A stretch of DNA of 63,501 nucleotides, the filler included. It is 5 parts of 5 records of this genome, joined end to end, with 100 filler letters (N's around TTAATTAATTAA, not from the genome) between each part and the next. Parts side by side here need not be neighbours in the genome. Positions count along the whole stretch, not along the records: positions 43,758 to 58,131 come from DRR378314_2136; 4 more parts are not named here. One strand, written 5' to 3'. This document shows positions 1-63,501 of this stretch, in pieces (position 1 is the first letter of the stretch; every line of letters begins with the position of its first letter). The translations under genes and the position numbers were made by a program. The notes under the pieces were generated by a model. It was not told where the DNA came from and did not search any database. It was given only the letters and a program-made list of their open reading frames with translations.

Positions 1-27
1 CTCGCATCTTGAGGTGGCTTGGGTATA
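1..27. repeat. Terminal end of an ERIC-like MITE (truncated by window start)
   Basis: GCATCTTGAGGTGGCTTGGGTATA resembles the ...CTTGA-N-GGGTATA terminus of ERIC-type repeats; intergenic. Confidence 0.5.
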
Positions 28-120
28 TTAACCAGAGTTCAGGCTAAAAAAAATTTATTGAGCAGTAACCACCTATTGTTTTGTACATAGAAATTAAATA
101 TATGTGCACTACTTTTCATG

Positions 121-2142
121 CTAAAACTTGAAACGCTCAACAGCACTTGTTAAAGAGTGTGCTAATTGATTTACATCTTCACTTTGAGTTGCTAAAGATC
201 CTGCATGGTCAGCATTGCTCTGTGCTTGATCTGTCACCGTGGTCATGATGTGTTTTATTTCATTACTATTATTAAGCTGGTGATGTGAAGAGTCTGCAAT
301 TTGCTGACTCATTTGGTTAACTGTCACTAAAGTGCTTTTTATTTTATCGACTGCCTGCTTTAACTCACTGCTATTAGTTACACACTCAGCAGCTTGTTGC
401 TGTCCGTCATTAATCTCACTCTGTGCCGTATTTGCTTGTTGCTGCAATGTTTGAATCATTGTATGAATTTCATTTGTTGAGCTTTGCGTGCGTGCTGCCA
501 AAGAACGGACTTCATCGGCGACAACTGCAAAGCCTCGCCCATTTTCCCCCGCACGCGCGGCCTCTATAGCAGCATTTAATGCAAGTAAGTTAGTTTGTTC
601 TGCGATGCTACTAATGGTATCGACAATTGCGCCTATCAGCTGTGTGTGTTGTGTTAGTTCTTCAGTACTGCTTACAGCTTGATCTAAACGCGCCAATAGT
701 GCTTGTATTCGCTGGCTGTTTCTATCAGCAATTTGATTTACATCGTTAGAAAGTTGCGATGCATTGGCTATTTCATCTGACGTGCTTTGGGCTTGCCCAT
801 TTACGGTTTGTGAATTATTTAGCATTGTTTGTGCAACCGATGTGGCTTGTGCAATTCGTTCAAGTTGTTGTGCTGCTGCAACAGTCATTTGTTGACCTTG
901 TGCACTTGTTTGAATGGCAGACTGATCAAGTATGTGAGCGTTGTCACTAATATCTGAAAGTAACTTGCCTAAGTCATCGCTGAGCTTGTTTATATTAGAC
1001 AATAGAGTGCCAAACTCATCATCACTTCGAGGGTGTGTACGTTTGGATAAATCGCCCGAAGCTATTCTGGCCAGTGCTTTGTTGACTGCATTTAAGGGTT
1101 TAAGCATCGCGCGGGTTGTAAGCACTGATATTAGGGCGGCAAATGAAAGCAAAATAATACTAATAATAATCGCCAATGAAGAGCCTGTACTAATTGTTGA
1201 CTGAGCGCTTTTTTGTAGTGAAGTAAATCGTTCGTCAGCTAATTGATTTAGTTCGATAATGAGTTTTTCAGTTTCTTGGAATTGCTGCTGAAAACTATTA
1301 AATGCATTCTCAGCGTCTTGACGGCTCATCAAGATAGTTTTTTGTGGTTGGTAAATCGCGGCAAGCTTCTCATTTACTTTATTCATTTTCTCAGTTAAAA
1401 CCGAAAAATCAGCAGCACCGTTTAGCTCGCTTGCTTGTCGTTGCAAGTAGTTAAAGTTTGATTGAACATTATCGAATAGAAAACTGGCATCTTGTTGATG
1501 CTCATCCAGTGTTGCTAATGAGCTGATGTGCTTAATACTTTTCAAATTATTACTTAAGGTAAACAATAAATCGTCAATACGCGTTGCTGTACCTACCATA
1601 GCGTCAAGGATAGGTTGTTGTTCCCGAGTAACCTGTAGTAGTTCTAAATCCAGTAAATCATTACTTAACGCTGTTATTTCTTCTATGTATTGCGTGCTTT
1701 GTGAGGCTAGTTTTGATATCGCATTCAAACCACTTTGTTTGGCGTTAAACATGGCTGTGTTAGTTGTGATTAAGCGCTGGAATTCATCATCAATTTGAAC
1801 AAGTAGTGACTGCATTTTGGGTTGATCTTGTAGTTGCAACTCAAGAATAGCAAGCTTGTCGTTAAACAATTTTTGTTCATCACTAGTTTGTTTTTGTTCG
1901 TGACGCAATTTTGCAATTTTGCTTTGGCTAAACGCCACAGCATTGAATTTTGTGATTGATAAAAGCGAAAGTTGTAATGCGTTACTCTGTTGTTGGACAG
2001 GAACAGCCAGTGTTTCAATGTCTGAATTGGCAACACTAATTTTGCCGAGTGACCAGTAAAAAAAGCCACTACTTAATAGCATTAGTACACCAATTGCAGT
2101 GAAGGCAAATATTACTTTGTATTTAATAGCAATTGACTGCAT
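121..2142 (-). CDS. Methyl-accepting chemotaxis protein (2 TM, large periplasmic domain, HAMP, signalling domain)
   Basis: [37 protein letters not shown] signature; two hydrophobic helices; HAMP DEFGTL. Confidence 0.95.
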
Positions 2143-2218
2143 AACTAACTCATTTCAACAGATTTAATCATTAGTGTAGCAGTGTTTTCTTAAAAAATAA
2201 GATTACCAATAAAAGACA

Positions 2219-2503
2219 TTACTTGAGATTACAGTGAACCTTATTACCATCAATAATTAACACGGCTTCATTTGCTTTTGTCCAAAACAAGACTTCCTCA
2301 CTATTAAATTTGACGCCCGATGCACTGCGCTGCCTAGTTAGTTGGTAGCTTTTGTTAATATAGTGAAGAGTTGCACTTTCAGCATCGTGGCTAATAATAG
2401 TCGCCATTTTTTGATTGTCGCAGGAGTAAACATTTGTGTGTGCTTTTTCAGAGCAAGCGCTTATGGTAAGTAAACTAATGGTAAATAAAATCACTTTATA
2501 CAT
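2219..2503 (-). CDS. MliC-family lysozyme-inhibitor lipoprotein
   Basis: Lipobox ISAC; YSC, SASGVKF, FWTKANEA and C-terminal Cys typical of MliC/PliC. Confidence 0.8.
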   Translation of the reverse strand: MYKVILFTISLLTISACSEKAHTNVYSCDNQKMATIISHDAESATLHYINKSYQLTRQRSASGVKFNSEEVLFWTKANEAVLIIDGNKVHCNLK

Positions 2504-2843
2504 AGAGGATTCGCTGGTTAATTAGAAACCGCTATAGGGTAGCAAATGAAAATTAACCGCTGGTGAAAGTAGATGTTTAAGCTGTGTTGAAGTTAAATTT
2601 TTTGCGCGTAAGGGTCTCACACAGCAACAAGCCCTAAATACAGAATTAGTGTTGAGCTTGAATTGTCCGTTGCGTGGGCGATTACTAAGAGGTTCTTATT
2701 TAATAATGTAAAATTAGTTTATCCAAGGTTACTGATTAGTGCTTAGCGCACAAAGAGAGCTAAACACAAAACAGCTGTGATCACCTAAGTGAGGTTATGG
2801 TATTTCACAAGAGCTATGAGTATGACAGGCACGTAACAGTGTA

Positions 2844-3788
2844 TTATGTCTCACATGTGTAAAAGCGGCATAAGTCTTTTAGTTCTATTTTTGCTTTTCG
2901 GTTACCTTGAGCTGCAGCTTGCTGAAACCAGTAAATAGCTTTATTAATATCTTTGCTGGTACCTTGCCCGTCTTGGTACATTTGTGCCAAATTTAGTTGG
3001 CCCCACTGAGAACCCTCTTCAGCGGCTAACAAAAAGCTCTTAAATGCATCTTCGAATAAATCATCCTTATAATAATTAATCCCTTGTTGGTTATGCTCAT
3101 TGAGCTTAACCCCTTCATAAAGCGGTTTTGGTCTTGGGGGAAACATTACAAAGCCACCATATAAACTATAAGCATGGGGGCGAAGCACATTATAAATAAC
3201 GTCTTGATCGACCATGCGTTGAATCTCAGTACGCGGTAACGTTATCGTTTTGGAAGAAAAGTAATCTCTTTGTACAAGTAAACTCGTACGCATTGCCATT
3301 GTGATACCGCGATCATGCTTATAACGGTAGTTACTAATTTGAAAGGTAATGTATTTATCATCAAACTCAAGTATTTGAGCGATCTTTAAATTTTCTGGGC
3401 GCAGGGGTTCTTGGGCAAACTTATCTGCTTTTACTAAATAAGTATCATATGCTTGTGGAGCATTAATGATCGCTTGTTGTTGTACTGCTTGAGCATGAAA
3501 ATGAGTATAAATGTACAGTAAGGATAAAACGATTACTATCGAGCCTATAAAGTATTTCACTAATGATAGAAGTTCAAACAGTGGTAGCTTTGTTAATGAG
3601 ACAGGTTCACTGTGCTTACATTCGTTGCAGTGGAAATGATATTGCCAAGCTAATGGGATGATAGGCACAATTGCAAAACGCAAAAAGCGGCTGTTATTTT
3701 TTAATTGGTAGTCGTTGCTTTTACAATGAGGGCAGGTCGTGGTTTGACTGAATGACGATACTGAGTCACAGGTATTAAAAAGTAGCAT
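2844..3788 (-). CDS. Membrane protein with N-terminal zinc ribbon and C-terminal Sel1-like repeats
   Basis: CPHC...CNEC; TM helix near aa 75-95; GQLNLAQMYQDGQGTSKDINKAIYWFQQAAAQG Sel1 consensus. Confidence 0.8.
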   Translation of the reverse strand: MLLFNTCDSVSSFSQTTTCPHCKSNDYQLKNNSRFLRFAIVPIIPLAWQYHFHCNECKHSEPVSLTKLPLFELLSLVKYFIGSIVIVLSLLYIYTHFHAQAVQQQAIINAPQAYDTYLVKADKFAQEPLRPENLKIAQILEFDDKYITFQISNYRYKHDRGITMAMRTSLLVQRDYFSSKTITLPRTEIQRMVDQDVIYNVLRPHAYSLYGGFVMFPPRPKPLYEGVKLNEHNQQGINYYKDDLFEDAFKSFLLAAEEGSQWGQLNLAQMYQDGQGTSKDINKAIYWFQQAAAQGNRKAKIELKDLCRFYTCET

Positions 3789-3874
3789 ATACGCCCTCCT
3801 AGCTTTTTTATTAAATTAAAACAAACAAGGGCGTATGCAAAGTACAAAACTGTAAGAAAGTATGTTTACTTAAC

Positions 3875-5275
3875 TTATTTTTTTACAGGCTTTGGTTTGA
3901 TTGTGGTTTTGGCATCAGCAGCCATAAACGCAAATACTGCGTAAGCGGCAGTATTTTGTTTAAGCTTTTCCGGATCGATTTTATCTAAAGTATCATCTGC
4001 TGTGTGGTGATAATCAAAGTAATCAGTACCATCTTGATGAAGGTCAAAAATAGCTGCGCCGTCTGTATTTCTAAGCGGTATGAGATCTGGGCCTCCGCGT
4101 GCACCGTTCTTTGCAATGTATTCTACATTAAGTGCTGAAAGTTCTTTCGCTATTGCACGTACCACAGGTAATGACTCTGCTGATACGTTAGACTCAAAAC
4201 CATACACTACATCAGCACCAAAATCAGATTCTGCAGCTGCTACAATGTTTTTAAGCTCATTAGCATGTTGCTTAAAGTAGGCTTTAGCACCCCATAACCC
4301 TAGCTCTTCAGCAGCAAATAACACTACGCGAATACTGCGTTTAGGGCGTTTAATTTCGCTAATATGTTTAGCTGCGGCCATTGTTAGCGCCACACCTGCA
4401 CCATCATCGAGTGCGCCTGTGCCTAAATCCCATGAGTCTAAATGACCACCAATCAACACATATTGCTCAGGGTTGTGTGTACCATTAAATTGACCAATGA
4501 CATTATAGCCAGTGCCTTGACCACGATCTTCTGTTTGTACATTGATATTAACAGTGACATTTTTATCAAGCGCAATAAGACGAGCAATTTGATCGGCATC
4601 AGGGTTAGCGATAGTGACATTTGGTATCTTAGTCACTCCCTCTTTATAATGGCTACCACCTGTATGAGCAAAGCGGTGTTCTGCAGTACTAACAGAGCGC
4701 ATCATATAGCCAATCGCGCCTTTTTTCGCGGCTTCTACAGAACCTGTAGAGCGTGCACGAACAGCCGGGCCGTACCCGTTACCATCAATATGGCGATTCA
4801 TACGGTAATTAATGTAGGCAATTTTACCTTTTAGGCTATTTTTAGGTGCTGCTATTAGTTCATCAAGGGTTTCAAATAATACCACTTCGCCTGTAATCCC
4901 CTCTTTAGGAGTACTGACACTATGGCCCAGTGCAGTTAAGTGCAAAGGTTGCTCACTAGGCGTTAAGATTTTGCCACTTTCGCTAAAACGACGCCATTCA
5001 GGAAATGTAGCCTTTTCAAGCCATACCTTATCAAAGCCTAGCGCTTTAAATTTAGCCTGCGCCCAAGCTACGGCTTTTTTATCGTTTTCAGTGCCAGGTA
5101 AACGCGGGCCTACTTCTGTAGTAAGTGATTCTAATAATTGATAGCTTAAGTCACTATTGCTGGCACTTTGCCTTAATTGTTCGACTTGTTGCAATTGTTT
5201 ATTGGTAAATTCAGGTTCTGCTGCTGCGGCTAAAAAGCTACTAGCAAGTAGTATCCCGGTGATGATTTTTTTCAT
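3875..5275 (-). CDS. Secreted M28-family metallopeptidase (carboxypeptidase Q-like, PA domain)
   Basis: Signal peptide; GGHLDSWD, GALDDGAG, AAEELGL and YHHT zinc-ligand motifs. Confidence 0.9.
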   Translation of the reverse strand: MKKIITGILLASSFLAAAAEPEFTNKQLQQVEQLRQSASNSDLSYQLLESLTTEVGPRLPGTENDKKAVAWAQAKFKALGFDKVWLEKATFPEWRRFSESGKILTPSEQPLHLTALGHSVSTPKEGITGEVVLFETLDELIAAPKNSLKGKIAYINYRMNRHIDGNGYGPAVRARSTGSVEAAKKGAIGYMMRSVSTAEHRFAHTGGSHYKEGVTKIPNVTIANPDADQIARLIALDKNVTVNINVQTEDRGQGTGYNVIGQFNGTHNPEQYVLIGGHLDSWDLGTGALDDGAGVALTMAAAKHISEIKRPKRSIRVVLFAAEELGLWGAKAYFKQHANELKNIVAAAESDFGADVVYGFESNVSAESLPVVRAIAKELSALNVEYIAKNGARGGPDLIPLRNTDGAAIFDLHQDGTDYFDYHHTADDTLDKIDPEKLKQNTAAYAVFAFMAADAKTTIKPKPVKK

Positions 5276-5488
5276 TATTGACCTTGGCTGTATTTCACGA
5301 GAGCGCTATTAAAGCATTTAATGTAAAACAGAAAAAGCAGATACGATAAAAACCGCTTATCTGCATCTGTTTGACGATAATATCGTCGACTCAATGGTAG
5401 CAATTTGTATATTCTGCTATTATGCAGCATAACTAAGTCGGGCTTTTGCAACGGCTTTTAATGTTTACTTTTTGCACTGGAAATTACT

Positions 5489-6877
5489 TTGACTGCTACA
5501 GCTTTTTCATCTCTCGCTTTACCTTCTGGTTTGGTCGATAATTTATCTACTTTAGGTTATAGCCAAATGACGGCTGTTCAGGCACAGAGCTTACCTCCAG
5601 TACTGGACGGTAAAGATATCATTGCGCAAGCTAAAACGGGGTCGGGTAAAACCGCAGCGTTTAGCTTGGGTGTGCTAGCTAAGCTAAACGTAAAGCGCTT
5701 TCGTATTCAGTCTTTGGTACTTTGCCCAACAAGAGAACTTGCTGAGCAAGTGGCTGTTGAGATGCGCAAACTCGCCCGAGGTATTCATAACATTAAAATA
5801 CTTACATTGTGTGGTGGTGTTTCAATTGGTCCGCAAATCGGCTCGCTTGAACATGGTGCACACATTATTGTTGGTACACCTGGTCGTGTGGATGACCATA
5901 TTCGTAAGGGAACTTTACGTTTAGACGATGTAGAAACTTTAGTGCTGGATGAAGCCGATCAAATGCTCGACATGGGCTTTCAAGATACGTTAGATGCAAT
6001 TATCGATTGCATCCCACAACAGCGCCAAACACTGTTGTTTAGTGCGACTTTCCCGCGTGCAATTGAAGCGGTTGCAAAGCGTGTACTAACTAACCCGGTG
6101 ATGGTTAAAGTCGAAGAAGAGCAAGAAAAAAGCACCATAAAACAGTATTTCTACAAGATGGATAATAACAAGCAGCGCTTTAATACCTTGAAGTTGTTGT
6201 TGTTAAAGTTTCAACCAACAAGCTGTGTGGTGTTTTGTAATACTAAGGTTGAAACACAGCAAGTGTGTGATGATCTAGCCGCTGAAGGTTTTAGTGCCGT
6301 GGCTTTACATGGCGACCTGGAGCAGCGCGATCGTGAACGAACACTCATTCACTTTGCTAATAAAAGTGCCTCTATTTTAGTGGCAACGGATGTAGCCGCT
6401 CGTGGTCTGGATATTGATGATATGGATATGGTTATCAACTATCATTTAGCGCATGACCCGCAAACACATGTTCACCGTATTGGTCGAACTGGCCGTGCGG
6501 GGAAAAAAGGCATTGCGTGTTCAATCTATGGTGATGCTGAGCAGTTCAAAGTGGCGCAAATTGGCGACCATTACGAATGTGATTTTTTGCCGGAACAGCT
6601 ACCACCATTTAGCTTGCTAGAAAAACCACCGTATAAACCAGAAATGGCCACACTAATGATTGACTCAGGTAAAAAGCAAAAAGTGCGTGCCGGTGATATT
6701 TTAGGTGCGCTAACAGGTAAAGAAGGTATTGCAGGCCGCCAAGTGGGTAAAATTAACGTGCTTGATAACGTGGCATTTGTTGCGGTCGAACGCAATTGTG
6801 CAAAACCAGCATTACGTAAATTAACCGAAGGTAACATTAAAGGGCGTAAAATCCGCGCTCGTCGACTCACTCGTTAA
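5489..6877 (+). CDS. dbpA: ATP-dependent RNA helicase DbpA
   Basis: [32 protein letters not shown]-terminal GDILGALT DbpA RNA-binding domain; TTG start. Confidence 0.92.
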   Translation: MTATAFSSLALPSGLVDNLSTLGYSQMTAVQAQSLPPVLDGKDIIAQAKTGSGKTAAFSLGVLAKLNVKRFRIQSLVLCPTRELAEQVAVEMRKLARGIHNIKILTLCGGVSIGPQIGSLEHGAHIIVGTPGRVDDHIRKGTLRLDDVETLVLDEADQMLDMGFQDTLDAIIDCIPQQRQTLLFSATFPRAIEAVAKRVLTNPVMVKVEEEQEKSTIKQYFYKMDNNKQRFNTLKLLLLKFQPTSCVVFCNTKVETQQVCDDLAAEGFSAVALHGDLEQRDRERTLIHFANKSASILVATDVAARGLDIDDMDMVINYHLAHDPQTHVHRIGRTGRAGKKGIACSIYGDAEQFKVAQIGDHYECDFLPEQLPPFSLLEKPPYKPEMATLMIDSGKKQKVRAGDILGALTGKEGIAGRQVGKINVLDNVAFVAVERNCAKPALRKLTEGNIKGRKIRARRLTR

Positions 6878-6885
6878 TTACTTAT

Positions 6886-7470
6886 TTATCTATTTGAGCA
6901 GCTAGCCTTAAGCTGCTCATATTCTTCTCGAATACGTTTAAATACCTCTTCATCCTCTGAGGACTTATCTGGGTGATATTGAAACGCTAATTGTCGCCAC
7001 CGCTTTTGTATCATTTTCAAGCTTGCTTGCTCATCCAGTTGCCATTGTGCAAGAATTGCGTTGCGTTGGCATCTGTTTATTTCGGGCTTTACTGGCGCTG
7101 AGGCTTCAAAGTTTTGCCAAAATTGATTTAATAAAGCATCCACTTCATCTGCAGACGTATCATAGTTTTGCCAATCTAAGTAATAGTCTCTTAAGGGATC
7201 CGCCTGGGTAACTGTGTTTTCAATGGATGTGTCTTCTAATTCAATATGCAAACTTGCAATTGATAAAGTTTGGGCAGGAGCAAGTTGCTGCTGTAATTGA
7301 AACAGTGCGTTCATTATTAAAAAGTTGCGTTTAAATAAATCACGAGAAGGCTCCTCATCTAATGAGGTTATTATGCCGCATTCTGATAGCTCTAGCGCTA
7401 AAGTGTGAACCTTCCATACCTGCTTTGTTAACAGTCGTTCAAAAATCTCATCTATAAGTGGGTTAAGCAT
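6886..7470 (-). CDS. DnaJ-related domain protein with C-terminal J domain
   Basis: LFKRNFLIMNALFQLQ and DPLRDYYLDW N-terminal motifs; YHPDK J-domain motif. Confidence 0.85.
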   Translation of the reverse strand: MLNPLIDEIFERLLTKQVWKVHTLALELSECGIITSLDEEPSRDLFKRNFLIMNALFQLQQQLAPAQTLSIASLHIELEDTSIENTVTQADPLRDYYLDWQNYDTSADEVDALLNQFWQNFEASAPVKPEINRCQRNAILAQWQLDEQASLKMIQKRWRQLAFQYHPDKSSEDEEVFKRIREEYEQLKASCSNR

Positions 7471-7596
7471 TGTTTGAACTCTAGGTAATAGTGTATCTTG
7501 ATAAAATAATTATATACACATGCTACTTGAGTTGTCAGTTAGCTTTCAAGTGAAGCATGTGTCGTTTTAACAGGTTCAAATACCAAGGATACATTT

Positions 7597-10416
7597 ATGT
7601 TAGGTAAGTTTAAGCGGCTATTCTTTATTGCGTTTATTACTGTACTTGGCGTGGTATCTCATGTCTGTTTTGCTCAAGCTCCTTTACTTGAGCAGTTTAA
7701 TCAGGTTGATGATTGGCAGCAAAAGCAAGTTATAGCCGAGCAGTTACTTTCAACACCGCAATTAACACCACAACAACGGTTAGCTATTTATAGTACGATG
7801 GCTGAGCGCGCATTTACTGAAAACGATTACTCATTGGCACTCGATTTCTACCAGTCTCAAGAGCAAAATAGCAATATAAACGACTCTCCTGAGCAATATT
7901 TTCGTTCTATAAAGATGCAAGGCGTAGTGTACTACTATCAAGGGTTAATGAATCAAGCGATTAAAGAGTATAGCCGTGCCTTAGTGGTTGCAAAGCAGCT
8001 AAATAATGCCTTGAAGCAGGCCAACTTGTTGAGCAATATTGGTTTATCTTATTTTGATATGTACAACATGGAGCTTGCATTAGAGCATTACCAAAAAGCA
8101 AAAACGATTTATGAAACGAACGGAAACGCACAAGATAAAGCGGACATACTTCATAATATTGCTGGGGTATATATTAAATTATCGCGTTATGACTCAGCGT
8201 TAGAATTTTATCGTGAAGTGTTAGAGGTATTTCAACAACTCGATGATAAAGATGGCATTGCCCAAGTGTATGGAAACATGGGGGTGGCATACTTTGAGTC
8301 AGGGCGTCATCAATTAGCATTACATTACTATCAATTAGCTTTACGCTATTATCAAAGTATTAATGATGCTTATCAACTGTCAACTCGCCATAAAAATTTA
8401 GCTAACTTAAACCTTAAATTAAATAAAATAGACACAGCCTATTATCATGCGCTTGCAGCGAAAGAGTTTGCAGTTAAAGCTGATAACAAGACTCTTTTAT
8501 TAACTGCATTACATATTTTAGCAAAGGTTGAGTTAGTTAAAGGAGATATCAAGGAAGCAAGACAAAATCTAAACGCGTCTTTTGCCCTTGCTAAAAAATA
8601 TAATAATGAGATGTTGGCGAAGGATGGGTTAGGCATAAACTCGCTGCTGTTAGCAAGCATAGGTGATTATGAGCAAGCTGTTGACTTACATGAGCAATTT
8701 GTTGAATACCAACAAAGTATAAAAAGTGAAGAGGTTGCAAAGGCGCTGACTGTATTTCAAACACAGTTTAAAGCGAATCAACTCAATCAAGAAATCTTGC
8801 AGTTAAAACAAGAGCGAGACTTACAAGATTTGAAAATAGCAAAGCGTTCTCAGCTCGCTATTTTGCTGGCAATAGTAATGGTGCTTGGCTTAATTTGCAC
8901 CATTGCATTGTATCGTCGAGCAATAGAAAAAAAGGCCAAAATTCAATTAGAAGAACAAGTTGAACAACGCACTCAGGAATTGCAATTTGTAGCACAAGAG
9001 TTGCGTTCAGCCAATGAAATTAAAAGCCAGTTTCTTGCCAATATTAGTCATGAAATTCGCACTCCTTTAACTGCTATTCTTGGGCAAACGGATGATCTGA
9101 TCAATGGTTTATATAAACCAAGCGAGTTACAAGATGAACTATTGGTTATAAAAAAGCACAGTGATCATTTAAAAGATTTAATAAACGATGTGCTGGATAT
9201 TAGTAAAATAGAAGCTAATAGGTTAGAGCTGCATTTAACTAAATTTGACCTCGTTGAGTTGGTGAACGACGTATATGAAATGTGCCAAGCTCATGCATCT
9301 CAAAAAGGCTTAAGGCTGACATTTGATAACCAATTAGAACCAAGTCATTGGGTTAAACTCGATTTAATGCGTGTTAAACAGATATTGATTAATTTATTGA
9401 CCAACGCAATAAAATTTACCCATCAAGGTAGTGTGAAATTACGATTGAGCCAAACACAGAGTGGGGTGCAGTTCAACGTGGTTGATACAGGTATTGGCAT
9501 GAGTGTTGAGCAATTGAAAATGGTTTTTGAGTGTTTTCAGCAAGGCGATAACACCATCAGCCGTCGTTTTGGAGGGTCTGGGTTAGGGTTGTCGCTATCG
9601 CAACAACTAGCGATGATGATGGGTGGATATATCAGTGCATTAAGTGAGCCAAATAATGGCAGTGAGTTTATCTTTAATCTGCCATGTAAACAAAAGAGTG
9701 CAGACCCCTCATCGAGCCCAGTTATCAATAACGCCAAGCATGTTCAACTTCAGGGTAAAGTCGTTTTAGCAGAAGATCACCCTGATAATCGCCGTTTAAT
9801 CACACGCTACCTTACTTCTTTAGGGCTTGAGGTAATTGCTGTGAGTGATGGGGAACAAGCAGTTGAACAATGTTTACAACTGTATCCTGATATTGTTTTG
9901 CTGGATATTCAAATGCCTATTATGGACGGGCTCAGTGCTCTTGAGCTACTACAGCAATGTGGCTTTAGTAATCCAATTTACGCTTTAACTGCTAATGCTA
10001 TGAGTCACGAAATTGATAATTATATTGCTAAGGGCTTTACTGGCTATTTAAGTAAGCCTATAGATAAAGAAGTGTTTTATAGTACGTTAGCCAATCAGTT
10101 AGCAAAGAATAATAAATTGCCCATAAATGAAAGCAAAGTCGACATGACTGACTTAACACACAGTTTTATCAGTAGTTTTATTAAAGAAGCAGAGTCACTG
10201 AATACTCACCTTGCGCAACGTGATTACCAGGCGCTACAGCAAGACAGTCATCGTATTCTTGGTGCGGCCCAAATGTTTGCCGTTCAGGATGTTATTAAAC
10301 CAGCTTTAAATTTAGACAAAGCATTATTGAAGAAAAGTGCGCCGTGTGAGTTCGATAAAATAGCTCTATTAACGTCTGAGTTAATTAATGCATTAGAATC
10401 GCACTCGTCAAAATAG
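7597..10416 (+). CDS. TPR-repeat hybrid sensor histidine kinase (HisKA-HATPase-REC-Hpt)
   Basis: Signal peptide, TPRs, [43 protein letters not shown] receiver; HRILGAA Hpt. Confidence 0.92.
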
Positions 10417-11685
10417 CTCTATCTCATTTTCTTCTGTAGTTTCAGTCGGAGTTACTTCTTTGTGGGTGCGCTTTCTTGGCTGTGTATCAGGGGCATAATT
10501 GCTAACAAGGAAAAAACTAAATTTCTCTTCTAAGCTGGTGGCGAGTAAATGTAAGTCGTTACTAGAAACAGCTTGTATTTTAGAGCTTGAAAGTGCGTCA
10601 GAGTTCAGCTCGACTAGCGAATTGATACTTTCTTGTGACTCATCCGAAAATTGTTTTTGATTACTCACCTGCTGGTTAATAGAGTTTGACATTTCGCTAA
10701 TTTCAAGCACAGCAGTTTCAATGGCTGTAATCTCACTACTTGAGGTTTTAGTCAGAGATACCGTCTGTTGCGCTTCATCGAGTGCTGTATTCATTAACGT
10801 ATGGGCTAAATCAGTGCTATGTTGGATTTTACTGACCATGGCGCTCACTTCTTGTGTCGATTTACTCGTGCGTGACGCTAAGTTTCGTACCTCATCAGCA
10901 ACAACAGCAAACCCACGGCCTTGTTCACCGGCTCTAGCGGCTTCAATTGCTGCATTTAATGCGAGTAGGTTTGTTTGCTCTGCAATAGCATTAATGACCT
11001 CAATAACTGAGCCAATATTATCACTGTCTTGCTTTAGTTGTTTTATATGTTCACTGGTTTGTTCGATATTACTTGCTAATGCGAGTAAGCTTGCTTGGCT
11101 CTTATCAGAATCAATACGCGTTTTTTTTACTGATTCTGTTGCATTCGCAACGGAGGTATAAATTGTTTTAACGTTAACCCCAAGCTCGCTCGAGGTGTTA
11201 AGCATTTTCTGAATTGTTTGAGCAAGATCTTGACCATGAGAATATTGGATTGTGGCTTTTTGAGTCATTGATGCATAAGTATCTCTTAATTCATCAGCCA
11301 TAGGTCTTAATCTATTAGACGAAATTTGTAGCTCTTCAAAAAGGTGCTCAATCGTTGTTAAGCTAGCGTTGAGTGCTAAGCAAGAGGGTGGGATTGAAGG
11401 GTCACTTTCGTCAAATCGAAAAGTAAAGTTAATACCGTCTTTACTAACTAAGTTCTCCATTAATGATTTTAGGTACCTATCTGGAAGCGCTAACCTTCGT
11501 TTAGTAAATAAATAAAAGAAATACACAGGTAATAATATAGTTAAATATAGAGCCACAATAGCAACAGAGGGTAAGTTAAATGAATAACAAATGAGGCCAA
11601 TACTGATAGTTAAAAAGCACTGTAGGGCCACGAAGCCATGGGTAATTGTCATTCTGATTTTCCTTTGTAAAAAGCTATCGACCAA
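10408..11685 (-). CDS. Methyl-accepting chemotaxis protein lacking a periplasmic sensor domain, with C-terminal EIELF tail
   Basis: MCP signalling signature; two adjacent N-terminal TM helices; start codon uncertain; 9-nt convergent overlap with the kinase. Confidence 0.9.
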
Positions 11686-11848
11686 CTTATTTTTTGAATG
11701 ATTAGAGTTGGTTTTAAATAAGTATAGTTAAAAAAGCCCAGACGACAAAAAATGTTTCACTACATAAATGAATTTAAAGATATTGTGGGGTAGACACTCT
11801 GTTTTGAGTGGAAGATAAATAGAGAGGGTATAGTAGATTGATAAAAAC

Positions 11849-11876
11849 AAAAAAGCTCGCCATTAAGCGAGCTTTT
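11849..11876 (-). terminator. Intrinsic terminator downstream of rho
   Basis: AAAAGCTCGC-cattaa-GCGAGCTTTT hairpin with a T tract on the minus strand. Confidence 0.75.
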
Positions 11877-11893
11877 CAAAAGTATATTTATGT

Positions 11894-13153
11894 CTACTGA
11901 CGTCTCATAGAGTCAAAAAACTCATCATTCGTTTTGCTCATTGATAGCTTATCAATTAAGAATTCCATTGCGTCAATTTCTGACATCTCATGGACAATCT
12001 TACGCAAGATCCACATTTTCTGTAGTTCATCAGGTTTTGTTAGCAGTTCTTCGCGACGAGTACCTGAACGATTAAAGTCAATCGCAGGGAATACACGTTT
12101 TTCAGCAATCTTACGGTTTAGGTGTAATTCCATATTACCTGTACCTTTAAACTCTTCGTAGATAACTTCATCCATCTTAGAGCCTGTATCGATAAGTGCA
12201 GTTGCGATAATCGTTAAGCTTCCACCTTCTTCAACGTTACGTGCTGCACCGAAAAAGCGCTTTGGTTTATGTAATGCGTTTGCATCAACACCACCAGTAA
12301 GTACTTTACCTGATGAAGGGATAACCGTGTTATAAGCACGTGCTAGACGAGTGATTGAATCAAGTAAGATAATGACATCTTTTTTATGCTCAACTAAACG
12401 TTTTGCTTTTTCAATTACCATTTCAGCTACTTGCACGTGACGACTTGCTGGTTCATCAAATGTTGATGCAATAACTTCACCCTTTACTAGGCGTTGCATC
12501 TCAGTAACTTCTTCCGGACGTTCATCGATAAGTAAAACCATCAATGTTGCGTCAGGGTGGTTATGTGTGATCGATTGAGCAATGTTTTGCAGCAGCATGG
12601 TTTTACCCGCTTTAGGCGGTGCTACTAATAAACCACGTTGGCCACGGCCAATAGGTGATGCTAAATCAAGGACTCGTGCAGTAATGTCTTCGGTACTACC
12701 GTTACCACGTTCCATACGTAACCGTTCGTTAGCATGAAGTGGAGTTAGGTTTTCAAAAAGAATTTTAGTACGGGAGTTTTCTGGTCTATCAAAGTTTACT
12801 TCGTTTACTTTTAGTAAAGCGAAGTAACGTTCACCGTCTTTCGGCGGACGAATAAGACCCATTATTGAGTCACCAGTACGCATGCTAAAACGACGAATTT
12901 GGCTAGGTGATACATAAATGTCATCAGGGCCGGCTAGGTAAGACGCTTCTGAAGATCTTAAGAAACCAAAACCATCCTGAAGGATTTCTAATACACCACC
13001 GCCAAAAATATTTTCTCCACTTTTGGCGTGGGCCTTAAGGATAGCAAAGATAATATCTTGCTTTCTTAAGCGGGCTACGTTTTCGAGCCCCATGGACTCA
13101 GCTAAGGCTACAAGTTCTTTTATAGACTTGTCTTTTAATTCGCGTAAATGCAT
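11894..13153 (-). CDS. rho: Transcription termination factor Rho
   Basis: 419 aa; [37 protein letters not shown]. Confidence 0.99.
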
Positions 13154-13298
13154 ATTGGTGGGTTCTTTATTACAGTTATCATACTCATATAATCGATATT
13201 GATTAGTGAGAGAGGTTTGTTGGTAAACTAAGGATTAGTTGGCTTTATAAACTAGCAGTTCACTGGCCCAGCGTCCAGTCTTTATACAAAATAAACGT

Positions 13299-13325
13299 AA
13301 AAAAAGGGCGTATTGCCCTTTTTTT
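13299..13325 (-). terminator. Intrinsic terminator between trxA and rho
   Basis: AAAAAAAGGGC-gtatt-GCCCTTTTTTT. Confidence 0.75.
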
Positions 13326-13333
13326 AATGGGTA

Positions 13334-13660
13334 TTAGATGTTGTTTTCTAAAAACTCAACAAGTTGTGTTTTAGAAAGTGCACCAACTTTAGTTGCTGCA
13401 ACTTGACCATCTTTAAAAAGAAGTAGTGTCGGAATACCACGAATACCAAACTTTGGTGGCGTACCTGCGTTTTGGTCGATGTTTAATTTACCGATAACAA
13501 CACGGCCATCAAACTCGTCAGCTACTTCATTTAGAATAGGGGCGATCATTTTACAAGGTCCGCACCATTCTGCCCAAAAATCAACTAATACAGGCTTGTC
13601 TGATTGTAATACGTCAGCTTCAAAGCCATCGTCAGTTAATTGAATAATTTTCTCGCTCAT
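13334..13660 (-). CDS. trxA: Thioredoxin 1
   Basis: WCGPC; ATG at 13660 after a GGAG RBS gives 108 aa; rhlB-trxA-rho synteny. Confidence 0.98.
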
Positions 13661-13750
13661 TGCGCTCTCCGATAAGTTAGGCGAATTATTTAATGCGTAT
13701 TTAAACACTCTTGTTTCTTATTGCAAGTTTAAACGTTATGCTTAAACGCT

Positions 13751-15028
13751 ATGACTAAGACACATTTGACCGATAAAAAGTTTTCAGACTTTGCTATCGC
13801 ACCGGAAGTGGTTACCGGTTTAACCGAGAATGGGTTTGAATATTGCACACCCATTCAAGCAAAATGCCTACCTTTTATATGTGATGGCCGCGATATTGCG
13901 GGTCAAGCACAAACAGGTACAGGTAAAACATTAGCTTTTTTAACAGCTACATGCCATCGGTTATTACAATCTAGCAAAGCACCTAGTAAACATCCAAGAG
14001 CCCTGATCATGGCCCCGACTCGGGAGCTTGCGATTCAGATCCATAAAGATGCTAAAATTTTAGCGCCACACTGTAATCTTAACTTAGGTTTAGTATATGG
14101 TGGCGAAGATTATGAAAAACAACGTGCGCAGTTAGAAAAAGGCGTAGATATTTTAATTGGTACCACTGGTCGCCTTATCGATTTATACAAGCAAGGCTGC
14201 TACACCTTAAATGAAATTGAAGTTGTAGTGCTTGATGAAGCCGATCGCATGTTTGATTTAGGTTTCATAAAAGATATTCGTTATATGTTCCGTCGTATGC
14301 CTGATACTTCTGAGCGCCTTAATCTATTATTTTCTGCGACGCTATCATATCGAGTGCAAGAGTTAGCATTTGAACACATGACTAATCCTGAGCATGTACA
14401 AGTTGAACCAGATGTAAAAACGGGTAAGCGAATTACTGAAGAGCTATTCCAGCCATCTCAAGAAGACAAGATTAAGTTATTACTTACTTTAGTTGAAGAA
14501 GAATGGCCAGATAAAGCGATTGTTTTTGCAAATACCAAACACAGCTGTGAAACAGTGTACGCATGGCTTAAAGAAGATGGGCATCGTGTTGGCATGTTGA
14601 CTGGTGACGTCAATCAGAAAAAGCGCCAATCAATTTTAGCTCAATTTACTAAGGGTGACCTTGATTTCCTAGTTGCAACAGATGTTGCTGCACGTGGTTT
14701 ACACATCCCTGAAGTGAGTCATGTATTTAACTTTGATTTACCGGATGATTGTGAAGACTATGTTCACCGTATCGGTCGTACTGGTCGTGCTGGTGCATCA
14801 GGCAAAGCAATTAGTTTTGCGTGTGAGCAGTACGCATATAATCTGCATGAAATCGAAGAATATATAGAACATAGCATTCCTTTATCACATTATGATAAAA
14901 GTGCATTGCTTGATGATTTAACAAAGCCTACTATTCAAAGAAAGCGCAACTATTCGACAGGCCCTCGTAATCGTAGTAATAACGGCGGACGTAGACCAAA
15001 CAATAGTTACCAAAAAGCACGGTCGTAA
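13751..15028 (+). CDS. rhlB: ATP-dependent RNA helicase RhlB
   Basis: MTKTHLT N-terminus, [16 protein letters not shown]; synteny. Confidence 0.96.
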
Positions 15029-15075
15029 TTTACGACCGAAGTAGAGTCGTAGTAGTAACTAGAGGTTTTTGAACG

Positions 15076-16569
15076 GTGGGGCAACTTAAACCGCAAAAAA
15101 ATGTTTATGCAGTAATTGATTTAGGGTCAAACAGTTTTCATATGCTGATTGCTAAATCAATTGCTGGTGGCCTGCAAACCATAGGCCGAGTTAAACGAAA
15201 AGTCAGATTAGCGGCAGGGCTTGACGAGAATAATCTGTTAAGCACTGAAGCTATGCAACGAGGTTGGGAGTGTTTGGCTCTTTTTGCCGAGCGTCTTCAA
15301 GATATTCCCAAAGCTAACATAACTATTGTTGCAACTGCTACCTTGAGGCTAGCAACCAACGCTGATGAGTTCAAAGAAAAAGCAGAGCAAATTCTTGCTC
15401 ACAAAATTAATGTAATCAGTGGTGAGCTCGAAGCCCGCACAATTTATAAAGGTGTCGCGCATACTTCTGCTTGCTCTGGGCGCCAGTTAGTGATTGATAT
15501 TGGCGGTGCAAGTACAGAAGTGGTTATTGGCAAAGGTTTTGATGCACTGCATTATAAAAGCCTTAACATGGGGTGTGTCACATACCTTGAACGTTATTTT
15601 AAAGATTGCAAACTAAGCGATGCAAATTTCAACAACGCTATTACAGCTGCAAAAGAAGTTATTGCTGAAATAGCTTCAAGCTATAAAGCAGCAGGCTGGG
15701 AAATAGCCTCTGGTGCATCGGGTACAGTTCAAGCAATTCAAGAAATCATGGTTGCTCAATCTCTGGATGAAACATTAAGCCTCGACAAATTGCTTGAAAT
15801 TAAAAAGCAGTCAACGGCCTTTAACACAATTGCTGAGCTTGATTTACCAGGTTTAAGTGAAGAGAGAAGGTTAGTATTTGTTTCAGGCCTTGCTATTTTA
15901 ATTGCATTATTTGAGTCCCTTGAAATTGAAAAAATGGGACTAGCAGGTGGAGCGCTCCGCGAAGGCGTTTTATATAGCATGATTCCTGAGTTTCATAATC
16001 ATGATATTCGCAAGCGCACTGTAGATGCTTTTATGAGTCGCTATCATGTAGATCAAAAGCAATCAAATCGAGTAGCTGAATTAAGCAATTATTTAGCGCA
16101 GCAAGTTAGTGAACAATGGCCAGTGTTCGAGCAAGGTGGATGCGCGCTATTAAAAGCTATTGCGCAGCTACATGAAATAGGTTTATTGATCGAATATAAG
16201 CAATACCAAAAACACACTGCTTATATTTTAGAAAATACCGATATGCCGGGGTTCTCTCAATCAGAACGTAAAATTATAGTTGCAGCTACCAATGCGCATC
16301 GTTCTGACTTGCAAAAAGATGCATTTAAATATTTAGGATGTCATCAGCAATTAGCACAACACATAACACGGCTTATTAGGATTGCTGTAATTCTCTCAAT
16401 GCGTCGGCAAGACGATGTCTTACCTAAATTGAGTTTAACTGCTGATAATGAGGTATTAACCCTTTCTTTTGAAGAAGACTGGTTAAAAGCGCATCCGCTA
16501 ATGGCAAGTGAGCTCCAGCTTGAGTCTAAACAACAAGCAAAAGCTGGATGGAAATTTTTAGTTAAATGA
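15076..16569 (+). CDS. gppA: Guanosine pentaphosphate phosphohydrolase GppA (Ppx/GppA family)
   Basis: IDLGSNSFHM, DIGGASTE, GALREG; directly downstream of rhlB. Confidence 0.9.
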   Translation: MGQLKPQKNVYAVIDLGSNSFHMLIAKSIAGGLQTIGRVKRKVRLAAGLDENNLLSTEAMQRGWECLALFAERLQDIPKANITIVATATLRLATNADEFKEKAEQILAHKINVISGELEARTIYKGVAHTSACSGRQLVIDIGGASTEVVIGKGFDALHYKSLNMGCVTYLERYFKDCKLSDANFNNAITAAKEVIAEIASSYKAAGWEIASGASGTVQAIQEIMVAQSLDETLSLDKLLEIKKQSTAFNTIAELDLPGLSEERRLVFVSGLAILIALFESLEIEKMGLAGGALREGVLYSMIPEFHNHDIRKRTVDAFMSRYHVDQKQSNRVAELSNYLAQQVSEQWPVFEQGGCALLKAIAQLHEIGLLIEYKQYQKHTAYILENTDMPGFSQSERKIIVAATNAHRSDLQKDAFKYLGCHQQLAQHITRLIRIAVILSMRRQDDVLPKLSLTADNEVLTLSFEEDWLKAHPLMASELQLESKQQAKAGWKFLVK

Positions 16570-16594
16570 AAAAGGCTCGTTAGAGCCTTTTTTT
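16569..16594 (+). terminator. Intrinsic terminator after gppA
   Basis: AAAAAGGCTC-gtta-GAGCCTTTTTTT. Confidence 0.8.
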
Positions 16595-16639
16595 GTAGCA
16601 AAATACCGCACTTTGTTTTAAAAACGTTCAAACAATCCT

Positions 16640-16686
16640 TTTTTTCAAAAAGATCGCAAAAAAGGGTTGATCTGTTTTTGGATCTC
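16640..16686 (+). promoter_or_regulatory. Probable stable-RNA (rrn P1-like) promoter, truncated before the -10 box
   Basis: A/T tracts (UP-like), -35 TTGATC at 16667-16672, then 14 nt ending in CTC as in the rrn P1 spacer ...CTCCC-TATAAT; contig ends here. Confidence 0.45.
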
Positions 16687-16786
16687 NNNNNNNNNNNNNN
16701 NNNNNNNNNNNNNNNNNNNNNNNNNNNNNNTTAATTAATTAANNNNNNNNNNNNNNNNNNNNNNNNNNNNNNNNNNNNNNNNNNNN
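16687..16786. other. Artificial contig linker
   Basis: N44-TTAATTAATTAA-N44, stops in all six frames. Confidence 0.98.
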
Positions 16787-16816
16787 TAGCGTGTCTACCA
16801 ATTCCACCACTTCGGC
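16787..16816 (-). tRNA. tRNA-Leu, 5' fragment only (anticodon not in contig)
   Basis: Minus strand GCCGAAGTGGTGGAATTGGTAGACACGCTA matches the 5' part of tRNA-Leu; usual position after secG. Confidence 0.85.
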
Positions 16817-16827
16817 GAAGAACTGAT

Positions 16828-17310
16828 TTACTGCTTCCCGGAATCGGACGTCGTCTCATCCGGGGCCGGGGATTCTAACCCAGCCGACGGCACATCTGAA
16901 GTCTCTTTTTCAGATTTCCCGGAATCCATCCCGGGCGCCTCGGCGGGAACGTCCGCGCCCTGGGCCGGGCCGGTGGACGGTACGTCGCCGGAGACCGGCT
17001 CGTCGGCGTCGTCCAGCGCCGGCACGTCCTGATCGTCCACGGATTCCAGGGCCGGCAGGAAGCTGCCCGCGCCTTCCGCTTCCTGGCGCGCCATCCAGGC
17101 CAGGCCCAGGCTGGTGACGAAAAACACCACCGCCAGAACCGCCGTGAAACGGGTCAGAAAATTGGCGGACCCGGCGCTGCCGAATACGGTCTGCGAACCG
17201 CCGCCACCGAAAGAGGCGCCGGCGTCGGCCCCCTTGCCATGCTGGATCAGGATCAGGCCGATAAGACCGAGGGCCGCCAGCACGTGCACCACATGAAGCA
17301 CAATATCCAT
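16828..17310 (-). CDS. secG: Preprotein translocase subunit SecG with long acidic tail
   Basis: [27 protein letters not shown]. Confidence 0.95.
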
Positions 17311-17318
17311 AAGTTAAA

Positions 17319-18068
17319 TCAACCTGCCGCCCGACAAATGGCGATAAATTCTTTTTCGTTCAGTGAGGCCCCGCCGATCAGTCCACCATCGATGTCCGGC
17401 TGGGCAAACAGAGGGGCGGCATTATCCGCCTTTACGCTGCCGCCGTAAAGGAGGCGTAGGCCGGCGGCCACATCCGGGTCGCGGGCGGCCAGGGCGGCAC
17501 GCAGGTCGGCGTGCACCGCCTGGGCCTGTTCCGGCGAAGCGGTGAGGCCGGTTCCGATCGCCCAGACCGGCTCATAGGCCAGCACCGCGCGGTCGAAAGC
17601 GGCGCTGCCGGCGGCTTCCACCACCGCCATCAGCTGCCGGACCACCACATGCTCGGTGTCGCCGGCTTCGCGCTGGCGCAGGGTTTCGCCGACACACAGA
17701 ATCGGTATCAGCCCGGCCTTTTGCGCGCGCAGAAACTTGCTGGCCACCAGGTCGTCGTCCTCGCCGAAGTGCTCGCGGCGCTCCGAGTGGCCGACGATCA
17801 CGTAGCGGCAGCCCATATCCACCAGCATTTCCGCCGATACTTCCCCGGTGAAGGCGCCGTCCTCGTGGTCACACAGGGTCTGCGCGCCCAGCCCTACGCC
17901 GCTGTCCTTCAGTTCGGCGCCGAGCGCCTGCAGGTACGGGAACGGCGGGCACACCGCCACTTCCGCGCGGCCCAGATCCGCCGCCGCCAGCGCGGCGCCC
18001 AGTTCGGCGACCAGGCCGTACCGGCCGTTCATCTTCCAGTTCGCCGCCACTAACGGTGTTCTTGTCAT
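17319..18068 (-). CDS. tpiA: Triosephosphate isomerase
   Basis: ANWKMNG, GHSERR, AYEPVWAIGTG, YGGSV. Confidence 0.99.
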   Translation of the reverse strand: MTRTPLVAANWKMNGRYGLVAELGAALAAADLGRAEVAVCPPFPYLQALGAELKDSGVGLGAQTLCDHEDGAFTGEVSAEMLVDMGCRYVIVGHSERREHFGEDDDLVASKFLRAQKAGLIPILCVGETLRQREAGDTEHVVVRQLMAVVEAAGSAAFDRAVLAYEPVWAIGTGLTASPEQAQAVHADLRAALAARDPDVAAGLRLLYGGSVKADNAAPLFAQPDIDGGLIGGASLNEKEFIAICRAAG

Positions 18069-18084
18069 TCGAGCGTTGCTCCTG

Positions 18085-19419
18085 TCATGCGATCGCCGTT
18101 TCCACGGCCTCCGCCAGATGGCGGCAGAGCCGCTCCACCTGGTCGGCGTCTTTGCCTTCCACCATCACCCGCACCAGCGGCTCCGTGCCGGAGGGGCGCA
18201 ACAATAAACGGCCGTTACGGCCCAGTTCCTGCTCCACCTTATCGATGGCGGCGCGCACGCCGGCCTCTTCCATGAACCCGTCCCGCCGGCTGCCGCGCAC
18301 GTTGATCAGCGTCTGCGGCAACAGCGGCGCGGCGAGGGCCGCCTCGCGCAGGGACAGGCCCTCGCGGCGCAGCGCGTCCAGCACCTGCAGCGCCGCCACG
18401 GTGCCGTCGCCGGTGGAGGTGCGGTCGAGGCAGACCAGATGCCCGGACGACTCGCCGCCCAGCAGCCAGCCACGCTGATCGAGCTGCTCCATCACGTAAC
18501 GGTCGCCGACCTTGGCGCGGGCGAAGGGAATATCCAGATCCTGAAGCGCCAGCTCCAGGCCCAGGTTGGACATCAGGGTGCCGACCACGCCGCCATTGAG
18601 CCGGCCCCGGCGCTGGCGGTCGCGGGCGATCAGATAGAGCAGCTGGTCGCCGTCCACCAGCGTGCCCTGATCGTCCACCATGATCAGGCGGTCGGCGTCG
18701 CCGTCCAGGGCCAGCCCGAGATCGGCGCCCTCGGCGACCACCCGGCGGCACAGCGCCTCGGGTTTGGTGGAACCGCACTCCAGATTGATGTTGAAGCCGT
18801 CCGGCTGGTTGGCGATCGCCACCACCTCGGCGCCCAGCTCCTCCAGGACGTCCGGGGTAATGTGATAGGCCGCGCCGTTGGCGGTGTCCACCACGATTTT
18901 CAGGCCGTGCAGATTGAGCCCCGGCGTGGTGCTTTTGCAGAATTCGATGTAGCGGCCGCGGGCGTCGTCGATGCGGCGCACCTTGCCGAGACGGTCGGTG
19001 GCGACCACCGAGATCGGCTCATCCAGCATGCGTTCGATTTCCGCTTCGATCTTATCGCTGAGCTTGCGGCCGTTGTCGCCGAAAAACTTGATGCCGTTGT
19101 CGGTGTAGGCGTTGTGCGACGCGGAAATCACGATGCCCGCCTGGGCGTGCAGGGTGCGGGTCAAATAGGCGATCGCCGGTGTGGGCATGGGCCCGAGCAG
19201 CCTGACGTCCACGCCGGCGGCGGAAATGCCCGCTTCCAGGGCCGACTCGAACATGTACCCGGAAATGCGGGTGTCCTTGCCGATCAGGATCTTGCTGCCA
19301 CCGTGGGCGGCCAGCACCCGGCCGGCGGCCCAGCCCAGCTTGAGCACGAAATCCGGCGTGATCGGCGGTTCCCCGACGGTGCCGCGAATGCCATCGGTGC
19401 CGAAATATTTGCGACTCAT
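18085..19419 (-). CDS. glmM: Phosphoglucosamine mutase
   Basis: Start [13 protein letters not shown] at 19419; ISASHN, DGDADR, GGESSGH. Confidence 0.98.
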
Positions 19420-19451
19420 CCTTAGCCTCCCTGAAGCAGCACCGTCATCGT

Positions 19452-20291
19452 TTACAGGCTGCGGTGCACGGCGTGGGCGAAACGCACACCGTCCACGGTT
19501 TCTTTTACGTCGTGGGCGCGCACGATACGCGCGCCCCGCTCCACACACATCACCGCCGCCGCCAGGCTGCCCGCCAGGCGCTGTTCCACCGGGCGGTCCA
19601 GAACCTTGCCGAACAGGGACTTGCGCGACAGGCCCACCAGCAGGGGCAGTTCCAGCCGCGCCAGCTGCGACAGCTCCGCCAGCAAACGCAGATTATGCTG
19701 CACCGTCTTGGCAAAACCAAAACCCGGATCCACCAGCAGCTTGTCGCGGGGGATACCGGCGTCCACGCAGGCGGCGACGCGCTGCTCCAGGAACGCGATC
19801 ACCTCAGCGGTGACGTCTTCGTAGAAGGGGTCGTTCTGCATGGTGCCGGGCTCGCCTTGCATGTGCATCACGCACACCGGCAAACCGGTCCCGGCGGCGG
19901 CCTCGAGGGCGCCCGGACGGCGCAATGAGCGCACGTCGTTGATCATGCCGGCACCGGCGTCGGCGCAGGCGCGAATCACCGCCGGCGTGCTGGTGTCCAC
20001 GGAAACCAGGGCGTCCAGCTCCCGGTGCAGGGCCTCCACCACCGGGATCACCCGGTCCAGCTCCTGCTGCTCGGAGACCGGCGCGGCGCCCGGCCGGGTG
20101 GACTCGCCGCCCACGTCGATGATCGCGGCGCCGTCGGCGAGCATCTGCTCGGCCTGGCGCAGCGCGGCATCCAGGGAGGTGTAGCGGCCACCGTCGGAAA
20201 ACGAATCGGGGGTCACATTCAGGACCCCCATAACGACGGGCGCGGACAAATCCAGTGTCCGCGCCCCACAGCTCAGCGTGTTGGTGTTCAT
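19452..20291 (-). CDS. folP: Dihydropteroate synthase
   Basis: [39 protein letters not shown]. Confidence 0.98.
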
Positions 20292-20301
20292 CGAACCATC
20301 A

Positions 20302-22230
<1,929 letters not shown>

Positions 22231-22287
22231 GGGAGACCTCGCCTTACTGGGCGCATTCGCGCGTACTGACAGACTTTCAACTCTACA

Positions 22288-22905
22288 CTACTTCAGGTGC
22301 GACCCCAATTGGTACACCTCGGTAGAGCGCGGTCGGCTGGCCGCCGGTTTGCGACTGACCACCCGCTGGAAATGGCCTTGCAGGGCCTTGCGGTACTGAT
22401 CGAACCCTTCGCCGTGGAACACCTTGACCAGAAAGGCGCCCCGGGGTTCCAGAACATTCAGCGCCATGTCCAGGGCCAGCTCGGCCAGGTACATGGAGCG
22501 CGGCAGATCCACCGCCTTGTTACCACTCATATTGGGGGCCATGTCGGACAATACAAGGTCGACTTTCCGCCCATTGAGATGGGCCACGATTTGCTCATAG
22601 ACCGCCTGCTCCCGGAAATCGCCCTGTACGAAGGTGACGTCGGGGATCGCATCCATGGCGAGAATATCGCTGGCCACGACAGTGCCCCGTGAACCGACCA
22701 GGCGGCCGGCCACCTGGGACCAGCCGCCCGGCGCCGCGCCCAGGTCGAGCACCGTCATGCCGGGGCGGAACAGCTTGTCCTTTTCGTGGATTTCCAGCAG
22801 TTTGAAGCTGGCCCGGGAGCGATAGCCCTCGGCCCGGGCGCGGGTCACCCAGTGGTCGTCGAAGTGCTCTTTGAGCCAACGCTGGCTGCTTTTCGATTTC
22901 GCCAT
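22288..22905 (-). CDS. rlmE: 23S rRNA Um2552 methyltransferase RlmE
   Basis: [26 protein letters not shown]; start at MAKSKSS. Confidence 0.97.
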
Positions 22906-23017
22906 AATAGCCTTGGGTAGTCGCACCTGGATTGCCGGCGCCGGAGACGGCGCAAGGCGGTGATTGCGGGGGACCGCCCCGGTTCCCTAGAATAGCGCTC
23001 CGTTTTTGGAGAACACC

Positions 23018-23329
23018 ATGCCTTTGAGCCAACAGGACAAGAAACGCCTGCGCCGTATCGGCCACCATCTGAAGCCGGTACTGATTTCCGGTGACAAGGG
23101 CCTCACGGAAACCTTCCTGGAAGAACTGGAAGGCCGCCTTGAGGACCACGAACTGATCAAAGTGAAGATCAATGCGTCCACCCGGGAGCAGCGCGCCGGC
23201 ATGGTGGAAAGCCTGTGCGAAAGCACCGGCGCCGACCTGGTCCAGCGCATTGGTAATATCGCGCTGATCTACCGGGCCGCCGCCAAGCCGGATCCGAAAC
23301 TCTCCAACGTACTGCGCGCCGACGTCTGA
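23018..23329 (+). CDS. yhbY: YhbY CRM-domain RNA-binding protein
   Basis: GHHLKPV, HELIKVK, VQRIGN; divergent from rlmE; GGAG RBS before ATG 23018. Confidence 0.93.
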   Translation: MPLSQQDKKRLRRIGHHLKPVLISGDKGLTETFLEELEGRLEDHELIKVKINASTREQRAGMVESLCESTGADLVQRIGNIALIYRAAAKPDPKLSNVLRADV

Positions 23330-23342
23330 AGGCGCCGGTGCC

Positions 23343-23819
23343 CTACAGGTGCTCGACCTTGTCGATCTCGTATTCCTTGGTGCCGCCGGGGGTGTCGATC
23401 TGCACCGTATCTCCCTCTTCCCGGCCGATCAGGCCGCGGGCGATGGGTGAGTTGACACTCAGCTTGCCGCTTTTGATGTCCGCCTCGTCGTCGCCGACGA
23501 TCTGATAGACCTTCTCTTCATCGGAGTCCACGTCGACGATGGTCACGGTGACACCGAAGATCACCTTGCCGGTGTTCTGGATGCTGGTGATGTCGATGAT
23601 CTGCGCGTTGGACAGCTTGCTCTCGATGTCCTGGATGCGGCCTTCACAGAACCCCTGCTGCTCGCGCGCCGCGTGGTACTCGGCGTTTTCCTTGAGGTCG
23701 CCGTGCTCGCGGGCTTCGGCGATGGCGGCGGAAATGCGCGGACGGTCCACTTTTTTAAGCTGATCGAGTTCCTTGCGCAGGGCCTCGGCGCCCGCGGTGG
23801 TCATGGGAACACGTTGCAT
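23343..23819 (-). CDS. greA: Transcription elongation factor GreA
   Basis: [22 protein letters not shown]. Confidence 0.98.
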
Positions 23820-23882
23820 AGTATTAACCTCTTAATGTCTTCCTTGGGCCCGCCCCGGGGACGGCCCCGAGGCGACTTACGG

Positions 23883-24786
23883 TTAATGCATTTCGGCGTG
23901 CAGGTCCTGCAGCCGGCGAACTTCGGGTTCGCCGCTGATGGCCATTGCCTGACAAACCGCGTGGGCCGCCGTAATGGTGGTGGTATAGAACACCTTGTGC
24001 TGCAGGGCGGAGCGGCGAATCGCGAAGGAATCGCGGATCGCCTGCTTGCCCTCGGTGGTGTTGACGATCAGGTCCACCTCGTCGTTTTTGATCATGTCGA
24101 CGATATGCGGACGCCCTTCCAGTACTTTATTAACCGGCTTCACGTCCAGCCCGGCCTCGGAGAGCATGCGCGCGGTGCCGCGCGTGGCCACCAGCCGGAA
24201 ACCATGGCGGATCAGTGAACGGGCCACGTCCACGGCGGCGTTCTTGTCCGCGTCGCGCACCGAAATAAAGGCGGTGCCGCCGTCGGGCAGCCGTTCGCCG
24301 GCGCCCAGGGACGCCTTGCCGAAGGCTTCCGCGAAGGTGGCGCCAATGCCCATCACCTCGCCGGTGGACTTCATTTCCGGGCCGAGAATCGGGTCCACCT
24401 TGGGGAACTTGGCGAACGGGAACACCGCTTCCTTGACGAAGTAGTGGCGCGGCGTCACTTCCTCGGTGAAGCCCTGCGCCTTGAGCGAGGTGCCGGCCAT
24501 GCAGCGCGCCGCCACCTTGGCCAGGGACACGCCGATGCACTTGGACACGTAGGGGACCGTGCGCGAGGCGCGCGGGTTCACTTCCAGGACATAGACTTCC
24601 TCGCCCTTGACCGCGAACTGCACGTTCATCAGGCCCACCACGCCCAGCTCCAGGGCCATGGCGGCGGACTGCTCGCGCATTACGTCCTGCACTTCCTTGC
24701 CCAGGGAGTACGGCGGCAGGGAGCAGGCGGAGTCACCGGAGTGCACGCCGGCCTGTTCAATGTGCTGCATGATGCCGCCGATCACC
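23883..24786 (-). CDS. carB: Carbamoyl-phosphate synthase large subunit, C-terminal part (5' truncated)
   Basis: [37 protein letters not shown] domain. Confidence 0.97.
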
Positions 24787-24886
24787 NNNNNNNNNNNNNN
24801 NNNNNNNNNNNNNNNNNNNNNNNNNNNNNNTTAATTAATTAANNNNNNNNNNNNNNNNNNNNNNNNNNNNNNNNNNNNNNNNNNNN
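24787..24886. other. Artificial contig linker
   Basis: N44-TTAATTAATTAA-N44. Confidence 0.98.
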
Positions 24887-25078
24887 ACGCCGATATCCCG
24901 TATCATGCGGCGAATTCTGGTGCTGGTCGTACTCTGCCTTTTCTTGATGCGCATCTAAATGCTGTTCGGCAGGCACAAACACCAAAGCGCACGTGGCACA
25001 CTGGTAGTAATCGCGGCGACGGTCTTGGTGATAAAGGGCCGGTTTAGGCGTATTGCATAGCGGACAGCGTCGCATCAT
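24887..25078 (-). CDS. N-terminal fragment of a zinc-ribbon class I SAM methyltransferase (3' truncated)
   Basis: CPLC...CATC.LVF...EKAEYDQHQNSP..GY is typical of this family's N-terminus; MTase domain not in contig. Confidence 0.65.
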
Positions 25079-25117
25079 CGTATTCTCATGTTTTACGTTT
25101 GTTTTAAGGAAAGTGGC

Positions 25118-25501
25118 ATGCTCTCAGGTTTTGACCATCTTGTTGTTACGGTGACTGATATGGGTCGCGCCGTGGATTTTTACTCCCGTGTGCTGGGGTT
25201 AGACGTGCGCTACCGAGACGCGCAGCGGGTGGATCTTATGCTAGGCGACACGGCACTGCGCCTGCATCAAACCGACACTGATATTGCGCCTGTTTCTGCC
25301 ACCCCTACCCCAGGCAGCCTGGATTTATGCCTGCGCTGCCAATTGCCCCTGGATGAGTTCAAACAGCACTTGGATGCGCTTGCTATTGACGTAGAGCTTG
25401 GCCCGGTTGCTCGCCAAGGCGCTAATGGTCCCATTGAGTCGATTTACTTACGCGACCCAGACGGTAATTTGCTGGAAATTTGCCGACCTGCTACCCGCTA
25501 A
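25118..25501 (+). CDS. VOC/glyoxalase-family protein
   Basis: DHLVVTV.D...FY, PGSLDLC, SIYLRDPDGNLLE; AAGGA RBS. Confidence 0.88.
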   Translation: MLSGFDHLVVTVTDMGRAVDFYSRVLGLDVRYRDAQRVDLMLGDTALRLHQTDTDIAPVSATPTPGSLDLCLRCQLPLDEFKQHLDALAIDVELGPVARQGANGPIESIYLRDPDGNLLEICRPATR

Positions 25502-25588
25502 TGATAAGCCGCGCCAGCCGCGCTATCATAGTGAGCTTTAACGGCGTCCTCGGGGACGCCTCATGGCGAATAGCAAAAAGGATCGGTT

Positions 25589-25981
25589 ATGCACGACGAT
25601 GCCAACAAAGCACCTTTAGAAGGTGAAGTAATTAACGAAAGTACGTCTTCAGAACAGCCGGATACCACCATGGCGATGGTGATTTACGCGCTTTATTTGG
25701 CAAGCTTTTTGGTAGGGTTTACCTCACTGGTCGGCATCGTTATCGCCTATGTCTATCGTGGTAAAGGCCCTGAATGGCTAGATGAGCACTACCGTTACCA
25801 GATCCGTACGTTTTGGATTGGGCTGCTCTACGGCAGCATCGCCACGTTGCTAACGTTTATTCTGATTGGCATCCCCATGCTATTGGCACTGGCCGTATGG
25901 TTTATTGTTCGCTGTGTGAAAGGCTTTAAGGGTCTGCAGGAGAAGCGTGCGCCAACCAACGTTGACAGCTGGTTCCTGTAA
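25589..25981 (+). CDS. DUF4870-like small membrane protein
   Basis: IYALYL..GIVIAYV..WL.EHYRYQIRTFW..RCVKG. Confidence 0.75.
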   Translation: MHDDANKAPLEGEVINESTSSEQPDTTMAMVIYALYLASFLVGFTSLVGIVIAYVYRGKGPEWLDEHYRYQIRTFWIGLLYGSIATLLTFILIGIPMLLALAVWFIVRCVKGFKGLQEKRAPTNVDSWFL

Positions 25982-25984
25982 CTT

Positions 25985-26917
25985 ATGGCAGAGCAGTCAC
26001 CGTCTAACAAATCACGCTTCCAAGCACGTGCCATCACATCACTTTGGAAACTACTGGCGCGCTGGCCGCTTGGCGCGCTTTGGCGTATCGCCGTGCGGTT
26101 AGGTCCGCTGGTCTATCGCTTTAGCAAACGAGAGCGTCAGGTGACGGAAATCAATCTGGCAGTGGTTAACCCAGAAGCCACTGCCAGCCAGCGCAAAGCC
26201 CTTGCCATACAAAGCCTGCGCCACTCGGCGGCGACAATGCTGGAACTTGGCCATGCGTGGATGGCTGCGCCCGAAAAAGTAGAAGCCAGCATTTTGTCGG
26301 TTCATGGCCGAGATAAGCTAGACAGCGCACGTGCCGAAGGCCGCGGCGTCATTGTGCTTGCTCCGCACTTTGGTAACTGGGAGGTGCTTAATTTTTGGCT
26401 CTCCAGCCACTTCCCTTTTACCGCCATGTACGAACCACCCAAAATTGCCGACCTTGAGCCTATTATTCGCCATGGCCGCGAGCGCATGGGAGCCAGCTTG
26501 GTACCCACCAACGCCAGAGGCGTCGCTGCCCTTCTCAAAGCGCTTAAGCGCAGCGAAGCTATTGGCATCTTGCCGGATCAAGAACCGAACTGGGGCAGCG
26601 GTGTATTCGCCCCTTTTTATGGGCGCGATGCCTATACGGCAACGCTGCTACCGAAACTGGTCGCCCGCACTCAGGCAAGGGTAGTTACCGGCGTTGCCTT
26701 ACGGGTGCCTGGCAAGGGATTTGAAATTCATTTCCTTGACGCCGATGAGCAGGTTTACAGCGCCGATGATGTAGTCTCAGCCAGCGGTGTTAACGCTAGC
26801 GTAGAAGCGTCAATTGCACTTGATCCAACGCAGTATCAGTGGGAATACAAACGCTATCGCAAGGTCATAGAGCAACAGCAAGGGCTGGCAAACGCCAAAG
26901 AATTTCGGATTTACTAA
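25985..26917 (+). CDS. Lipid A late acyltransferase (LpxL/HtrB family)
   Basis: PHFGNWE, ILPDQ, PTQYQWEYKRY. Confidence 0.88.
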   Translation: MAEQSPSNKSRFQARAITSLWKLLARWPLGALWRIAVRLGPLVYRFSKRERQVTEINLAVVNPEATASQRKALAIQSLRHSAATMLELGHAWMAAPEKVEASILSVHGRDKLDSARAEGRGVIVLAPHFGNWEVLNFWLSSHFPFTAMYEPPKIADLEPIIRHGRERMGASLVPTNARGVAALLKALKRSEAIGILPDQEPNWGSGVFAPFYGRDAYTATLLPKLVARTQARVVTGVALRVPGKGFEIHFLDADEQVYSADDVVSASGVNASVEASIALDPTQYQWEYKRYRKVIEQQQGLANAKEFRIY

Positions 26918-26935
26918 CGGGTAACGAGGTAATTT

Positions 26936-27286
26936 ATGACCCAGCGTTATAGTCCCAATGAGGAAACGCGCCCGACACAAATTATTTACGCGCTCTATTT
27001 AGCAGGCCTAGTAACAGCCAATATTACGCTGTTGATTGGCGTTATAGTCGCTTACGTATATCGCAAAGAGGCAGCACCGTGGTTGCAAGCGCACTACCGT
27101 TATTTGATCCGGACTTTTTGGATAGGCTGCCTCTACTTTATCGCCACCTTTACCCTTAGCTTAATGCTAGTAGGCACCTTACTATGGCCGCTATTAGCCG
27201 TGTGGCTTGGTGTGCGCTGTATTATTGGCTGGCTCGCAGTGCGCAAGGGAGAACCGCCGGCTCGTCCTGGCAGTTGGCTCTGGTAA
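26936..27286 (+). CDS. DUF4870-like small membrane protein (paralog of 25589-25981)
   Basis: IYALYL..GVIVAYV..WLQAHYRYLIRTFW..RCIIG. Confidence 0.75.
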   Translation: MTQRYSPNEETRPTQIIYALYLAGLVTANITLLIGVIVAYVYRKEAAPWLQAHYRYLIRTFWIGCLYFIATFTLSLMLVGTLLWPLLAVWLGVRCIIGWLAVRKGEPPARPGSWLW

Positions 27287-27334
27287 CAACTAAGCAAGTC
27301 CCTATACCACCGCCGCTAAGGATGATGGGCTGGA

Positions 27335-28948
27335 TCATGGTGTCGCCCCTGTCGTTGACCCAGAAGAGGTTAATGCTGGAGTGCCAAAGTCTTGCTGTAG
27401 CCAATGACGCAGCTGGCTCATTTTCGCGGCCTCTTCAGGGCTTTTCAGTGATGGCAGCATGCCATCAATAAAACCACGTGCCTTAAAAGGTGCTAAGAGT
27501 CGGGGGTCTCCGCTAATCACATGGACAGGCACCGCTGCACTGGCGTTGTCGCCGGTAATCAGCGGTGCCGCCTGATGATCTCCCAGTACAATCAATAGAG
27601 TGTTGTCATCAACCACTCGCTCAGCCCAGCGTCCTGTGACCTTTACAGAGTAGTCTATTGACCACGCGTAATGGTCACGGATGCGTTCAATATCCTGCCA
27701 AAGCACTTCTGGCGGATCACCGGCCTCCTCCCAAGGGGCGAAAACACGCCCATCGCCGATCATCGACCAGTCTTCGAAAACGGGCAAAATGGGCGTCCAT
27801 GGTGCGTGGCTGGAGATAAGTGCGAGTTGCGCGAATACCGGCGCCTCACCCAACAAATGTCGCTGGGTGTAATCCAGCGTGAACTGATCGGGCATCGTGA
27901 CCCAGTTCAGCGCTGGCCCCGCATAGGGTATATCTTTCGCTACTGCAATCTGATCAAATCCGTAGGCCAGCCCTTCTGGCCAAGCCAACGTAATGGCTGG
28001 CATGACACTGAGCGTCCGCTGCCCAGTGCTACTAAAATCATTAATCAGCGTTGAATGATCGCTTTCCAGCATCAGTCGATACCATAGCTGATTATCAATC
28101 CAGCGACCGCTTAGTGCCGTGGCATGAGCAAGCCAAGACTGACCTCCCCGAATAGGCGCTTCTAGCAACCCCGAAACAACGTGTAGATCGCGCTGACCCA
28201 AACGTTGCTGTATGTCAGCTAGCGTAGGCAGTACGACACTGCTGTAGCGAGAATCATTAATGGCCGATACACCATAAGATTCAATAAACGTTAATAAGAC
28301 ATTGCGCCCTAACAAACCAGGTAATGGGCTAGGCTCTAATGGTGACGCCTGTAGCTGTTCGCTAAACGCCACTCTCGCCCGATGAGTCGCCACCACCTGC
28401 TCCCACTGGAAACGCGTGGTGTTAACAGCAGGTAGTGTTGATTTAGCGACTAATCGCTTGCCGTTAGCCTCGGAAACCGCAAAACCTGCCGCGGTGATCA
28501 TCACGAGGATGGCTAGAGCACCTGAAGCACGCCTCACCGATAGAGGCTTAGCAGGCAACAGCAATCGCAGCAGCATCCATAAACTACCTAGCAGGGTCGC
28601 ACTGCCCAACAACATCAGGAAAGTTGCTGCCAGTTGACCTACATTACCTACTAGCAAATGGTAGATAGAGCGCACCAAGGGCACGTCTAGATAGAGATTT
28701 AGTGATCGCCCAAACGCGGTGTGTGTCGCGGCATCGCCTAGGTTGGCCATCGTTACCAACGCCAGCCAACCTACCAACAAAATAGCTAACCAGCGACGTA
28801 AGCTACCAGGGCGAATAAGCAGCATCGCAGGGGCTATAAGCCATGCCTCCCACGCAATTAGAGGAGAGCCAATCTCACCGAAACGCCACCAAAGCGGCAA
28901 TACCAGTAGAAAGTTGAGCGTTATACACGTGAGTAGAAGACGAATCAT
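27335..28948 (-). CDS. Membrane-anchored alkaline-phosphatase-superfamily (sulfatase/LtaS/OpgB-like) protein
   Basis: About 5 N-terminal TM helices, then NVLLTFIESYG, GGQSWLAH, ISSHAPW and LGDHQ metal-site motifs. Confidence 0.75.
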   Translation of the reverse strand: MIRLLLTCITLNFLLVLPLWWRFGEIGSPLIAWEAWLIAPAMLLIRPGSLRRWLAILLVGWLALVTMANLGDAATHTAFGRSLNLYLDVPLVRSIYHLLVGNVGQLAATFLMLLGSATLLGSLWMLLRLLLPAKPLSVRRASGALAILVMITAAGFAVSEANGKRLVAKSTLPAVNTTRFQWEQVVATHRARVAFSEQLQASPLEPSPLPGLLGRNVLLTFIESYGVSAINDSRYSSVVLPTLADIQQRLGQRDLHVVSGLLEAPIRGGQSWLAHATALSGRWIDNQLWYRLMLESDHSTLINDFSSTGQRTLSVMPAITLAWPEGLAYGFDQIAVAKDIPYAGPALNWVTMPDQFTLDYTQRHLLGEAPVFAQLALISSHAPWTPILPVFEDWSMIGDGRVFAPWEEAGDPPEVLWQDIERIRDHYAWSIDYSVKVTGRWAERVVDDNTLLIVLGDHQAAPLITGDNASAAVPVHVISGDPRLLAPFKARGFIDGMLPSLKSPEEAAKMSQLRHWLQQDFGTPALTSSGSTTGATP

Positions 28949-29124
28949 CAGCGCTTCAACAGCATAGTAATCACCTAAATATTACACGCTTAATGGAATT
29001 TAAAGCTTGCACATGACCACAAAAATCATGTACCAACAATACAAATGGTATAACTTTTGTTGAAATATTTCATATACTGATTTTATGGTTACTACGCTGG
29101 CATGCAATCGAAAGGAACTCGCCC

Positions 29125-30654
29125 ATGAGTGTTCGTACTGCAGCAAAATGGATGTTGTCATTTAACTGTCTGATCGCCTTTTCTGCGGTTGCTAACGATG
29201 ATGGTGTTTTTGACCACGTTATTGAGCGTGCCCAAACCCTGGCCGATGCGCCTTATCAACCCCCAAATGAGACGCTTCCCAGCGCTCTGACGTCGTTAAA
29301 TTACGACCTGTATCGACAAATCCGTTTCAATCCCGAGCGAGCCTACTGGCGCGATGAAAGCCCTTTTAGTATGCAGCTATTTCATAGCGGATTTATATTT
29401 CAAACCCCCGTCACGATTAATGTGATCGACGATGGTGACGTTGAACCACTCTCTTTCTCGGCCGATGACTTTCAGTACGATGGTGATGCCAACCGTTTGT
29501 TAGAGCATGATTTAACGGGCAGCGGTCATGCCGGCTTTAGGCTGCACTATCCTATCAATAGTGATGATTATGCCGATGAATTTGCTGTTTTTCTTGGCGC
29601 AAGCTACTTCCGTCTAGTTGGCCGCGACCAAGCCTACGGTCTTTCTACCCGTGGTCTTGCCATTGATACCGCATTAGCCAGTGGTGAAGAGTTTCCCGAA
29701 TTTCGCGAATTCTGGCTCTATAAGCCTGATGAAGATTCTGACAGCGTTACGCTACTCGCACTCATGGATAGCCCATCGCTAAGCGGAGCCTACCGCATTA
29801 CGTTAACGCCGGGCGAGAGCACTGAGGCAGATGTAGAAGCAACGCTGTTTGCACGTTCTGATATAGCAAAGCTAGGGGTTGCGCCGCTCACCAGCATGTT
29901 CACCTTTGGGGAAGCCAGCACCGAGCGAGCTGATGACTTTCGTCCTCAGGTACATGATTCCGATGGTTTGCTAATCCACACGGGGGCCGACGAGTGGATC
30001 TGGCGGCCGTTGCAAAACCCCTCATCGGTTCGCGTATCAGCGTTTATCGACGATTCCCCCTCTGGGTTTGGTCTAATGCAGCGGGAGCGGGACTTTAGCC
30101 GCTACCTGGACCTTGAAGCCCACTACCATCGCCGCCCTAGCCAATGGGTCGAACCCCTTGCTGACTGGGGGCCAGGGCATGTAGAGCTCGTCGAAATTCC
30201 CACGCCAGATGAGACTCACGACAATATAGTGGCTTATTGGGTCGCTGAAGAGCCGCTCACAACTGGCGAGTCTCGCCACTTTCACTATCGAATGTTTACG
30301 CTCAATGAACAGCCCGAGGCTAACTCACTGGGCAAGGTTGTGCGCACCCGCCATGGCAGCGCAGCGGTTCCAGGCGAGGCCGACTCCCCGTCTGCTGATC
30401 AGCGCCAATTCATCGTCGATTTCCAGGGCGGCAAACTGGATGATCTGACATCAAGCGAGCCAATCGAGCTGGACATCAGTGTGCTCAATGGCGAGGTATT
30501 ACTACCTCAAGTCAAAACACTGCCCAACAACGGACAACGGGCCACTTTTCGACTGCCCCCCAGCAGCGAGCCCAGTGATATCCGGCTACGGCTGATGGTT
30601 GAGGGAGAGCCGATTACTGAAACCTGGAATTACGTGTGGTATCCCGATGCCTGA
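29125..30654 (+). CDS. opgG: Periplasmic glucan biosynthesis protein, OpgG/OpgD family
   Basis: Sec signal; YRQIRF, FLGASYFR, YGLSTRGLAID, RPQVHDSDGL, DNIVAYW, ETWNY. Confidence 0.9.
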   Translation: MSVRTAAKWMLSFNCLIAFSAVANDDGVFDHVIERAQTLADAPYQPPNETLPSALTSLNYDLYRQIRFNPERAYWRDESPFSMQLFHSGFIFQTPVTINVIDDGDVEPLSFSADDFQYDGDANRLLEHDLTGSGHAGFRLHYPINSDDYADEFAVFLGASYFRLVGRDQAYGLSTRGLAIDTALASGEEFPEFREFWLYKPDEDSDSVTLLALMDSPSLSGAYRITLTPGESTEADVEATLFARSDIAKLGVAPLTSMFTFGEASTERADDFRPQVHDSDGLLIHTGADEWIWRPLQNPSSVRVSAFIDDSPSGFGLMQRERDFSRYLDLEAHYHRRPSQWVEPLADWGPGHVELVEIPTPDETHDNIVAYWVAEEPLTTGESRHFHYRMFTLNEQPEANSLGKVVRTRHGSAAVPGEADSPSADQRQFIVDFQGGKLDDLTSSEPIELDISVLNGEVLLPQVKTLPNNGQRATFRLPPSSEPSDIRLRLMVEGEPITETWNYVWYPDA

Positions 30655-32626
30655 TCTCCACGCGTTGCGGCCTTCGATGCCCTGGCTTAACGGTCGCCGA
30701 GCCTTCCTTGCTTCTATAGTGTTAGCCACCAGCATCGGTGGCTGCATCGCGATGGCACAGGTCGTTGCCAATTTTTCCATGGGTTGGCAGCTCACCATGT
30801 TGATCCTATTTGCATTAACGTTTACTTGGATAGCGCTGGCTTTCTGGGGCGCGCTATGTGGCTTCGTGCTTTGTTCGCTACGCCGAGATCCGCTCAGTTT
30901 ACGTCGTCAAACCATTGTGAACCCCAATGCCAGCCTGCTAGTCAGCCGCACCGCGCTAATAATGCCTATTTATGCAGAACCTCCCATCCCGACCATTGCG
31001 GGGCTAGAAGCAACATGTCGTTCACTTCTCCAGCAAGCAGAAGCGTATGGTGCAGGGACACCCAGTGCTATCAACAAATACTTTGAAGTGTTTGTATTGA
31101 GCGATACCCAAGATTCAGCCATGGCAAACATCGAAGCGGCCCATGTGGCTGCCTTGCAACAGCGCCTTGCCGGACAGATAGCCGTGCATTACCGGCGACG
31201 TCCTAATAATGACGGCCGCAAAGCTGGCAATATTGCAGAGTTTTGCCGCCGCTGGGGCCGCCGCTATGACTACTTGGTGGTGCTAGATGCCGACAGCCTA
31301 ATGAGTGGCGCTACGCTACTGCATTTAGTCCATCGGATGCAGCGCCAACCCAGCGTAGGACTTATTCAAACGGTGCCTATTCCCGTTGGCCAACGCACGC
31401 TATTTGGTCGTTTTACCCAGCTAGCCTCAGCACTCTACAGCCCAATGCTGGCAGCGGGCCAAAGCTTCTGGCAGGGTGATGCGGCGAATTACTGGGGCCA
31501 CAACGCGATTATTCGCACACGCGCCTTTATGGCCCATGCCGGGTTACCTCTCCTTTCAGGTAAACCACCGCTGGGAGGAGAGCTATTAAGCCACGATTTC
31601 GTCGAAGCGGCTCTCCTGAAACGAGGTGGCTGGCAGGTGCTGCTCGATACCTCTGCGACCACTGCCGTATCTCGCCATAACCCTTACGCTAGCGCGTCAC
31701 ATAACAGCTTTGAAGCCATGCCGAGCAACATGCTCGACTTTGCCAAGCGTGACCGCCGCTGGCTACAGGGCAACCTGCAGCACTTACGCTTACTCACCGG
31801 CGCAGGGTTTCACCCGATTAGTCGGCTACACTTTTTATTCGGCGCGTTTGCCTACCTTTCTTCGCTTGTTTGGCTTGGGCTTCTACTCTGCACTAGCCTG
31901 ATGGTGGGTTATCAAGCCATTGAGACCACCTCAAATCCGCCGTTGCCTGAAGCCCTCTCTCTAGGGTTGTTAAGTGTAACGCTGGGTATGCTGATTGCGC
32001 CCAAGCTGTTGGGGCTATTACTAACGTTCTGGCAATGTCCCCATGCGTATGGCGGACGACTCAAGCTTGTCACCAGCACGTTATTGGAAATTGTGTTTGC
32101 CGCTTTGATTGCGCCACTGATGATGGCGTGGCATAGCTTATTTATCATCAACGTGTTGATTGGCCGAGCTATCGACTGGCAAACCCAACACCGGGGGGAG
32201 CGCTCGCTAAGTTGGCGAGAGACATGGCACCACACCGGGTGGATGACGCTGTGTGGTATTGCCTGGGCAGGCACGATGATGCTTTTTTCACCCTCGGCGT
32301 TCGGCTGGTTAACCCCCGCATGGCTGGGGCTGATTGGAGCTGCTCCGCTGGTGAAATACTCCAGCAGTGCCACCTGGGGAGGCCTCGTTAGCCGCAAGTT
32401 CGGCTTACTGCAAACACCTAGTTCAGCACAACAACCACCGCTTTTGGAAGACTTTGTCGCGTTAGAAAACCGCAGCCACCAATCCAGTGCCACCTTAGCT
32501 CGCTCGTTGCCAACACTTGCTCTAGCACTTCCCCAGGAACAGCCTGGCGATATGCCCTGCCAGTCATTTCGATGTCACGTTCAAACAGCAACCGAGCATG
32601 CACCATCCGTTAAGGAGCCCTACTAA
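30647..32626 (+). CDS. opgH: Glucan biosynthesis glucosyltransferase OpgH (GT2)
   Basis: RKAGNI, LDADSLM, NYWGHNAIIR, SHDFVEA, RDRRWLQGNLQH; ATG 30647 overlaps the opgG stop. Confidence 0.93.
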   Translation: MPDLHALRPSMPWLNGRRAFLASIVLATSIGGCIAMAQVVANFSMGWQLTMLILFALTFTWIALAFWGALCGFVLCSLRRDPLSLRRQTIVNPNASLLVSRTALIMPIYAEPPIPTIAGLEATCRSLLQQAEAYGAGTPSAINKYFEVFVLSDTQDSAMANIEAAHVAALQQRLAGQIAVHYRRRPNNDGRKAGNIAEFCRRWGRRYDYLVVLDADSLMSGATLLHLVHRMQRQPSVGLIQTVPIPVGQRTLFGRFTQLASALYSPMLAAGQSFWQGDAANYWGHNAIIRTRAFMAHAGLPLLSGKPPLGGELLSHDFVEAALLKRGGWQVLLDTSATTAVSRHNPYASASHNSFEAMPSNMLDFAKRDRRWLQGNLQHLRLLTGAGFHPISRLHFLFGAFAYLSSLVWLGLLLCTSLMVGYQAIETTSNPPLPEALSLGLLSVTLGMLIAPKLLGLLLTFWQCPHAYGGRLKLVTSTLLEIVFAALIAPLMMAWHSLFIINVLIGRAIDWQTQHRGERSLSWRETWHHTGWMTLCGIAWAGTMMLFSPSAFGWLTPAWLGLIGAAPLVKYSSSATWGGLVSRKFGLLQTPSSAQQPPLLEDFVALENRSHQSSATLARSLPTLALALPQEQPGDMPCQSFRCHVQTATEHAPSVKEPY

Positions 32627-33408
32627 TGCCTTCTGCTTTTTTTGATCGGCTCCGCAGTGCCAGCGGTATGGCGCGTTCACTATTTATTTACTGGCGGCCT
32701 GGAAGGCAAAGGGGTCTGAAGCAGTTATATCGTCCGTTTATTCAACCGGGCGATATCGCTTTTGATATTGGCGCTCACTTAGGCGACCGTAGTGCCGCCT
32801 TCCACGCGCTAGGTGCTAAGGTAGTAGCACTGGAGCCGCAGCCAGCACTGGCCAACTGGTTTAAACGAATACTCAATCGACCGAACATTACGCTCTTACC
32901 ACTGGCCGCTGGACCGCAACCCGGCTATGCGGATATCGCCATCAGTGTTAGCAACCCGACCCTCTCTACCCTAGCGACCGAATGGCGACATCAGGTGGGC
33001 GAACGAAATCCTGGCTTTCAGCACGTACAGTGGGAACAGCAGCTAAGAGTGGAAGTCACCACACTGGATCAACTGATCGCTACTTACGGCGAACCAAGCT
33101 TTATAAAAATTGATGTTGAAGGGTTTGAAGCAGAAGTCTTGATGGGTCTTAACCATCCGGTAGCAGCACTTTCAGTCGAGTTTGTTGCGGGCGTGTTAGA
33201 GGTCAGCCATGCCTGCGTTGAACAGCTGTCCCGTCTTGGCGACTACCGCTTTAATGCAATTGCCGGTGAGCAACGCCACTTTCGCTGGGCAACCTGGCAA
33301 ACCCCTGAAACCATTACCCAGTGGCTTAACGATGGCGTTGACGGCTTAGCCTCTGGGGATCTCTACGCCTGCCGCGCCGATCATCCGCTGTTAAACGAAG
33401 CCGCATAA
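32626..33408 (+). CDS. FkbM-family methyltransferase
   Basis: FDIGAHLG, ALEPQP, TTLD, FIKIDVEGFE; TAATG coupling to opgH. Confidence 0.9.
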   Translation: MPSAFFDRLRSASGMARSLFIYWRPGRQRGLKQLYRPFIQPGDIAFDIGAHLGDRSAAFHALGAKVVALEPQPALANWFKRILNRPNITLLPLAAGPQPGYADIAISVSNPTLSTLATEWRHQVGERNPGFQHVQWEQQLRVEVTTLDQLIATYGEPSFIKIDVEGFEAEVLMGLNHPVAALSVEFVAGVLEVSHACVEQLSRLGDYRFNAIAGEQRHFRWATWQTPETITQWLNDGVDGLASGDLYACRADHPLLNEAA

Positions 33409-33409
33409 C

Positions 33410-33465
33410 TCTTCAAAAAACGATTTTAAAACACTGCTTTTAAAACATAGCTTTCAAAACAAGAG
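33410..33465. repeat. Four imperfect 14-bp tandem repeats (core TTTYAAAACA)
   Basis: tcttcaaaaaacga / ttttaaaacactgc / ttttaaaacatagc / tttcaaaacaagag. Confidence 0.65.
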
Positions 33466-33472
33466 AATCTGC

Positions 33473-34261
33473 ATGATTTATCACTGGCAAACCCTCACCG
33501 CTCCCCAGCTCGCCTCGATTGCCGAAGGTGATCCAGTCGCAGTGATCACCTTGGGGGCCATTGAGCAGCACGGTACTCACCTGCCGCTGGGTACCGACCT
33601 GATCATTGGTGAAGGGTTACAAGCCGCCATGTTAGACATGATTGACCCAGCACTCGACGTGCTGTGTCTACCATCAATTGCCGTCGGTGCGAGCGATGAG
33701 CACGCCAGCTTTGCTGGAACGCTTAGCCTACCCGCCCCACTCGCCATTGCAATGCTAGAGGCTTACGGCGCAAGCATTGCGCGTACGGGGATAAAAAAGC
33801 TGGTGCTGATTAATAGCCACGGTGGCAATAAAGCCGTGATGGATCTTGCCGCACTGACCCTACGCAAACAGTTTGAAATGCGCGTGGTGAAAGCCACCTA
33901 TACGCGGCTACCGCCGTTGGAAGGCGCTATTAACGCCGATGAGCTGCGCTATGGATTGCATGGCGGATTGTTGGAAACCGCCATCATGCTGCATTTAGCG
34001 CCTGAGCTTGTGCAGCTCGACAGCTACCAACCGACTCCATCGGCAATGCCTAAAGGTGACGCCCTGGTCAGTCCAGAGGGTAGCGCAGCGTTTGCCTGGC
34101 TTGCCGAGGACCTGAGTAGGTTCGGCGTTGCCGGTGATGCAACGGGTGCTCATCAAGCATTGGGTGAACGGTTAGTCAGGCACTACGCCACTCAGTTGGC
34201 GCAGGTGGTGGCCGAAACCGCCCACCTGCCACCGTTTACCACTGGTAAAACGCCAGATTAA
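33473..34261 (+). CDS. Creatininase-family amidohydrolase (FAPy deformylase/ArfB-like)
   Basis: GAIEQHGTHLPLGTD, NSHGGN, HGGLLET. Confidence 0.9.
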   Translation: MIYHWQTLTAPQLASIAEGDPVAVITLGAIEQHGTHLPLGTDLIIGEGLQAAMLDMIDPALDVLCLPSIAVGASDEHASFAGTLSLPAPLAIAMLEAYGASIARTGIKKLVLINSHGGNKAVMDLAALTLRKQFEMRVVKATYTRLPPLEGAINADELRYGLHGGLLETAIMLHLAPELVQLDSYQPTPSAMPKGDALVSPEGSAAFAWLAEDLSRFGVAGDATGAHQALGERLVRHYATQLAQVVAETAHLPPFTTGKTPD

Positions 34262-35361
34262 CGCCCACGACCCTCAAGCACCTCGTCTAAGAAATGCCCT
34301 GCCCGGTTGGCTTTGGCGCTTAGGTAGCGGTGATTGTGATCCGTCACACTGCCGTAGAGCGCCTGACGTGAGACGACTTCAATCCCCCCTTCACGCAGTG
34401 CTGCCATTTTTAGCGGGTTGTTAGTCAGCAGCTGAACTTTATCGATCGCTAGCGCATTGAGCATATCCACCGCGACAGCGTATTGGCGCTCGTCGTCGCC
34501 AAACCCTAGTACTTGATCGGCATCGACGGTGTCTAAACCGCCATCTTGCAAGGTGTAGGCGCGCAGTTTATTGGCTAAGCCAATTCCCCGCCCCTCTTGT
34601 GCTAAATAAAGCAGCACGCCGCCACCCATCGCTTGAATATCAGCCACCGCGTTACGCAACTGTTCGCCACAGTCACAGCGCAGGCTGCCGAACAGATCGC
34701 CAGTGAGGCAAGCCGAGTGCATCCTCAAAGGAACCGCCCCATGATTGGCTTTCAAATCACCAATCACTACGGCCACATGCTCACGCAAACCATCAGGTTC
34801 ACGGAACAGCACAAAACGGCTCTCAGGCGCATCTTCAAGAGGAATACGCGCTTCACTGACACGCTTTAGCATCCCCGGCGCACCGGCTAAACACGTCTCT
34901 GCATCGCGGGCATTCACTTCTAACAGCTCGCCTTTTGATAACTGCTGAGCAATATGCTCGGCGGATGTCGCACTGACCTCTGCGCAGAGCGCCGCCGGTA
35001 TCAATAGCGCACGACGCATAAGTGCCACAGCGCCTCTCTCTCCCACGCCAGCAGGCTTCAGGCCGCTTAAAAGCGAATGAGCCTTCGACGCTTCATTGGA
35101 CACAGCAAGGTGATGCAAATCACGCTCACTGATTTGCTCGGTGAGCGGTAAACAGGCCGCATCCGCCTTAAGCGACATGCCCATTGCCTGCAAGCGATGA
35201 CGCGTTAATACCAGCGCTGGCCGAGAGCCGGAGAGTTTCGCCAGTGAATCGACCGACACACTGCCTTCAAGAGCCTGTACCAACAGACGTTGCTCTCCGG
35301 TATTAATTACCACGGGCAATCCACGGCGAATATCGAAAATAGCGCGTTCAATGTGATACAT
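34258..35361 (-). CDS. ribA: GTP cyclohydrolase II with degenerate RibB-like N-terminal domain
   Basis: RMHSACLTGD..SLRCDCG, QEGRGIGL.NKLRAY.LQD, LLTNNP.K, N..YL..K...GH; GGAGG RBS before ATG 35361. Confidence 0.9.
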   Translation of the reverse strand: MYHIERAIFDIRRGLPVVINTGEQRLLVQALEGSVSVDSLAKLSGSRPALVLTRHRLQAMGMSLKADAACLPLTEQISERDLHHLAVSNEASKAHSLLSGLKPAGVGERGAVALMRRALLIPAALCAEVSATSAEHIAQQLSKGELLEVNARDAETCLAGAPGMLKRVSEARIPLEDAPESRFVLFREPDGLREHVAVVIGDLKANHGAVPLRMHSACLTGDLFGSLRCDCGEQLRNAVADIQAMGGGVLLYLAQEGRGIGLANKLRAYTLQDGGLDTVDADQVLGFGDDERQYAVAVDMLNALAIDKVQLLTNNPLKMAALREGGIEVVSRQALYGSVTDHNHRYLSAKANRAGHFLDEVLEGRGR

Positions 35362-37228
35362 GTAGGCCTCCAAGTTGCCGGTTGGGGCGGACAACGTTTG
35401 CTTGCGTCGGGCAACATGGCCCCGCATGATGAGTTGCTGTTTTTTGAGTGGAGATACCATGCCGAGTACCAACAACGTAACGATCGATATCGACCAAGCG
35501 TGGGCATGGTTGCTGGACACTCAACAGGGCATCAAAAATGACGCCACTATGACGCTTGATACCCATGGCGGTTGGCACTCTCCCCACACAGTCACAAGCG
35601 CCGCGCAGGAGCTGTTGACGTGTTTGCTGCCACTGGTGCGTCATTCGAGCTGGGTGGTTGCCCAACTGGGGCAAAGCCTGGATGGGCGCATCGCCACGGA
35701 AAGCGGTCACTCCCACTACATCAATGGCGTTGAAAGTTTGGTGCATCTGCACCGACTGCGGGCGCTGGCCGATGCCGTGGTGATCGGCGCAGGCACGGCG
35801 AGTGCTGATAATCCTCAGCTCACCGTGCGCCGCGTAACGGGGAAGCACCCTACCCGAGTGGTGATTGACCCACGAGGACGCGTGCCCGTTGATTTGGCGC
35901 TGTTCACCACGTCGGCCGCCCCCACGCTGCATCTCACCGGGCCAGAGGTAACGGTGGCGCCAACGGCCGCTGAACACTGCGTGCTGCCGCTGGATACCAA
36001 CGGTCAGTTCCGTCCCACCGACGTTATTGCCCTGCTGGCAGATCGTGGTCTTACGCGGGTATTGGTAGAAGGCGGCGGCGTCACTGTTTCGCAGTTCATT
36101 GAAGCGAACGCGGTTGACCGCTTGCATTTGCTGGTTGCGCCGCTGCTGATCGGTTCCGGCCGACCTGGGCTGCAGATGACGCCCATCGATACCCTTGAGA
36201 ATGCGTTGCGCCCGACGATGCGCTCTTTCCGGTGCGGGGACGACACGCTGTTCGACGTAGTGCTGAGCGGACGCACTGCCTGACTGAGAACCAGACGGCG
36301 CAGCATGTGTTCGTGAAGCCAGCGCTGCCCAAATGCCAGGCAGGCTAGCCATCAGTACTAACACACCATAAGCCAGTGATATCGCCACACCTTGCGCCGA
36401 TGGCAAGCCAACAAACATCCAAATGCCTGCGGCGGCGCCTTCTCGCACCCCCCACCCGGCAATCGAAAGGGGCACCAGCATGGCAAGCAGCAACACTGGA
36501 GCCAACGCTAAAATATCTAAGGTCGCCAGCTCCACACCGATTGCCCGAGCCGCGCAGGCCATTACCAAGCCATAGCTAAGCACGATAGCAAGAGAAGAGA
36601 TCAGTTGCCGTGGCCAGACGTCACGCTGCAGCAGCCCGCGACGCATATCCTGCCCTAATGCAGCGCACCAAGCGGGTAGCGTTACCGCCGAGCGCCGCAG
36701 CCAGACCATCAGCGTCACACCGGCCACCATCACGATAACCGCTACGCCCGCCACTACCATCAAGCCACTGAAGCCCAGCGCTGTTAGCCAGAGTGGTGAC
36801 GTGAACAAGGCGATTAGTGTGTAAAGTGCAATCGCCAGCTGCCCAGAGGCACGCTCAATCACCACCGCACGCCAAGCACTTCCCTTCGAAGAAGACTGAC
36901 GGGCATGGCGATGAGCACGCCCCGCATCACCCAACACACCGCCAGGCAACAACTGGTTAACCAACAACGCTAAGTAGTACTCCCGCAGTGCATAACGGTA
37001 GCGCAGCGGCACGTCGATTAAGCCTGCCGTCAATTGCCATCGCCACGCGCTCAACATCACTTGCAGCACACTGATAAGTAGTGCGAGGGCCATCCAGCCC
37101 GGCGCAAAACGCTGCACTTCTGCCATTACCGCGTCTGGCTCTACCCACAGGGCAACAGCGGCCAGCAGCCCTAAGCTCACTAACCCTTTTTGCACCCACG
37201 GGGTTCTCAGCCAGCGCCAGCGTCGCAT
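35348..37228 (-). CDS. Lysylphosphatidylglycerol-synthase-TM/UPF0104 flippase-like protein (aa 1-~305) with a ~320-aa read-through extension antisense to the RibD-like gene
   Basis: SAWRW, NQLLPGGVLGDAGR, VIER, PLSIAGWGVREG; no in-frame stop until 35348. Confidence 0.8.
   Translation of the reverse strand: MRRWRWLRTPWVQKGLVSLGLLAAVALWVEPDAVMAEVQRFAPGWMALALLISVLQVMLSAWRWQLTAGLIDVPLRYRYALREYYLALLVNQLLPGGVLGDAGRAHRHARQSSSKGSAWRAVVIERASGQLAIALYTLIALFTSPLWLTALGFSGLMVVAGVAVIVMVAGVTLMVWLRRSAVTLPAWCAALGQDMRRGLLQRDVWPRQLISSLAIVLSYGLVMACAARAIGVELATLDILALAPVLLLAMLVPLSIAGWGVREGAAAGIWMFVGLPSAQGVAISLAYGVLVLMASLPGIWAALASRTHAAPSGSQSGSASAQHYVEQRVVPAPERAHRRAQRILKGIDGRHLQPRSAGTDQQRRNQQMQAVNRVRFNELRNSDAAAFYQYPRKTTICQQGNNVGGTELTVGIQRQHAVFSGRWRHRYLWPGEMQRGGGRRGEQRQINGHASSWVNHHSGRVLPRYAAHGELRIISTRRACADHHGIGQRPQSVQMHQTFNAIDVVGVTAFRGDAPIQALPQLGNHPARMTHQWQQTRQQLLRGACDCVGRVPTAMGIKRHSGVIFDALLSVQQPCPRLVDIDRYVVGTRHGISTQKTATHHAGPCCPTQANVVRPNRQLGGLHVSH
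35459..36283 (+). CDS. Stand-alone RibD C-terminal (pyrimidine reductase) domain protein
   Basis: QSLDGRIA, HRLRA.ADAVVIGAGT..ADNPQLTVR, VLVEGG, APLLIG; no deaminase HAE/PCxxC; GGAG RBS. Confidence 0.88.
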   Translation: MPSTNNVTIDIDQAWAWLLDTQQGIKNDATMTLDTHGGWHSPHTVTSAAQELLTCLLPLVRHSSWVVAQLGQSLDGRIATESGHSHYINGVESLVHLHRLRALADAVVIGAGTASADNPQLTVRRVTGKHPTRVVIDPRGRVPVDLALFTTSAAPTLHLTGPEVTVAPTAAEHCVLPLDTNGQFRPTDVIALLADRGLTRVLVEGGGVTVSQFIEANAVDRLHLLVAPLLIGSGRPGLQMTPIDTLENALRPTMRSFRCGDDTLFDVVLSGRTA

Positions 37229-37232
37229 GGGG

Positions 37233-39179
37233 TTAGCCCTCGTCCGCTGGCAGCGCCAGCAAGTCGCGGTGGCCTACCCAAATACCGATCTCGCCTTTGG
37301 CTACCTGACCCAGGCGCTGATCACGCCAAAGAGCAATCCGTGACGCCGCCTCAGGAGCCTGTTCGCTAGCAGCGCTCGCCCATCCTTCAATCAACGCGCC
37401 CATTAAGGGGTACTGCGCTGGCTCGCCCGCCGCCAAGCGCCATGGTGTTTCAGCCTCGTTAACACGATAACCGTGGCCAGCCATCCCTTTAGCTAGCGCA
37501 CTGTGAGCAGCGCCGCCTAATGCACCGCCTAGGCCCTTATCCCGGCTCTGGTGTGCGTTGAACAGCTCACAGACCCAGCGATCGTCAAGGTCGTTCAGAG
37601 GTTGCTGCTGGGCATTGGTAAAGTACCATTCGCCGGTAATGCTTAGAGTGATAAGAAGCGCTTGGCGATGTTTAGCACACTGTGCAGCCAAGGCATCGAT
37701 CCACTCTTGAGACACCAGATCAATCAGCGCAGATGCCGTCACTACGTCACAGTGCGTAAGAGCTGGGTGATCCAGCTGTTTAAGGGAGACGCAGCGGGTT
37801 TCGACCTGCAGTGGCTCACCTTTACCGGTGTTCAATTGGCTGGTTCGCGAGTAGGCTTCATTCAGTAAGGCCGGGTCATGATCAATCAGCATCCAGCGCT
37901 GGGCATGCTGCAAGCGAGGTGCAAGAAACTGGCTATTGCTGCCGCGTCCACAGCCTAAATCCGCTAGTGTGATTGGCGAGCAAGCTTCTGCTCTCCACTT
38001 ATCTTCTGATAACCAGCTCGCTAACGCCTCGACCAACGCTTGGCTGCGCGAACTGGCATCGACGCTTTCACGCAGCGACAGCCAATCCGCGGTAAATTGG
38101 CTTCCTGCCAACAATGTCGAAGGTTGCTGCAGCGCCTCGGCAAACGCCTTTCCTGCAGCCTGCCAGTCGCCCAAGCGGTCACGTGCAGCGGCGGCGCCTG
38201 CGCGTAGCTCCGTACGTAGCGCCTCATCATGGCAGAAAGCCGCCAGCGCACTCGACAGCGCCTGAACATCCCCCGGCGCTACGCTGATGCCAGCCCCTTT
38301 GGATAAGGTATCCCGCAGTGCTCCGCCGGTGGTGGTAATCACCGGCAAACCATGGGCTAGCGCTTCAGTCACCACCATGCCGTAGCCTTCATACCAAGAA
38401 GGCAACACCAGTGCATGGGCATTCTGATACGCAGCTTCCAGGGTCGCTGCATCACATTCGCCGTGCAGCGTTACCCAATCACCAAGTTGATGGTTGTCGA
38501 TCAGCGTTTGAACTCGCTCCGTAAATGCGGCATCACGCGCACCGCCAAAGCAGTCGCATCGCCAGAGGCCACGCTCAACACCCGCCAAGGCTTGAACCAA
38601 AATATCCTGCCCCTTGCGCGGGGTCAGCGTTGCCACGCATAGCAGGCGGATAGGTTCGTTGGGTTGCGCCGCGGGGCTGACCGGAGCACGTTCAACGCCA
38701 GGTTCCACCACGCTGATAGGGGCACCAAATGGCAGCGCGTACTGTTCCGCCAGTGCTGTTACACGGCGTTCAGTAAAGCGACTGGTCACAATCACTCTAT
38801 TCACATGCGCCAGCCCGAGCAGTTCGCAACGGTGAAAACGCTGCTGATCCATCTCACTCAAGCCCTGCTCATCACCTAACGGATGATGCAGTAACGCAGT
38901 GATATCAAGGCGCTCAGCATGGTCAGCTACCACATCGGGCAATGCCCCCATGGCTAGGCCGTCAATAATCACTCGCGAACGATCCTGTAATGCAGAAAGC
39001 GCACTGGCTAGCGCTTGAGCCGCCTCATCATCGGCATCAGGAAAACGCCCTGCCAACCCCACCACATTGATAGCCAGCCCACGCTTGCGCAGCGCAGCGA
39101 CAATATGGGCGTCGTAAATATACCCGCCGGTACGCTGGTCTGGATCGCCAGCCACTATCAAGGTCAATGGCTGACTCAT
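37233..39179 (-). CDS. Fusion of GT4 glycosyltransferase and class I SAM-dependent methyltransferase
   Basis: TGGYIYD, PRKGQD, EGYGMVVTEALAHGLP (GT-B EX7E); after aa ~360 WLSLRE.VD, ADLGCGRGSN, SALIDLVS. Confidence 0.88.
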   Translation of the reverse strand: MSQPLTLIVAGDPDQRTGGYIYDAHIVAALRKRGLAINVVGLAGRFPDADDEAAQALASALSALQDRSRVIIDGLAMGALPDVVADHAERLDITALLHHPLGDEQGLSEMDQQRFHRCELLGLAHVNRVIVTSRFTERRVTALAEQYALPFGAPISVVEPGVERAPVSPAAQPNEPIRLLCVATLTPRKGQDILVQALAGVERGLWRCDCFGGARDAAFTERVQTLIDNHQLGDWVTLHGECDAATLEAAYQNAHALVLPSWYEGYGMVVTEALAHGLPVITTTGGALRDTLSKGAGISVAPGDVQALSSALAAFCHDEALRTELRAGAAAARDRLGDWQAAGKAFAEALQQPSTLLAGSQFTADWLSLRESVDASSRSQALVEALASWLSEDKWRAEACSPITLADLGCGRGSNSQFLAPRLQHAQRWMLIDHDPALLNEAYSRTSQLNTGKGEPLQVETRCVSLKQLDHPALTHCDVVTASALIDLVSQEWIDALAAQCAKHRQALLITLSITGEWYFTNAQQQPLNDLDDRWVCELFNAHQSRDKGLGGALGGAAHSALAKGMAGHGYRVNEAETPWRLAAGEPAQYPLMGALIEGWASAASEQAPEAASRIALWRDQRLGQVAKGEIGIWVGHRDLLALPADEG

Positions 39180-39574
39180 AGCGCTCCTTCATAACTTGCC
39201 CACGCCACATGAGATTCATGCAGTTTGATCTCCATATGCGTCAGCCCCTGAGCGGTGGCGCCCATTTTTCCTGCTTTAATGGCAGCCGCCAGCTGGTCAA
39301 AAATCACCTTGGCCATAAATTCCGTAGTAGTGTTTTTACCGCTAAACTCGCTTACCTCATCAAGGTTGCGATAGTTGTAAGCCGCCAGCACCTCTTTAAC
39401 CGTCTCACTAGCCAAACCGATATCAATCACTAGACCATCCTGGTCAAGTTCAGGGCGCTGGAATACTACGTCCACGACATAGGTGGCGCCGTGGGTGCGT
39501 TGGGCAGGGCCGAATATTTCCCCATTAAAACTATGGGCAATCATAAAATGGTCACGAACGCATAAACGGTACAT
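39176..39574 (-). CDS. Non-canonical 6-pyruvoyl-tetrahydropterin-synthase-family (T-fold, PTPS-IV-like) protein
   Basis: MIAHSF..FGPAQRTHGATY, TTEF, LHES; AGGAG RBS; stop overlaps the next ATG. Confidence 0.85.
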   Translation of the reverse strand: MYRLCVRDHFMIAHSFNGEIFGPAQRTHGATYVVDVVFQRPELDQDGLVIDIGLASETVKEVLAAYNYRNLDEVSEFSGKNTTTEFMAKVIFDQLAAAIKAGKMGATAQGLTHMEIKLHESHVAWASYEGAL

Positions 39575-39608
39575 AGACACTCCTGTCGTGTTAAATAAGC
39601 CACATCGC

Positions 39609-40598
39609 CTAAGCGGGCAATGGATAACGAATTCGATGGCAAAGCGCTGTGCTATCAGGCCCAAACAGAGCAGGCGCCAGCGTTGGAAAATCGGCAAAAT
39701 CGCTCTCACCGCTAATCAGCGCATCTAACCGCGGGTCGGTGAGTAAGCGTAAAGCGAGCGCTAAACGGCGGCGATAATTCCAGCGCGGCTGCAACTTGGC
39801 AGGCAGTTGCCCAACCTGGCTGGCGCGAAGCGTTAAACGCTGGGAGTGAAAAGCGCCCCCGAGTGGTAGCGACACATCGCCTTCGCCAAACCAGCTCATT
39901 TCAATCACCCGGCCTTCGTTGCCCAGCAAGCTCATGGCCAGCCTCAGACCATCCGACTGACCACTAGCATGGATCACGCAATCTTGGTCGCTGGGTGCCT
40001 GCTCTGGTGTACAGAAGGGAATCCCCAAATGCGTTGCCAACGCTTCTCGCTCGGGATTAATGTCGACCAGGCACACTTCTACACCTGGAATTTGCGCACA
40101 CAGATACGCCACCAGTGCACCGACAACGCCAGCGCCCACCACACACACGCGCTCGCCAAGCATGGGGTTAGCATCCCACACGCCGTTAATGGCAGTTTCC
40201 ATATTGGCGGTTAGCACAGCACGGTAAGCGGGAACATCGTCGGGGAGCGCTAAAACAGCGTCTACCGGAACGACGTAGTAGTCCTGGTGCGGAAAAAGGC
40301 AAAAAACGGTTTTATTCAATAAATGATCTGGCCCCTGCTCCACATAACCAACGTTGCAGTAGCCGTATTTCACGGGCGTAGGAAACTCACCCGCTTGGAA
40401 GGGAGCGCGCATGCGCAAATATTCACTTTGCGGCACCCGTGCGTTAAACACCAGCGACTCAGTGCCACGGCTTACGCCACTATAAAGGGCACGAACCCGT
40501 ACCTCATTGTCGTCGGGTGATGCTAGTGGCTCCTGCTTGAGCTCACCATGGGTAGGGTGGGTCACCCAAAAAGCCGTAGCGGTATCAGGCGGCAACAT
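39609..40598 (-). CDS. MDR-superfamily (alcohol dehydrogenase-like) oxidoreductase
   Basis: SGVSRGTE, PVKYGY, GAGVVG Rossmann motif; the usual catalytic-Zn Cys and GHE are replaced. Confidence 0.85.
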   Translation of the reverse strand: MLPPDTATAFWVTHPTHGELKQEPLASPDDNEVRVRALYSGVSRGTESLVFNARVPQSEYLRMRAPFQAGEFPTPVKYGYCNVGYVEQGPDHLLNKTVFCLFPHQDYYVVPVDAVLALPDDVPAYRAVLTANMETAINGVWDANPMLGERVCVVGAGVVGALVAYLCAQIPGVEVCLVDINPEREALATHLGIPFCTPEQAPSDQDCVIHASGQSDGLRLAMSLLGNEGRVIEMSWFGEGDVSLPLGGAFHSQRLTLRASQVGQLPAKLQPRWNYRRRLALALRLLTDPRLDALISGESDFADFPTLAPALFGPDSTALCHRIRYPLPA

Positions 40599-40659
40599 GA
40601 CATTTCCTTATGGTTTAAGCGCTTCATCCCTCCATACAGCGTAGCCTAGAAAGCGAAGC

Positions 40660-40689
40660 GGCTGCTTAAGCCCTGGCTGCTTAACCCCT
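40660..40689. repeat. 15-bp tandem direct repeat in a divergent promoter region
   Basis: ggctgcttaagccct / ggctgcttaacccct (1 mismatch). Confidence 0.7.
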
Positions 40690-40825
40690 GTAAGCGCGAA
40701 GATGATTTGAAACAACTATATTCACATCATGGACAACCTTACCTTCTTATACAAGAATGGTACATAAGAAATAGTTTGCACACTTTAATTCAACCGCGGG
40801 CCAGTCAGCCGCTTTGCGAGTAAGC

Positions 40826-41560
40826 ATGCCCTCTCTTTCCAACACCTCCAGTGTCTCTTTACCTAAGCGGTTTTACACCTTGGCGGAGATAGCCCTGGCC
40901 AGCCTATTACTCGCAGGCTTAGGATCGATGCTGCCGGGATTAGTCGCCAGCGCTGCAAACTGGTGGTTAGCGGTTGGCTTCTACATTGTGATGGGCACAC
41001 TGTTGGTTTGTTTTTGGCCCCATGGCCCGCTCGGTTGGGCAAACCGGGTAACGCTTGGGCGCGGCGTACTCGTCGCCATCGTGGCAGGGGCACTGGCAGC
41101 GAATGCCTTTACTAACGCAATTTGGCTATGGCTAGCGGTGGCCGTCATTGCGCTATTACTGGATGGCGTGGATGGCTGGATTGCCAGGCGCACTAAAACC
41201 CACACCACGTTTGGCGCGCGCTTTGATATGGAGCTGGATGCAGTGTTGATTCTGATACTCTGTATCGGCTTATTGCAGAGCGAACATCTAGGCGCTTGGG
41301 TACTACTGATTGGCGGCATGCGTTATTTATTTATCGCCGCTAGCTGGCCATTTGCGTGGTTAAAAGCACCGTTATTCGAAAGTTTCCGGCGTAAAGCAGT
41401 GTGCGTGTGGCAGGTCGTTGCATTGCTGCTGGCGTTAATGCCATTCACCTCTCCTCTTGTTGCCAGCCTGCTGGCACTGAGTGCGTTAGCCTCGCTCAGC
41501 TACTCATTTGGCTTCGATGTGTGGTGGCTGTACCAACAACACAAACATGACGCCCACTAG
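40826..41560 (+). CDS. CDP-alcohol phosphotransferase family protein
   Basis: ANRVTLGR and the complete DxxDGxxAR...GxxxDxxxD motif (DGVDGWIARR..FGARFDMELD). Confidence 0.92.
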   Translation: MPSLSNTSSVSLPKRFYTLAEIALASLLLAGLGSMLPGLVASAANWWLAVGFYIVMGTLLVCFWPHGPLGWANRVTLGRGVLVAIVAGALAANAFTNAIWLWLAVAVIALLLDGVDGWIARRTKTHTTFGARFDMELDAVLILILCIGLLQSEHLGAWVLLIGGMRYLFIAASWPFAWLKAPLFESFRRKAVCVWQVVALLLALMPFTSPLVASLLALSALASLSYSFGFDVWWLYQQHKHDAH

Positions 41561-41598
41561 CAAAGTAAAGGTCACGGCATCATCTCGGCAAGCGTGTT

Positions 41599-41635
41599 CA
41601 ACACGCCACTTTGGCCGAACCAAAGTGGCGTGTTG
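41599..41635. terminator. Perfect 16-bp inverted repeat between convergent genes
   Basis: CAACACGCCACTTTGG-ccgaa-CCAAAGTGGCGTGTTG. Confidence 0.7.
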
Positions 41636-41724
41636 GATTACTCTACTGCACTAAACCCTCTTGGTCAGAATGGCTATGAGTAGCTCAGGAGGCCCCCCCT
41701 TTTAACGCCCCTTCTTTGGCATCA

Positions 41725-43657
41725 TTACTCAACGGCCAGAGTGGCGTTGTGATGGCTAACAAGCGGGCGAGAGCCAGAGAGTTTACGCAGCGCCACATAG
41801 AATACCGGCGTGAGGAAAAGCCCAAACAGGGTGACCCCAACCATGCCAGCAAACACCGCCGTACCCAGCGCTGCCCGCACCTCGGCGCCCGCCCCGGTAG
41901 CAATGACCAACGGTAGCACGGCGGCGGTGAACGTGATCGAGGTCATAATAATGGGGCGCAGTCGCAGTCGGCAGGCCTCTAGGGCCGCGTCCACCACGCT
42001 TTTGCCCTGCAGTTCCAGCTCGCGGGCGAACTCCACAATCAGTATGGCGTTCTTACACGCCAAGCCAATTAGCACCACCAATCCTACCTGTACGAAAATA
42101 TTGTTGTCGCCATCACCAAACCAGACGCCGATAAGCGCTGATAGCATGCACATGGGGACAATCAGGATCACCGCTAAAGGCAACGTCCAGCTTTCGTAGA
42201 GTGCCGCCAGCACCAAAAACACCAGCAGAATCGACAGTGGAAAGACCACCAGCGCAGCGTTCCCCTGGGTGGACTGCTGGTAACTTAGGTCAGTCCATTC
42301 GAACGCCATGCCCGGTGGCAACACCTCCATTGCCAAGGCGTTGATCGCATCCATTGCCTGAGCAGAGGAGAGCAACCTAGGGTCAGCCTCCCCGGCTAAG
42401 TCCGCCGCCGGGTAGCCGTTGTAGCGCAATACCGGGTCTGGTCCGAAGGTTTGTTTGATGTTTACCATGGTGCCAATAGGCACCATTTCGCCCTGGTCAT
42501 TGCGGGTACGCAGGCGGGCAATGTCTTCCACGCTAGTCCGGTAAGGAGCGTCCGCTTGGGCAATGACCTGCCAAGTTCGGCCAAAGCGATTGAAATCATT
42601 TACATAGGTAGACCCCAGATAGATCTGCAGAGTGTCGAATAGCTCGGTTAATGGCACTCCTTGGGCTTTAGCCCTCAGCCGATCGACCTCTGCATCTAAC
42701 TGCGGCACATTCGATTGGTAGCTGCTAATCGGGAAGCCCATCCCTGGCGTTTGGGCGATAGCGCCCTGGAGCTGATTAACCGCTCCCTGCAGCGCTCCGT
42801 AACCCAGGTTACCGCGATCCTCGATGAACATCTGGTAGCCCGACCCATTGCCAAGCCCCAGAATGGGGGGCGGCATAAACGCAAACGCAAAGCCCTCTTT
42901 CAGGCCTCCTATGCCCTGATTAATCCTGGCGTTTATCTCTGCGGCGGTGAGGCTACGCTCACCAAAGGGGCTAAGGGTGAGGAACACTACCCCTGTATTG
43001 GAAGTGTTAGTGAACTGCAGCGCGTTAAGGCCAGGAAAGGCAATGGCGTGCTCAACACCGTCGGTCTCCATGGCAATATCTACCACCTCTTGGAGCATCT
43101 GATCGGTTCTCTCCAGGGATGCCCCCTCTGGCAAAATAACGCCGGCAATCAGGTACAGCTTGTCCTGCACTGGAATAAAGCCGGGTGGCACCACCTTGAA
43201 CATCAATCCCGTTCCGGTGAGTAATAGAGCGTAAACCATGAATACCGCTCCCCTTCGTTTTAGGGAGCGCGCCACGCCACCCTGATACTTTTCTGCGCTG
43301 GCGTTGAAGAAGCGATTGAAGGGCCGAAAAATCCAGCCGAATAGCCAATCGATTAGCCGGGTGAGTCGATCCTTAGGCGCGTCGTGGGGTTTGAGCAGCA
43401 TCGCCGCCAAAGCGGGCGACAGGGTTAAAGAGTTAATCGTGGAGATAACAGTAGAGATGGCAATCGTTACCGCAAACTGACGGTAAAACTGCCCGGTCAC
43501 CCCGGAAAGAAAGGCCATGGGTATAAACACCGCACACAGCACCAAGCCGATAGCAACGATCGGGCCTGAGACCTCCTTCATCGCCTGGTGGGCCGCGGCC
43601 TGGGGATTGAGCCCTTCACCGATGTTGCGCTCGACGTTCTCCACCACCACGATGGCG
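41725..43657 (-). CDS. RND efflux permease, OqxB/MexF-like, C-terminal part (5' truncated)
   Basis: AIVVVENVER, NSLTLSPAL, GLACKNAILIVEFA, RLRPIIMTS. Confidence 0.93.
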
Positions 43658-43757
43658 NNNNNNNNNNNNNNNNNNNNNNNNNNNNNNNNNNNNNNNNNNN
43701 NTTAATTAATTAANNNNNNNNNNNNNNNNNNNNNNNNNNNNNNNNNNNNNNNNNNNN
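43658..43757. other. Artificial contig linker
   Basis: N44-TTAATTAATTAA-N44. Confidence 0.98.
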
Positions 43758-43816
43758 GACATCTCGGCGATGGCGGCGCAGCCGCCCATAGCTGGCACAG
43801 GCAGAAAAGCCTGGGT

Positions 43817-43901
43817 CATCGCGAGCTGAAGCTCCCTCCCACAAGGTACCGTGCCACTGATCTATTTTAGGAGGCCAAACCATCGCGAGCTGAAGCTCCC
43901 T
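43817..43901 (-). repeat. Two copies of a GTGG/GTAG-type REP
   Basis: CATCGCGAGCTGAAGCTCCCT at 43817-43837 and 43881-43901; first copy reads GTGG-GAGG-GAGC-TTCA-GCTC-GCGAT on the minus strand. Confidence 0.7.
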
Positions 43902-43935
43902 TCTAGACTATTTGCCCGCGTTGATCATTAACGCT

Positions 43936-44553
43936 TTACAACAAATCCATTGCGCTATTACGTTTCTCTTCGCGTAGCTTATCCCTTGCGATATAGAGCG
44001 CGGCGATGGCGCGGGCTTCGTGGAAGTCGTCACGTAATAGCAGTGCCGGCAGTTCTTCAATGGCATGGGTTTCGACAATCAACGGCTCTGGCTCGTCGCC
44101 TGGCAGGCGCTTGGGATAAAGATCGGTGGCGATGAGTACCTGCATGCGGTGGCGCATATAGTTAGGCGCAAGAGATAACTCCACCAGCGGTTCAATGCGG
44201 TGCGCGCCAAAGCCGCACTCTTCCATTAGCTCGCGGTTGGCAGCAGTGACAATATCTTCGCCGGGGTCAACTAGCCCCTTTGGCAGCGTCAGCACATAAT
44301 CTTCAAAGCCCGCCGCATATTCACGAATAAGCAGTACGTGCTCTGGATCGGGCATGGCAATAATCATTACCGCGCCGCGGTCTGCGCCGGTTAAACGTTC
44401 AAACTGGCGCTCTTCACCATTAGAAAAGCGCAAATCAAGCGACTCAATCTGGAATAAACGGCTTTTGGCGACGTTGGTTCGCGCCAAAATTTGCGGCTTT
44501 TTCAGGTAGTCATGTGGGGTATTGCCTGTTGAAGCGTCGTGGAGTGACATCAT
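43936..44553 (-). CDS. nudE: ADP-compounds hydrolase NudE
   Basis: Nudix box GLVDPGEDIVTAANRELMEECG; GDEPEPL; synteny with yrfG-hslR-hslO. Confidence 0.92.
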   Translation of the reverse strand: MMSLHDASTGNTPHDYLKKPQILARTNVAKSRLFQIESLDLRFSNGEERQFERLTGADRGAVMIIAMPDPEHVLLIREYAAGFEDYVLTLPKGLVDPGEDIVTAANRELMEECGFGAHRIEPLVELSLAPNYMRHRMQVLIATDLYPKRLPGDEPEPLIVETHAIEELPALLLRDDFHEARAIAALYIARDKLREEKRNSAMDLL

Positions 44554-44620
44554 GCCTCCGTGGCTGCAAAAAACGGGTTACGCTACAATAGCATGCTTAC
44601 TCTTTCATACTGGAGCGGCA

Positions 44621-45298
44621 ATGATTGATTGGCGCGAGATTGATACTGTCCTACTCGATATGGATGGCACGCTGCTGGACCTGCACTTCGATAGCCATTT
44701 CTGGCTAGAGCACTTGCCAAAACGCTATGTTGAGCTTCATCAGCTAGACGCAGCGAGCCAAGAAGCGCTGCGTGCGCGCATTATCGGTGAGCAGGGCACG
44801 CTGAACTGGTACAGCCTTGCGTACTGGAGCCGCGAACTTGGTGTGGATATCGTGGCGCTGAAACGCGAAGTACAGCACTTGATAGGTCTGCGTAGCGATG
44901 CGTTAGACTTTTTAACCTGGCTGAAGCAAGCCCATCCCCGTGTCATTCTAGCGACCAACGCAGACCGTGACAGCCTCGCGCTAAAATTACCGCTGACAGG
45001 GTTGGGAAACTACCTCGACGCCATCATCTCATCAGAAGATGTGGGGGCTGCCAAAGAGGAGCAGGCTTTCTGGTTTGCGCTTCAAGAGCGAGAACCGTTT
45101 GATTCAGCGCGCACGCTGTTTATCGATGATAATGCACGCGTGCTCGAAAGTGCCCGTGAGTTTGGTATCAAACACTTACTCGGTATTAAGCAGCCAGATA
45201 GCCGGCGGCCTGAAAAAGAACTGCAGGAGTTTATTGCCCTAGACCGGTTTGCCCAACTGCTGCCAGATAACCTGCCAGGGCAGCGAGGAGAGCGTTAA
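44621..45298 (+). CDS. yrfG: GMP/IMP nucleotidase YrfG (HAD family)
   Basis: MIDW..IDTVLLDMDGTLLDLHFD..FW; GGAG RBS. Confidence 0.9.
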   Translation: MIDWREIDTVLLDMDGTLLDLHFDSHFWLEHLPKRYVELHQLDAASQEALRARIIGEQGTLNWYSLAYWSRELGVDIVALKREVQHLIGLRSDALDFLTWLKQAHPRVILATNADRDSLALKLPLTGLGNYLDAIISSEDVGAAKEEQAFWFALQEREPFDSARTLFIDDNARVLESAREFGIKHLLGIKQPDSRRPEKELQEFIALDRFAQLLPDNLPGQRGER

Positions 45299-45687
45299 TG
45301 AGCGACAGCGTTCGCTTGGATAAGTGGCTATGGGCCGCACGGTTTTTCAAAACCCGTGCCCTGGCTAAAAAAGCGATAGAAGGCGGTAAAGTCCATTATG
45401 ACGGTGGCCGCGTAAAAACCAGCAAAAATGTCGAGCTGGGGGCGCTTATTCGCGTTCCCCAAGGGTGGGATATTTTTGAGGTGGAAGTGGTTTCGCTTTC
45501 CGACCAGCGTCGCGGCGCGCCAGAAGCGCGTAAACTCTACGCTGAAACGGAGGAAAGCGTGCAACGCCGAGCCAAAGAAGCTGAAGCTCGTCGTCTCACC
45601 AATGAAGCCATGCAGCACCCACTCAAACGCCCTGATAAAAAACAGCGGCGTGACATCCAGCGCTTCCAGCGCCAACAGGGCGATTAA
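45298..45687 (+). CDS. hslR: Ribosome-associated heat shock protein Hsp15
   Basis: [17 protein letters not shown]4 domain; RPDKKQRR. Confidence 0.96.
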
Positions 45688-45745
45688 ACACGCGTTTATT
45701 CGTCATGGCGGTAAGCCTTCTCTCTACTTCTCCGACGGTTTCCTT

Positions 45746-46621
45746 ATGTCTGATCAAATCCAACGTTTTATGTTTGACCAAACCAACGTGCGAGGTGAAA
45801 TCGTCACGCTCAGCACTGCCTATCATGAGGTGCTTGACCGCCACGCTTACCCGCCAGCGGTTAATGAGCTGCTGGGTGAGCTGTTGGCGGCGGTCGCTTT
45901 GCTAACCGACACGGTAAAACTAGACGGCACCTTAAGCATTGAAGTGCGAGGACGAGGCTCCTTGGCACTCTTAATGGCCGAGTCCAACCCCGGTGGTGAG
46001 CTGCGTGCGATCGCGCGAATCGCGGAAGACGCTGTGCTGCCCAGCGAATATGCCAGTTTCCGAGAGCTGGTGGGGGAAGGGCAAATTGTGATTACCCTAG
46101 ATCCAAGGGAAGGGCATCGATATCAAGGTATTGTTGCGCTTGATCACGCTACCTTGGGTGGCTGCCTAGAAGCCTACTTTGGCCAATCAGAACAGTTGCC
46201 AACCCGCCTTTGGCTCGCGGCTGACGGCGAACGTGCAGGCGGGCTGTTGCTTCAACGCCTGCCCGATGCCTCACAAAACCAAGATGTTGACGCCTGGGAA
46301 CGCAGCGTTCATCTCGCTGACACTATTAAGACTGAAGAGCTTCTAGGGCTGGAGCAGCGCGAAGTACTGTACCGGCTCTATCACGAAGAGACGGTCAGAG
46401 TGTTCGAGCCGAAAGCACTACGCTTTGGCTGCACCTGCTCGCGGGAGCGAATGAGCCATGCGTTATACACACTTGGCGAACAGGAGCTGCGCGATATTTT
46501 GCGCGAAGAAGGCGCAATCGATACGCAATGCCACTTTTGCCACACGAAATATCACTACACAGCCGCAGAGATTGAAATTTTATTAGAAAATCCGGACGCG
46601 CCACCCCCGGTGATTCATTGA
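45746..46621 (+). CDS. hslO: Redox-regulated chaperone Hsp33
   Basis: Start [22 protein letters not shown]...CHFC zinc centre. Confidence 0.96.
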
Positions 46622-46742
46622 TTGTGTAGTCGCAGATGATGGCATGGATATTGAAGTCGTATGTGTGCCGCGCTAGTCATAGCAAAGCCTATAGGATGCC
46701 TGCCGAACGATTGTTTGAAAATATACTGCGCTGCAACACAAA

Positions 46743-46773
46743 ATGTAGTGTCATTGTAGTAGTTTAACTACAA
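46743..46773. promoter_or_regulatory. Palindromic HexR/RccR-like operator upstream of pckA
   Basis: TTGTAGT-agttta-ACTACAA (46754-46773) plus an extra ATGTAGT half-site at 46743. Confidence 0.55.
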
Positions 46774-46783
46774 GATATTTGAT

Positions 46784-46815
46784 GAAAGCCCCCGTTTCCC
46801 GGGGGCTTTCTTTTT
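46784..46815 (+). terminator. Intrinsic terminator-like hairpin between hslO and pckA
   Basis: GAAAGCCCCCG-tttcc-CGGGGGCTTTC-TTTTT. Confidence 0.7.
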
Positions 46816-46931
46816 GCCATAATGCGCCGGACTTCAGCGCACTCAGCCCATGGTATTGGAAACAATAAGCGGCTGAGATGATTTCTCAAGGCGTCGTTGA
46901 CGCCCGGTAAATTCGAGACCCAGGAATCGAC

Positions 46932-48488
46932 ATGACCACGACTCAAGCCGCTCCCCAAGCCCACGTTAATCTTAGCAGCGCCGAACTGATCGAGCGCGCC
47001 GTGGCCCGTGGTGAAGGCCGCCTGTCGGCTAACGGTGCGCTGGTGGTAAACACCGGTCTGCGCACAGGGCGTTCACCGAAAGATCGCTATATCGTCGACG
47101 AGTCCTCTACTCGCGATAGCATCGACTGGGGAAGCGTGAACCGCCCGTTTGATGCTGAGAAATTTTCAGCGCTGTGGGCACGTGTAGAAGACTATCTGGG
47201 TAGCGGTGAGCACTTCGTAGCCGAACTGCATGTAGGCAGTGATAACACACACTACTTACCCGTTCGTGTTACCACAGAAACGGCTTGGCAAAACCTGTTT
47301 GGCCGCACCATGTTTGTGCGCCCGCAGGCATATAACACAGCGGTTAAAGATGAGTGGACGATTCTGAACGCCGCGGGTTTTGAGTGTGACCCCAGCCGCG
47401 ACGGCACCAACTCTGATGGCTGTGTCATTATTAACTTTGCCGAGCGCAAAGTATTGATTGCTGGTATGCGCTATGCCGGTGAAATGAAGAAAGCAATGTT
47501 CTCGGTGCAGAACTACTTGTTGCCAGAAGCTGATGTTCTGCCGATGCACTGCTCTGCGAACGTTGGTGAAGACGGCGAAACCTGTTTGTTCTTCGGCCTT
47601 TCAGGTACGGGTAAAACCACGCTTTCCGCTGACCAAGCGCGTTACCTGATTGGCGATGATGAGCACGCCTGGGGCGACGGTATCGTCTTCAACATGGAAG
47701 GTGGCTGCTACGCTAAGTGTATCGACCTGTCTGAGAAGAACGAGCCGGTTATCTGGAACGCGATTAAGTTTGGTACCGTGCTGGAGAACGTTGTTCTTGA
47801 CGATCGTCGCGAGCCGGATTACGCCGACGACAGCCTGACTCAAAACTCTCGTGCCGCCTATCCGCTAGAGCACGTTGAAAAGCGTGTACCGGAGAACCTG
47901 GCTGGTGAACCTAACGCTATCGTCTTCCTGACCTGCGATATGTCTGGCGTATTGCCGCCCGTATCGATTCTTTCCAAAGAAGCCGCCGCGTACCATTTCT
48001 TGTCAGGCTACACTGCGAAAGTGGGCTCTACCGAAATGGGTTCATCTGAAGGCTTGGCTGCCACATTCTCTACCTGCTTCGGTGCGCCGTTCTTCCCGCG
48101 TCCTGCGCGTGAATACGCCGACCTGCTGATCAAGCGGGTAGACAAAAAAGATGCTCAGGTTTATCTCGTCAACACCGGTTGGACAGGTGGTGCCTACGGC
48201 GAAGGTGGCTCACGTTTCTCTATCCCGACTACTCGCGCCATCATCAGTGCTATTCAGTCTGGCGTGTTGCGTGATGTTGAAACCCAGCACATCGACGGCC
48301 TGAACCTTCAAGTGCCTGTAGCCGTGCCGGGTGTCGACTCTAGCCTGCTCAATCCTCGCGAGACGTGGGCTGACCAAGATGCCTACGACCGTCACCTGCA
48401 AGATCTTGCCACTAAGTTCGTTGATAACTTCAAGAAGTTTGAAGGTGTTAACGCGGCAATTATCAAGGCAGGTCCGCAGTTAACCTGA
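46932..48488 (+). CDS. pckA: Phosphoenolpyruvate carboxykinase (ATP)
   Basis: [45 protein letters not shown]. Confidence 0.98.
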
Positions 48489-48557
48489 TATGTACGATAG
48501 GGTAAAGATTGTCAAACGTTTGAATAACTAATCGAACGTTTGGGCAGTCAAGTAGTC

Positions 48558-48592
48558 AAAACGGGACGGTGCTAAGGCGCCGTCCCGTTTTT
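48558..48592 (+). terminator. Intrinsic terminator after pckA
   Basis: AAAACGGGACGGTGC-taag-GCGCCGTCCCGTTTTT. Confidence 0.8.
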
Positions 48593-48630
48593 GTGTCTAT
48601 GTGCTTGACGTATTAAGGGGGAGTGCGCAA

Positions 48631-49128
48631 ATGAAACGTCGTCACTTTTTGGGTCTTGCGGGACTAACGGGATTGGCAGGTGTTCTTCCGGGCGTCTCGT
48701 TTGGCTTTCCGCGTTTAGACCTTGAAGCAGCTCCTGGCCTTGAAAAGCTTGAATTAAGCGAAGAGGAATGGCGTGAACGCCTAACTGATGAAGCCTTTTA
48801 CGTGCTCCGCGAAGAGGGAACTGAGCGCGCCTTTTCAAGCCCCCTGGACGGAGAGGTTGGGGAAGGTGAGTACCGCTGTGCTGGGTGCGATCTTGTGCTT
48901 TTTACCAGCGCAATGAAGTATGACTCTGGCACCGGTTGGCCCAGTTTTTTCGAGCATGTTGAGGGCCACTTGTTAAGCAAGTTGGATTTCAAACTGGTGT
49001 GGCCACGCACAGAGTATCACTGCGCGCGCTGCGGCGGTCATCAAGGTCATGTCTTTGGTGATGGCCCAGAGCCTACCGGTTTGCGTTGGTGCAACAACGG
49101 TGTAGCGTTGCGGTTTGTGCCTGCATAA
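48631..49128 (+). CDS. msrB: Peptide-methionine (R)-S-oxide reductase with Tat signal
   Basis: MKRRHFLG twin-arginine leader; GTE, CAGC, SGTGWPSF, CARC, GHVF.DGP, RWCNNG. Confidence 0.93.
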   Translation: MKRRHFLGLAGLTGLAGVLPGVSFGFPRLDLEAAPGLEKLELSEEEWRERLTDEAFYVLREEGTERAFSSPLDGEVGEGEYRCAGCDLVLFTSAMKYDSGTGWPSFFEHVEGHLLSKLDFKLVWPRTEYHCARCGGHQGHVFGDGPEPTGLRWCNNGVALRFVPA

Positions 49129-49137
49129 AACACTATC

Positions 49138-49226
49138 CGCGGGTGCCTCGTTTGCTCGTCCCTCGCAAGACTCGTTACACCGCGCTACAGGGATGCAACC
49201 ATTGAACTCAGTGGGATTGTAGCGCG
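49138..49226. repeat. GTAG-type REP doublet: long REP (minus, 49138-49189) plus left part of a short REP split by the IS
   Basis: The 52-nt unit matches 56117-56168 with 3 mismatches; TGTAGCGCG at 49218-49226. Confidence 0.85.
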
Positions 49227-49254
49227 TATATGGACTCCTCCTCGTCTGCAAGCA

Positions 49255-49500
49255 CAAAAGGTCATAGCGGCACAGTCGACTGCTAGCGTATATCCGGTCT
49301 CGTAAAGGATGCCTAACGTGGACATCGGACCTTAATGGGCTATTCGCACGTCGGGTACCCTCAGCGTAAACGAGCTTTCTTGCTCTACGCGCTACACGGT
49401 ATGGCCCGACGTCGGTTCGACCTGTTCGCCATCTCTCTTGTGGTGGTGCAGTCGGGGCGGTAGGAACACCGGTTAAAGGTTCAACATTGATGGTCGCGTC
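49255..49500 (-). ncRNA. Predicted bridge/seekRNA in the non-coding region downstream of the transposase (ends approximate)
   Basis: Four short segments match the target flanks and the IS-end junction, lying in two stem-closed internal loops. Confidence 0.65.
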
Positions 49501-49506
49501 ACCTGT

Positions 49507-50541
49507 TTAAGCGGCGGCGGCCAACTCAGGGTTATACGGCACCTCGTAACGTGTGACGGCCCACGCCATACGCGCTGTCTTATTGGCGAGTGCCACGATC
49601 GCCACGTTGCGATGTTTGCGCACGGCAAGGTGCTTGATCCACTGGCTGAGTCCGTCGTCTTTTTTCACCGAATAACGAAGGACGGCGCGGGCGCCATGTA
49701 CCAGCAGCTTGCGTAAGTAACTATTGCCACGTTTACTGATCCCCAACAGGCGCTCTCTTCCGCCCGTGCTATGTTGACGCGGGGTCAGTCCTAATGAGGC
49801 GGCAAAGTCGCGTCCTCGCTTGTATATAGTACCGTCACCCAGCACACCTGATAAGGCACTGGCGGTGATGGGGCCAATGCCGCGGAGGGTCATCAAGCGC
49901 TTGGCAACCGGGTCGGTGTTGGCATGTGTTTCAATGGCGGACGTTAACTGCGCAACGCGCTCGTCTAAATAACGTAAGTCATCCGCTAAGTCGGCCAATA
50001 GGCGGCGAAAGCGGTCACTGAGCCCGTTGGTGGCATCCTCTAGCCAAAGAGGCAGCGCCCGCCGTAACTGCTGAATACCAGTGGGGGCAATAAACCCATA
50101 TTCACCGACGAGGCCACGGATTTGATTGGCCTTCGCTGTGCGCTGGCTAATCAGCTCTTCACGGATCCGGTGGGTGGCTTGACTGTCCTGTTGATCAACG
50201 GTTTTTACGGCCACGAAGCGCATCGTTGGACGGCCTAATGCTTCACAAATCGCTTCAGCATCTGCCCGATCATTTTTATTCGTTTTAACGTAAGGTTTCA
50301 CGAATTGGGCCGCTATGAGCTTCACATGGTAGCCACGCGCTTGAAGTTCGCGCGCCCAATAATGCGCCGATGCACATGCCTCCATGCCGATGGTGGCGCC
50401 TTGAGGAACGCGTCGACAGACAGCCTCCAGCCACTTGGCCCGGGTATATTTACCTCGCCATTGAGGCTTCTCATGCCGGTCAACGCCATGTACGTGAAAG
50501 ACAGACTTTGCGATATCCACACCAACTCGGCTAATGTTCAT
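49507..50541 (-). CDS. IS110-family DEDD transposase/recombinase
   Basis: GVDIAK, GMEAC, KNDRADA (D-E-D-D); C-terminal GLTPRQHSTGG serine motif; intact 344-aa ORF. Confidence 0.96.
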   Translation of the reverse strand: MNISRVGVDIAKSVFHVHGVDRHEKPQWRGKYTRAKWLEAVCRRVPQGATIGMEACASAHYWARELQARGYHVKLIAAQFVKPYVKTNKNDRADAEAICEALGRPTMRFVAVKTVDQQDSQATHRIREELISQRTAKANQIRGLVGEYGFIAPTGIQQLRRALPLWLEDATNGLSDRFRRLLADLADDLRYLDERVAQLTSAIETHANTDPVAKRLMTLRGIGPITASALSGVLGDGTIYKRGRDFAASLGLTPRQHSTGGRERLLGISKRGNSYLRKLLVHGARAVLRYSVKKDDGLSQWIKHLAVRKHRNVAIVALANKTARMAWAVTRYEVPYNPELAAAA

Positions 50542-50638
50542 ATGGGCTTCTCCTGACTCTCAAGCTGATAGTTTTCCAACCACCTACCAGTATGGCGCAC
50601 TGACGCCGGAGTAGGGTGAGGAGGAGTCCATCCCATTG

Positions 50639-50659
50639 GGTAAGCGAAGCGCACCCGCG
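50639..50659 (+). repeat. Right part of the REP interrupted by the IS
   Basis: GGTAAGCGAAGCGCACCCGCG is the reverse complement of 56063-56083. Confidence 0.85.
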
Positions 50660-50754
50660 AGGGTAGCTTCCCCATCGTGGCCAATTCATGCCAGCATCGT
50701 GCGATTGTGGTACCTTGTCGGCACCTCGAATGCTGCATGAGTTAGTTGCACGTT

Positions 50755-53130
50755 ATGGATGTCAAACAACGTATTATTTCACGCTTAGCCACTGAGCTAA
50801 ACGTACGGCCTGAACAGGTCTCCGCAACGGTAGAGCTTCTGGATGGTGGCGCTACCGTGCCGTTTATTGCTCGTTATCGTAAAGAGGTAACGGGTGCCCT
50901 CGATGATATTCAGCTGCGCCAACTGGATGAGCGCCTGCGCTATTTGCGCGAGCTGGAAGAGCGCCGTGAAGCCGTACTAGCGGCTATTGATGAGCAAGGC
51001 AAACTGGATGCCACGCTGAAAGCAACGATTCAGGCAGCTGAGACGAAGCAGCGCCTAGAAGACTTATACCTACCGTTTAAGAAAAAGCGCCGCACGAAAG
51101 CTCAAATTGCCCGTGAAGCGGGCTTAGAGCCTCTGGCTGATGCCCTGTTGGCCAATCCGCAGCTTAATCCCGAAAGCGAAGCAGCGCAGTACCTGCGCCC
51201 TGCAGAAGGCGATATTCCAGCCATTGAAGATGCTAAAGCCGCCCTTGATGGTGCTAAGCAAATTCTCATGGAACGCTTCGCCGAAGACCCTGAACTTATT
51301 GGCCGGTTGCGTGAACGGTTATGGCAAGAGGGCGAATTAAGTGCCCGCGTGCTAGATGGCAAGCAGCAGGAGGGCGCAAAGTTCTCTGACTACTTCGAAC
51401 ATGACGAGAAACTGGCCAAGGTGCCATCTCACCGTGCGCTTGCTATGTTCCGTGGTCGCAACGAAGGTGTTTTAAGCTTGGCGATTCGTCTGCCTGGCGA
51501 AGAGGACGCTCCAATTCATCCGGCCCAGGTCGCCATTGCCAAACAAGTGGGTATTAGCGATGAAGGCCGCCCCGCCGACAAATGGTTGAGCGAAGTAGTT
51601 CGCTGGACGTGGCGTGTGAAGCTCTATACCGCGCTTGAAACCGAGCTGTTGGGTCGTTTGCGCGAGCAGGCGGAGTTAACCGCTATCGAGGTGTTTGCCG
51701 CCAACCTGAAAGACCTTTTGCTAGCAGCACCAGCAGGGCAAAAAGTGACTCTCGCGATTGACCCGGGTCTAAGAACCGGCTGTAAGATTGCGGTGGTGGA
51801 TGCAACTGGTCAATTTATCGACCAAGCGACGATTTACCCCCATGCGCCGCAGAATCGCTGGGACGAATCGCTCAATGTGCTCGCTAAACTGGTTAAACAG
51901 CATGGCGTTCAACTCGTTGCTGTTGGCAATGGTACTGCCAGTCGCGAAACCGACAGGCTGGCAGGTGATCTGCTGAAGGCGTTAGCGCCCGAACATCGTT
52001 TAAGTAAAGTCATGGTGTCTGAGGCCGGTGCGTCGGTTTACTCCGCGTCGGAATACGCCTCTCGCGAGCTGCCAGATCTTGATGTCACCGTACGCGGCGC
52101 CGTCTCTATTGCTCGCCGCCTGCAAGACCCGCTTGCAGAACTGGTGAAAATCGAGCCGAAATCTATCGGTGTTGGTCAGTATCAGCACGATGTCTCCCAG
52201 GTGCAGCTGTCGCGTAGTCTAGAAGTCGTGATAGAAGACTGTGTTAACGCAGTCGGTGTGGATCTCAATACGGCATCTAGCGCATTGCTTTCACGTGTTG
52301 CTGGGCTAAGTGCTGCCATTGCTGAAAATATTGTTGCCCAACGCAACGTTAAAGGTGCCTTCACAAGCCGTAAAGAGCTGTTGGAAGTCAGCCGCCTTGG
52401 GCCAAAGACGTTTGAGCAGTGTGCTGGTTTTTTACGCATCAGCAACGCCGAAAATCCGCTGGATGCCAGCGCCGTTCACCCAGAGGCTTATACGCTGGTA
52501 GAGCGTATTGCCAAGCAGAATAGCCGAGATATAAAAGGTCTGATTGGTGATAGTGCGACGCTAAAGGCATTGAAACCCGCCGACTTCGCTGATGAGCGTT
52601 TTGGTGTTCCTACCGTCAGCGATATTCTCAAAGAGCTAGATAAGCCAGGACGCGACCCGCGCCCTGAGTTTAAGGCGGCTGAATTCCGTGAAGGCGTCGA
52701 AACACTCAAAGACCTGAAACTTGGCATGGTGCTGGAAGGTACCGTCACCAACGTGACCCACTTCGGTGCCTTTGTAGATATTGGCGTTCATCAAGACGGG
52801 CTCGTGCATATTTCAGCGCTCTCTGACCGCTTTATCGATGACCCCCGCAGTGTCGTCAAAGCAGGCGATATCGTTACCGTTAAGGTGATGAGCGTGGATA
52901 TCCCCCGCAAGCGGGTAGGGCTTTCAATGCGTTTGGATGATGAGCCAGAGCAGGCGCAAGCCGCTTCAAATTCCACTAACGACGAGCCCTGTAAGCCTGC
53001 GCGTAGTCAGCGGTCGGCCAGTTCTGGACAGAACGGTCGTGGTCAACGCCAGGGAGGAAAGTCCAGCGAAGCAGCGGCACCAATGGGCGCGCTCGGCGCA
53101 GCACTGCTTAAAGCAAAGCAGGGCAAATAG
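50755..53130 (+). CDS. tex: Tex/YhgF transcriptional accessory protein
   Basis: ATVPFIARYRKE, DPGLRTGCK, GNGTASRET, EAGASVYSAS, HhH, C-terminal S1 domain. Confidence 0.96.
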   Translation: MDVKQRIISRLATELNVRPEQVSATVELLDGGATVPFIARYRKEVTGALDDIQLRQLDERLRYLRELEERREAVLAAIDEQGKLDATLKATIQAAETKQRLEDLYLPFKKKRRTKAQIAREAGLEPLADALLANPQLNPESEAAQYLRPAEGDIPAIEDAKAALDGAKQILMERFAEDPELIGRLRERLWQEGELSARVLDGKQQEGAKFSDYFEHDEKLAKVPSHRALAMFRGRNEGVLSLAIRLPGEEDAPIHPAQVAIAKQVGISDEGRPADKWLSEVVRWTWRVKLYTALETELLGRLREQAELTAIEVFAANLKDLLLAAPAGQKVTLAIDPGLRTGCKIAVVDATGQFIDQATIYPHAPQNRWDESLNVLAKLVKQHGVQLVAVGNGTASRETDRLAGDLLKALAPEHRLSKVMVSEAGASVYSASEYASRELPDLDVTVRGAVSIARRLQDPLAELVKIEPKSIGVGQYQHDVSQVQLSRSLEVVIEDCVNAVGVDLNTASSALLSRVAGLSAAIAENIVAQRNVKGAFTSRKELLEVSRLGPKTFEQCAGFLRISNAENPLDASAVHPEAYTLVERIAKQNSRDIKGLIGDSATLKALKPADFADERFGVPTVSDILKELDKPGRDPRPEFKAAEFREGVETLKDLKLGMVLEGTVTNVTHFGAFVDIGVHQDGLVHISALSDRFIDDPRSVVKAGDIVTVKVMSVDIPRKRVGLSMRLDDEPEQAQAASNSTNDEPCKPARSQRSASSGQNGRGQRQGGKSSEAAAPMGALGAALLKAKQGK

Positions 53131-53229
53131 TCGCGCGTCTTGAATATTTAATGGTTGCCGCCATATCCTGCTGTCTATTCTCGGTAAAAAAACGTGATAA
53201 ACCGCATGGCGATGCCAGCTGATTTCAAC

Positions 53230-53252
53230 AAGGCCTGCTTTAAGCAGGCCTT
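53230..53252. other. Perfect hairpin just upstream of the gshA RBS
   Basis: AAGGCCTGCTT-t-AAGCAGGCCTT; no long U tract. Confidence 0.5.
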
Positions 53253-53272
53253 ACTAACAAGGAGTGTTCACC

Positions 53273-54913
53273 TTGTCTGAACCTCTCACTGTGCCATCCA
53301 CACTGACCGCCCAGGTTGAGCGTTTGCTCCCTAGCGCGCGCTTAGGGCGCCTAGGCCGCCTGCGTCGCGGGGTGGAAAAAGAGGGCCTGCGCGTTGACGC
53401 CAACGGCCATATTGCTCAAACGCCGCACCCTTACGCGCTGGGTTCAAAGCTAACCCACCCACATATCACCACTGACTACTCCGAAGCGCTATTGGAGTAC
53501 ATCACACCGGTGTATTCAGAGCCAAAAGAGGCGTTGGCGTTTTTATCAGACCTGCACACGTTTACCTATCACCACTTGGAAAATGAGTGGATTTGGCCAG
53601 GCAGCATGCCGTCTCGGCTTTCCGGCAACGATAGCGTACCGATTGCCGACTACGGCAGCTCCAATGTGGGCACCATGAAGCATGTTTATCGTAAAGGGTT
53701 AGATGTGCGCTACGGGCGTATTATGCAGGCCATAGCTGGAGTGCATTACAACGTATCGCTACCCGATGATATGTGGCATGCCCTGCGTGAGCTTGAAAAA
53801 GCCACCAATATTCCTTTTAACGATTATCGCTCTACGCGTTATTTCGGCATGATTCGGCATTTTCGTCGTCATAGCTGGCTGCTGCTCTACCTATTTGGCG
53901 CATCACCTGCCATCGACAAAAGCTTCCTGCCAACTGGCACAGTGCCTGAAAAACTGCAGTCGTTGAGCGACGACACCTATTACGCCCCCTATGCGACCAC
54001 GCTACGTATGTCGGATTTGGGCTATCAGAATAAAGTGCAGTCACAGCTTAAAATCTGCTTTAACTCGTTGTCCAACTACGTCAACACCCTGCGGCACGCT
54101 ATTTCCACTCCGTGGCCAGACTACGAAAAGCTGGGCGTGAAGAATGGCGACGAGTGGCAGCAGTTAAACGCCAATATTTTGCAGATTGAAAACGAATACT
54201 ACAGCGATATTCGCCCTAAACGAGTCGCCAAGCACAACGAAACACCCAGCCAGGCCCTGGAAGCGCGTGGGGTGGAGTACATCGAAGTACGCTGTTTGGA
54301 TCTTAATCCATTCGACCCGCTAGGTGTCACCGAGGCTCAGATGCGTTTTGTTGATACCTTCTTAATGTGGTGTCTACTCAGCGATAGCCCGTGGATTTCA
54401 GACGAAGAGTGCGACCGCTTAGACGACAATCGCCGTTTCGTCGTTGAGCGTGGGCGTGACCCAGCGCTGCAGCTGATCCATAACGGCAAAACGACGACTG
54501 TGAAGGAGTGGGGTGAGCAGATTTTTGCGGAAATGGCCGAAGTGGCACGCCTGTTGGATGCGGTAGAAGAGGGCGCTCCCCATGCGTCGGCACTCGCTGA
54601 GCTGGCGCCGCGGCTGAAAGATCCTTCTCTAACCCCCTCAGCGCAACTGCTAGCGCGCCTGGAAGCTGGTAATGGCTCGCTCAGCGACACGCTGTTGCAA
54701 TTGGCTCAAGAGCAGGCCGACAAGCTTAAATCCACGCCCATGCTGCGTTCTCGTGAAGCACTGCTTGCTCAGTTGATCGAAACCTCGCACCAACAGCAGC
54801 ACGATATCGAAGAAGCCGATCAAGAGAGCTTTAGTGAGTTCCTAAGTGCTTACTTTGCCAAAGCGCGTGAATCCAGAGCGCTGTCTGCTATTTCACCAGA
54901 GGATGGTCAATGA
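53273..54913 (+). CDS. gshA: Glutamate--cysteine ligase
   Basis: RGVEKEGLR, ITTDYSEALLE, GVHYN, LRMSDLGY, LQIENEYY, YIEVR; TTG start 8 nt after AAGGAG (GTG 53264 is an alternative). Confidence 0.96.
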   Translation: MSEPLTVPSTLTAQVERLLPSARLGRLGRLRRGVEKEGLRVDANGHIAQTPHPYALGSKLTHPHITTDYSEALLEYITPVYSEPKEALAFLSDLHTFTYHHLENEWIWPGSMPSRLSGNDSVPIADYGSSNVGTMKHVYRKGLDVRYGRIMQAIAGVHYNVSLPDDMWHALRELEKATNIPFNDYRSTRYFGMIRHFRRHSWLLLYLFGASPAIDKSFLPTGTVPEKLQSLSDDTYYAPYATTLRMSDLGYQNKVQSQLKICFNSLSNYVNTLRHAISTPWPDYEKLGVKNGDEWQQLNANILQIENEYYSDIRPKRVAKHNETPSQALEARGVEYIEVRCLDLNPFDPLGVTEAQMRFVDTFLMWCLLSDSPWISDEECDRLDDNRRFVVERGRDPALQLIHNGKTTTVKEWGEQIFAEMAEVARLLDAVEEGAPHASALAELAPRLKDPSLTPSAQLLARLEAGNGSLSDTLLQLAQEQADKLKSTPMLRSREALLAQLIETSHQQQHDIEEADQESFSEFLSAYFAKARESRALSAISPEDGQ

Positions 54914-55425
54914 CATCATTAGCAGTTCGCCCTATCGCGTTAGCGGGCTTCGCCTTTTGTGTTCTAATGATGGCGGTAGCCTTGGGGCTTGAGCATATTA
55001 TGGGGCTGGAACCCTGCCCGTTGTGTATTTTTCAGCGGGTCGCGGTGATTGCCGCAGGGCTGGTGCTAGGTATCGCTGCCCTGCACAACCCAAGTGGCAA
55101 AGTAGGCAAGGCTATCTACGGTTTGCTGAGCTTAGCCGCAGTAGGTACCGGTGCTTTTATTGCTGGAAGGCATGTATGGCTGCAAGGCTTGCCCGCCGAC
55201 GAAGTGCCAACTTGTGGCCCAGGCCTTGAGTACATGATGGATATCTTGCCGATGCAAGAAGTGGTTGCCATGGTGCTTACCGGCTCTGGTGAATGTGCTT
55301 CAATCGATTTCATGTTCTTAGGCTTGTCGCTGCCTGCATGGACCTTGATCGGCTTTTTATTGCTCGCCATTGCGCCTCTGCGTATTCTGTGGTCTGTAAA
55401 AACATGGTCTGTAAAAAAGAGTTAA
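54910..55425 (+). CDS. dsbB: Disulfide bond formation protein DsbB
   Basis: PCPLCIFQR; second Cys pair (TCGP, GECA); 4 TM. Confidence 0.95.
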   Translation: MTSLAVRPIALAGFAFCVLMMAVALGLEHIMGLEPCPLCIFQRVAVIAAGLVLGIAALHNPSGKVGKAIYGLLSLAAVGTGAFIAGRHVWLQGLPADEVPTCGPGLEYMMDILPMQEVVAMVLTGSGECASIDFMFLGLSLPAWTLIGFLLLAIAPLRILWSVKTWSVKKS

Positions 55426-55558
55426 ATAAGTGGTATGGTTTACGTTAATCGTTTGGCCTCATTTAATTAAGTAAACCGTACCCGCTAGGATTGACAGGTG
55501 TCCACGGACGCGCGAGTCTAGCTCAGTTGAAGATGGCTATCTGTAAGGAGAAAGCCCC

Positions 55559-56047
55559 ATGCTCGAAGATTGCAAAAATGCCCTGGAGCGCTGGGGGGGC
55601 GTGCACAGCTTGATTGATCGCTGGCTTGATCAGCGCCGTTCGCTGTTAGTCAGCTTCATTGAGCTGCAAGAAGCTTGTGACGCCGAATTAGAGGCAATTA
55701 GCAAAGCACGAATTGACACCTTTAGTGAGTTGTTGATGGACTACATCAGCGCTGGGCACTTCGAGATTTACCCCCAGCTTGCTGAGGAAGCGAAGGCATT
55801 CGACGATGAGAGTGCGCTACAAATCGCGGCAAAGCTCCTTGAGCGCTTAGAAATGTCAACGGCCATGGTGCTGGAGTTCGATGAAGACTTCGCCTCACCG
55901 GTACGCTGTCAGCAGAATCTAGTGCGTTTACCCGCCTGGATTGACCGCTTAGCGAAAGGCTTGGCAGAGCGCTTCGCCCTAGAAGACCAGCTAATCGCCC
56001 GCCTGCACGCCGCCCACAGCCCTCAGCAGATGAAGTCACCAGCGTAG
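55559..56047 (+). CDS. rsd: Rsd/AlgQ anti-sigma70 factor
   Basis: ERWGG...IDRWL, DYISAGHFEIY, RFALEDQLI. Confidence 0.93.
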   Translation: MLEDCKNALERWGGVHSLIDRWLDQRRSLLVSFIELQEACDAELEAISKARIDTFSELLMDYISAGHFEIYPQLAEEAKAFDDESALQIAAKLLERLEMSTAMVLEFDEDFASPVRCQQNLVRLPAWIDRLAKGLAERFALEDQLIARLHAAHSPQQMKSPA

Positions 56048-56062
56048 CGCTTTGCGCTGCCC

Positions 56063-56168
56063 CGCGGGTGCGCTTCGCTTACCACGCGCTACAACCCCTG
56101 TGAATTCAGTATGTTTTGTAGCGCGGTGTAACGAATCTTGCGAGGCACGAGCAAATGAGGCACCCGCG
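56063..56168. repeat. Intact GTAG-type REP doublet: short REP (minus, 56063-56093) and long REP (plus, 56117-56168)
   Basis: Same two units as at 49138-50659; both spacers contain TGAAYTCAGT; lies between convergent genes. Confidence 0.88.
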
Positions 56169-56214
56169 AACGGTGCCCCAGCCGCCCCTGCTATGCAGCC
56201 TCTCACCTCACCTA

Positions 56215-58131
56215 TTACTTCTCACGCCTTAGCTTGCCGCCTATCACTAGCATGCAGGGGGTTAATAAGAGCGTCAGGGCGGTGGCGAAAGTGAGGCCGC
56301 CGGCAATCGCGCTGGACATTTGTGTCCACCACTGAGCCGAAGGGGCATTGAAGCCTAACGCGGGTGCAAAGAGATTAACGTTGATTCCCAGCACCATCGG
56401 CATTAACCCGAGCACGGTGGTAATGGCGGTGAGAAGCACTGGGCGTAAGCGCAGGGTGCCTGCCTCTAGTGCCGCTTCGGTTGGGGGCATGCCTTGGCCG
56501 CGCAGCTCGTTGTAAGTATCGATCAAGACGATATTGTTGTTAACGACAATACCTGCCAGGGCGATAATGCCCATGCCCACCATGACAATACCAAACGCTT
56601 GGCCAGTAATGAGCAGCCCCATCAAAACCCCCGCAGTGGAGAACACAATGGCTGATAGCACCAGTGCTGCTTGATAGTAGCTATTGAATTGAGTTACTAG
56701 AATCAGCGCCATTAGCCCAATCGCGATCAAGAAAGCGCTAATCAAGAACTGCATGGATTCCTGCTGATCTTCTTGTTCACCCGCCACATTAACCATCAAA
56801 CTATCGTCAAGTTGGCTTTGGCCTGCCTCTAGTAGTGCTCGCAACCGCTCGTCCGCTAAATAGCCGGGTGCTAAATCTGCCTCAACGGTAATCGCACGGC
56901 GTCCATCAATGCGATTCAGAGTGCCTACTTTGGGGGCAGGTGTAATGTCTACAAAGTGAGCAATAGGCACTTGGCCTCGTGGGGTGTTGATCGTCAGTCG
57001 TTCAAGCTGGTTGAGCGTGCGCCAGTGTTCCGGTAAGCGCACGCGAATATCCACCTCATCAGTAACGGTAGGGGGGCGATAGTTGGCCACTTGAAGGCCA
57101 GTGGTGAGTAGCTGTACGGCACTACCAATGGTGGTGATATCGGTGCCCATGCGGGCAGCCGCTTCACGATTAACCTTTACCTGCCATTCGACCCCGGGCA
57201 GGCTGCGGTTATCCTGAATGTCGGTAAAACCGCCTAGCTCGTGCATTAGTGCCGTAATCTGGTCAACACCAGCGTTTGCGATATCTGGATCAGTGGCGCT
57301 GACTTCGAGCAGAATAGGTTTGCCGCCGCCAGGCCCCATCTCCTGCTCGCGAAACTCTAGTGTAATCCCCGGTAAATCTTGAGTGCGCTCGGCCATATCA
57401 GCCAAAATCGTGCGGGCAGGGCGACGCTGATACCAGTCGACAAACTGAAACTGCAACATCCCGATCACATCATTGCCCATTTGCTGGTTGGGCACCGCAA
57501 AAGAGCGTGCATAAAGGGCTTCGACTTCTCCCATGCTGCCCAGTCGGCTTTCCACCCGCTTCAGGATGGTGTCGGTTTCTTCAGCGGAAAAATCGCCTCG
57601 GGCACGTACCAGTACCTGCGCGCTGTCCGGCTCTACGCTGGGGAAGAAATCAACGCCATGATTAAAACGAGCATAGCCGGTATAAATCAACCCAATTAAC
57701 AACACCGCAAACACGAGCACCCAAGCGGGATGCTGCAGCAAACGCCCGAGCACGCGGCGGTAGCCACGCCCAAGTGACGTGCTTTCGTCGACCGGGCCTG
57801 CCCCTGCAGTCGCTGTATGGGATGTGCGGGTAAACAATCGACCCAGGGTAGGCAAAAACACCAGTGCCATGGCTAGCGACGCAAGAAGACACAAGATGAC
57901 GGTGGCAGGCAGGTACTTCATAAACTGGCCTACCACGCCTGGCCAAAACAGCAGCGGTATAAATACCGCAAGCGTTGTCGCGGTAGAGGCAATAACCGGC
58001 CAGCTCATGCGTGTTGCGGCATTCAGCCAAGCCTGGTGGGGAGATTGCCCCTCATGCAGGTGTCGATCAGCGAGCTCGCTGACCACAATCGCACCATCCA
58101 CGAGCATGCCAGCCACTAAGATCAGCGCAAA
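56215..58131 (-). CDS. RND (AcrB/AcrD/AcrF family) permease, C-terminal part (5' truncated)
   Basis: GMLVDGAIVVSE, GIVVNNNIVLID, RLRPVLLTAITT. Confidence 0.92.
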   Translation of the reverse strand, partial: FALILVAGMLVDGAIVVSELADRHLHEGQSPHQAWLNAATRMSWPVIASTATTLAVFIPLLFWPGVVGQFMKYLPATVILCLLASLAMALVFLPTLGRLFTRTSHTATAGAGPVDESTSLGRGYRRVLGRLLQHPAWVLVFAVLLIGLIYTGYARFNHGVDFFPSVEPDSAQVLVRARGDFSAEETDTILKRVESRLGSMGEVEALYARSFAVPNQQMGNDVIGMLQFQFVDWYQRRPARTILADMAERTQDLPGITLEFREQEMGPGGGKPILLEVSATDPDIANAGVDQITALMHELGGFTDIQDNRSLPGVEWQVKVNREAAARMGTDITTIGSAVQLLTTGLQVANYRPPTVTDEVDIRVRLPEHWRTLNQLERLTINTPRGQVPIAHFVDITPAPKVGTLNRIDGRRAITVEADLAPGYLADERLRALLEAGQSQLDDSLMVNVAGEQEDQQESMQFLISAFLIAIGLMALILVTQFNSYYQAALVLSAIVFSTAGVLMGLLITGQAFGIVMVGMGIIALAGIVVNNNIVLIDTYNELRGQGMPPTEAALEAGTLRLRPVLLTAITTVLGLMPMVLGINVNLFAPALGFNAPSAQWWTQMSSAIAGGLTFATALTLLLTPCMLVIGGKLRREK

Positions 58132-58231
58132 NNNNNNNNNNNNNNNNNNNNNNNNNNNNNNNNNNNNNNNNNNNNTTAATTAATTAANNNNNNNNNNNNN
58201 NNNNNNNNNNNNNNNNNNNNNNNNNNNNNNN
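58132..58231. other. Artificial contig linker
   Basis: N44-TTAATTAATTAA-N44. Confidence 0.98.
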
Positions 58232-58423
58232 TCATTCTTTGTTTCGAGGCGTTCCGCGCACTGAAGCGGCAAAAATGGAACACATGCGAACCTGCCGACG
58301 CCGCTACGCCACACTCCAGGATCGCAGAGGATTCCTGGGACGCCACATGGCGTGCGCGCTGCCTTTCATACTTCGATGCAACTCCCCGCCGCGCTCGGTT
58401 CAGGGGCACTGCTACGCCGGTAC

Positions 58424-59770
58424 CTTGGGCATCGCCTTTCCAGACGATTCGGGTTTCTCCAAGAACGCAATCAATCGCTCCGTGACCTGCAGTAGCCAGC
58501 GCGAGAGTTCGTCAGGAAGCCGCCGCTGCCTCGGTCGAGCCGCGAAGCGCCTCCCTCTCCCACAGCTCTGGTAGGTCTACCGGGCACATCAATCGATGTT
58601 TGCTTCACAAAAAAACGCACCTCATCTTTCGTCCCGCTGACTTGCAAGTCGCAAGCTGAGACCACATTGCGAAGAATGGTCCCCTTCACGCGTCCTATCC
58701 GCGTGCGGATGCGCTCCAAGTCCTTTTCCTGCGCCGTTGACGCGACCGCGAACCGCGGAAACAGTCAGGTTAGGGTACAAGCATCGCCCTGACAGCGGTG
58801 AAGCAGCAGCATAAGAAAACTTCGCTTCGAAAAGTACTCAGTGTGACCTGTTGTGTGAAAACCACACGTCAGAGGTTTCTGCACCGAGAGAAGCGAAAAA
58901 AGGTAGTCGATGCATCTGGCATAGCCACAAATAGAGCCGCCACTACGCGCAGACGAGGAGGCCCTCCGCCCCTATCTTGCACATGCCCAAGCATGCAAGG
59001 CATGATATACACTTTGATTATCGAGGGATACTGCACTATATCACACAAAAACGTGCCCATGCGCGGGCAAGCATGCGCACACGTACCTTGTCCTCGTGCA
59101 CAAATCCGGAGAAGTCGAGAATCATCTTCTTCGCCGTTCGGCGCTGTAGAGAATGCGCAGTAAAGCATCCCCGCAAGCGCCCACGAAGCCCAGAGCACGT
59201 GTCGGGCGAAAACAAGTTGCGCGAAACATGAATTCGATTGACGTTCGCCACGGATAGTCTTTGCCCGAAGCCTGCGACAACAGTGGCCGTTTGCTCAGGA
59301 ACACACCCACCCCCAGCCAGTTGCTACGGCGTTTGCGATTCGGCTCCAGAAGCAAGCAGCACGCACCTTTCCCGGGCGGTTGTACAGAATCTTGTGAAAT
59401 GCCTCGACCTCCTCACTATCTGGCTTGAGGCTCGATATAAAGTGCTCAACTGCGTGTGGGTTCCATATCACGAAATCGCACATAATCGGACTCGTTCGTC
59501 ATCAGATTCGTGTGCAGGTTTGGAGGGCAAGAGTGCACGCGCCAAAGCGTGCTGCGCCAGCGCCGCACCGTCCGCACATCACCCGTGGAGTACTAGCATT
59601 GCGCGGGCGAGCTTCTGTGTACCAGATGCCATGGGGCACAACGCACCACGCGGAATGTCGCGAAGCTTTGAACCAGCACCTACAGGAACGATGAGCTGCG
59701 TCGGCGCGCTCTTCGCCTCGGGGGCGAACACCTCGACCGCCTTGCGCTCGCGCGTCGGCCTCGCCGGCAT
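58424..59770 (-). CDS. Spliced eukaryotic DEK-family chromatin protein (SAP domain); exons 59770-59647, 59449-59367, 59143-59087, 58728-58621, 58486-58424; 3' part unresolved
   Basis: GT...CAG introns join in frame to MPARPTRERKAVE..GSKLRDIPRVEHF..FHKILYNRPGKRRTAKKMILDFSGF..SGTKDEVTERLIAFLEKPESSGKAMPK, which parallels recalled DEK blocks. Confidence 0.85.
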
Positions 59771-61673
59771 CTCTGTCGCACGCGGCCGCGCCGACAGCGC
59801 GTCAGGTTGAGCACGCACATACACAAACGTCAGTCCGACGAGCAGTGATCCCGGCGTTGCCCGCCTCTTCCCTTCCACGAGAACGCTAAGAGGGTTATAT
59901 GATTCAAATATGCGCCACGAGCAGCTGGCCCTGAGCGGAATTCGTCCTTTTATCGTTTCCTTTGGCAAACGGTGTCCAGCTATTTCGCCAGCAGGAGGAG
60001 CTACGCGGGAGAGAGTGAGAGAGCGAAGACGATGCGTGGTGCAGCAGTGCAGACGGTACGCGGAAACGGAGCCAGCCAACACCCCACTTACTCGAGAACA
60101 CGGTTCTTCCCCAACCAATTACACACTGCTTCTCAACGGAACAGCTCAGATCACTACACACGTTGCGATTTGGGACAGACAAACGCCAACGAGCTCGCAG
60201 CGCAACGAGTACAACTTGCGCGCCAGCTCCCAACTCAATTCCAACTGAGCCAGTGACCGCACAGCCGGTGCAACAGCGGGAGCGCGGCCAACGCGCGGAG
60301 CACCGGCAAAGAAAAGGTCCCGCAGTACGCGCGTAAGTGAACCGACAGTGGACATAATCGACTATATCACCCATTGGACACATATCAAAACCTTTTCCCC
60401 AAAGGCCGCCCATTAGCACGGAGGCGGCGGGTGCTCCGACCGCACGTACGCGCGATTGGGCGCGCGCTTTCGCGCCAAAACAGGCCGCACAGCGCGCGCG
60501 GCCACACGGCAGCGGCAACAGCACTTTGCGGCGCAATCACTTTCCCGTACTACCAAGATGCGGGTAAACGAGAAAAACGTAGCAAATACCATAGACTGCT
60601 GACCCGTGCCTTGCGTACCAGAAGCCATGCTGTGAGGAAGCGATTGGAGTCACAATTCGTCGGAGACGTACTCGCACGGAACTTGCCGCGGTTTTCGCGC
60701 GCGCGGCGACCTTCGCTTGGGTTCCGTGCCGCTCTTCGGCCCTAGTCTTCATGCTGCGGAGTAGGGCCAAGGTCTATGCATGGCACGCGCGTGTCCGCTT
60801 GGACCGACGCGCGGCAGCACGTCGGGAGAGCTACAACTCGCGGCAGGTGAGTGAACGCGCCTCGTAGAAAGGCGAACAGCAGCCTGTTTACAGGTGTATC
60901 CCCTCCACCGTTCACACGATCATTTTTTCAGGCGGGCATTACCATAGGAAACATTCCCTGTACATCCAGCGCGGGGTCGCACTATTGCAGGTCCTTCTGA
61001 CCCGCGACGGCAACGCCATGGTGCAGCACGCGAGCATTTCGCCACCAACGCAGTGGAGACACACGCTCCCTCGACAGCCTCATTCCCCCCAACAAAGACG
61101 CGAGCACCGACAGGAGAATAGCAACCTTCTGAACAAACAGTACACAGCTATGAGCTGAAATAAAGAACACTGCGCTCACTTCCCAGTGGAAACACAGTGC
61201 AAAACAAGCTCCCTGCTTCCCAGTACGAGTGCCAGGAACAAGCGGGTTGCAGCACACGCAAACGTGGCTGCGTAGCGGAGACGTACACCTACTGGGAGCC
61301 TTTTCAACCACACGTTCGCTGACCAGGGCATGGTGCCGCGTGCACCCAAAGTGCTCACGAGCGGTATTGCGCCCCGAAGAACCAGTGTCTCCGCCCTACT
61401 CGCCGAGCCGTACCACGTCGCGGAGTGCCGCCTACGAAGCGACGCAACTTGACGTAGAGCCTCGCAATTTTCTCGCGGAGCGTTCGCACGCTCAGTCGAC
61501 GCGGTACCCGCCCTCACAGCAGGCTTTCCGCAGTAATTTCACTGGCCTGATTCGCGATAGTGGTCCGTGATACGGCATCGACGGCACTATCGTCCCAATA
61601 GCGGAACCTCTGCGTGCGCTGTCACAGCTGCGCCCCGGCAGCGCGTGAGCGCGGGAAACGACCTCTTGCCGAA

Positions 61674-63029
61674 ATGCTTAGCGAACCTGCCGGTGCAATA
61701 GCAACAACGTGGCTCATATATGTTGGACCAGCAATTGTTGTACTTCTGCTTGCTTTCCGTCTCGCCGTTATCGATCGATTCATCAGTGGTATTGTATTTC
61801 CTACGCTATCAATCGAGAACGGCGCCAATGGGAAAGCACGTTCGTGCACGGTCAGGCACCGCATACTGACGCGCGACGTTCTTGCAGCGGTCCCGGAGTC
61901 GCCATACTGGCACTGGGTGGTGGCGGCGCCGCTCATCGCGCTTACTTGGCTAGTGGTGGACTCGCTCATCGAGTCGCCACGGTTCTTCGTGATACAACTC
62001 TGTTTTACAACTGTGTTTTTGTTCCCGGTGCACAGTCTCACAGCGACAATCCAAGGGCTTGCACCGCAAGATGCACGCTTCCTGCTCGCACTCTGTGTTG
62101 GCTCGTACGCCGTTGCCGTGGGCGCGCTCTTGCTTCCACCAAGTTGGCTGTCTCTGGATTTAGATGGGGCTGCTGCCGCTCTCCGGTCCGCTCTGTCGCA
62201 AACTCTCGCCGAAAATCAAAAACTGATCGCCGAAGATGCCGCTAACATGGTGGTGGATTCGATGACCCCGTATGCCGTCGCGGCCTTGGTGGCCGCGTGG
62301 GCGGCGTGCGCTGCGGTTGCGTTTGCTGCTGTGGGAATCGAGACGGGGCGGCTGCATACAGTAGCAACATCGCTGGCGCGTGGCAGCGCTTCCGGGCGCT
62401 CCGCGTTGGATAGCGCGCTGCAAGACGACGCACCCGGTGCAGTCAATTTAGGACTGAATATGGATATCCAGAGTAGCCGAACGGCGCGTGATGCCGCGGT
62501 AACTGCGGCGAGTTTCGTCGCTCCGCCGCTCCTGCTCGCTGCCGCCTGGTCGCCCTACATTGTACCGTGGATCGTACCGCGCACGCTGCTTCGCCCCGGC
62601 TCCGCGGGTGACTCAATTCTTGCGCATCAGTGTGTCGCTCCTGGATCGCCCGGAGAATTGGCCACGATGACAAGCGCAGCGCAGATTGGGGCCGCTGTGC
62701 TCTTGATTCTCTTGCGGTCGTCATCAGTGCGCTCGCTCGTTCGCGCGTCCGTGGCATCTCCGGCAAACGACGTGCAGCTGGTGGGTATCGTGACGGAAGA
62801 AGACGTCAGCCGAGTCAATAGCCGCGCCGTGGATGCCCTTTCGAATCTCAAGCATAATGCAGAACGTCTCTTCAGTCCGCCGATGATAGCACTCTGCTGT
62901 GTGATGGTGCGTACGAAGAAAATGGCCGCAGATGCCCATACAGCTGCTGTTGCAGCTGCAAGCCGTTGTGCCGCACCAATATGCACGTTGCCTGACCTGA
63001 ATCGGGTGAGCACATCTCGTCGCTGCTAA
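61674..63029 (+). CDS. TMEM161-like multi-pass membrane protein (eukaryotic; 3' end probably spliced)
   Basis: Long hydrophobic ORF; blocks SWLSLDLD, GRLH, SFVAPPLL..W, LLRSSSVRSLVRA and LFSPPM fall in the recalled TMEM161 order; candidate donors GTGCGT 62907 and GTGAGC 63006. Confidence 0.6.
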   Translation: MLSEPAGAIATTWLIYVGPAIVVLLLAFRLAVIDRFISGIVFPTLSIENGANGKARSCTVRHRILTRDVLAAVPESPYWHWVVAAPLIALTWLVVDSLIESPRFFVIQLCFTTVFLFPVHSLTATIQGLAPQDARFLLALCVGSYAVAVGALLLPPSWLSLDLDGAAAALRSALSQTLAENQKLIAEDAANMVVDSMTPYAVAALVAAWAACAAVAFAAVGIETGRLHTVATSLARGSASGRSALDSALQDDAPGAVNLGLNMDIQSSRTARDAAVTAASFVAPPLLLAAAWSPYIVPWIVPRTLLRPGSAGDSILAHQCVAPGSPGELATMTSAAQIGAAVLLILLRSSSVRSLVRASVASPANDVQLVGIVTEEDVSRVNSRAVDALSNLKHNAERLFSPPMIALCCVMVRTKKMAADAHTAAVAAASRCAAPICTLPDLNRVSTSRRC

Positions 63030-63501
63030 TCCCCGGTGTCGCGTATACGTTTATTTATTGTACAAATAACCCAATCGATTTTCAGGCACTCCTTCGGAGC
63101 GGAGCGATTGAAGTGTTGTACGAGAGAAGTATTATATCGCCTGCCGTTGCGCATTTCGCATCGTTTGCATTGTTCTGGTCCACGCTCGCAACAACCATTG
63201 GCCAGTCCCTCGGAGCAAAGCTTGCATCCCAACGGCACAAGGCACTTGTCATGCGCGGAATCAATATGCGCGCCGCTGAAGAGCATTCGGTGTCAAAAAC
63301 AGCAAAGCGCAGGCGAAAGAAGGGGTAGCAGTGCTGGGCTGCGGATACCTGCATACCCGCCGTCGATAACATACATGGATGCTTGGGAGCCGTTGCCGCG
63401 AAACAGTGCCTGTCTCCGTGAAGCACATGCGAGGAGAAGATCAAGAATGCGCACGACACCCACTTGTTCGCTCTTTCCTGGGAAGCATGGCTGAGTACAA
63501 T

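Follow-up and report, generated by a model that had tools for sequence, protein, structure and literature searches.

What is made by the 12 genes gathered around a PTPS-IV gene, and does the product reach the periplasmic glucan whose genes, opgG and opgH, lie among them? We addressed this question in the window, that is, the whole stretch of DNA analysed (63,501 nucleotides, filler included). All 12 genes lie on a single Vreelandella-like contig piece (24887-43657) flanked by N spacers, and a whole-window ORF check confirmed as real each of the 12 ORFs at 27335-41560 proposed by an earlier, sequence-only reading. A Pfam profile search recovered the families it had named for 11 of the 12 ORFs, that of the MDR-superfamily dehydrogenase weakly and below the cut-off (ADH_zinc_N); the exception was the gene at 27335-28948, for which fold and not Pfam supports the assignment. 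Three tightly packed modules had also been described. The junctions are indeed tight, with overlaps of 8 nt (opgG/opgH), 1 nt at the opgH stop (opgH/FkbM), 4 nt (PTPS/GT4, and again the convergent creatininase/GCH II pair) and 14 nt (flippase ORF/GCH II). However, the modules are interleaved and non-contiguous, and the genes fall into six strand blocks; they are more than one operon. The earlier overall interpretation is partly supported. We propose that the cluster would make a GTP-derived phospholipid head group that decorates periplasmic beta-1,2-glucan, a reading whose chemistry is deduced from enzyme families and which we consider evenly balanced between right and wrong.

Enzymes of the proposed heterocycle

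The variant GTP cyclohydrolase II (GCH II; 34258..35361, minus strand; PF00925) keeps the three zinc cysteines, Tyr105 and Arg128 of a canonical RibA and carries two substitutions, Glu53 to Ala and Asn118 to Asp (E. coli numbering; alignment to 2bz0). The creatininase-fold amidohydrolase (33473..34261, plus strand; PF02633, E 8e-61) is a probable formyl-aminopyrimidine deformylase, with motifs EQHG, NSHGGN and HGG conserved in 40 sequences. It accompanies the Asp118-type GCH II in 28 of 29 loci and the Asn118 type in none of 7, and is present with the Tyr-to-His (3 of 3 loci) and Tyr-to-Met (2 of 2) forms. The cluster RibD (35459..36283, plus strand) consists of the reductase domain alone (PF01872, RibD_C, only), has Gln at the Lys position of bacterial RibD, and finds its best solved relatives in the archaeal-type DARP reductases 6p8c and 2azn. 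GCH II may open GTP and probably go no further than the formyl intermediate, whose formyl group the creatininase would strip to give DARP, a division of labour that we infer from the families found. The reductase-only RibD would then yield a non-deaminated ribitylamino-pyrimidinone phosphate.

The archaeal and fungal riboflavin route (ArfA, ArfB; reduction before deamination) shares the creatininase-fold deformylase and the stand-alone reductase. It differs from the cluster, which has no deaminase, lumazine synthase or riboflavin synthase, housekeeping copies being located elsewhere, and in which the NCBIfam ArfB profile scores 26 against a cut-off of 180. Among the 12 ORFs, Pfam and NCBIfam gave no match to riboflavin synthase, lumazine synthase, FolE, QueC or QueE, as the sequence-only reading had stated, and Pfam found no deaminase domain. 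GCH II and RibD could still be spare riboflavin genes, or PTPS-IV could serve F420 synthesis as proposed for archaea; unpublished work cited in PMC5041015 ties PTPS-IV to F420. We give these alternatives almost no credence. All 5 carrier genomes hold a further GCH II-family gene and a further RibD elsewhere, which agrees with the earlier claim that this is not riboflavin synthesis, and the missing deaminase domain points the same way; CofD matched in 0 of the 5, against a role in F420. Supply of either compound by the cluster is unlikely.

PTPS-IV, its neighbours and a putative head-group transferase

PTPS-IV (39176..39574, minus strand; a COG0720 subfamily) keeps the TTE motif, which we take to be the pterin-ring binding site, and has FGPAQ in place of CxxxHGH; FGPAQ is invariant in 31 PTPS-IV sequences. 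The kinship with S. coelicolor SCO6650 (PDB 3D7J) that had been suggested was confirmed by a full-length match (E 2.8e-48), with FGPAQ common to both. Streptomyces-like loci share the order CDP-AP, MDR, PTPS, GT4, MTase, flippase, creatininase, GCH II, and two of them have Met where the window GCH II keeps Tyr105. The earlier description of the pathway as undescribed has to be narrowed, since the PTPS-GCH II-RibD core is in print: the available part of PMC5445326 defines the FGPAQ signature and places GCH II and RibD-C beside PTPS-IV, as in the window, but mentions no product, LtaS-type transferase or opgGH for this neighbourhood.

We counted genes within 10 kb of PTPS-IV in 80 loci from named genomes, where their recurrence goes beyond chance. 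These held GT4 in 79, MDR (upstream of PTPS-IV) in 77, MTase in 74, CDP-AP in 65 and RibD in 62, followed by GCH II (43), creatininase (38) and the transferase (34). Flippase (33) and FkbM (31) were each found in fewer than half, OpgG in 12 and OpgH in 11. In other taxa, genes for cytochrome b561 and YceI are repeatedly found next to the cluster. The GT4 glycosyltransferase and class I SAM methyltransferase are fused in the window (37233..39179, minus strand; PF00534 and PF13649, Methyltransf_25) and form a single ORF in 10 survey loci. The MTase model resembles a wide range of class I enzymes (top match Z 19.7, rmsd 3.6, 243 aligned), and the relatives of the two domains give no clue to the substrate. 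A second methyltransferase is of the FkbM family (32626..33408, plus strand; PF05050, TIGR01444). The CDP-alcohol phosphotransferase (CDP-AP; 40826..41560, plus strand, with a TTG at 40814 as alternative start; PF01066) has an intact DxxDGxxAR...GxxxDxxxD motif that is conserved in 66 sequences. The MDR dehydrogenase (39609..40598, minus strand) lacks the usual catalytic-zinc Cys, and its nearest solved relatives are polyol dehydrogenases (4oh1, L-iditol 2-dehydrogenase, E 1.4e-9).

In what is the weakest step of the proposed pathway, the MDR would oxidise a ribityl hydroxyl, and oxidation at C2' would allow closure to a dihydropterin-type phosphate, with the side chain reshaped by PTPS-IV. 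A pterin and an open aminopyrimidine are about equally probable as the head group, which GT4 and the methyltransferases might then decorate. The likeness of the MDR to polyol dehydrogenases, together with the two methyltransferases, also suits a non-heterocyclic head group, for which the purine ring would be a scaffold or cofactor and the lipid would receive a glycosylated, methylated amino-polyol or polyol. Yet none of the 12 genes is recognisable as coding for a ring-cleaving enzyme, and PTPS-IV retains the TTE motif with its presumed role at the pterin ring. Methylated aminopentanetetrol head groups do exist, but in the study concerned such lipids were found in one methanogen only and not in the Halobacteria tested (PMC6423904). 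We therefore regard a polyol head group as quite unlikely.

The remaining gene (27335..28948, minus strand; 537 aa) had no Pfam or NCBIfam match. Its structure prediction (pLDDT 93) suggests an LtaS/GacH/EptA-like fold, with about 4 N-terminal membrane helices by hydropathy and then a predicted periplasmic alkaline-phosphatase-fold domain. The top fold match of the model was LtaS (Z 22.0, rmsd 3.7, 266 aligned); that to GacH had Z 21.6, rmsd 3.3 and 258 aligned. LtaS, OpgB and EptA use Glu and Asp-His metal ligands and a Thr/Ser nucleophile, for which we take E223, D457/H458/H381 and S271 to stand here, the roles being assigned from LtaS motifs and not from residue superposition. These residues and D354 are invariant in an alignment of 122 sequences, and Ser271 is likely the nucleophile. 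Fold and residues thus uphold the LtaS/OpgB-like transferase named earlier. A membrane anchor and a sulfatase-like domain are shared with OpgB and OpgE (which bring phosphoglycerol and phosphoethanolamine to OPG), LtaS, GacH and EptA; identity to solved members of the LtaS/OpgB/EptA type is at most 19% in fold alignments, and the nucleophile position holds Ser. By analogy with OpgB and OpgE, for which the donor is likewise a lipid and the acceptor a glucan, the enzyme would move a phospho-head group from lipid to glycan. Because the enzyme is accompanied by a CDP-AP of its own and by a GTP-derived pathway, it would draw on a dedicated lipid as donor and not on PG or PE. Of 8 long homologues scanned, 5 are fused to CDP-AP.

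The transferase belongs to the PTPS-IV pathway. Among 121 Halomonadaceae genomes, 70 carry the transferase and 72 carry PTPS-IV; all 70 transferase genomes have PTPS-IV, and 49 genomes have neither gene. The two genes are often far apart despite this genome-level co-occurrence. In surveys of 151 Actinomycetota and 151 Gemmatimonadota, the transferase occurred in 3 and 2 genomes, respectively, and all five had strong PTPS-IV matches. These counts bear on another possibility, that the product of the core (RibD, MDR, PTPS-IV, GT4, MTase) is a soluble, cyanopterin-like pterin glycoside, with CDP-AP, flippase and transferase forming a lipid module of their own. Biopterin glucoside and cyanopterin, the pterin glycosides of cyanobacteria, are soluble compounds whose synthesis begins with GCH I. 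Their pathways share with the cluster a pterin-type enzyme, a GT4 and a methyltransferase, the biopterin glucosyltransferase 5zer being a GT4 matched by ours (E 1.3e-6), whereas here GCH II, RibD and a lipid arm are present. The core lacks CDP-AP in 15 of the 80 loci, and four divergent actinobacterial loci gave no CDP-AP, flippase or transferase match; but CDP-AP flanks the core in the other 65, and the transferase was never seen apart from PTPS-IV in the three taxon surveys, so we consider a soluble product very unlikely.

Linkage to opgG and opgH

The opgG/mdoG-family periplasmic glucan protein (29125..30654, plus strand; PF04349, E 3e-188) is encoded head-to-head with the transferase and is followed by the opgH/mdoH glucosyltransferase (30647..32626, plus strand; about 660 aa; NF003958, 665 bits against a cut-off of 419), with both family assignments above cut-off; OpgH is also a GT2 by Pfam, and a TTG at 30599 is an alternative start. 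This short OpgH belongs to a clade with 14 of 15 rows cluster-linked, apart from the long (~850 aa) paralogue, and both types coexist in one genome. Cluster-linked OpgH appears at three places on the tree, where the starred branches force 3 changes. OpgH is carried by all 72 Halomonadaceae genomes with PTPS-IV, and PTPS-IV by none of the 33 without OpgH; 16 of 88 OpgH genomes lack PTPS-IV, as do 7 of 41 with short-clade OpgH. We assessed this association with Fisher tests, whose values overstate it because genomes within one family are related. Of the 34 genomes that have the transferase as well as short OpgH, 33 have the two side by side, 10 of these with PTPS-IV elsewhere; in about half of the Halomonadaceae carriers the transferase adjoins no opgH.

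Modules for the heterocycle and for tailoring and export co-occur with opgGH in Gammaproteobacteria, Alphaproteobacteria and Gemmatimonadota, as a neighbourhood survey was expected to show. In 14 of 29 diverse genomes, OpgH lies ≤12 kb from the transferase or from PTPS-IV. A metagenome survey anchored on the transferase kept the best-scoring 80 of 572 loci and so favours this subfamily; in it, opgG/H adjoins the transferase in 59 of the 80, in 42 of 48 with ≥2.5 kb upstream, and in 26 of 32 of the latter with <58% identity. In these best 80 loci the head-to-head transferase/opgG pair persists through many reshuffles of other genes. Of 151 Gemmatimonadota genomes, 1 gave an OpgH match, namely the cluster carrier on which the survey was centred. 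The partnership with opgGH claimed earlier thus recurs across phyla but is not universal: OpgH had no match in 21 of 50 diverse PTPS-IV genomes. Of these 21, 7 carry a PF10091 ORF of Cgs size, and neither is present in the other 14, many of which are incomplete MAGs. Monoderm Actinomycetota also carry the transferase, and therefore the acceptor there is probably different.

Such carriers, and the polymerase LtaS as best fold match, would suit a GTP-derived lipid whose head group is transferred outside the membrane to another envelope polymer, or polymerised as by LtaS, with opgGH a co-regulated passenger. This is unlikely, in our view, given the persistence of the head-to-head pair, the fact that the transferase stays with opgGH where the cluster splits, and a Gemmatimonadota OpgH seen solely with the cluster. 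In the glucan reading, CDP-AP would couple the head group to phosphatidyl from CDP-diacylglycerol, the MprF-like protein would flip the lipid, and the LtaS-fold enzyme would pass the phospho-head group via Ser271 to the glucan from the adjacent OpgGH. The enzyme types and genomic coupling are as described above, and the substrates are suggested by analogy; OpgB and OpgE, which transfer phospholipid head groups to OPG, provide a precedent (PMC3818809).

An open antisense frame across ribD

The putative lipid flippase has an MprF-like membrane domain (LPG_synthase_TM; 36290..37228, minus strand; PF03706, E 5e-39, residues 16-298) with 7 hydrophobic segments. Its ORF extends to 626 aa because no stop follows this domain. 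The in-frame extension of 313 codons (35348..36289, minus strand), hereafter the bridge, reads exactly antisense through all of ribD and the stretch upstream of it, and overlaps the start of GCH II by 14 nt. The sequence-only reading had missed this feature. None of the 275 codons of the window ribD is TTA, CTA or TCA. Of 71 Halomonadaceae loci in which ribD is convergent, 62 have it on the opposite strand inside a run of co-oriented genes. Where GCH II is downstream (62 loci), ribD has 9 antisense-stop codons against 260.8 expected, and where it is not (9 loci), 39 against 26. The open antisense frame is under selection. The bridge is fused to the flippase in 38 loci, and in 22 it starts independently, behind an SD-like site of its own. 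Of the 62 loci, 15 have a bridge that ends >60 nt short of GCH II, and 2 have one that reaches >100 nt into it.

The bridge may encode a protein with its own function, as a true overlapping gene. The independent starts in 22 loci favour this, as does the fourfold-site divergence of ribD, about 12% below that of its neighbours (0.251 vs 0.287; 17 close pairs). However, the frame tolerates either fusion or a free start, its mirror-frame identity (0.465) is like that of other genes (0.38-0.45), the bridge part of the ORF has no Pfam or Atlas match, and stops fill it at each of at least 3 losses of the downstream GCH II, which makes a functional protein rather improbable. A sequence so little constrained suggests instead a bridge for ribosomes within a non-contiguous operon. 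One transcript in Halomonadaceae probably carries both MDR-PTPS-GT4/MT-flippase and GCH II across the opposite ribD, and the translated ORF would span the gap, most likely avoiding Rho polarity and bringing ribosomes to GCH II. We think this account of its translation and purpose rather likely.

Neither the glucan link nor the bridge was found described in the literature searched. Taken together, we suggest only tentatively that many bacteria graft a glycosylated, methylated, pterin-type lipid heterocycle on beta-1,2-glucan, which would make the periplasmic glycan redox- or light-active, and that Halomonadaceae express the pathway by way of an antisense ORF of 1 kb translated for the sake of translation and not for a protein. 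The S. aureus non-contiguous operon menE-menC-MW1733-ytkD-MW1731 likewise has an opposite-strand gene between co-oriented pathway genes, but its crossed region is an internal untranslated region (PMC7154746), whereas ours is a stop-depleted ORF coupled at both ends, with co-transcription presumed. The bridge shares with P. aeruginosa olg1/olg2 a length of about 1 kb, the exact antisense frame and stop depletion (PMC8850804). Those genes are nearly species-restricted with reduced synonymous variation, whereas the bridge is found across a family, is tied to the gene downstream and has a sequence under little constraint.

A widespread gene cluster around PTPS-IV

The cluster comprises 12 genes at positions 27335–41560 of the window and lies wholly within the contig piece 24887–43657, between N spacers. 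All 12 open reading frames (ORFs) proposed in the sequence-only reading are present, and its family names agreed with Pfam or NCBIfam for 11 of them; the twelfth, a transferase, had no match in a Pfam scan. The genes form six strand blocks: the transferase gene (-); opgG, opgH, FkbM and creatininase genes (+); the gene for a variant GTP cyclohydrolase II (GCH II) (-); ribD (+); the MDR dehydrogenase, PTPS, GT4-methyltransferase (MTase) fusion and flippase genes (-); and the CDP-alcohol phosphotransferase (CDP-AP) gene (+). The five window pieces are mutually unrelated (positions 1–16686 have ~40% GC and the second piece ~65%). At the left cluster edge (25589–27286), a lipid A acyltransferase gene lies between two short similar ORFs, one of them matching DUF4870. 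Two long ORFs that recur near the CDP-AP gene had no Pfam match and were taken as shadow frames. A promoter and terminator scan gave counts at chance level (3 promoters versus 9.6 expected, 15 terminators versus 15.4 expected). Because contigs of up to 42 kb cover the region throughout, the assemblies of four RNA runs are uninformative on strand and expression.

At 98% identity, the window's PTPS matches proteins named from Vreelandella and further Halomonadaceae. The link to SCO6650 proposed in the sequence-only reading holds, with a full-length match to its structure (3D7J, E 2.8e-48). The protein bears FGPAQ, the signature that defines PTPS-IV in the available text of PMC5445326, where PF00925 and RibD-C are named as PTPS-IV neighbours. 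In the accessible parts of two other papers, PTPS-IV is tied to F420 on the strength of unpublished work (PMC5041015) and SCO6655 is credited with “a new function” (PMC13151069); further related literature, also available in part, includes PMC8305020 and PMC3509567.

We surveyed 10 kb around PTPS-IV genes in the best 80 of at least 600 stretches from a genome scan, several of which were cut by contig ends. Most of these 80 loci encode GT4 (79), MDR (77), MTase (74), CDP-AP (65), RibD (62) and GCH II (43), followed by creatininase (38), the transferase (34), the flippase (33), FkbM (31), OpgG (12) and OpgH (11). The carriers include Pseudomonadota, Acidobacteriota, Gemmatimonadota and Actinomycetota; a search of viral contigs found no PTPS-IV relatives. 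The cluster is a real, widespread orphan pathway. The structure of PTPS-IV is solved (3D7J), and our literature search, largely outside subscription papers, found neither an established product nor a link to periplasmic glucans (OPG) in the text available.

Four divergent actinobacterial loci (L198–L201) retain only MDR, PTPS and GT4, with RibD also in three, and are possibly a sister pathway. In other taxa, CDP-AP, transferase or opgH genes repeatedly have YceI-like (11 loci) or cytochrome b561 (7 loci) genes beside them (for example L012:7631-8500, L033:974-1732, L050:16077-16667 and L088:13057-13692), a hint of a membrane redox link; neither is among the window's 12 genes.

Chemistry of the core enzymes

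The window GCH II (34258–35361, -) retains the zinc cysteines and Tyr105, with Ala in place of Glu53 and Asp in place of Asn118. Of 29 loci with the Asp118 type, 28 also have a creatininase gene, against none of seven with the Asn118 type, which suggests two routes to DARP; the gene also occurs in all four loci whose GCH II motif was not parsed. The cluster RibD lacks the deaminase domain, and 50 of 56 parsed sequences have Gln or His at a position that is Lys in B. subtilis RibD and Asn in archaeal-type reductases. The Lys is linked to the deaminated substrate. The closest relatives of the MDR protein are polyol dehydrogenases. Reduction followed by C2' oxidation would be the equivalent of an Amadori step and could permit closure of a pterin ring. 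Housekeeping GCH II-family and RibD genes occur elsewhere in all five carrier genomes searched, and none of the five gave a CofD match. Profile and fold searches with the MTase returned generic class I matches only. A reading based on aminopentanetetrol, known from lipids (PMC6423904, available in part), was checked and found no support.

The transferase and its genomic link to OpgGH

The transferase (537 aa; 27335–28948, -) matches 1870 representatives, and a PDB sequence search with it found nothing. Its structural model (pLDDT 93) is closest to LtaS (Z 22.0, rmsd 3.7, 266 aligned residues) and GacH (Z 21.6, rmsd 3.3, 258 aligned); sulfatases rank below them (Z 18.3 and lower). Glu223, Ser271, Asp354, His381, Asp457 and His458 are invariant across 122 sequences, and we take their roles to be those of the LtaS motifs. 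Five of eight scanned homologues longer than 700 aa carry an N-terminal CDP-AP domain.

Since the cluster is missing from G001, the genome closest to the window, genome-wide tests were run on relatives. The transferase is present in 44 of 50 PTPS-IV genomes, their loci taken from the best 80 of at least 600. Among 121 Halomonadaceae genomes it occurs in 70, all within the 72 with PTPS-IV. Three of 151 Actinomycetota genomes encode it, each with a strong PTPS-IV match, and five further genomes have weaker PTPS matches and no transferase. In Gemmatimonadota (n = 151), transferase and PTPS-IV occur in the same two genomes.

OpgH is found in 88 of the 121 Halomonadaceae genomes, including all 72 with PTPS-IV; none of the 33 OpgH-less genomes has PTPS-IV. 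Genes for a short OpgH and the transferase adjoin in 33 of 34 Halomonadaceae genomes with both, and in 10 of these 33 PTPS-IV lies elsewhere. Of 29 diverse OpgH-bearing genomes, 14 have the PTPS-IV or transferase gene no more than 12 kb away from opgH. In a quick tree of 33 OpgH proteins, built without bootstrap, a 15-member clade separate from the long paralogue holds 14 cluster-linked proteins from Gammaproteobacteria and Gemmatimonadota; three more linked proteins fall in two other places. A metagenome survey anchored on the transferase gave opgG or opgH in 59 of the best 80 of 572 loci, including 42 of the 48 with enough upstream DNA and 26 of 32 distant loci. The remaining cluster genes vary in order across these loci.

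Some observations count against the glucan link. OpgH was not found in 21 of the 50 PTPS-IV carriers (from the best 80 of at least 600), only seven of which have a Cgs-sized ORF. The PTPS-IV pathway is also missing from 7 of 41 short-OpgH genomes; in three of four such genomes that we opened, a GT4 gene or transferase fragment is still beside opgG, which suggests pathway loss. A precedent exists in OpgB and OpgE, which transfer phospholipid head groups onto OPG (PMC3818809, in the portion available). We tie the end of the pathway to a transfer like that of OpgB and, for many taxa, to OpgGH: a GTP-derived, probably pterin-like lipid head group would be made by the cluster and passed to periplasmic beta-1,2-glucan. 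We hold the chances of this full model to be evenly balanced. It proposes a specific transferase and a candidate acceptor for the missing pathway end, and the acceptor is easily purified, making a direct mass-spectrometry test possible. If the model is right, a heterocycle derived from a nucleotide would serve both as a lipid head group and as a substituent on glucan, a kind of envelope chemistry that would be new and would extend over at least four phyla.

One Vreelandella lineage has lost opgH from the cluster and retains opgG beside the transferase (L006, L007, L008 and L133; metagenome L216, L217, L221–L223, L225 and L226); genome G003 has a long OpgH elsewhere. In Halomonas ventosae L103 (G005:C5:28000-47000), two short-clade opgGH pairs flank the transferase. 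Vreelandella boliviensis LC1 (L010), a carrier available in culture, encodes both the short and the long OpgH. Vicinamibacterales loci L099, L100 and L101 have a second, distant transferase paralogue outside the cluster, adjoined by DUF305 genes in two of three. A mannose-1-phosphate guanylyltransferase gene directly follows the transferase in four relatives (L103, L104, L105 and L133), and GDP-mannose is a possible GT4 donor. This gene is absent from the window at 27286–27335, where two RNA runs hold 1384 extra letters.

An antisense frame through ribD

The flippase ORF (membrane domain 36290–37228, -) runs on for 313 codons exactly antisense to ribD (35459–36283, +) and stops 14 nt inside GCH II. 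We call this extension the bridge (35348–36289, -). Antisense stops arise only from TTA, CTA or TCA codons in ribD; these make up none of its 275 codons in the window and average 4.8% in other genes. We surveyed the Halomonadaceae loci in which ribD is convergent, 71 in all with the window counted; one locus, cut by a contig end, lacked ribD. The 62 loci with GCH II downstream contain 9 such codons versus 260.8 expected, and 56 of them contain none; the 9 loci without it contain 39 versus 26.4 expected, and each has at least one. These loci share kinship, so the counts are not independent trials; the state without GCH II requires at least three changes on starred tree branches. Seven loci outside Halomonadaceae had 8 observed versus 7.8 expected.

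Codon bias was rejected as an explanation for the open frame: TTA, CTA and TCA account for 0.9–3.4% of codons in the other 12 query genes versus 0.06% in ribD, other A-ending codons occur in ribD, and shifted frames contain stops. Because 37 other genomes show read-through too, we also rejected an error in the sequence as the cause of the missing flippase stop.

The bridge is read through from the flippase in 38 of 62 loci. In 22 of 62, a Shine-Dalgarno-like site (by a permissive test) and a start lie -11 to +10 nt from the upstream stop, and in three of five flippase-less loci the bridge starts at the MTase stop. In 45 of 62 loci its end falls -60 to +20 nt from the start of GCH II, with an ATGA overlap nine times. 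Fourfold sites of ribD diverge almost as those of its neighbours do (0.553 versus 0.57–0.61 in Vreelandella; 0.251 versus 0.287 in 17 close pairs), which suggests that selection acts on the openness of the bridge more than on its sequence. The bridge is a Halomonadaceae-wide antisense ORF under conditional selection, which ceases upon loss of the downstream gene; its translation and co-transcription are predicted.

In the available text of PMC12548453, which contains neither “antisense” nor “opposite”, untranslated RNA is where Rho loads and ribosome delivery may be the sole role of some short ORFs. For non-contiguous operons, the accessible part of PMC7154746 describes the region that is crossed as untranslated; here it is an open frame. 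Antisense overlapping genes olg1 and olg2 of P. aeruginosa are treated in PMC8850804 (available in part). The literature search, largely outside subscription papers, found no description of such a bridge in the text available, and an Atlas search with the antisense tail gave no match, from which neither absence nor novelty follows. The bridge suggests a testable reason for long antisense ORFs to last without a useful protein product.

Among the indels listed for close strains are insertions of repeats where the flippase and ribD meet (36280–36305), displayed as 30 letters, and a 3-nt deletion at 35569. In Salinisphaera loci L025 and L059 the antisense frame is also open and ends 13–14 nt inside GCH II; the tree places L025 inside Halomonadaceae, suggesting that the locus was transferred.

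Follow-up and report, generated by a model that had tools for sequence, protein, structure and literature searches.

Positions 49227-50638 on the minus strand of the window, by which is meant the whole stretch of DNA that was analysed (63,501 nucleotides, filler included), very probably form an intact IS1111-type insertion sequence whose non-coding region encodes a bridge RNA, or seekRNA, of about 160 nucleotides with both a target loop and a donor loop. The first loop would read the insertion site. In the right half-site, C-GCGCTACA, the proposed partner of its 5' strand, UGUAGCGCG, is the top strand; in the left half-site, CGCTTAC(C/G)-C, that of its 3' strand, CGUUUACGC, is the bottom strand. 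The two guides overlap at one pyrimidine that is present on both sides of the inserted element. The second loop would read the joined ends of the excised circle: the left end, AATGGG, would be bound by CCCAU(U), and the right end, on its bottom strand, by AUAUAC. With both loops bound, the recombinase is expected to carry out a strand exchange of the circle junction with a REP-like palindrome, such that the element would land in one orientation without a longer duplication, and a promoter at the circle junction may drive the transposase gene and the RNA that lies behind it. By analogy with ISEc11, ISPa11, ISKpn4 and IS621, the RNA would be made, bound by the protein and used to direct recombination. 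The coordinates of the features are collected in Table 1.

The element is found between msrB (48601-49128, plus strand) and tex (50746-53130, plus strand). Its ends were set by comparison with copies of about 90% identity elsewhere, namely L012-L014 and the contig ends L117-L119, the latter being three contig ends within one assembly among those of L012-L014. In the transposase sense, from 50638 down to 49227, the element reads CAATGGG-ATGGACTCC ... GGAGTCCAT-ATA; the CAATGGG..ATA termini are common to copies at different sites, and L012, a collapsed contig of 1422 nucleotides, opens at CAATGGG. The inverted-repeat motif has two copies only in the whole window. The non-coding region is longer on the 3' side of the transposase gene, where 277 nucleotides separate the stop codon from the end of the right repeat, as against about 97 nucleotides upstream. 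The IS1111 group is characterised by long subterminal repeats, by extensions of 7 bp on the left and 3 bp on the right and by a non-coding region that follows the gene (PMC11187229). The element has such repeats, a 277-nucleotide region of this kind and, apparently, the same extensions, and it is on these features that its assignment to the IS1111 type is based.

The flanks were likewise defined by comparison. CAATGGG is preceded by ..TTACC in the window, L013, L117, L118 and L119, and by ..TTACG in L014. Contigs from four RNA-library runs, which belong to three studies, also contain the left flank ..CGCTTACC; they agree with the window to 50646 and then diverge, and on the other side an RNA-library contig of another copy agrees as far as 49218 and diverges beyond. 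An uninterrupted copy of the REP-like palindrome lies at 56064-56170 of the window. The element is an intact IS1111-type insertion sequence within a REP-like palindrome of a Halomonas-like genome. A probable halophile had been suggested as host from the letters of the DNA, and this is plausible from the neighbouring pckA gene, which has 82-84% identity to three Halomonas/Vreelandella assemblies and 69% to genome G001. G001 and its genus have neither the element nor the msrB flank nor the REP target and, with only the 69% identity of pckA to offer, were dropped as comparison relatives.

The transposase contains the Pfam domains DEDD_Tnp_IS110 (PF01548, 1.2e-14) and Transposase_20 (PF02371, 5.8e-22), and it matches NCBIfam NF033542, 'IS110 family RNA-guided transposase', at 331 bits (cut-off 140) over positions 2-341 of 343. 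Its C-terminal part matches the IS621 structure 8wt6 (E 4.8e-07), and GLTPRQHSTG aligns with the catalytic-serine loop GLTPRRYESG of IS621. Its 344 residues fall within the 330-350 expected of the IS1111 group, and the 14-nucleotide repeats within the expected length of about 11-17 bp. A C-terminal GL-P----S(T)G motif, such as the window transposase has, is described for the IS1111 group (PMC11187229). The sequence-only reading had put the element forward as a candidate new programmable recombinase; it is new as an orthologue, but the protein family as such already carries the NCBIfam annotation as RNA-guided.

Table 1. Features of the element, its predicted guide RNA and its target in the window (strand in the third column).
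Feature	Position	Strand	Details
Whole insertion sequence	49227..50638	-	1412 bp; putative 7-bp left and 3-bp right extensions outside the inverted repeats
Left subterminal inverted repeat, ATGGACTCCTCCTC (minus-strand reading)	50618..50631	-	14 nt, 100% complementary to 49230-49243
Right subterminal inverted repeat	49230..49243	-	14 nt, perfect complement of 50618-50631
Transposase/recombinase gene	49507..50541	-	344 aa, intact
Conserved region of the predicted bridge/seekRNA	49273..49435	-	covariance model R1, 127.8 bits, E 2.5e-38, full length
Target-loop outer stem, 5' arm, ACGUCGGG	49405..49412	-	pairs with 49348-49355
Target-loop outer stem, 3' arm, CCCGACGU	49348..49355	-	pairs with 49405-49412
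Target-loop stem UACC/GGUA	49401-49398 / 49359-49356	-	present at these coordinates
Putative target guide 1, UGUAGCGCG	49388..49396	-	complements top strand of shared C and 8 nt of right flank
Hairpin GAGC-AAGAAA-GCUC between target guides	49372..49385	-	4 pairs, 3 with two-sided changes (helix 3)
Putative target guide 2, CGUUUACGC	49364..49372	-	sense of left flank CGCTTACCC, pairs with bottom strand
Putative donor guide 1, CCCAUU	49334..49339	-	complements top strand of left end AATGGG
Donor-loop inner stem	49296..49331	-	GGUC 49331-49328 with GACC 49299-49296
Hairpin enclosed by donor-loop inner stem	49326-49321 / 49313-49308	-	GAUGUC / GGCAUC; sequence reading only
Putative donor guide 2, AUAUAC	49288..49293	-	sense of right end ..ATATA and shared C
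Possible -35 box of junction promoter, TTGCAG	49246..49251	-	17 nt upstream of TACAAT in the circle
Right target flank, CGCGCTACA (minus-strand reading)	49218..49226	-	first 8 nt, CGCGCTAC, identical in L012-L014
Left target flank, CGCTTACC (minus-strand reading)	50639..50646	-	copy comparison and RNA-library contigs
Interrupted REP-like palindrome, larger part	49137..49226	.	inner hairpin 49181-49189/49218-49226; remainder 50639-50660

When genome contigs were scanned with the protein, 561 relatives were confirmed, and the 80 best of them, with 48-95% identity, were used. This set includes Vreelandella sedimenti, Halomonas MAGs, many Pseudomonas, Dyella, Aeromonas, Vibrio and various Betaproteobacteria. 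With the window counted, 62 of the 81 sequences have the family inverted repeat at the expected distance and non-coding regions that can be aligned; the other 19 were left out, seven of them without a repeat found (mostly contig ends) and twelve with the wrong repeat picked or an unusual spacing. Matches also extend to at least 5000 plasmid records; among the 5000 best, 4994 have less than 60% identity, and 2762 of those are from Klebsiella.

A covariance model, R1, was built from alignment A1, which holds 47 sequences with distinct guides, and it finds a single match in the 63.5-kb window. Across these 47 sequences the 21 pairs of five helices are paired in 96.2% of 985 cells, as against 77.8±0.7% when shuffled, and 195 cells are changed on both sides, as against 52.8±8.3 in the shuffles, where none of 500 reaches 195. 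Sliding the partners by one to three columns leaves 6-22 doubly changed cells and 26-38% pairing. At least one double change is seen at 16 of the 21 pairs. The outer stem ACGUCGGG/CCCGACGU (helix 1) has two-sided changes at all eight of its pairs, with 95.5% of cells paired, and helix 5, the inner stem of the donor loop, is paired in 100% of cells, its pair 122/162 having changed on both sides in 26 of the 47 sequences. RNAalifold run on A1 recovered the stems that had been named from the sequence alone, and every segment that had been named is indeed present on the minus strand where it had been placed, GUUUAC at 49371-49366 included. The predicted conserved RNA, with its stem-closed internal loops, is in this way backed by compensatory changes.

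G-U pairs are frequent on the transposase-sense strand only, and for this reason the fold is assigned to that strand. The stability of the single-sequence fold is not unusual (z = -0.96), and hence stability alone would not have revealed it. Among 18 loci outside its training set, R1 gave 16 full-length matches, one match cut by the end of the locus (L063) and none in L116. Sixteen of the 19 left-out loci were searched with R1 and all 16 contain a match, that of L063 being incomplete at the locus end. A search of positions 48900-50900 against Rfam returned nothing at the gathering threshold, the best being a chance match to SNORD26 (19 bits against 44, E 0.91).

When the window sequence is taken alone, an 11-nucleotide match between RNA and flank is the only one shown to exceed chance, and the case is otherwise thin. 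The match joins RNA 49396-49386 exactly to plus-strand positions 49218-49228; of 5000 dinucleotide-shuffled versions of the 263-nucleotide non-coding region, 5 reach it. It had been read as UGUAGCGCG(U), 49396-49387, being equal to the flank; the match stands, at 11 nucleotides, but U 49387 and A 49386, which lie beside guide 1, pair with the element's own right end ..TA and not with the target. This pairing of UA with the right end (footprint positions -1 and -2) is limited to the Halomonas subgroup. To the left junction no exact match is longer than 5 nucleotides, a length that 4776 of 5000 shuffles attain; taken singly this is not above chance, and so the caution expressed earlier about the shortness of the matches was well placed. 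The short guide matches become convincing only because of the family comparison.

Guide 2 of the window copy makes seven Watson-Crick pairs, one G-U wobble and one mismatch over its nine positions. The right target guide had earlier been thought to lie about 2 nucleotides off the crossover, but the guide CGUUUACGC, 49372-49364, reaches the crossover, at the price of the one wobble and of the mismatch at position -1. At this position the RNA has G against C in the flank, and the sister copies L012 and L013 carry C there in the guide. With the site of L014, which has G, guide 2 fits the flank save for one wobble, and the two guides of the window element overlapped at C give the joined flanks of L014 exactly.

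The first base of the left end is the same as the base that follows the right end in 58 of the 62 loci (45 C/C and 13 T/T). The base before this shared pyrimidine is variable on the left side, where it is tracked by guide 2, and is always A on the right side. Uninterrupted sites that match the Aeromonas relative L076 are found in other Aeromonas genomes; 15 of the 16 such places (9 of 41 genomes) have one T only, in the form GGTCGAAG-T-GTTAACAGG, and it is this single T which suggests that one pyrimidine is common to target and element. The description from the Hall laboratory, 7+3 with no duplication, agrees with the single shared pyrimidine at the L076 sites. Directly after the shared pyrimidine the target has G in 57 of 61 loci, and the donor has A there. 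The available text on IS621 (PMC11208158) describes the second core base as nearly invariant and the first as loose, a constraint that parallels the shared-pyrimidine pattern seen here.

The target predicted for the window copy is CGCTTACC-C-GCGCTACA. The intact REP-like copy at 56064-56170 (site 56076-56093) reads CGCTTAC-CA-CGCGCTACA, and among 33 uninterrupted REP sites from three Halomonas/Vreelandella assemblies the spacer is CA (16 sites), GC (15) or three nucleotides long (2); in all 33 sites and in the intact copy the stretch from TTAC to CGCGCTAC exceeds that of the joined flanks by one or two bases. A one-base spacer, or joined flanks, occurs in none of these 33 sites, nor in the intact copy of the window. 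Searching the window for joined flanks with up to 3 mismatches gave no exact empty site, and an empty-site search in Pseudomonas gave two uninformative matches only. No single model (7+3, 6+3, 7+2, or a 1- or 2-base core) fits the junctions ..TTACC|C.. and ..TTACG|C.. together with the uninterrupted copies: a 6+3 model fits L014 and the commonest REP variant of its own genome, and a 7+3 model fits the Aeromonas relative L076, the literature and the -10 box of the junction. Either the Halomonas element would pick a rare, shorter REP variant or the crossover of this subgroup would be placed differently.

It is conceivable, though doubtful, that the subfamily has a core of a single shared pyrimidine, with bottom-strand guides that read one base past the crossover and a Halomonas UA 'handshake' that pairs only with the element's own right end. 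Were this single-pyrimidine reading true, the rules that decide between insertion and excision would differ from those of the CT core of IS621, and so would the least homology needed by donor and target. Moreover, on this reading the REP variant chosen by the Halomonas element would be a rare one, with one base fewer than any of the uninterrupted copies that were found.

The imperfect fit of the left target guide to occupied sites bears on the condition of this particular copy, since the RNA gene and the element may be genuine and the window copy resting or crippled, its left target guide fitting the occupied sites too poorly for efficient movement. Guide 2 reads ..ACGC against the left flank ..ACCC in the window, apparently also in the copies of RNA-library runs X2 and X7, for which positions 49364-49372 show no listed differences, and the sister copies L012 and L013 have ..ACCC in guide 2; nor was an exact empty site found in the window or in the three Halomonas/Vreelandella assemblies. 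A crippled copy is nevertheless improbable, given that the reading frame is full length, the RNA is full length against the family model, both repeats are perfect and near-identical copies are present at several sites in several assemblies.

The case for guides comes from the comparison of relatives, in which 47 distinct guide pairs were obtained from the 53 of 62 loci that have 11 nucleotides of both flanks. The longest exact run of guide 1 with its own right flank averages 6.74 nucleotides (permuted 3.40±0.16; wrong strand 3.32; wrong side 3.15), and that of guide 2 with its own left flank averages 5.72 nucleotides (permuted 3.30±0.14; wrong strand 2.91; wrong side 3.00), with 0 of 20000 permutations reaching either value; as the relatives share ancestry these permutation figures somewhat overstate the significance, the effect still being large and spread over many different targets. 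The check proposed with the sequence-only reading, a covariance model and guide-target covariation, comes out in its favour on both counts, with the full-length window match of R1 and the permutation result for both target guides. The footprint of guide 1 covers positions 0 to +7, paired in 31-47 of the 47, and that of guide 2 positions -5 to 0, paired in 41-43 of the 47. The guide 1 columns hold the reverse complement of the locus's own right flank, as in TGTGAGAGG (L059), TGTTGAAAAA (L065) and TGTCTAATG (L070), with CGTCCGGC (L082) and CGCGGGAA (L016) as further cases. The guide 2 columns hold the sense of the own left flank, as in GCAGCAGT (L066), GCTGGATT (L073) and GCGTTCCC (L016).

In each of the two loops the 5' guide is assigned to the right side, where it pairs with the top strand, and the 3' guide to the left side, where it pairs with the bottom strand. 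Both strands of the predicted loop 1 covary with the target half-sites, on opposite strands. Eight loci outside the training set have recognisable ends, and guide 1 fits the right flank in seven of these as judged by eye, including a copy on an Azotobacter plasmid (L124) and one on a Klebsiella plasmid (L126, 51% protein identity). The exception is L125, from an IncC plasmid of Citrobacter freundii, where neither target guide fits the site. The presence of 47 distinct guide pairs on one scaffold would imply natural reprogramming.

This covariation also bears on whether the folded region is a guide RNA at all, or acts in another way, be it as regulatory RNA, as 3' UTR of the transposase mRNA or as a guide made of single-stranded DNA, of the IS200/IS605-like kind. 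G-T wobbles are possible in DNA too, and regulatory small RNAs are borne by other IS110-family elements, such as Asr9 and Ssr9 of ISPpu9 in the available text of PMC12288879. A regulatory RNA, however, would have no reason to covary with DNA outside the element, as both strands of loop 1 do. Furthermore, RNA guidance has been shown for this transposase family both biochemically and structurally (PMC11187229, PMC11208158) and the layout is that published for IS1111 seekRNAs, all of which makes a function other than that of a guide RNA highly unlikely. Chance similarity between a GC-rich region and the GC-rich repeat beside it would account for the 5-nucleotide left-junction match, which 4776 of 5000 shuffles equal, but the 11-nucleotide match (only 5 of 5000 shuffles) speaks against it, and it is regarded as already refuted by the tracking of different flanks by the same columns in 47 distinct relatives (0 of 20000 permutations), the compensatory changes in the helices and the agreement of the donor guides with the element ends.

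The guide RNA reading extends to the second loop. The circle junction CCCATT-GT-ATAT given in the sequence-only reading is identical to the junction inferred from the element ends under the convention of 7 bp on the left and 3 bp on the right. The first three bases of donor guide 1 complement bases 5-7 of the left end in 54 of the 62 loci, and in four more by G-U, with four covarying variants (CCC/GGG, UCC/GGA, CUC/GAG and ACC/GGU). The variable five nucleotides of donor guide 2 equal the element's own right end in 57 of the 62 loci, with five variants (TATAC, TACAC, TGTAC, TGTAT and TCTAT). Because both of its guides track the element's own ends, the second loop is identified as the putative donor loop, complementary to the joined ends of the element. 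The proposed succession of target loop and donor loop has therefore held, all four of the guides picked at the outset covarying with flanks or element ends across the homologues.

Beyond the shared pyrimidine, donor guide 2 has G at position +1 in nearly all loci. A shared UAC-GCU end had been noted for the two 3' guides; both do end in Y-G throughout the family, but past this point no covariation with the target is seen. An extension of donor guide 2 into the right flank, by which it would read the product, was considered and rejected, positions +2 and +3 being at or below the permuted level.

A promoter scan of the linear element found no sigma-70-like site. In the circle assembled in silico, TACAAT arises where TA, from the right end, meets CAAT, from the left end; TAYAAT, with C or T as third base, is found at the in-silico circle junctions of 55 of the 62 loci, and a TTGCAA, TTGGCA or TTGCAG box lies 16-18 nucleotides upstream of it in 50 of the 62. 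From such a putative circle-junction promoter, transcription would read through the transposase gene into the RNA. Junction promoters of the IS110 family are reported in the available text for ISEc11 (Pjunc, cited in PMC13626964) and IS621 (PMC11208158). Public RNA-library runs contain copies of 95-99% identity as contigs, which come without strand, ends or level and may include DNA carry-over. The contigs that span the guide region cover 49218-49842 (X2) and 49318-49469 (X7), and neither gives strand, ends or level; those of the size-fractionated runs X4 and X6 miss the guide loops, and neither their absence there nor the presence in X2 and X7 is informative on a discrete small RNA.

RNA guidance of IS1111 elements entered the literature in 2024, and an annotation of the protein family as RNA-guided already exists, so that current knowledge is left unchanged by the present element. 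Judged by titles and abstract openings, none of the papers that a literature search returned on Halomonas and IS1111 deals with such an element, and the subfamily might be listed in Supplementary Table 5 of Durrant et al. or among their covariance models. What is added is one intact and fully readable IS1111-type bridge recombinase from a salt-tolerant lineage. Alongside it stands a comparative set of 47 natural guide pairs on one RNA scaffold, in which rules for target and donor are accessible via covariation. These provide raw material for the bridge-recombinase toolbox and for studies of how elements are retargeted.

The relatives on Enterobacterales plasmids (about 51% amino acid identity; for example L126, from a Klebsiella pneumoniae plasmid) have the RNA architecture of the window element, with model R1 at 111.8 bits. 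Their guides fit their own flanks, GCUUUGUU with GCTTTGT-T and UUUAUUCA with T-GAATAAA, and they differ from the window element in the sequence of the repeat (ATGGTCGCCTCC) and in the target. They are presumably of the IS4321/IS5075 or the ISKpn4 type; the records say just 'IS110 family transposase'. ISPpu9 and ISPpu10 were considered as closest relatives and rejected.

The available texts on IS621 (PMC11208160, PMC11208158, PMC13626964) describe an RNA that is alike in having two loops, target then donor, and guides for the top and bottom strands that overlap at the core. The second core base is likewise constrained, and a circle-junction promoter is likewise described, that of the window element being predicted in silico. 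The handshake dinucleotides of IS621 favour insertion (PMC11208158 and PMC13626964, in the text available), and UA 49387-49386 with the right end ..TA resembles them. The likeness to IS110 bridge RNAs that was drawn from the sequence holds for the order of target loop and donor loop; the order of guides within each loop is that of IS1111 and the reverse of that in IS621 (PMC11208158). The RNA of the window element lies 3' of the gene, whereas that of IS621 lies 5'. Further differences are the one shared base (C or T) in place of CT, the long inverted repeats and a protein match that is confined to the C-terminal part (E 4.8e-07).

The seekRNAs of the IS1111 group follow tnp; in the RNA, the segment that matches the top strand lies on the 5' side of the one that matches the bottom strand, and the target stretches matched by the two overlap (PMC11187229). 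The RNAs of ISEc11, ISPa11, ISKpn4 and ISPst6 co-purify with the transposase and can be reprogrammed (PMC11187229), and according to the available text of Durrant et al. (PMC11208160) 93% of IS1111 elements have a predicted bridge RNA, which lies within the right end. The window element is like these four (Siddiquee et al. 2024, PMC11187229) in its DEDD transposase of about 340 amino acids, its long subterminal repeats and its downstream non-coding region, and also in the order of the guides and their overlap at the insertion point; putative 7-bp and 3-bp extensions and an apparent lack of a longer duplication would be further likenesses. ISPa11, moreover, likewise targets REP sequences (PMC11187229). 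The window element differs from the four, compared here by description, in its Halomonas/Vreelandella host, in its target CGCTTAC(C/G)-C-GCGCTACA and in being known from sequence alone. Siddiquee et al. (PMC11187229) describe the target matches, and the donor loop and the covariation have been worked out here for the subfamily of the window element. By its anatomy and the layout of its guides, the element is closest in kind to ISEc11, ISPa11, ISKpn4 and ISPst6.

Immediately 5' of the target loop of the bridge/seekRNA lies a block, GAUGGCGAACAGGUCGAACCG (window 49413-49433, minus strand), that is nearly invariant among relatives of the insertion sequence at 48-95% protein identity, and the small hairpin that it contains, GGU-CGA-ACC, is invariant. 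The block, which shows no covariation, is a candidate 5' module that may be involved in protein binding.

The right end of one relative, L040, reads ..CCATAC|GTGGGTAGAG and is 2 bases short of that predicted by its own donor guide (AUACAC), with target guide 1, the segment matching the right flank, still fitting the flank: TGGGTAGA. The plasmid copy, L125, which is found between mobI and a parM-like gene, has target guides of which neither fits its own flanks. The site predicted by these guides is roughly GTGTAAG-C-GTAACACAA, whereas the actual flanks are GCAGCATAC-C-ACATGTATGG, and this insertion may have been off-target or mediated differently. L116 has the same left end and the same repeat (GGTAAG|CAATGGGATGGACTCCTCCTC), although its gene starts differently; a search of L116 with model R1, the covariance model of the bridge/seekRNA region built from 47 sequences that differ in their guides, gave no match.

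Positions of the REP-like palindromic copies and of two relatives of the insertion sequence
Feature	Location	Description
REP-like element, intact	window 56064-56170	~110 nt
REP-like element, split	window 49137-49226 + 50639-50660	split by the insertion sequence
L125	NZ_AP014939.1, locus 800-2300	72%-identical copy on C. freundii IncC plasmid pKHM-1
L116	G048:C29:9356-12457	second element in Vreelandella assembly

The REP-like element, present in the window as one intact and one interrupted copy, is formed of outer arms CGCGGGTGC / GCACCCGCG and an inner hairpin CGCGCTACA / TGTAGCGCG. In the comparison assembly G050 such copies are arrayed with a spacing of ~175-195 nt (e.g. C34:43848-44584, C6:299790-300711). 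A weak Rfam match to the snoRNA SNORD26 on the REP hairpin (window 49185-49223, plus strand) was rejected as chance: it scores 19 bits (E value 0.91), where the gathering threshold is 44 bits.

The ‘nearest genome’, G001, has 28% of the window's sampled 31-mers in common with it. Since no similarity to the msrB flank was found in G001, and identity between the pckA genes of G001 and the window reaches just 69%, the shared words must sit in some other part of the window that is conserved or mobile.
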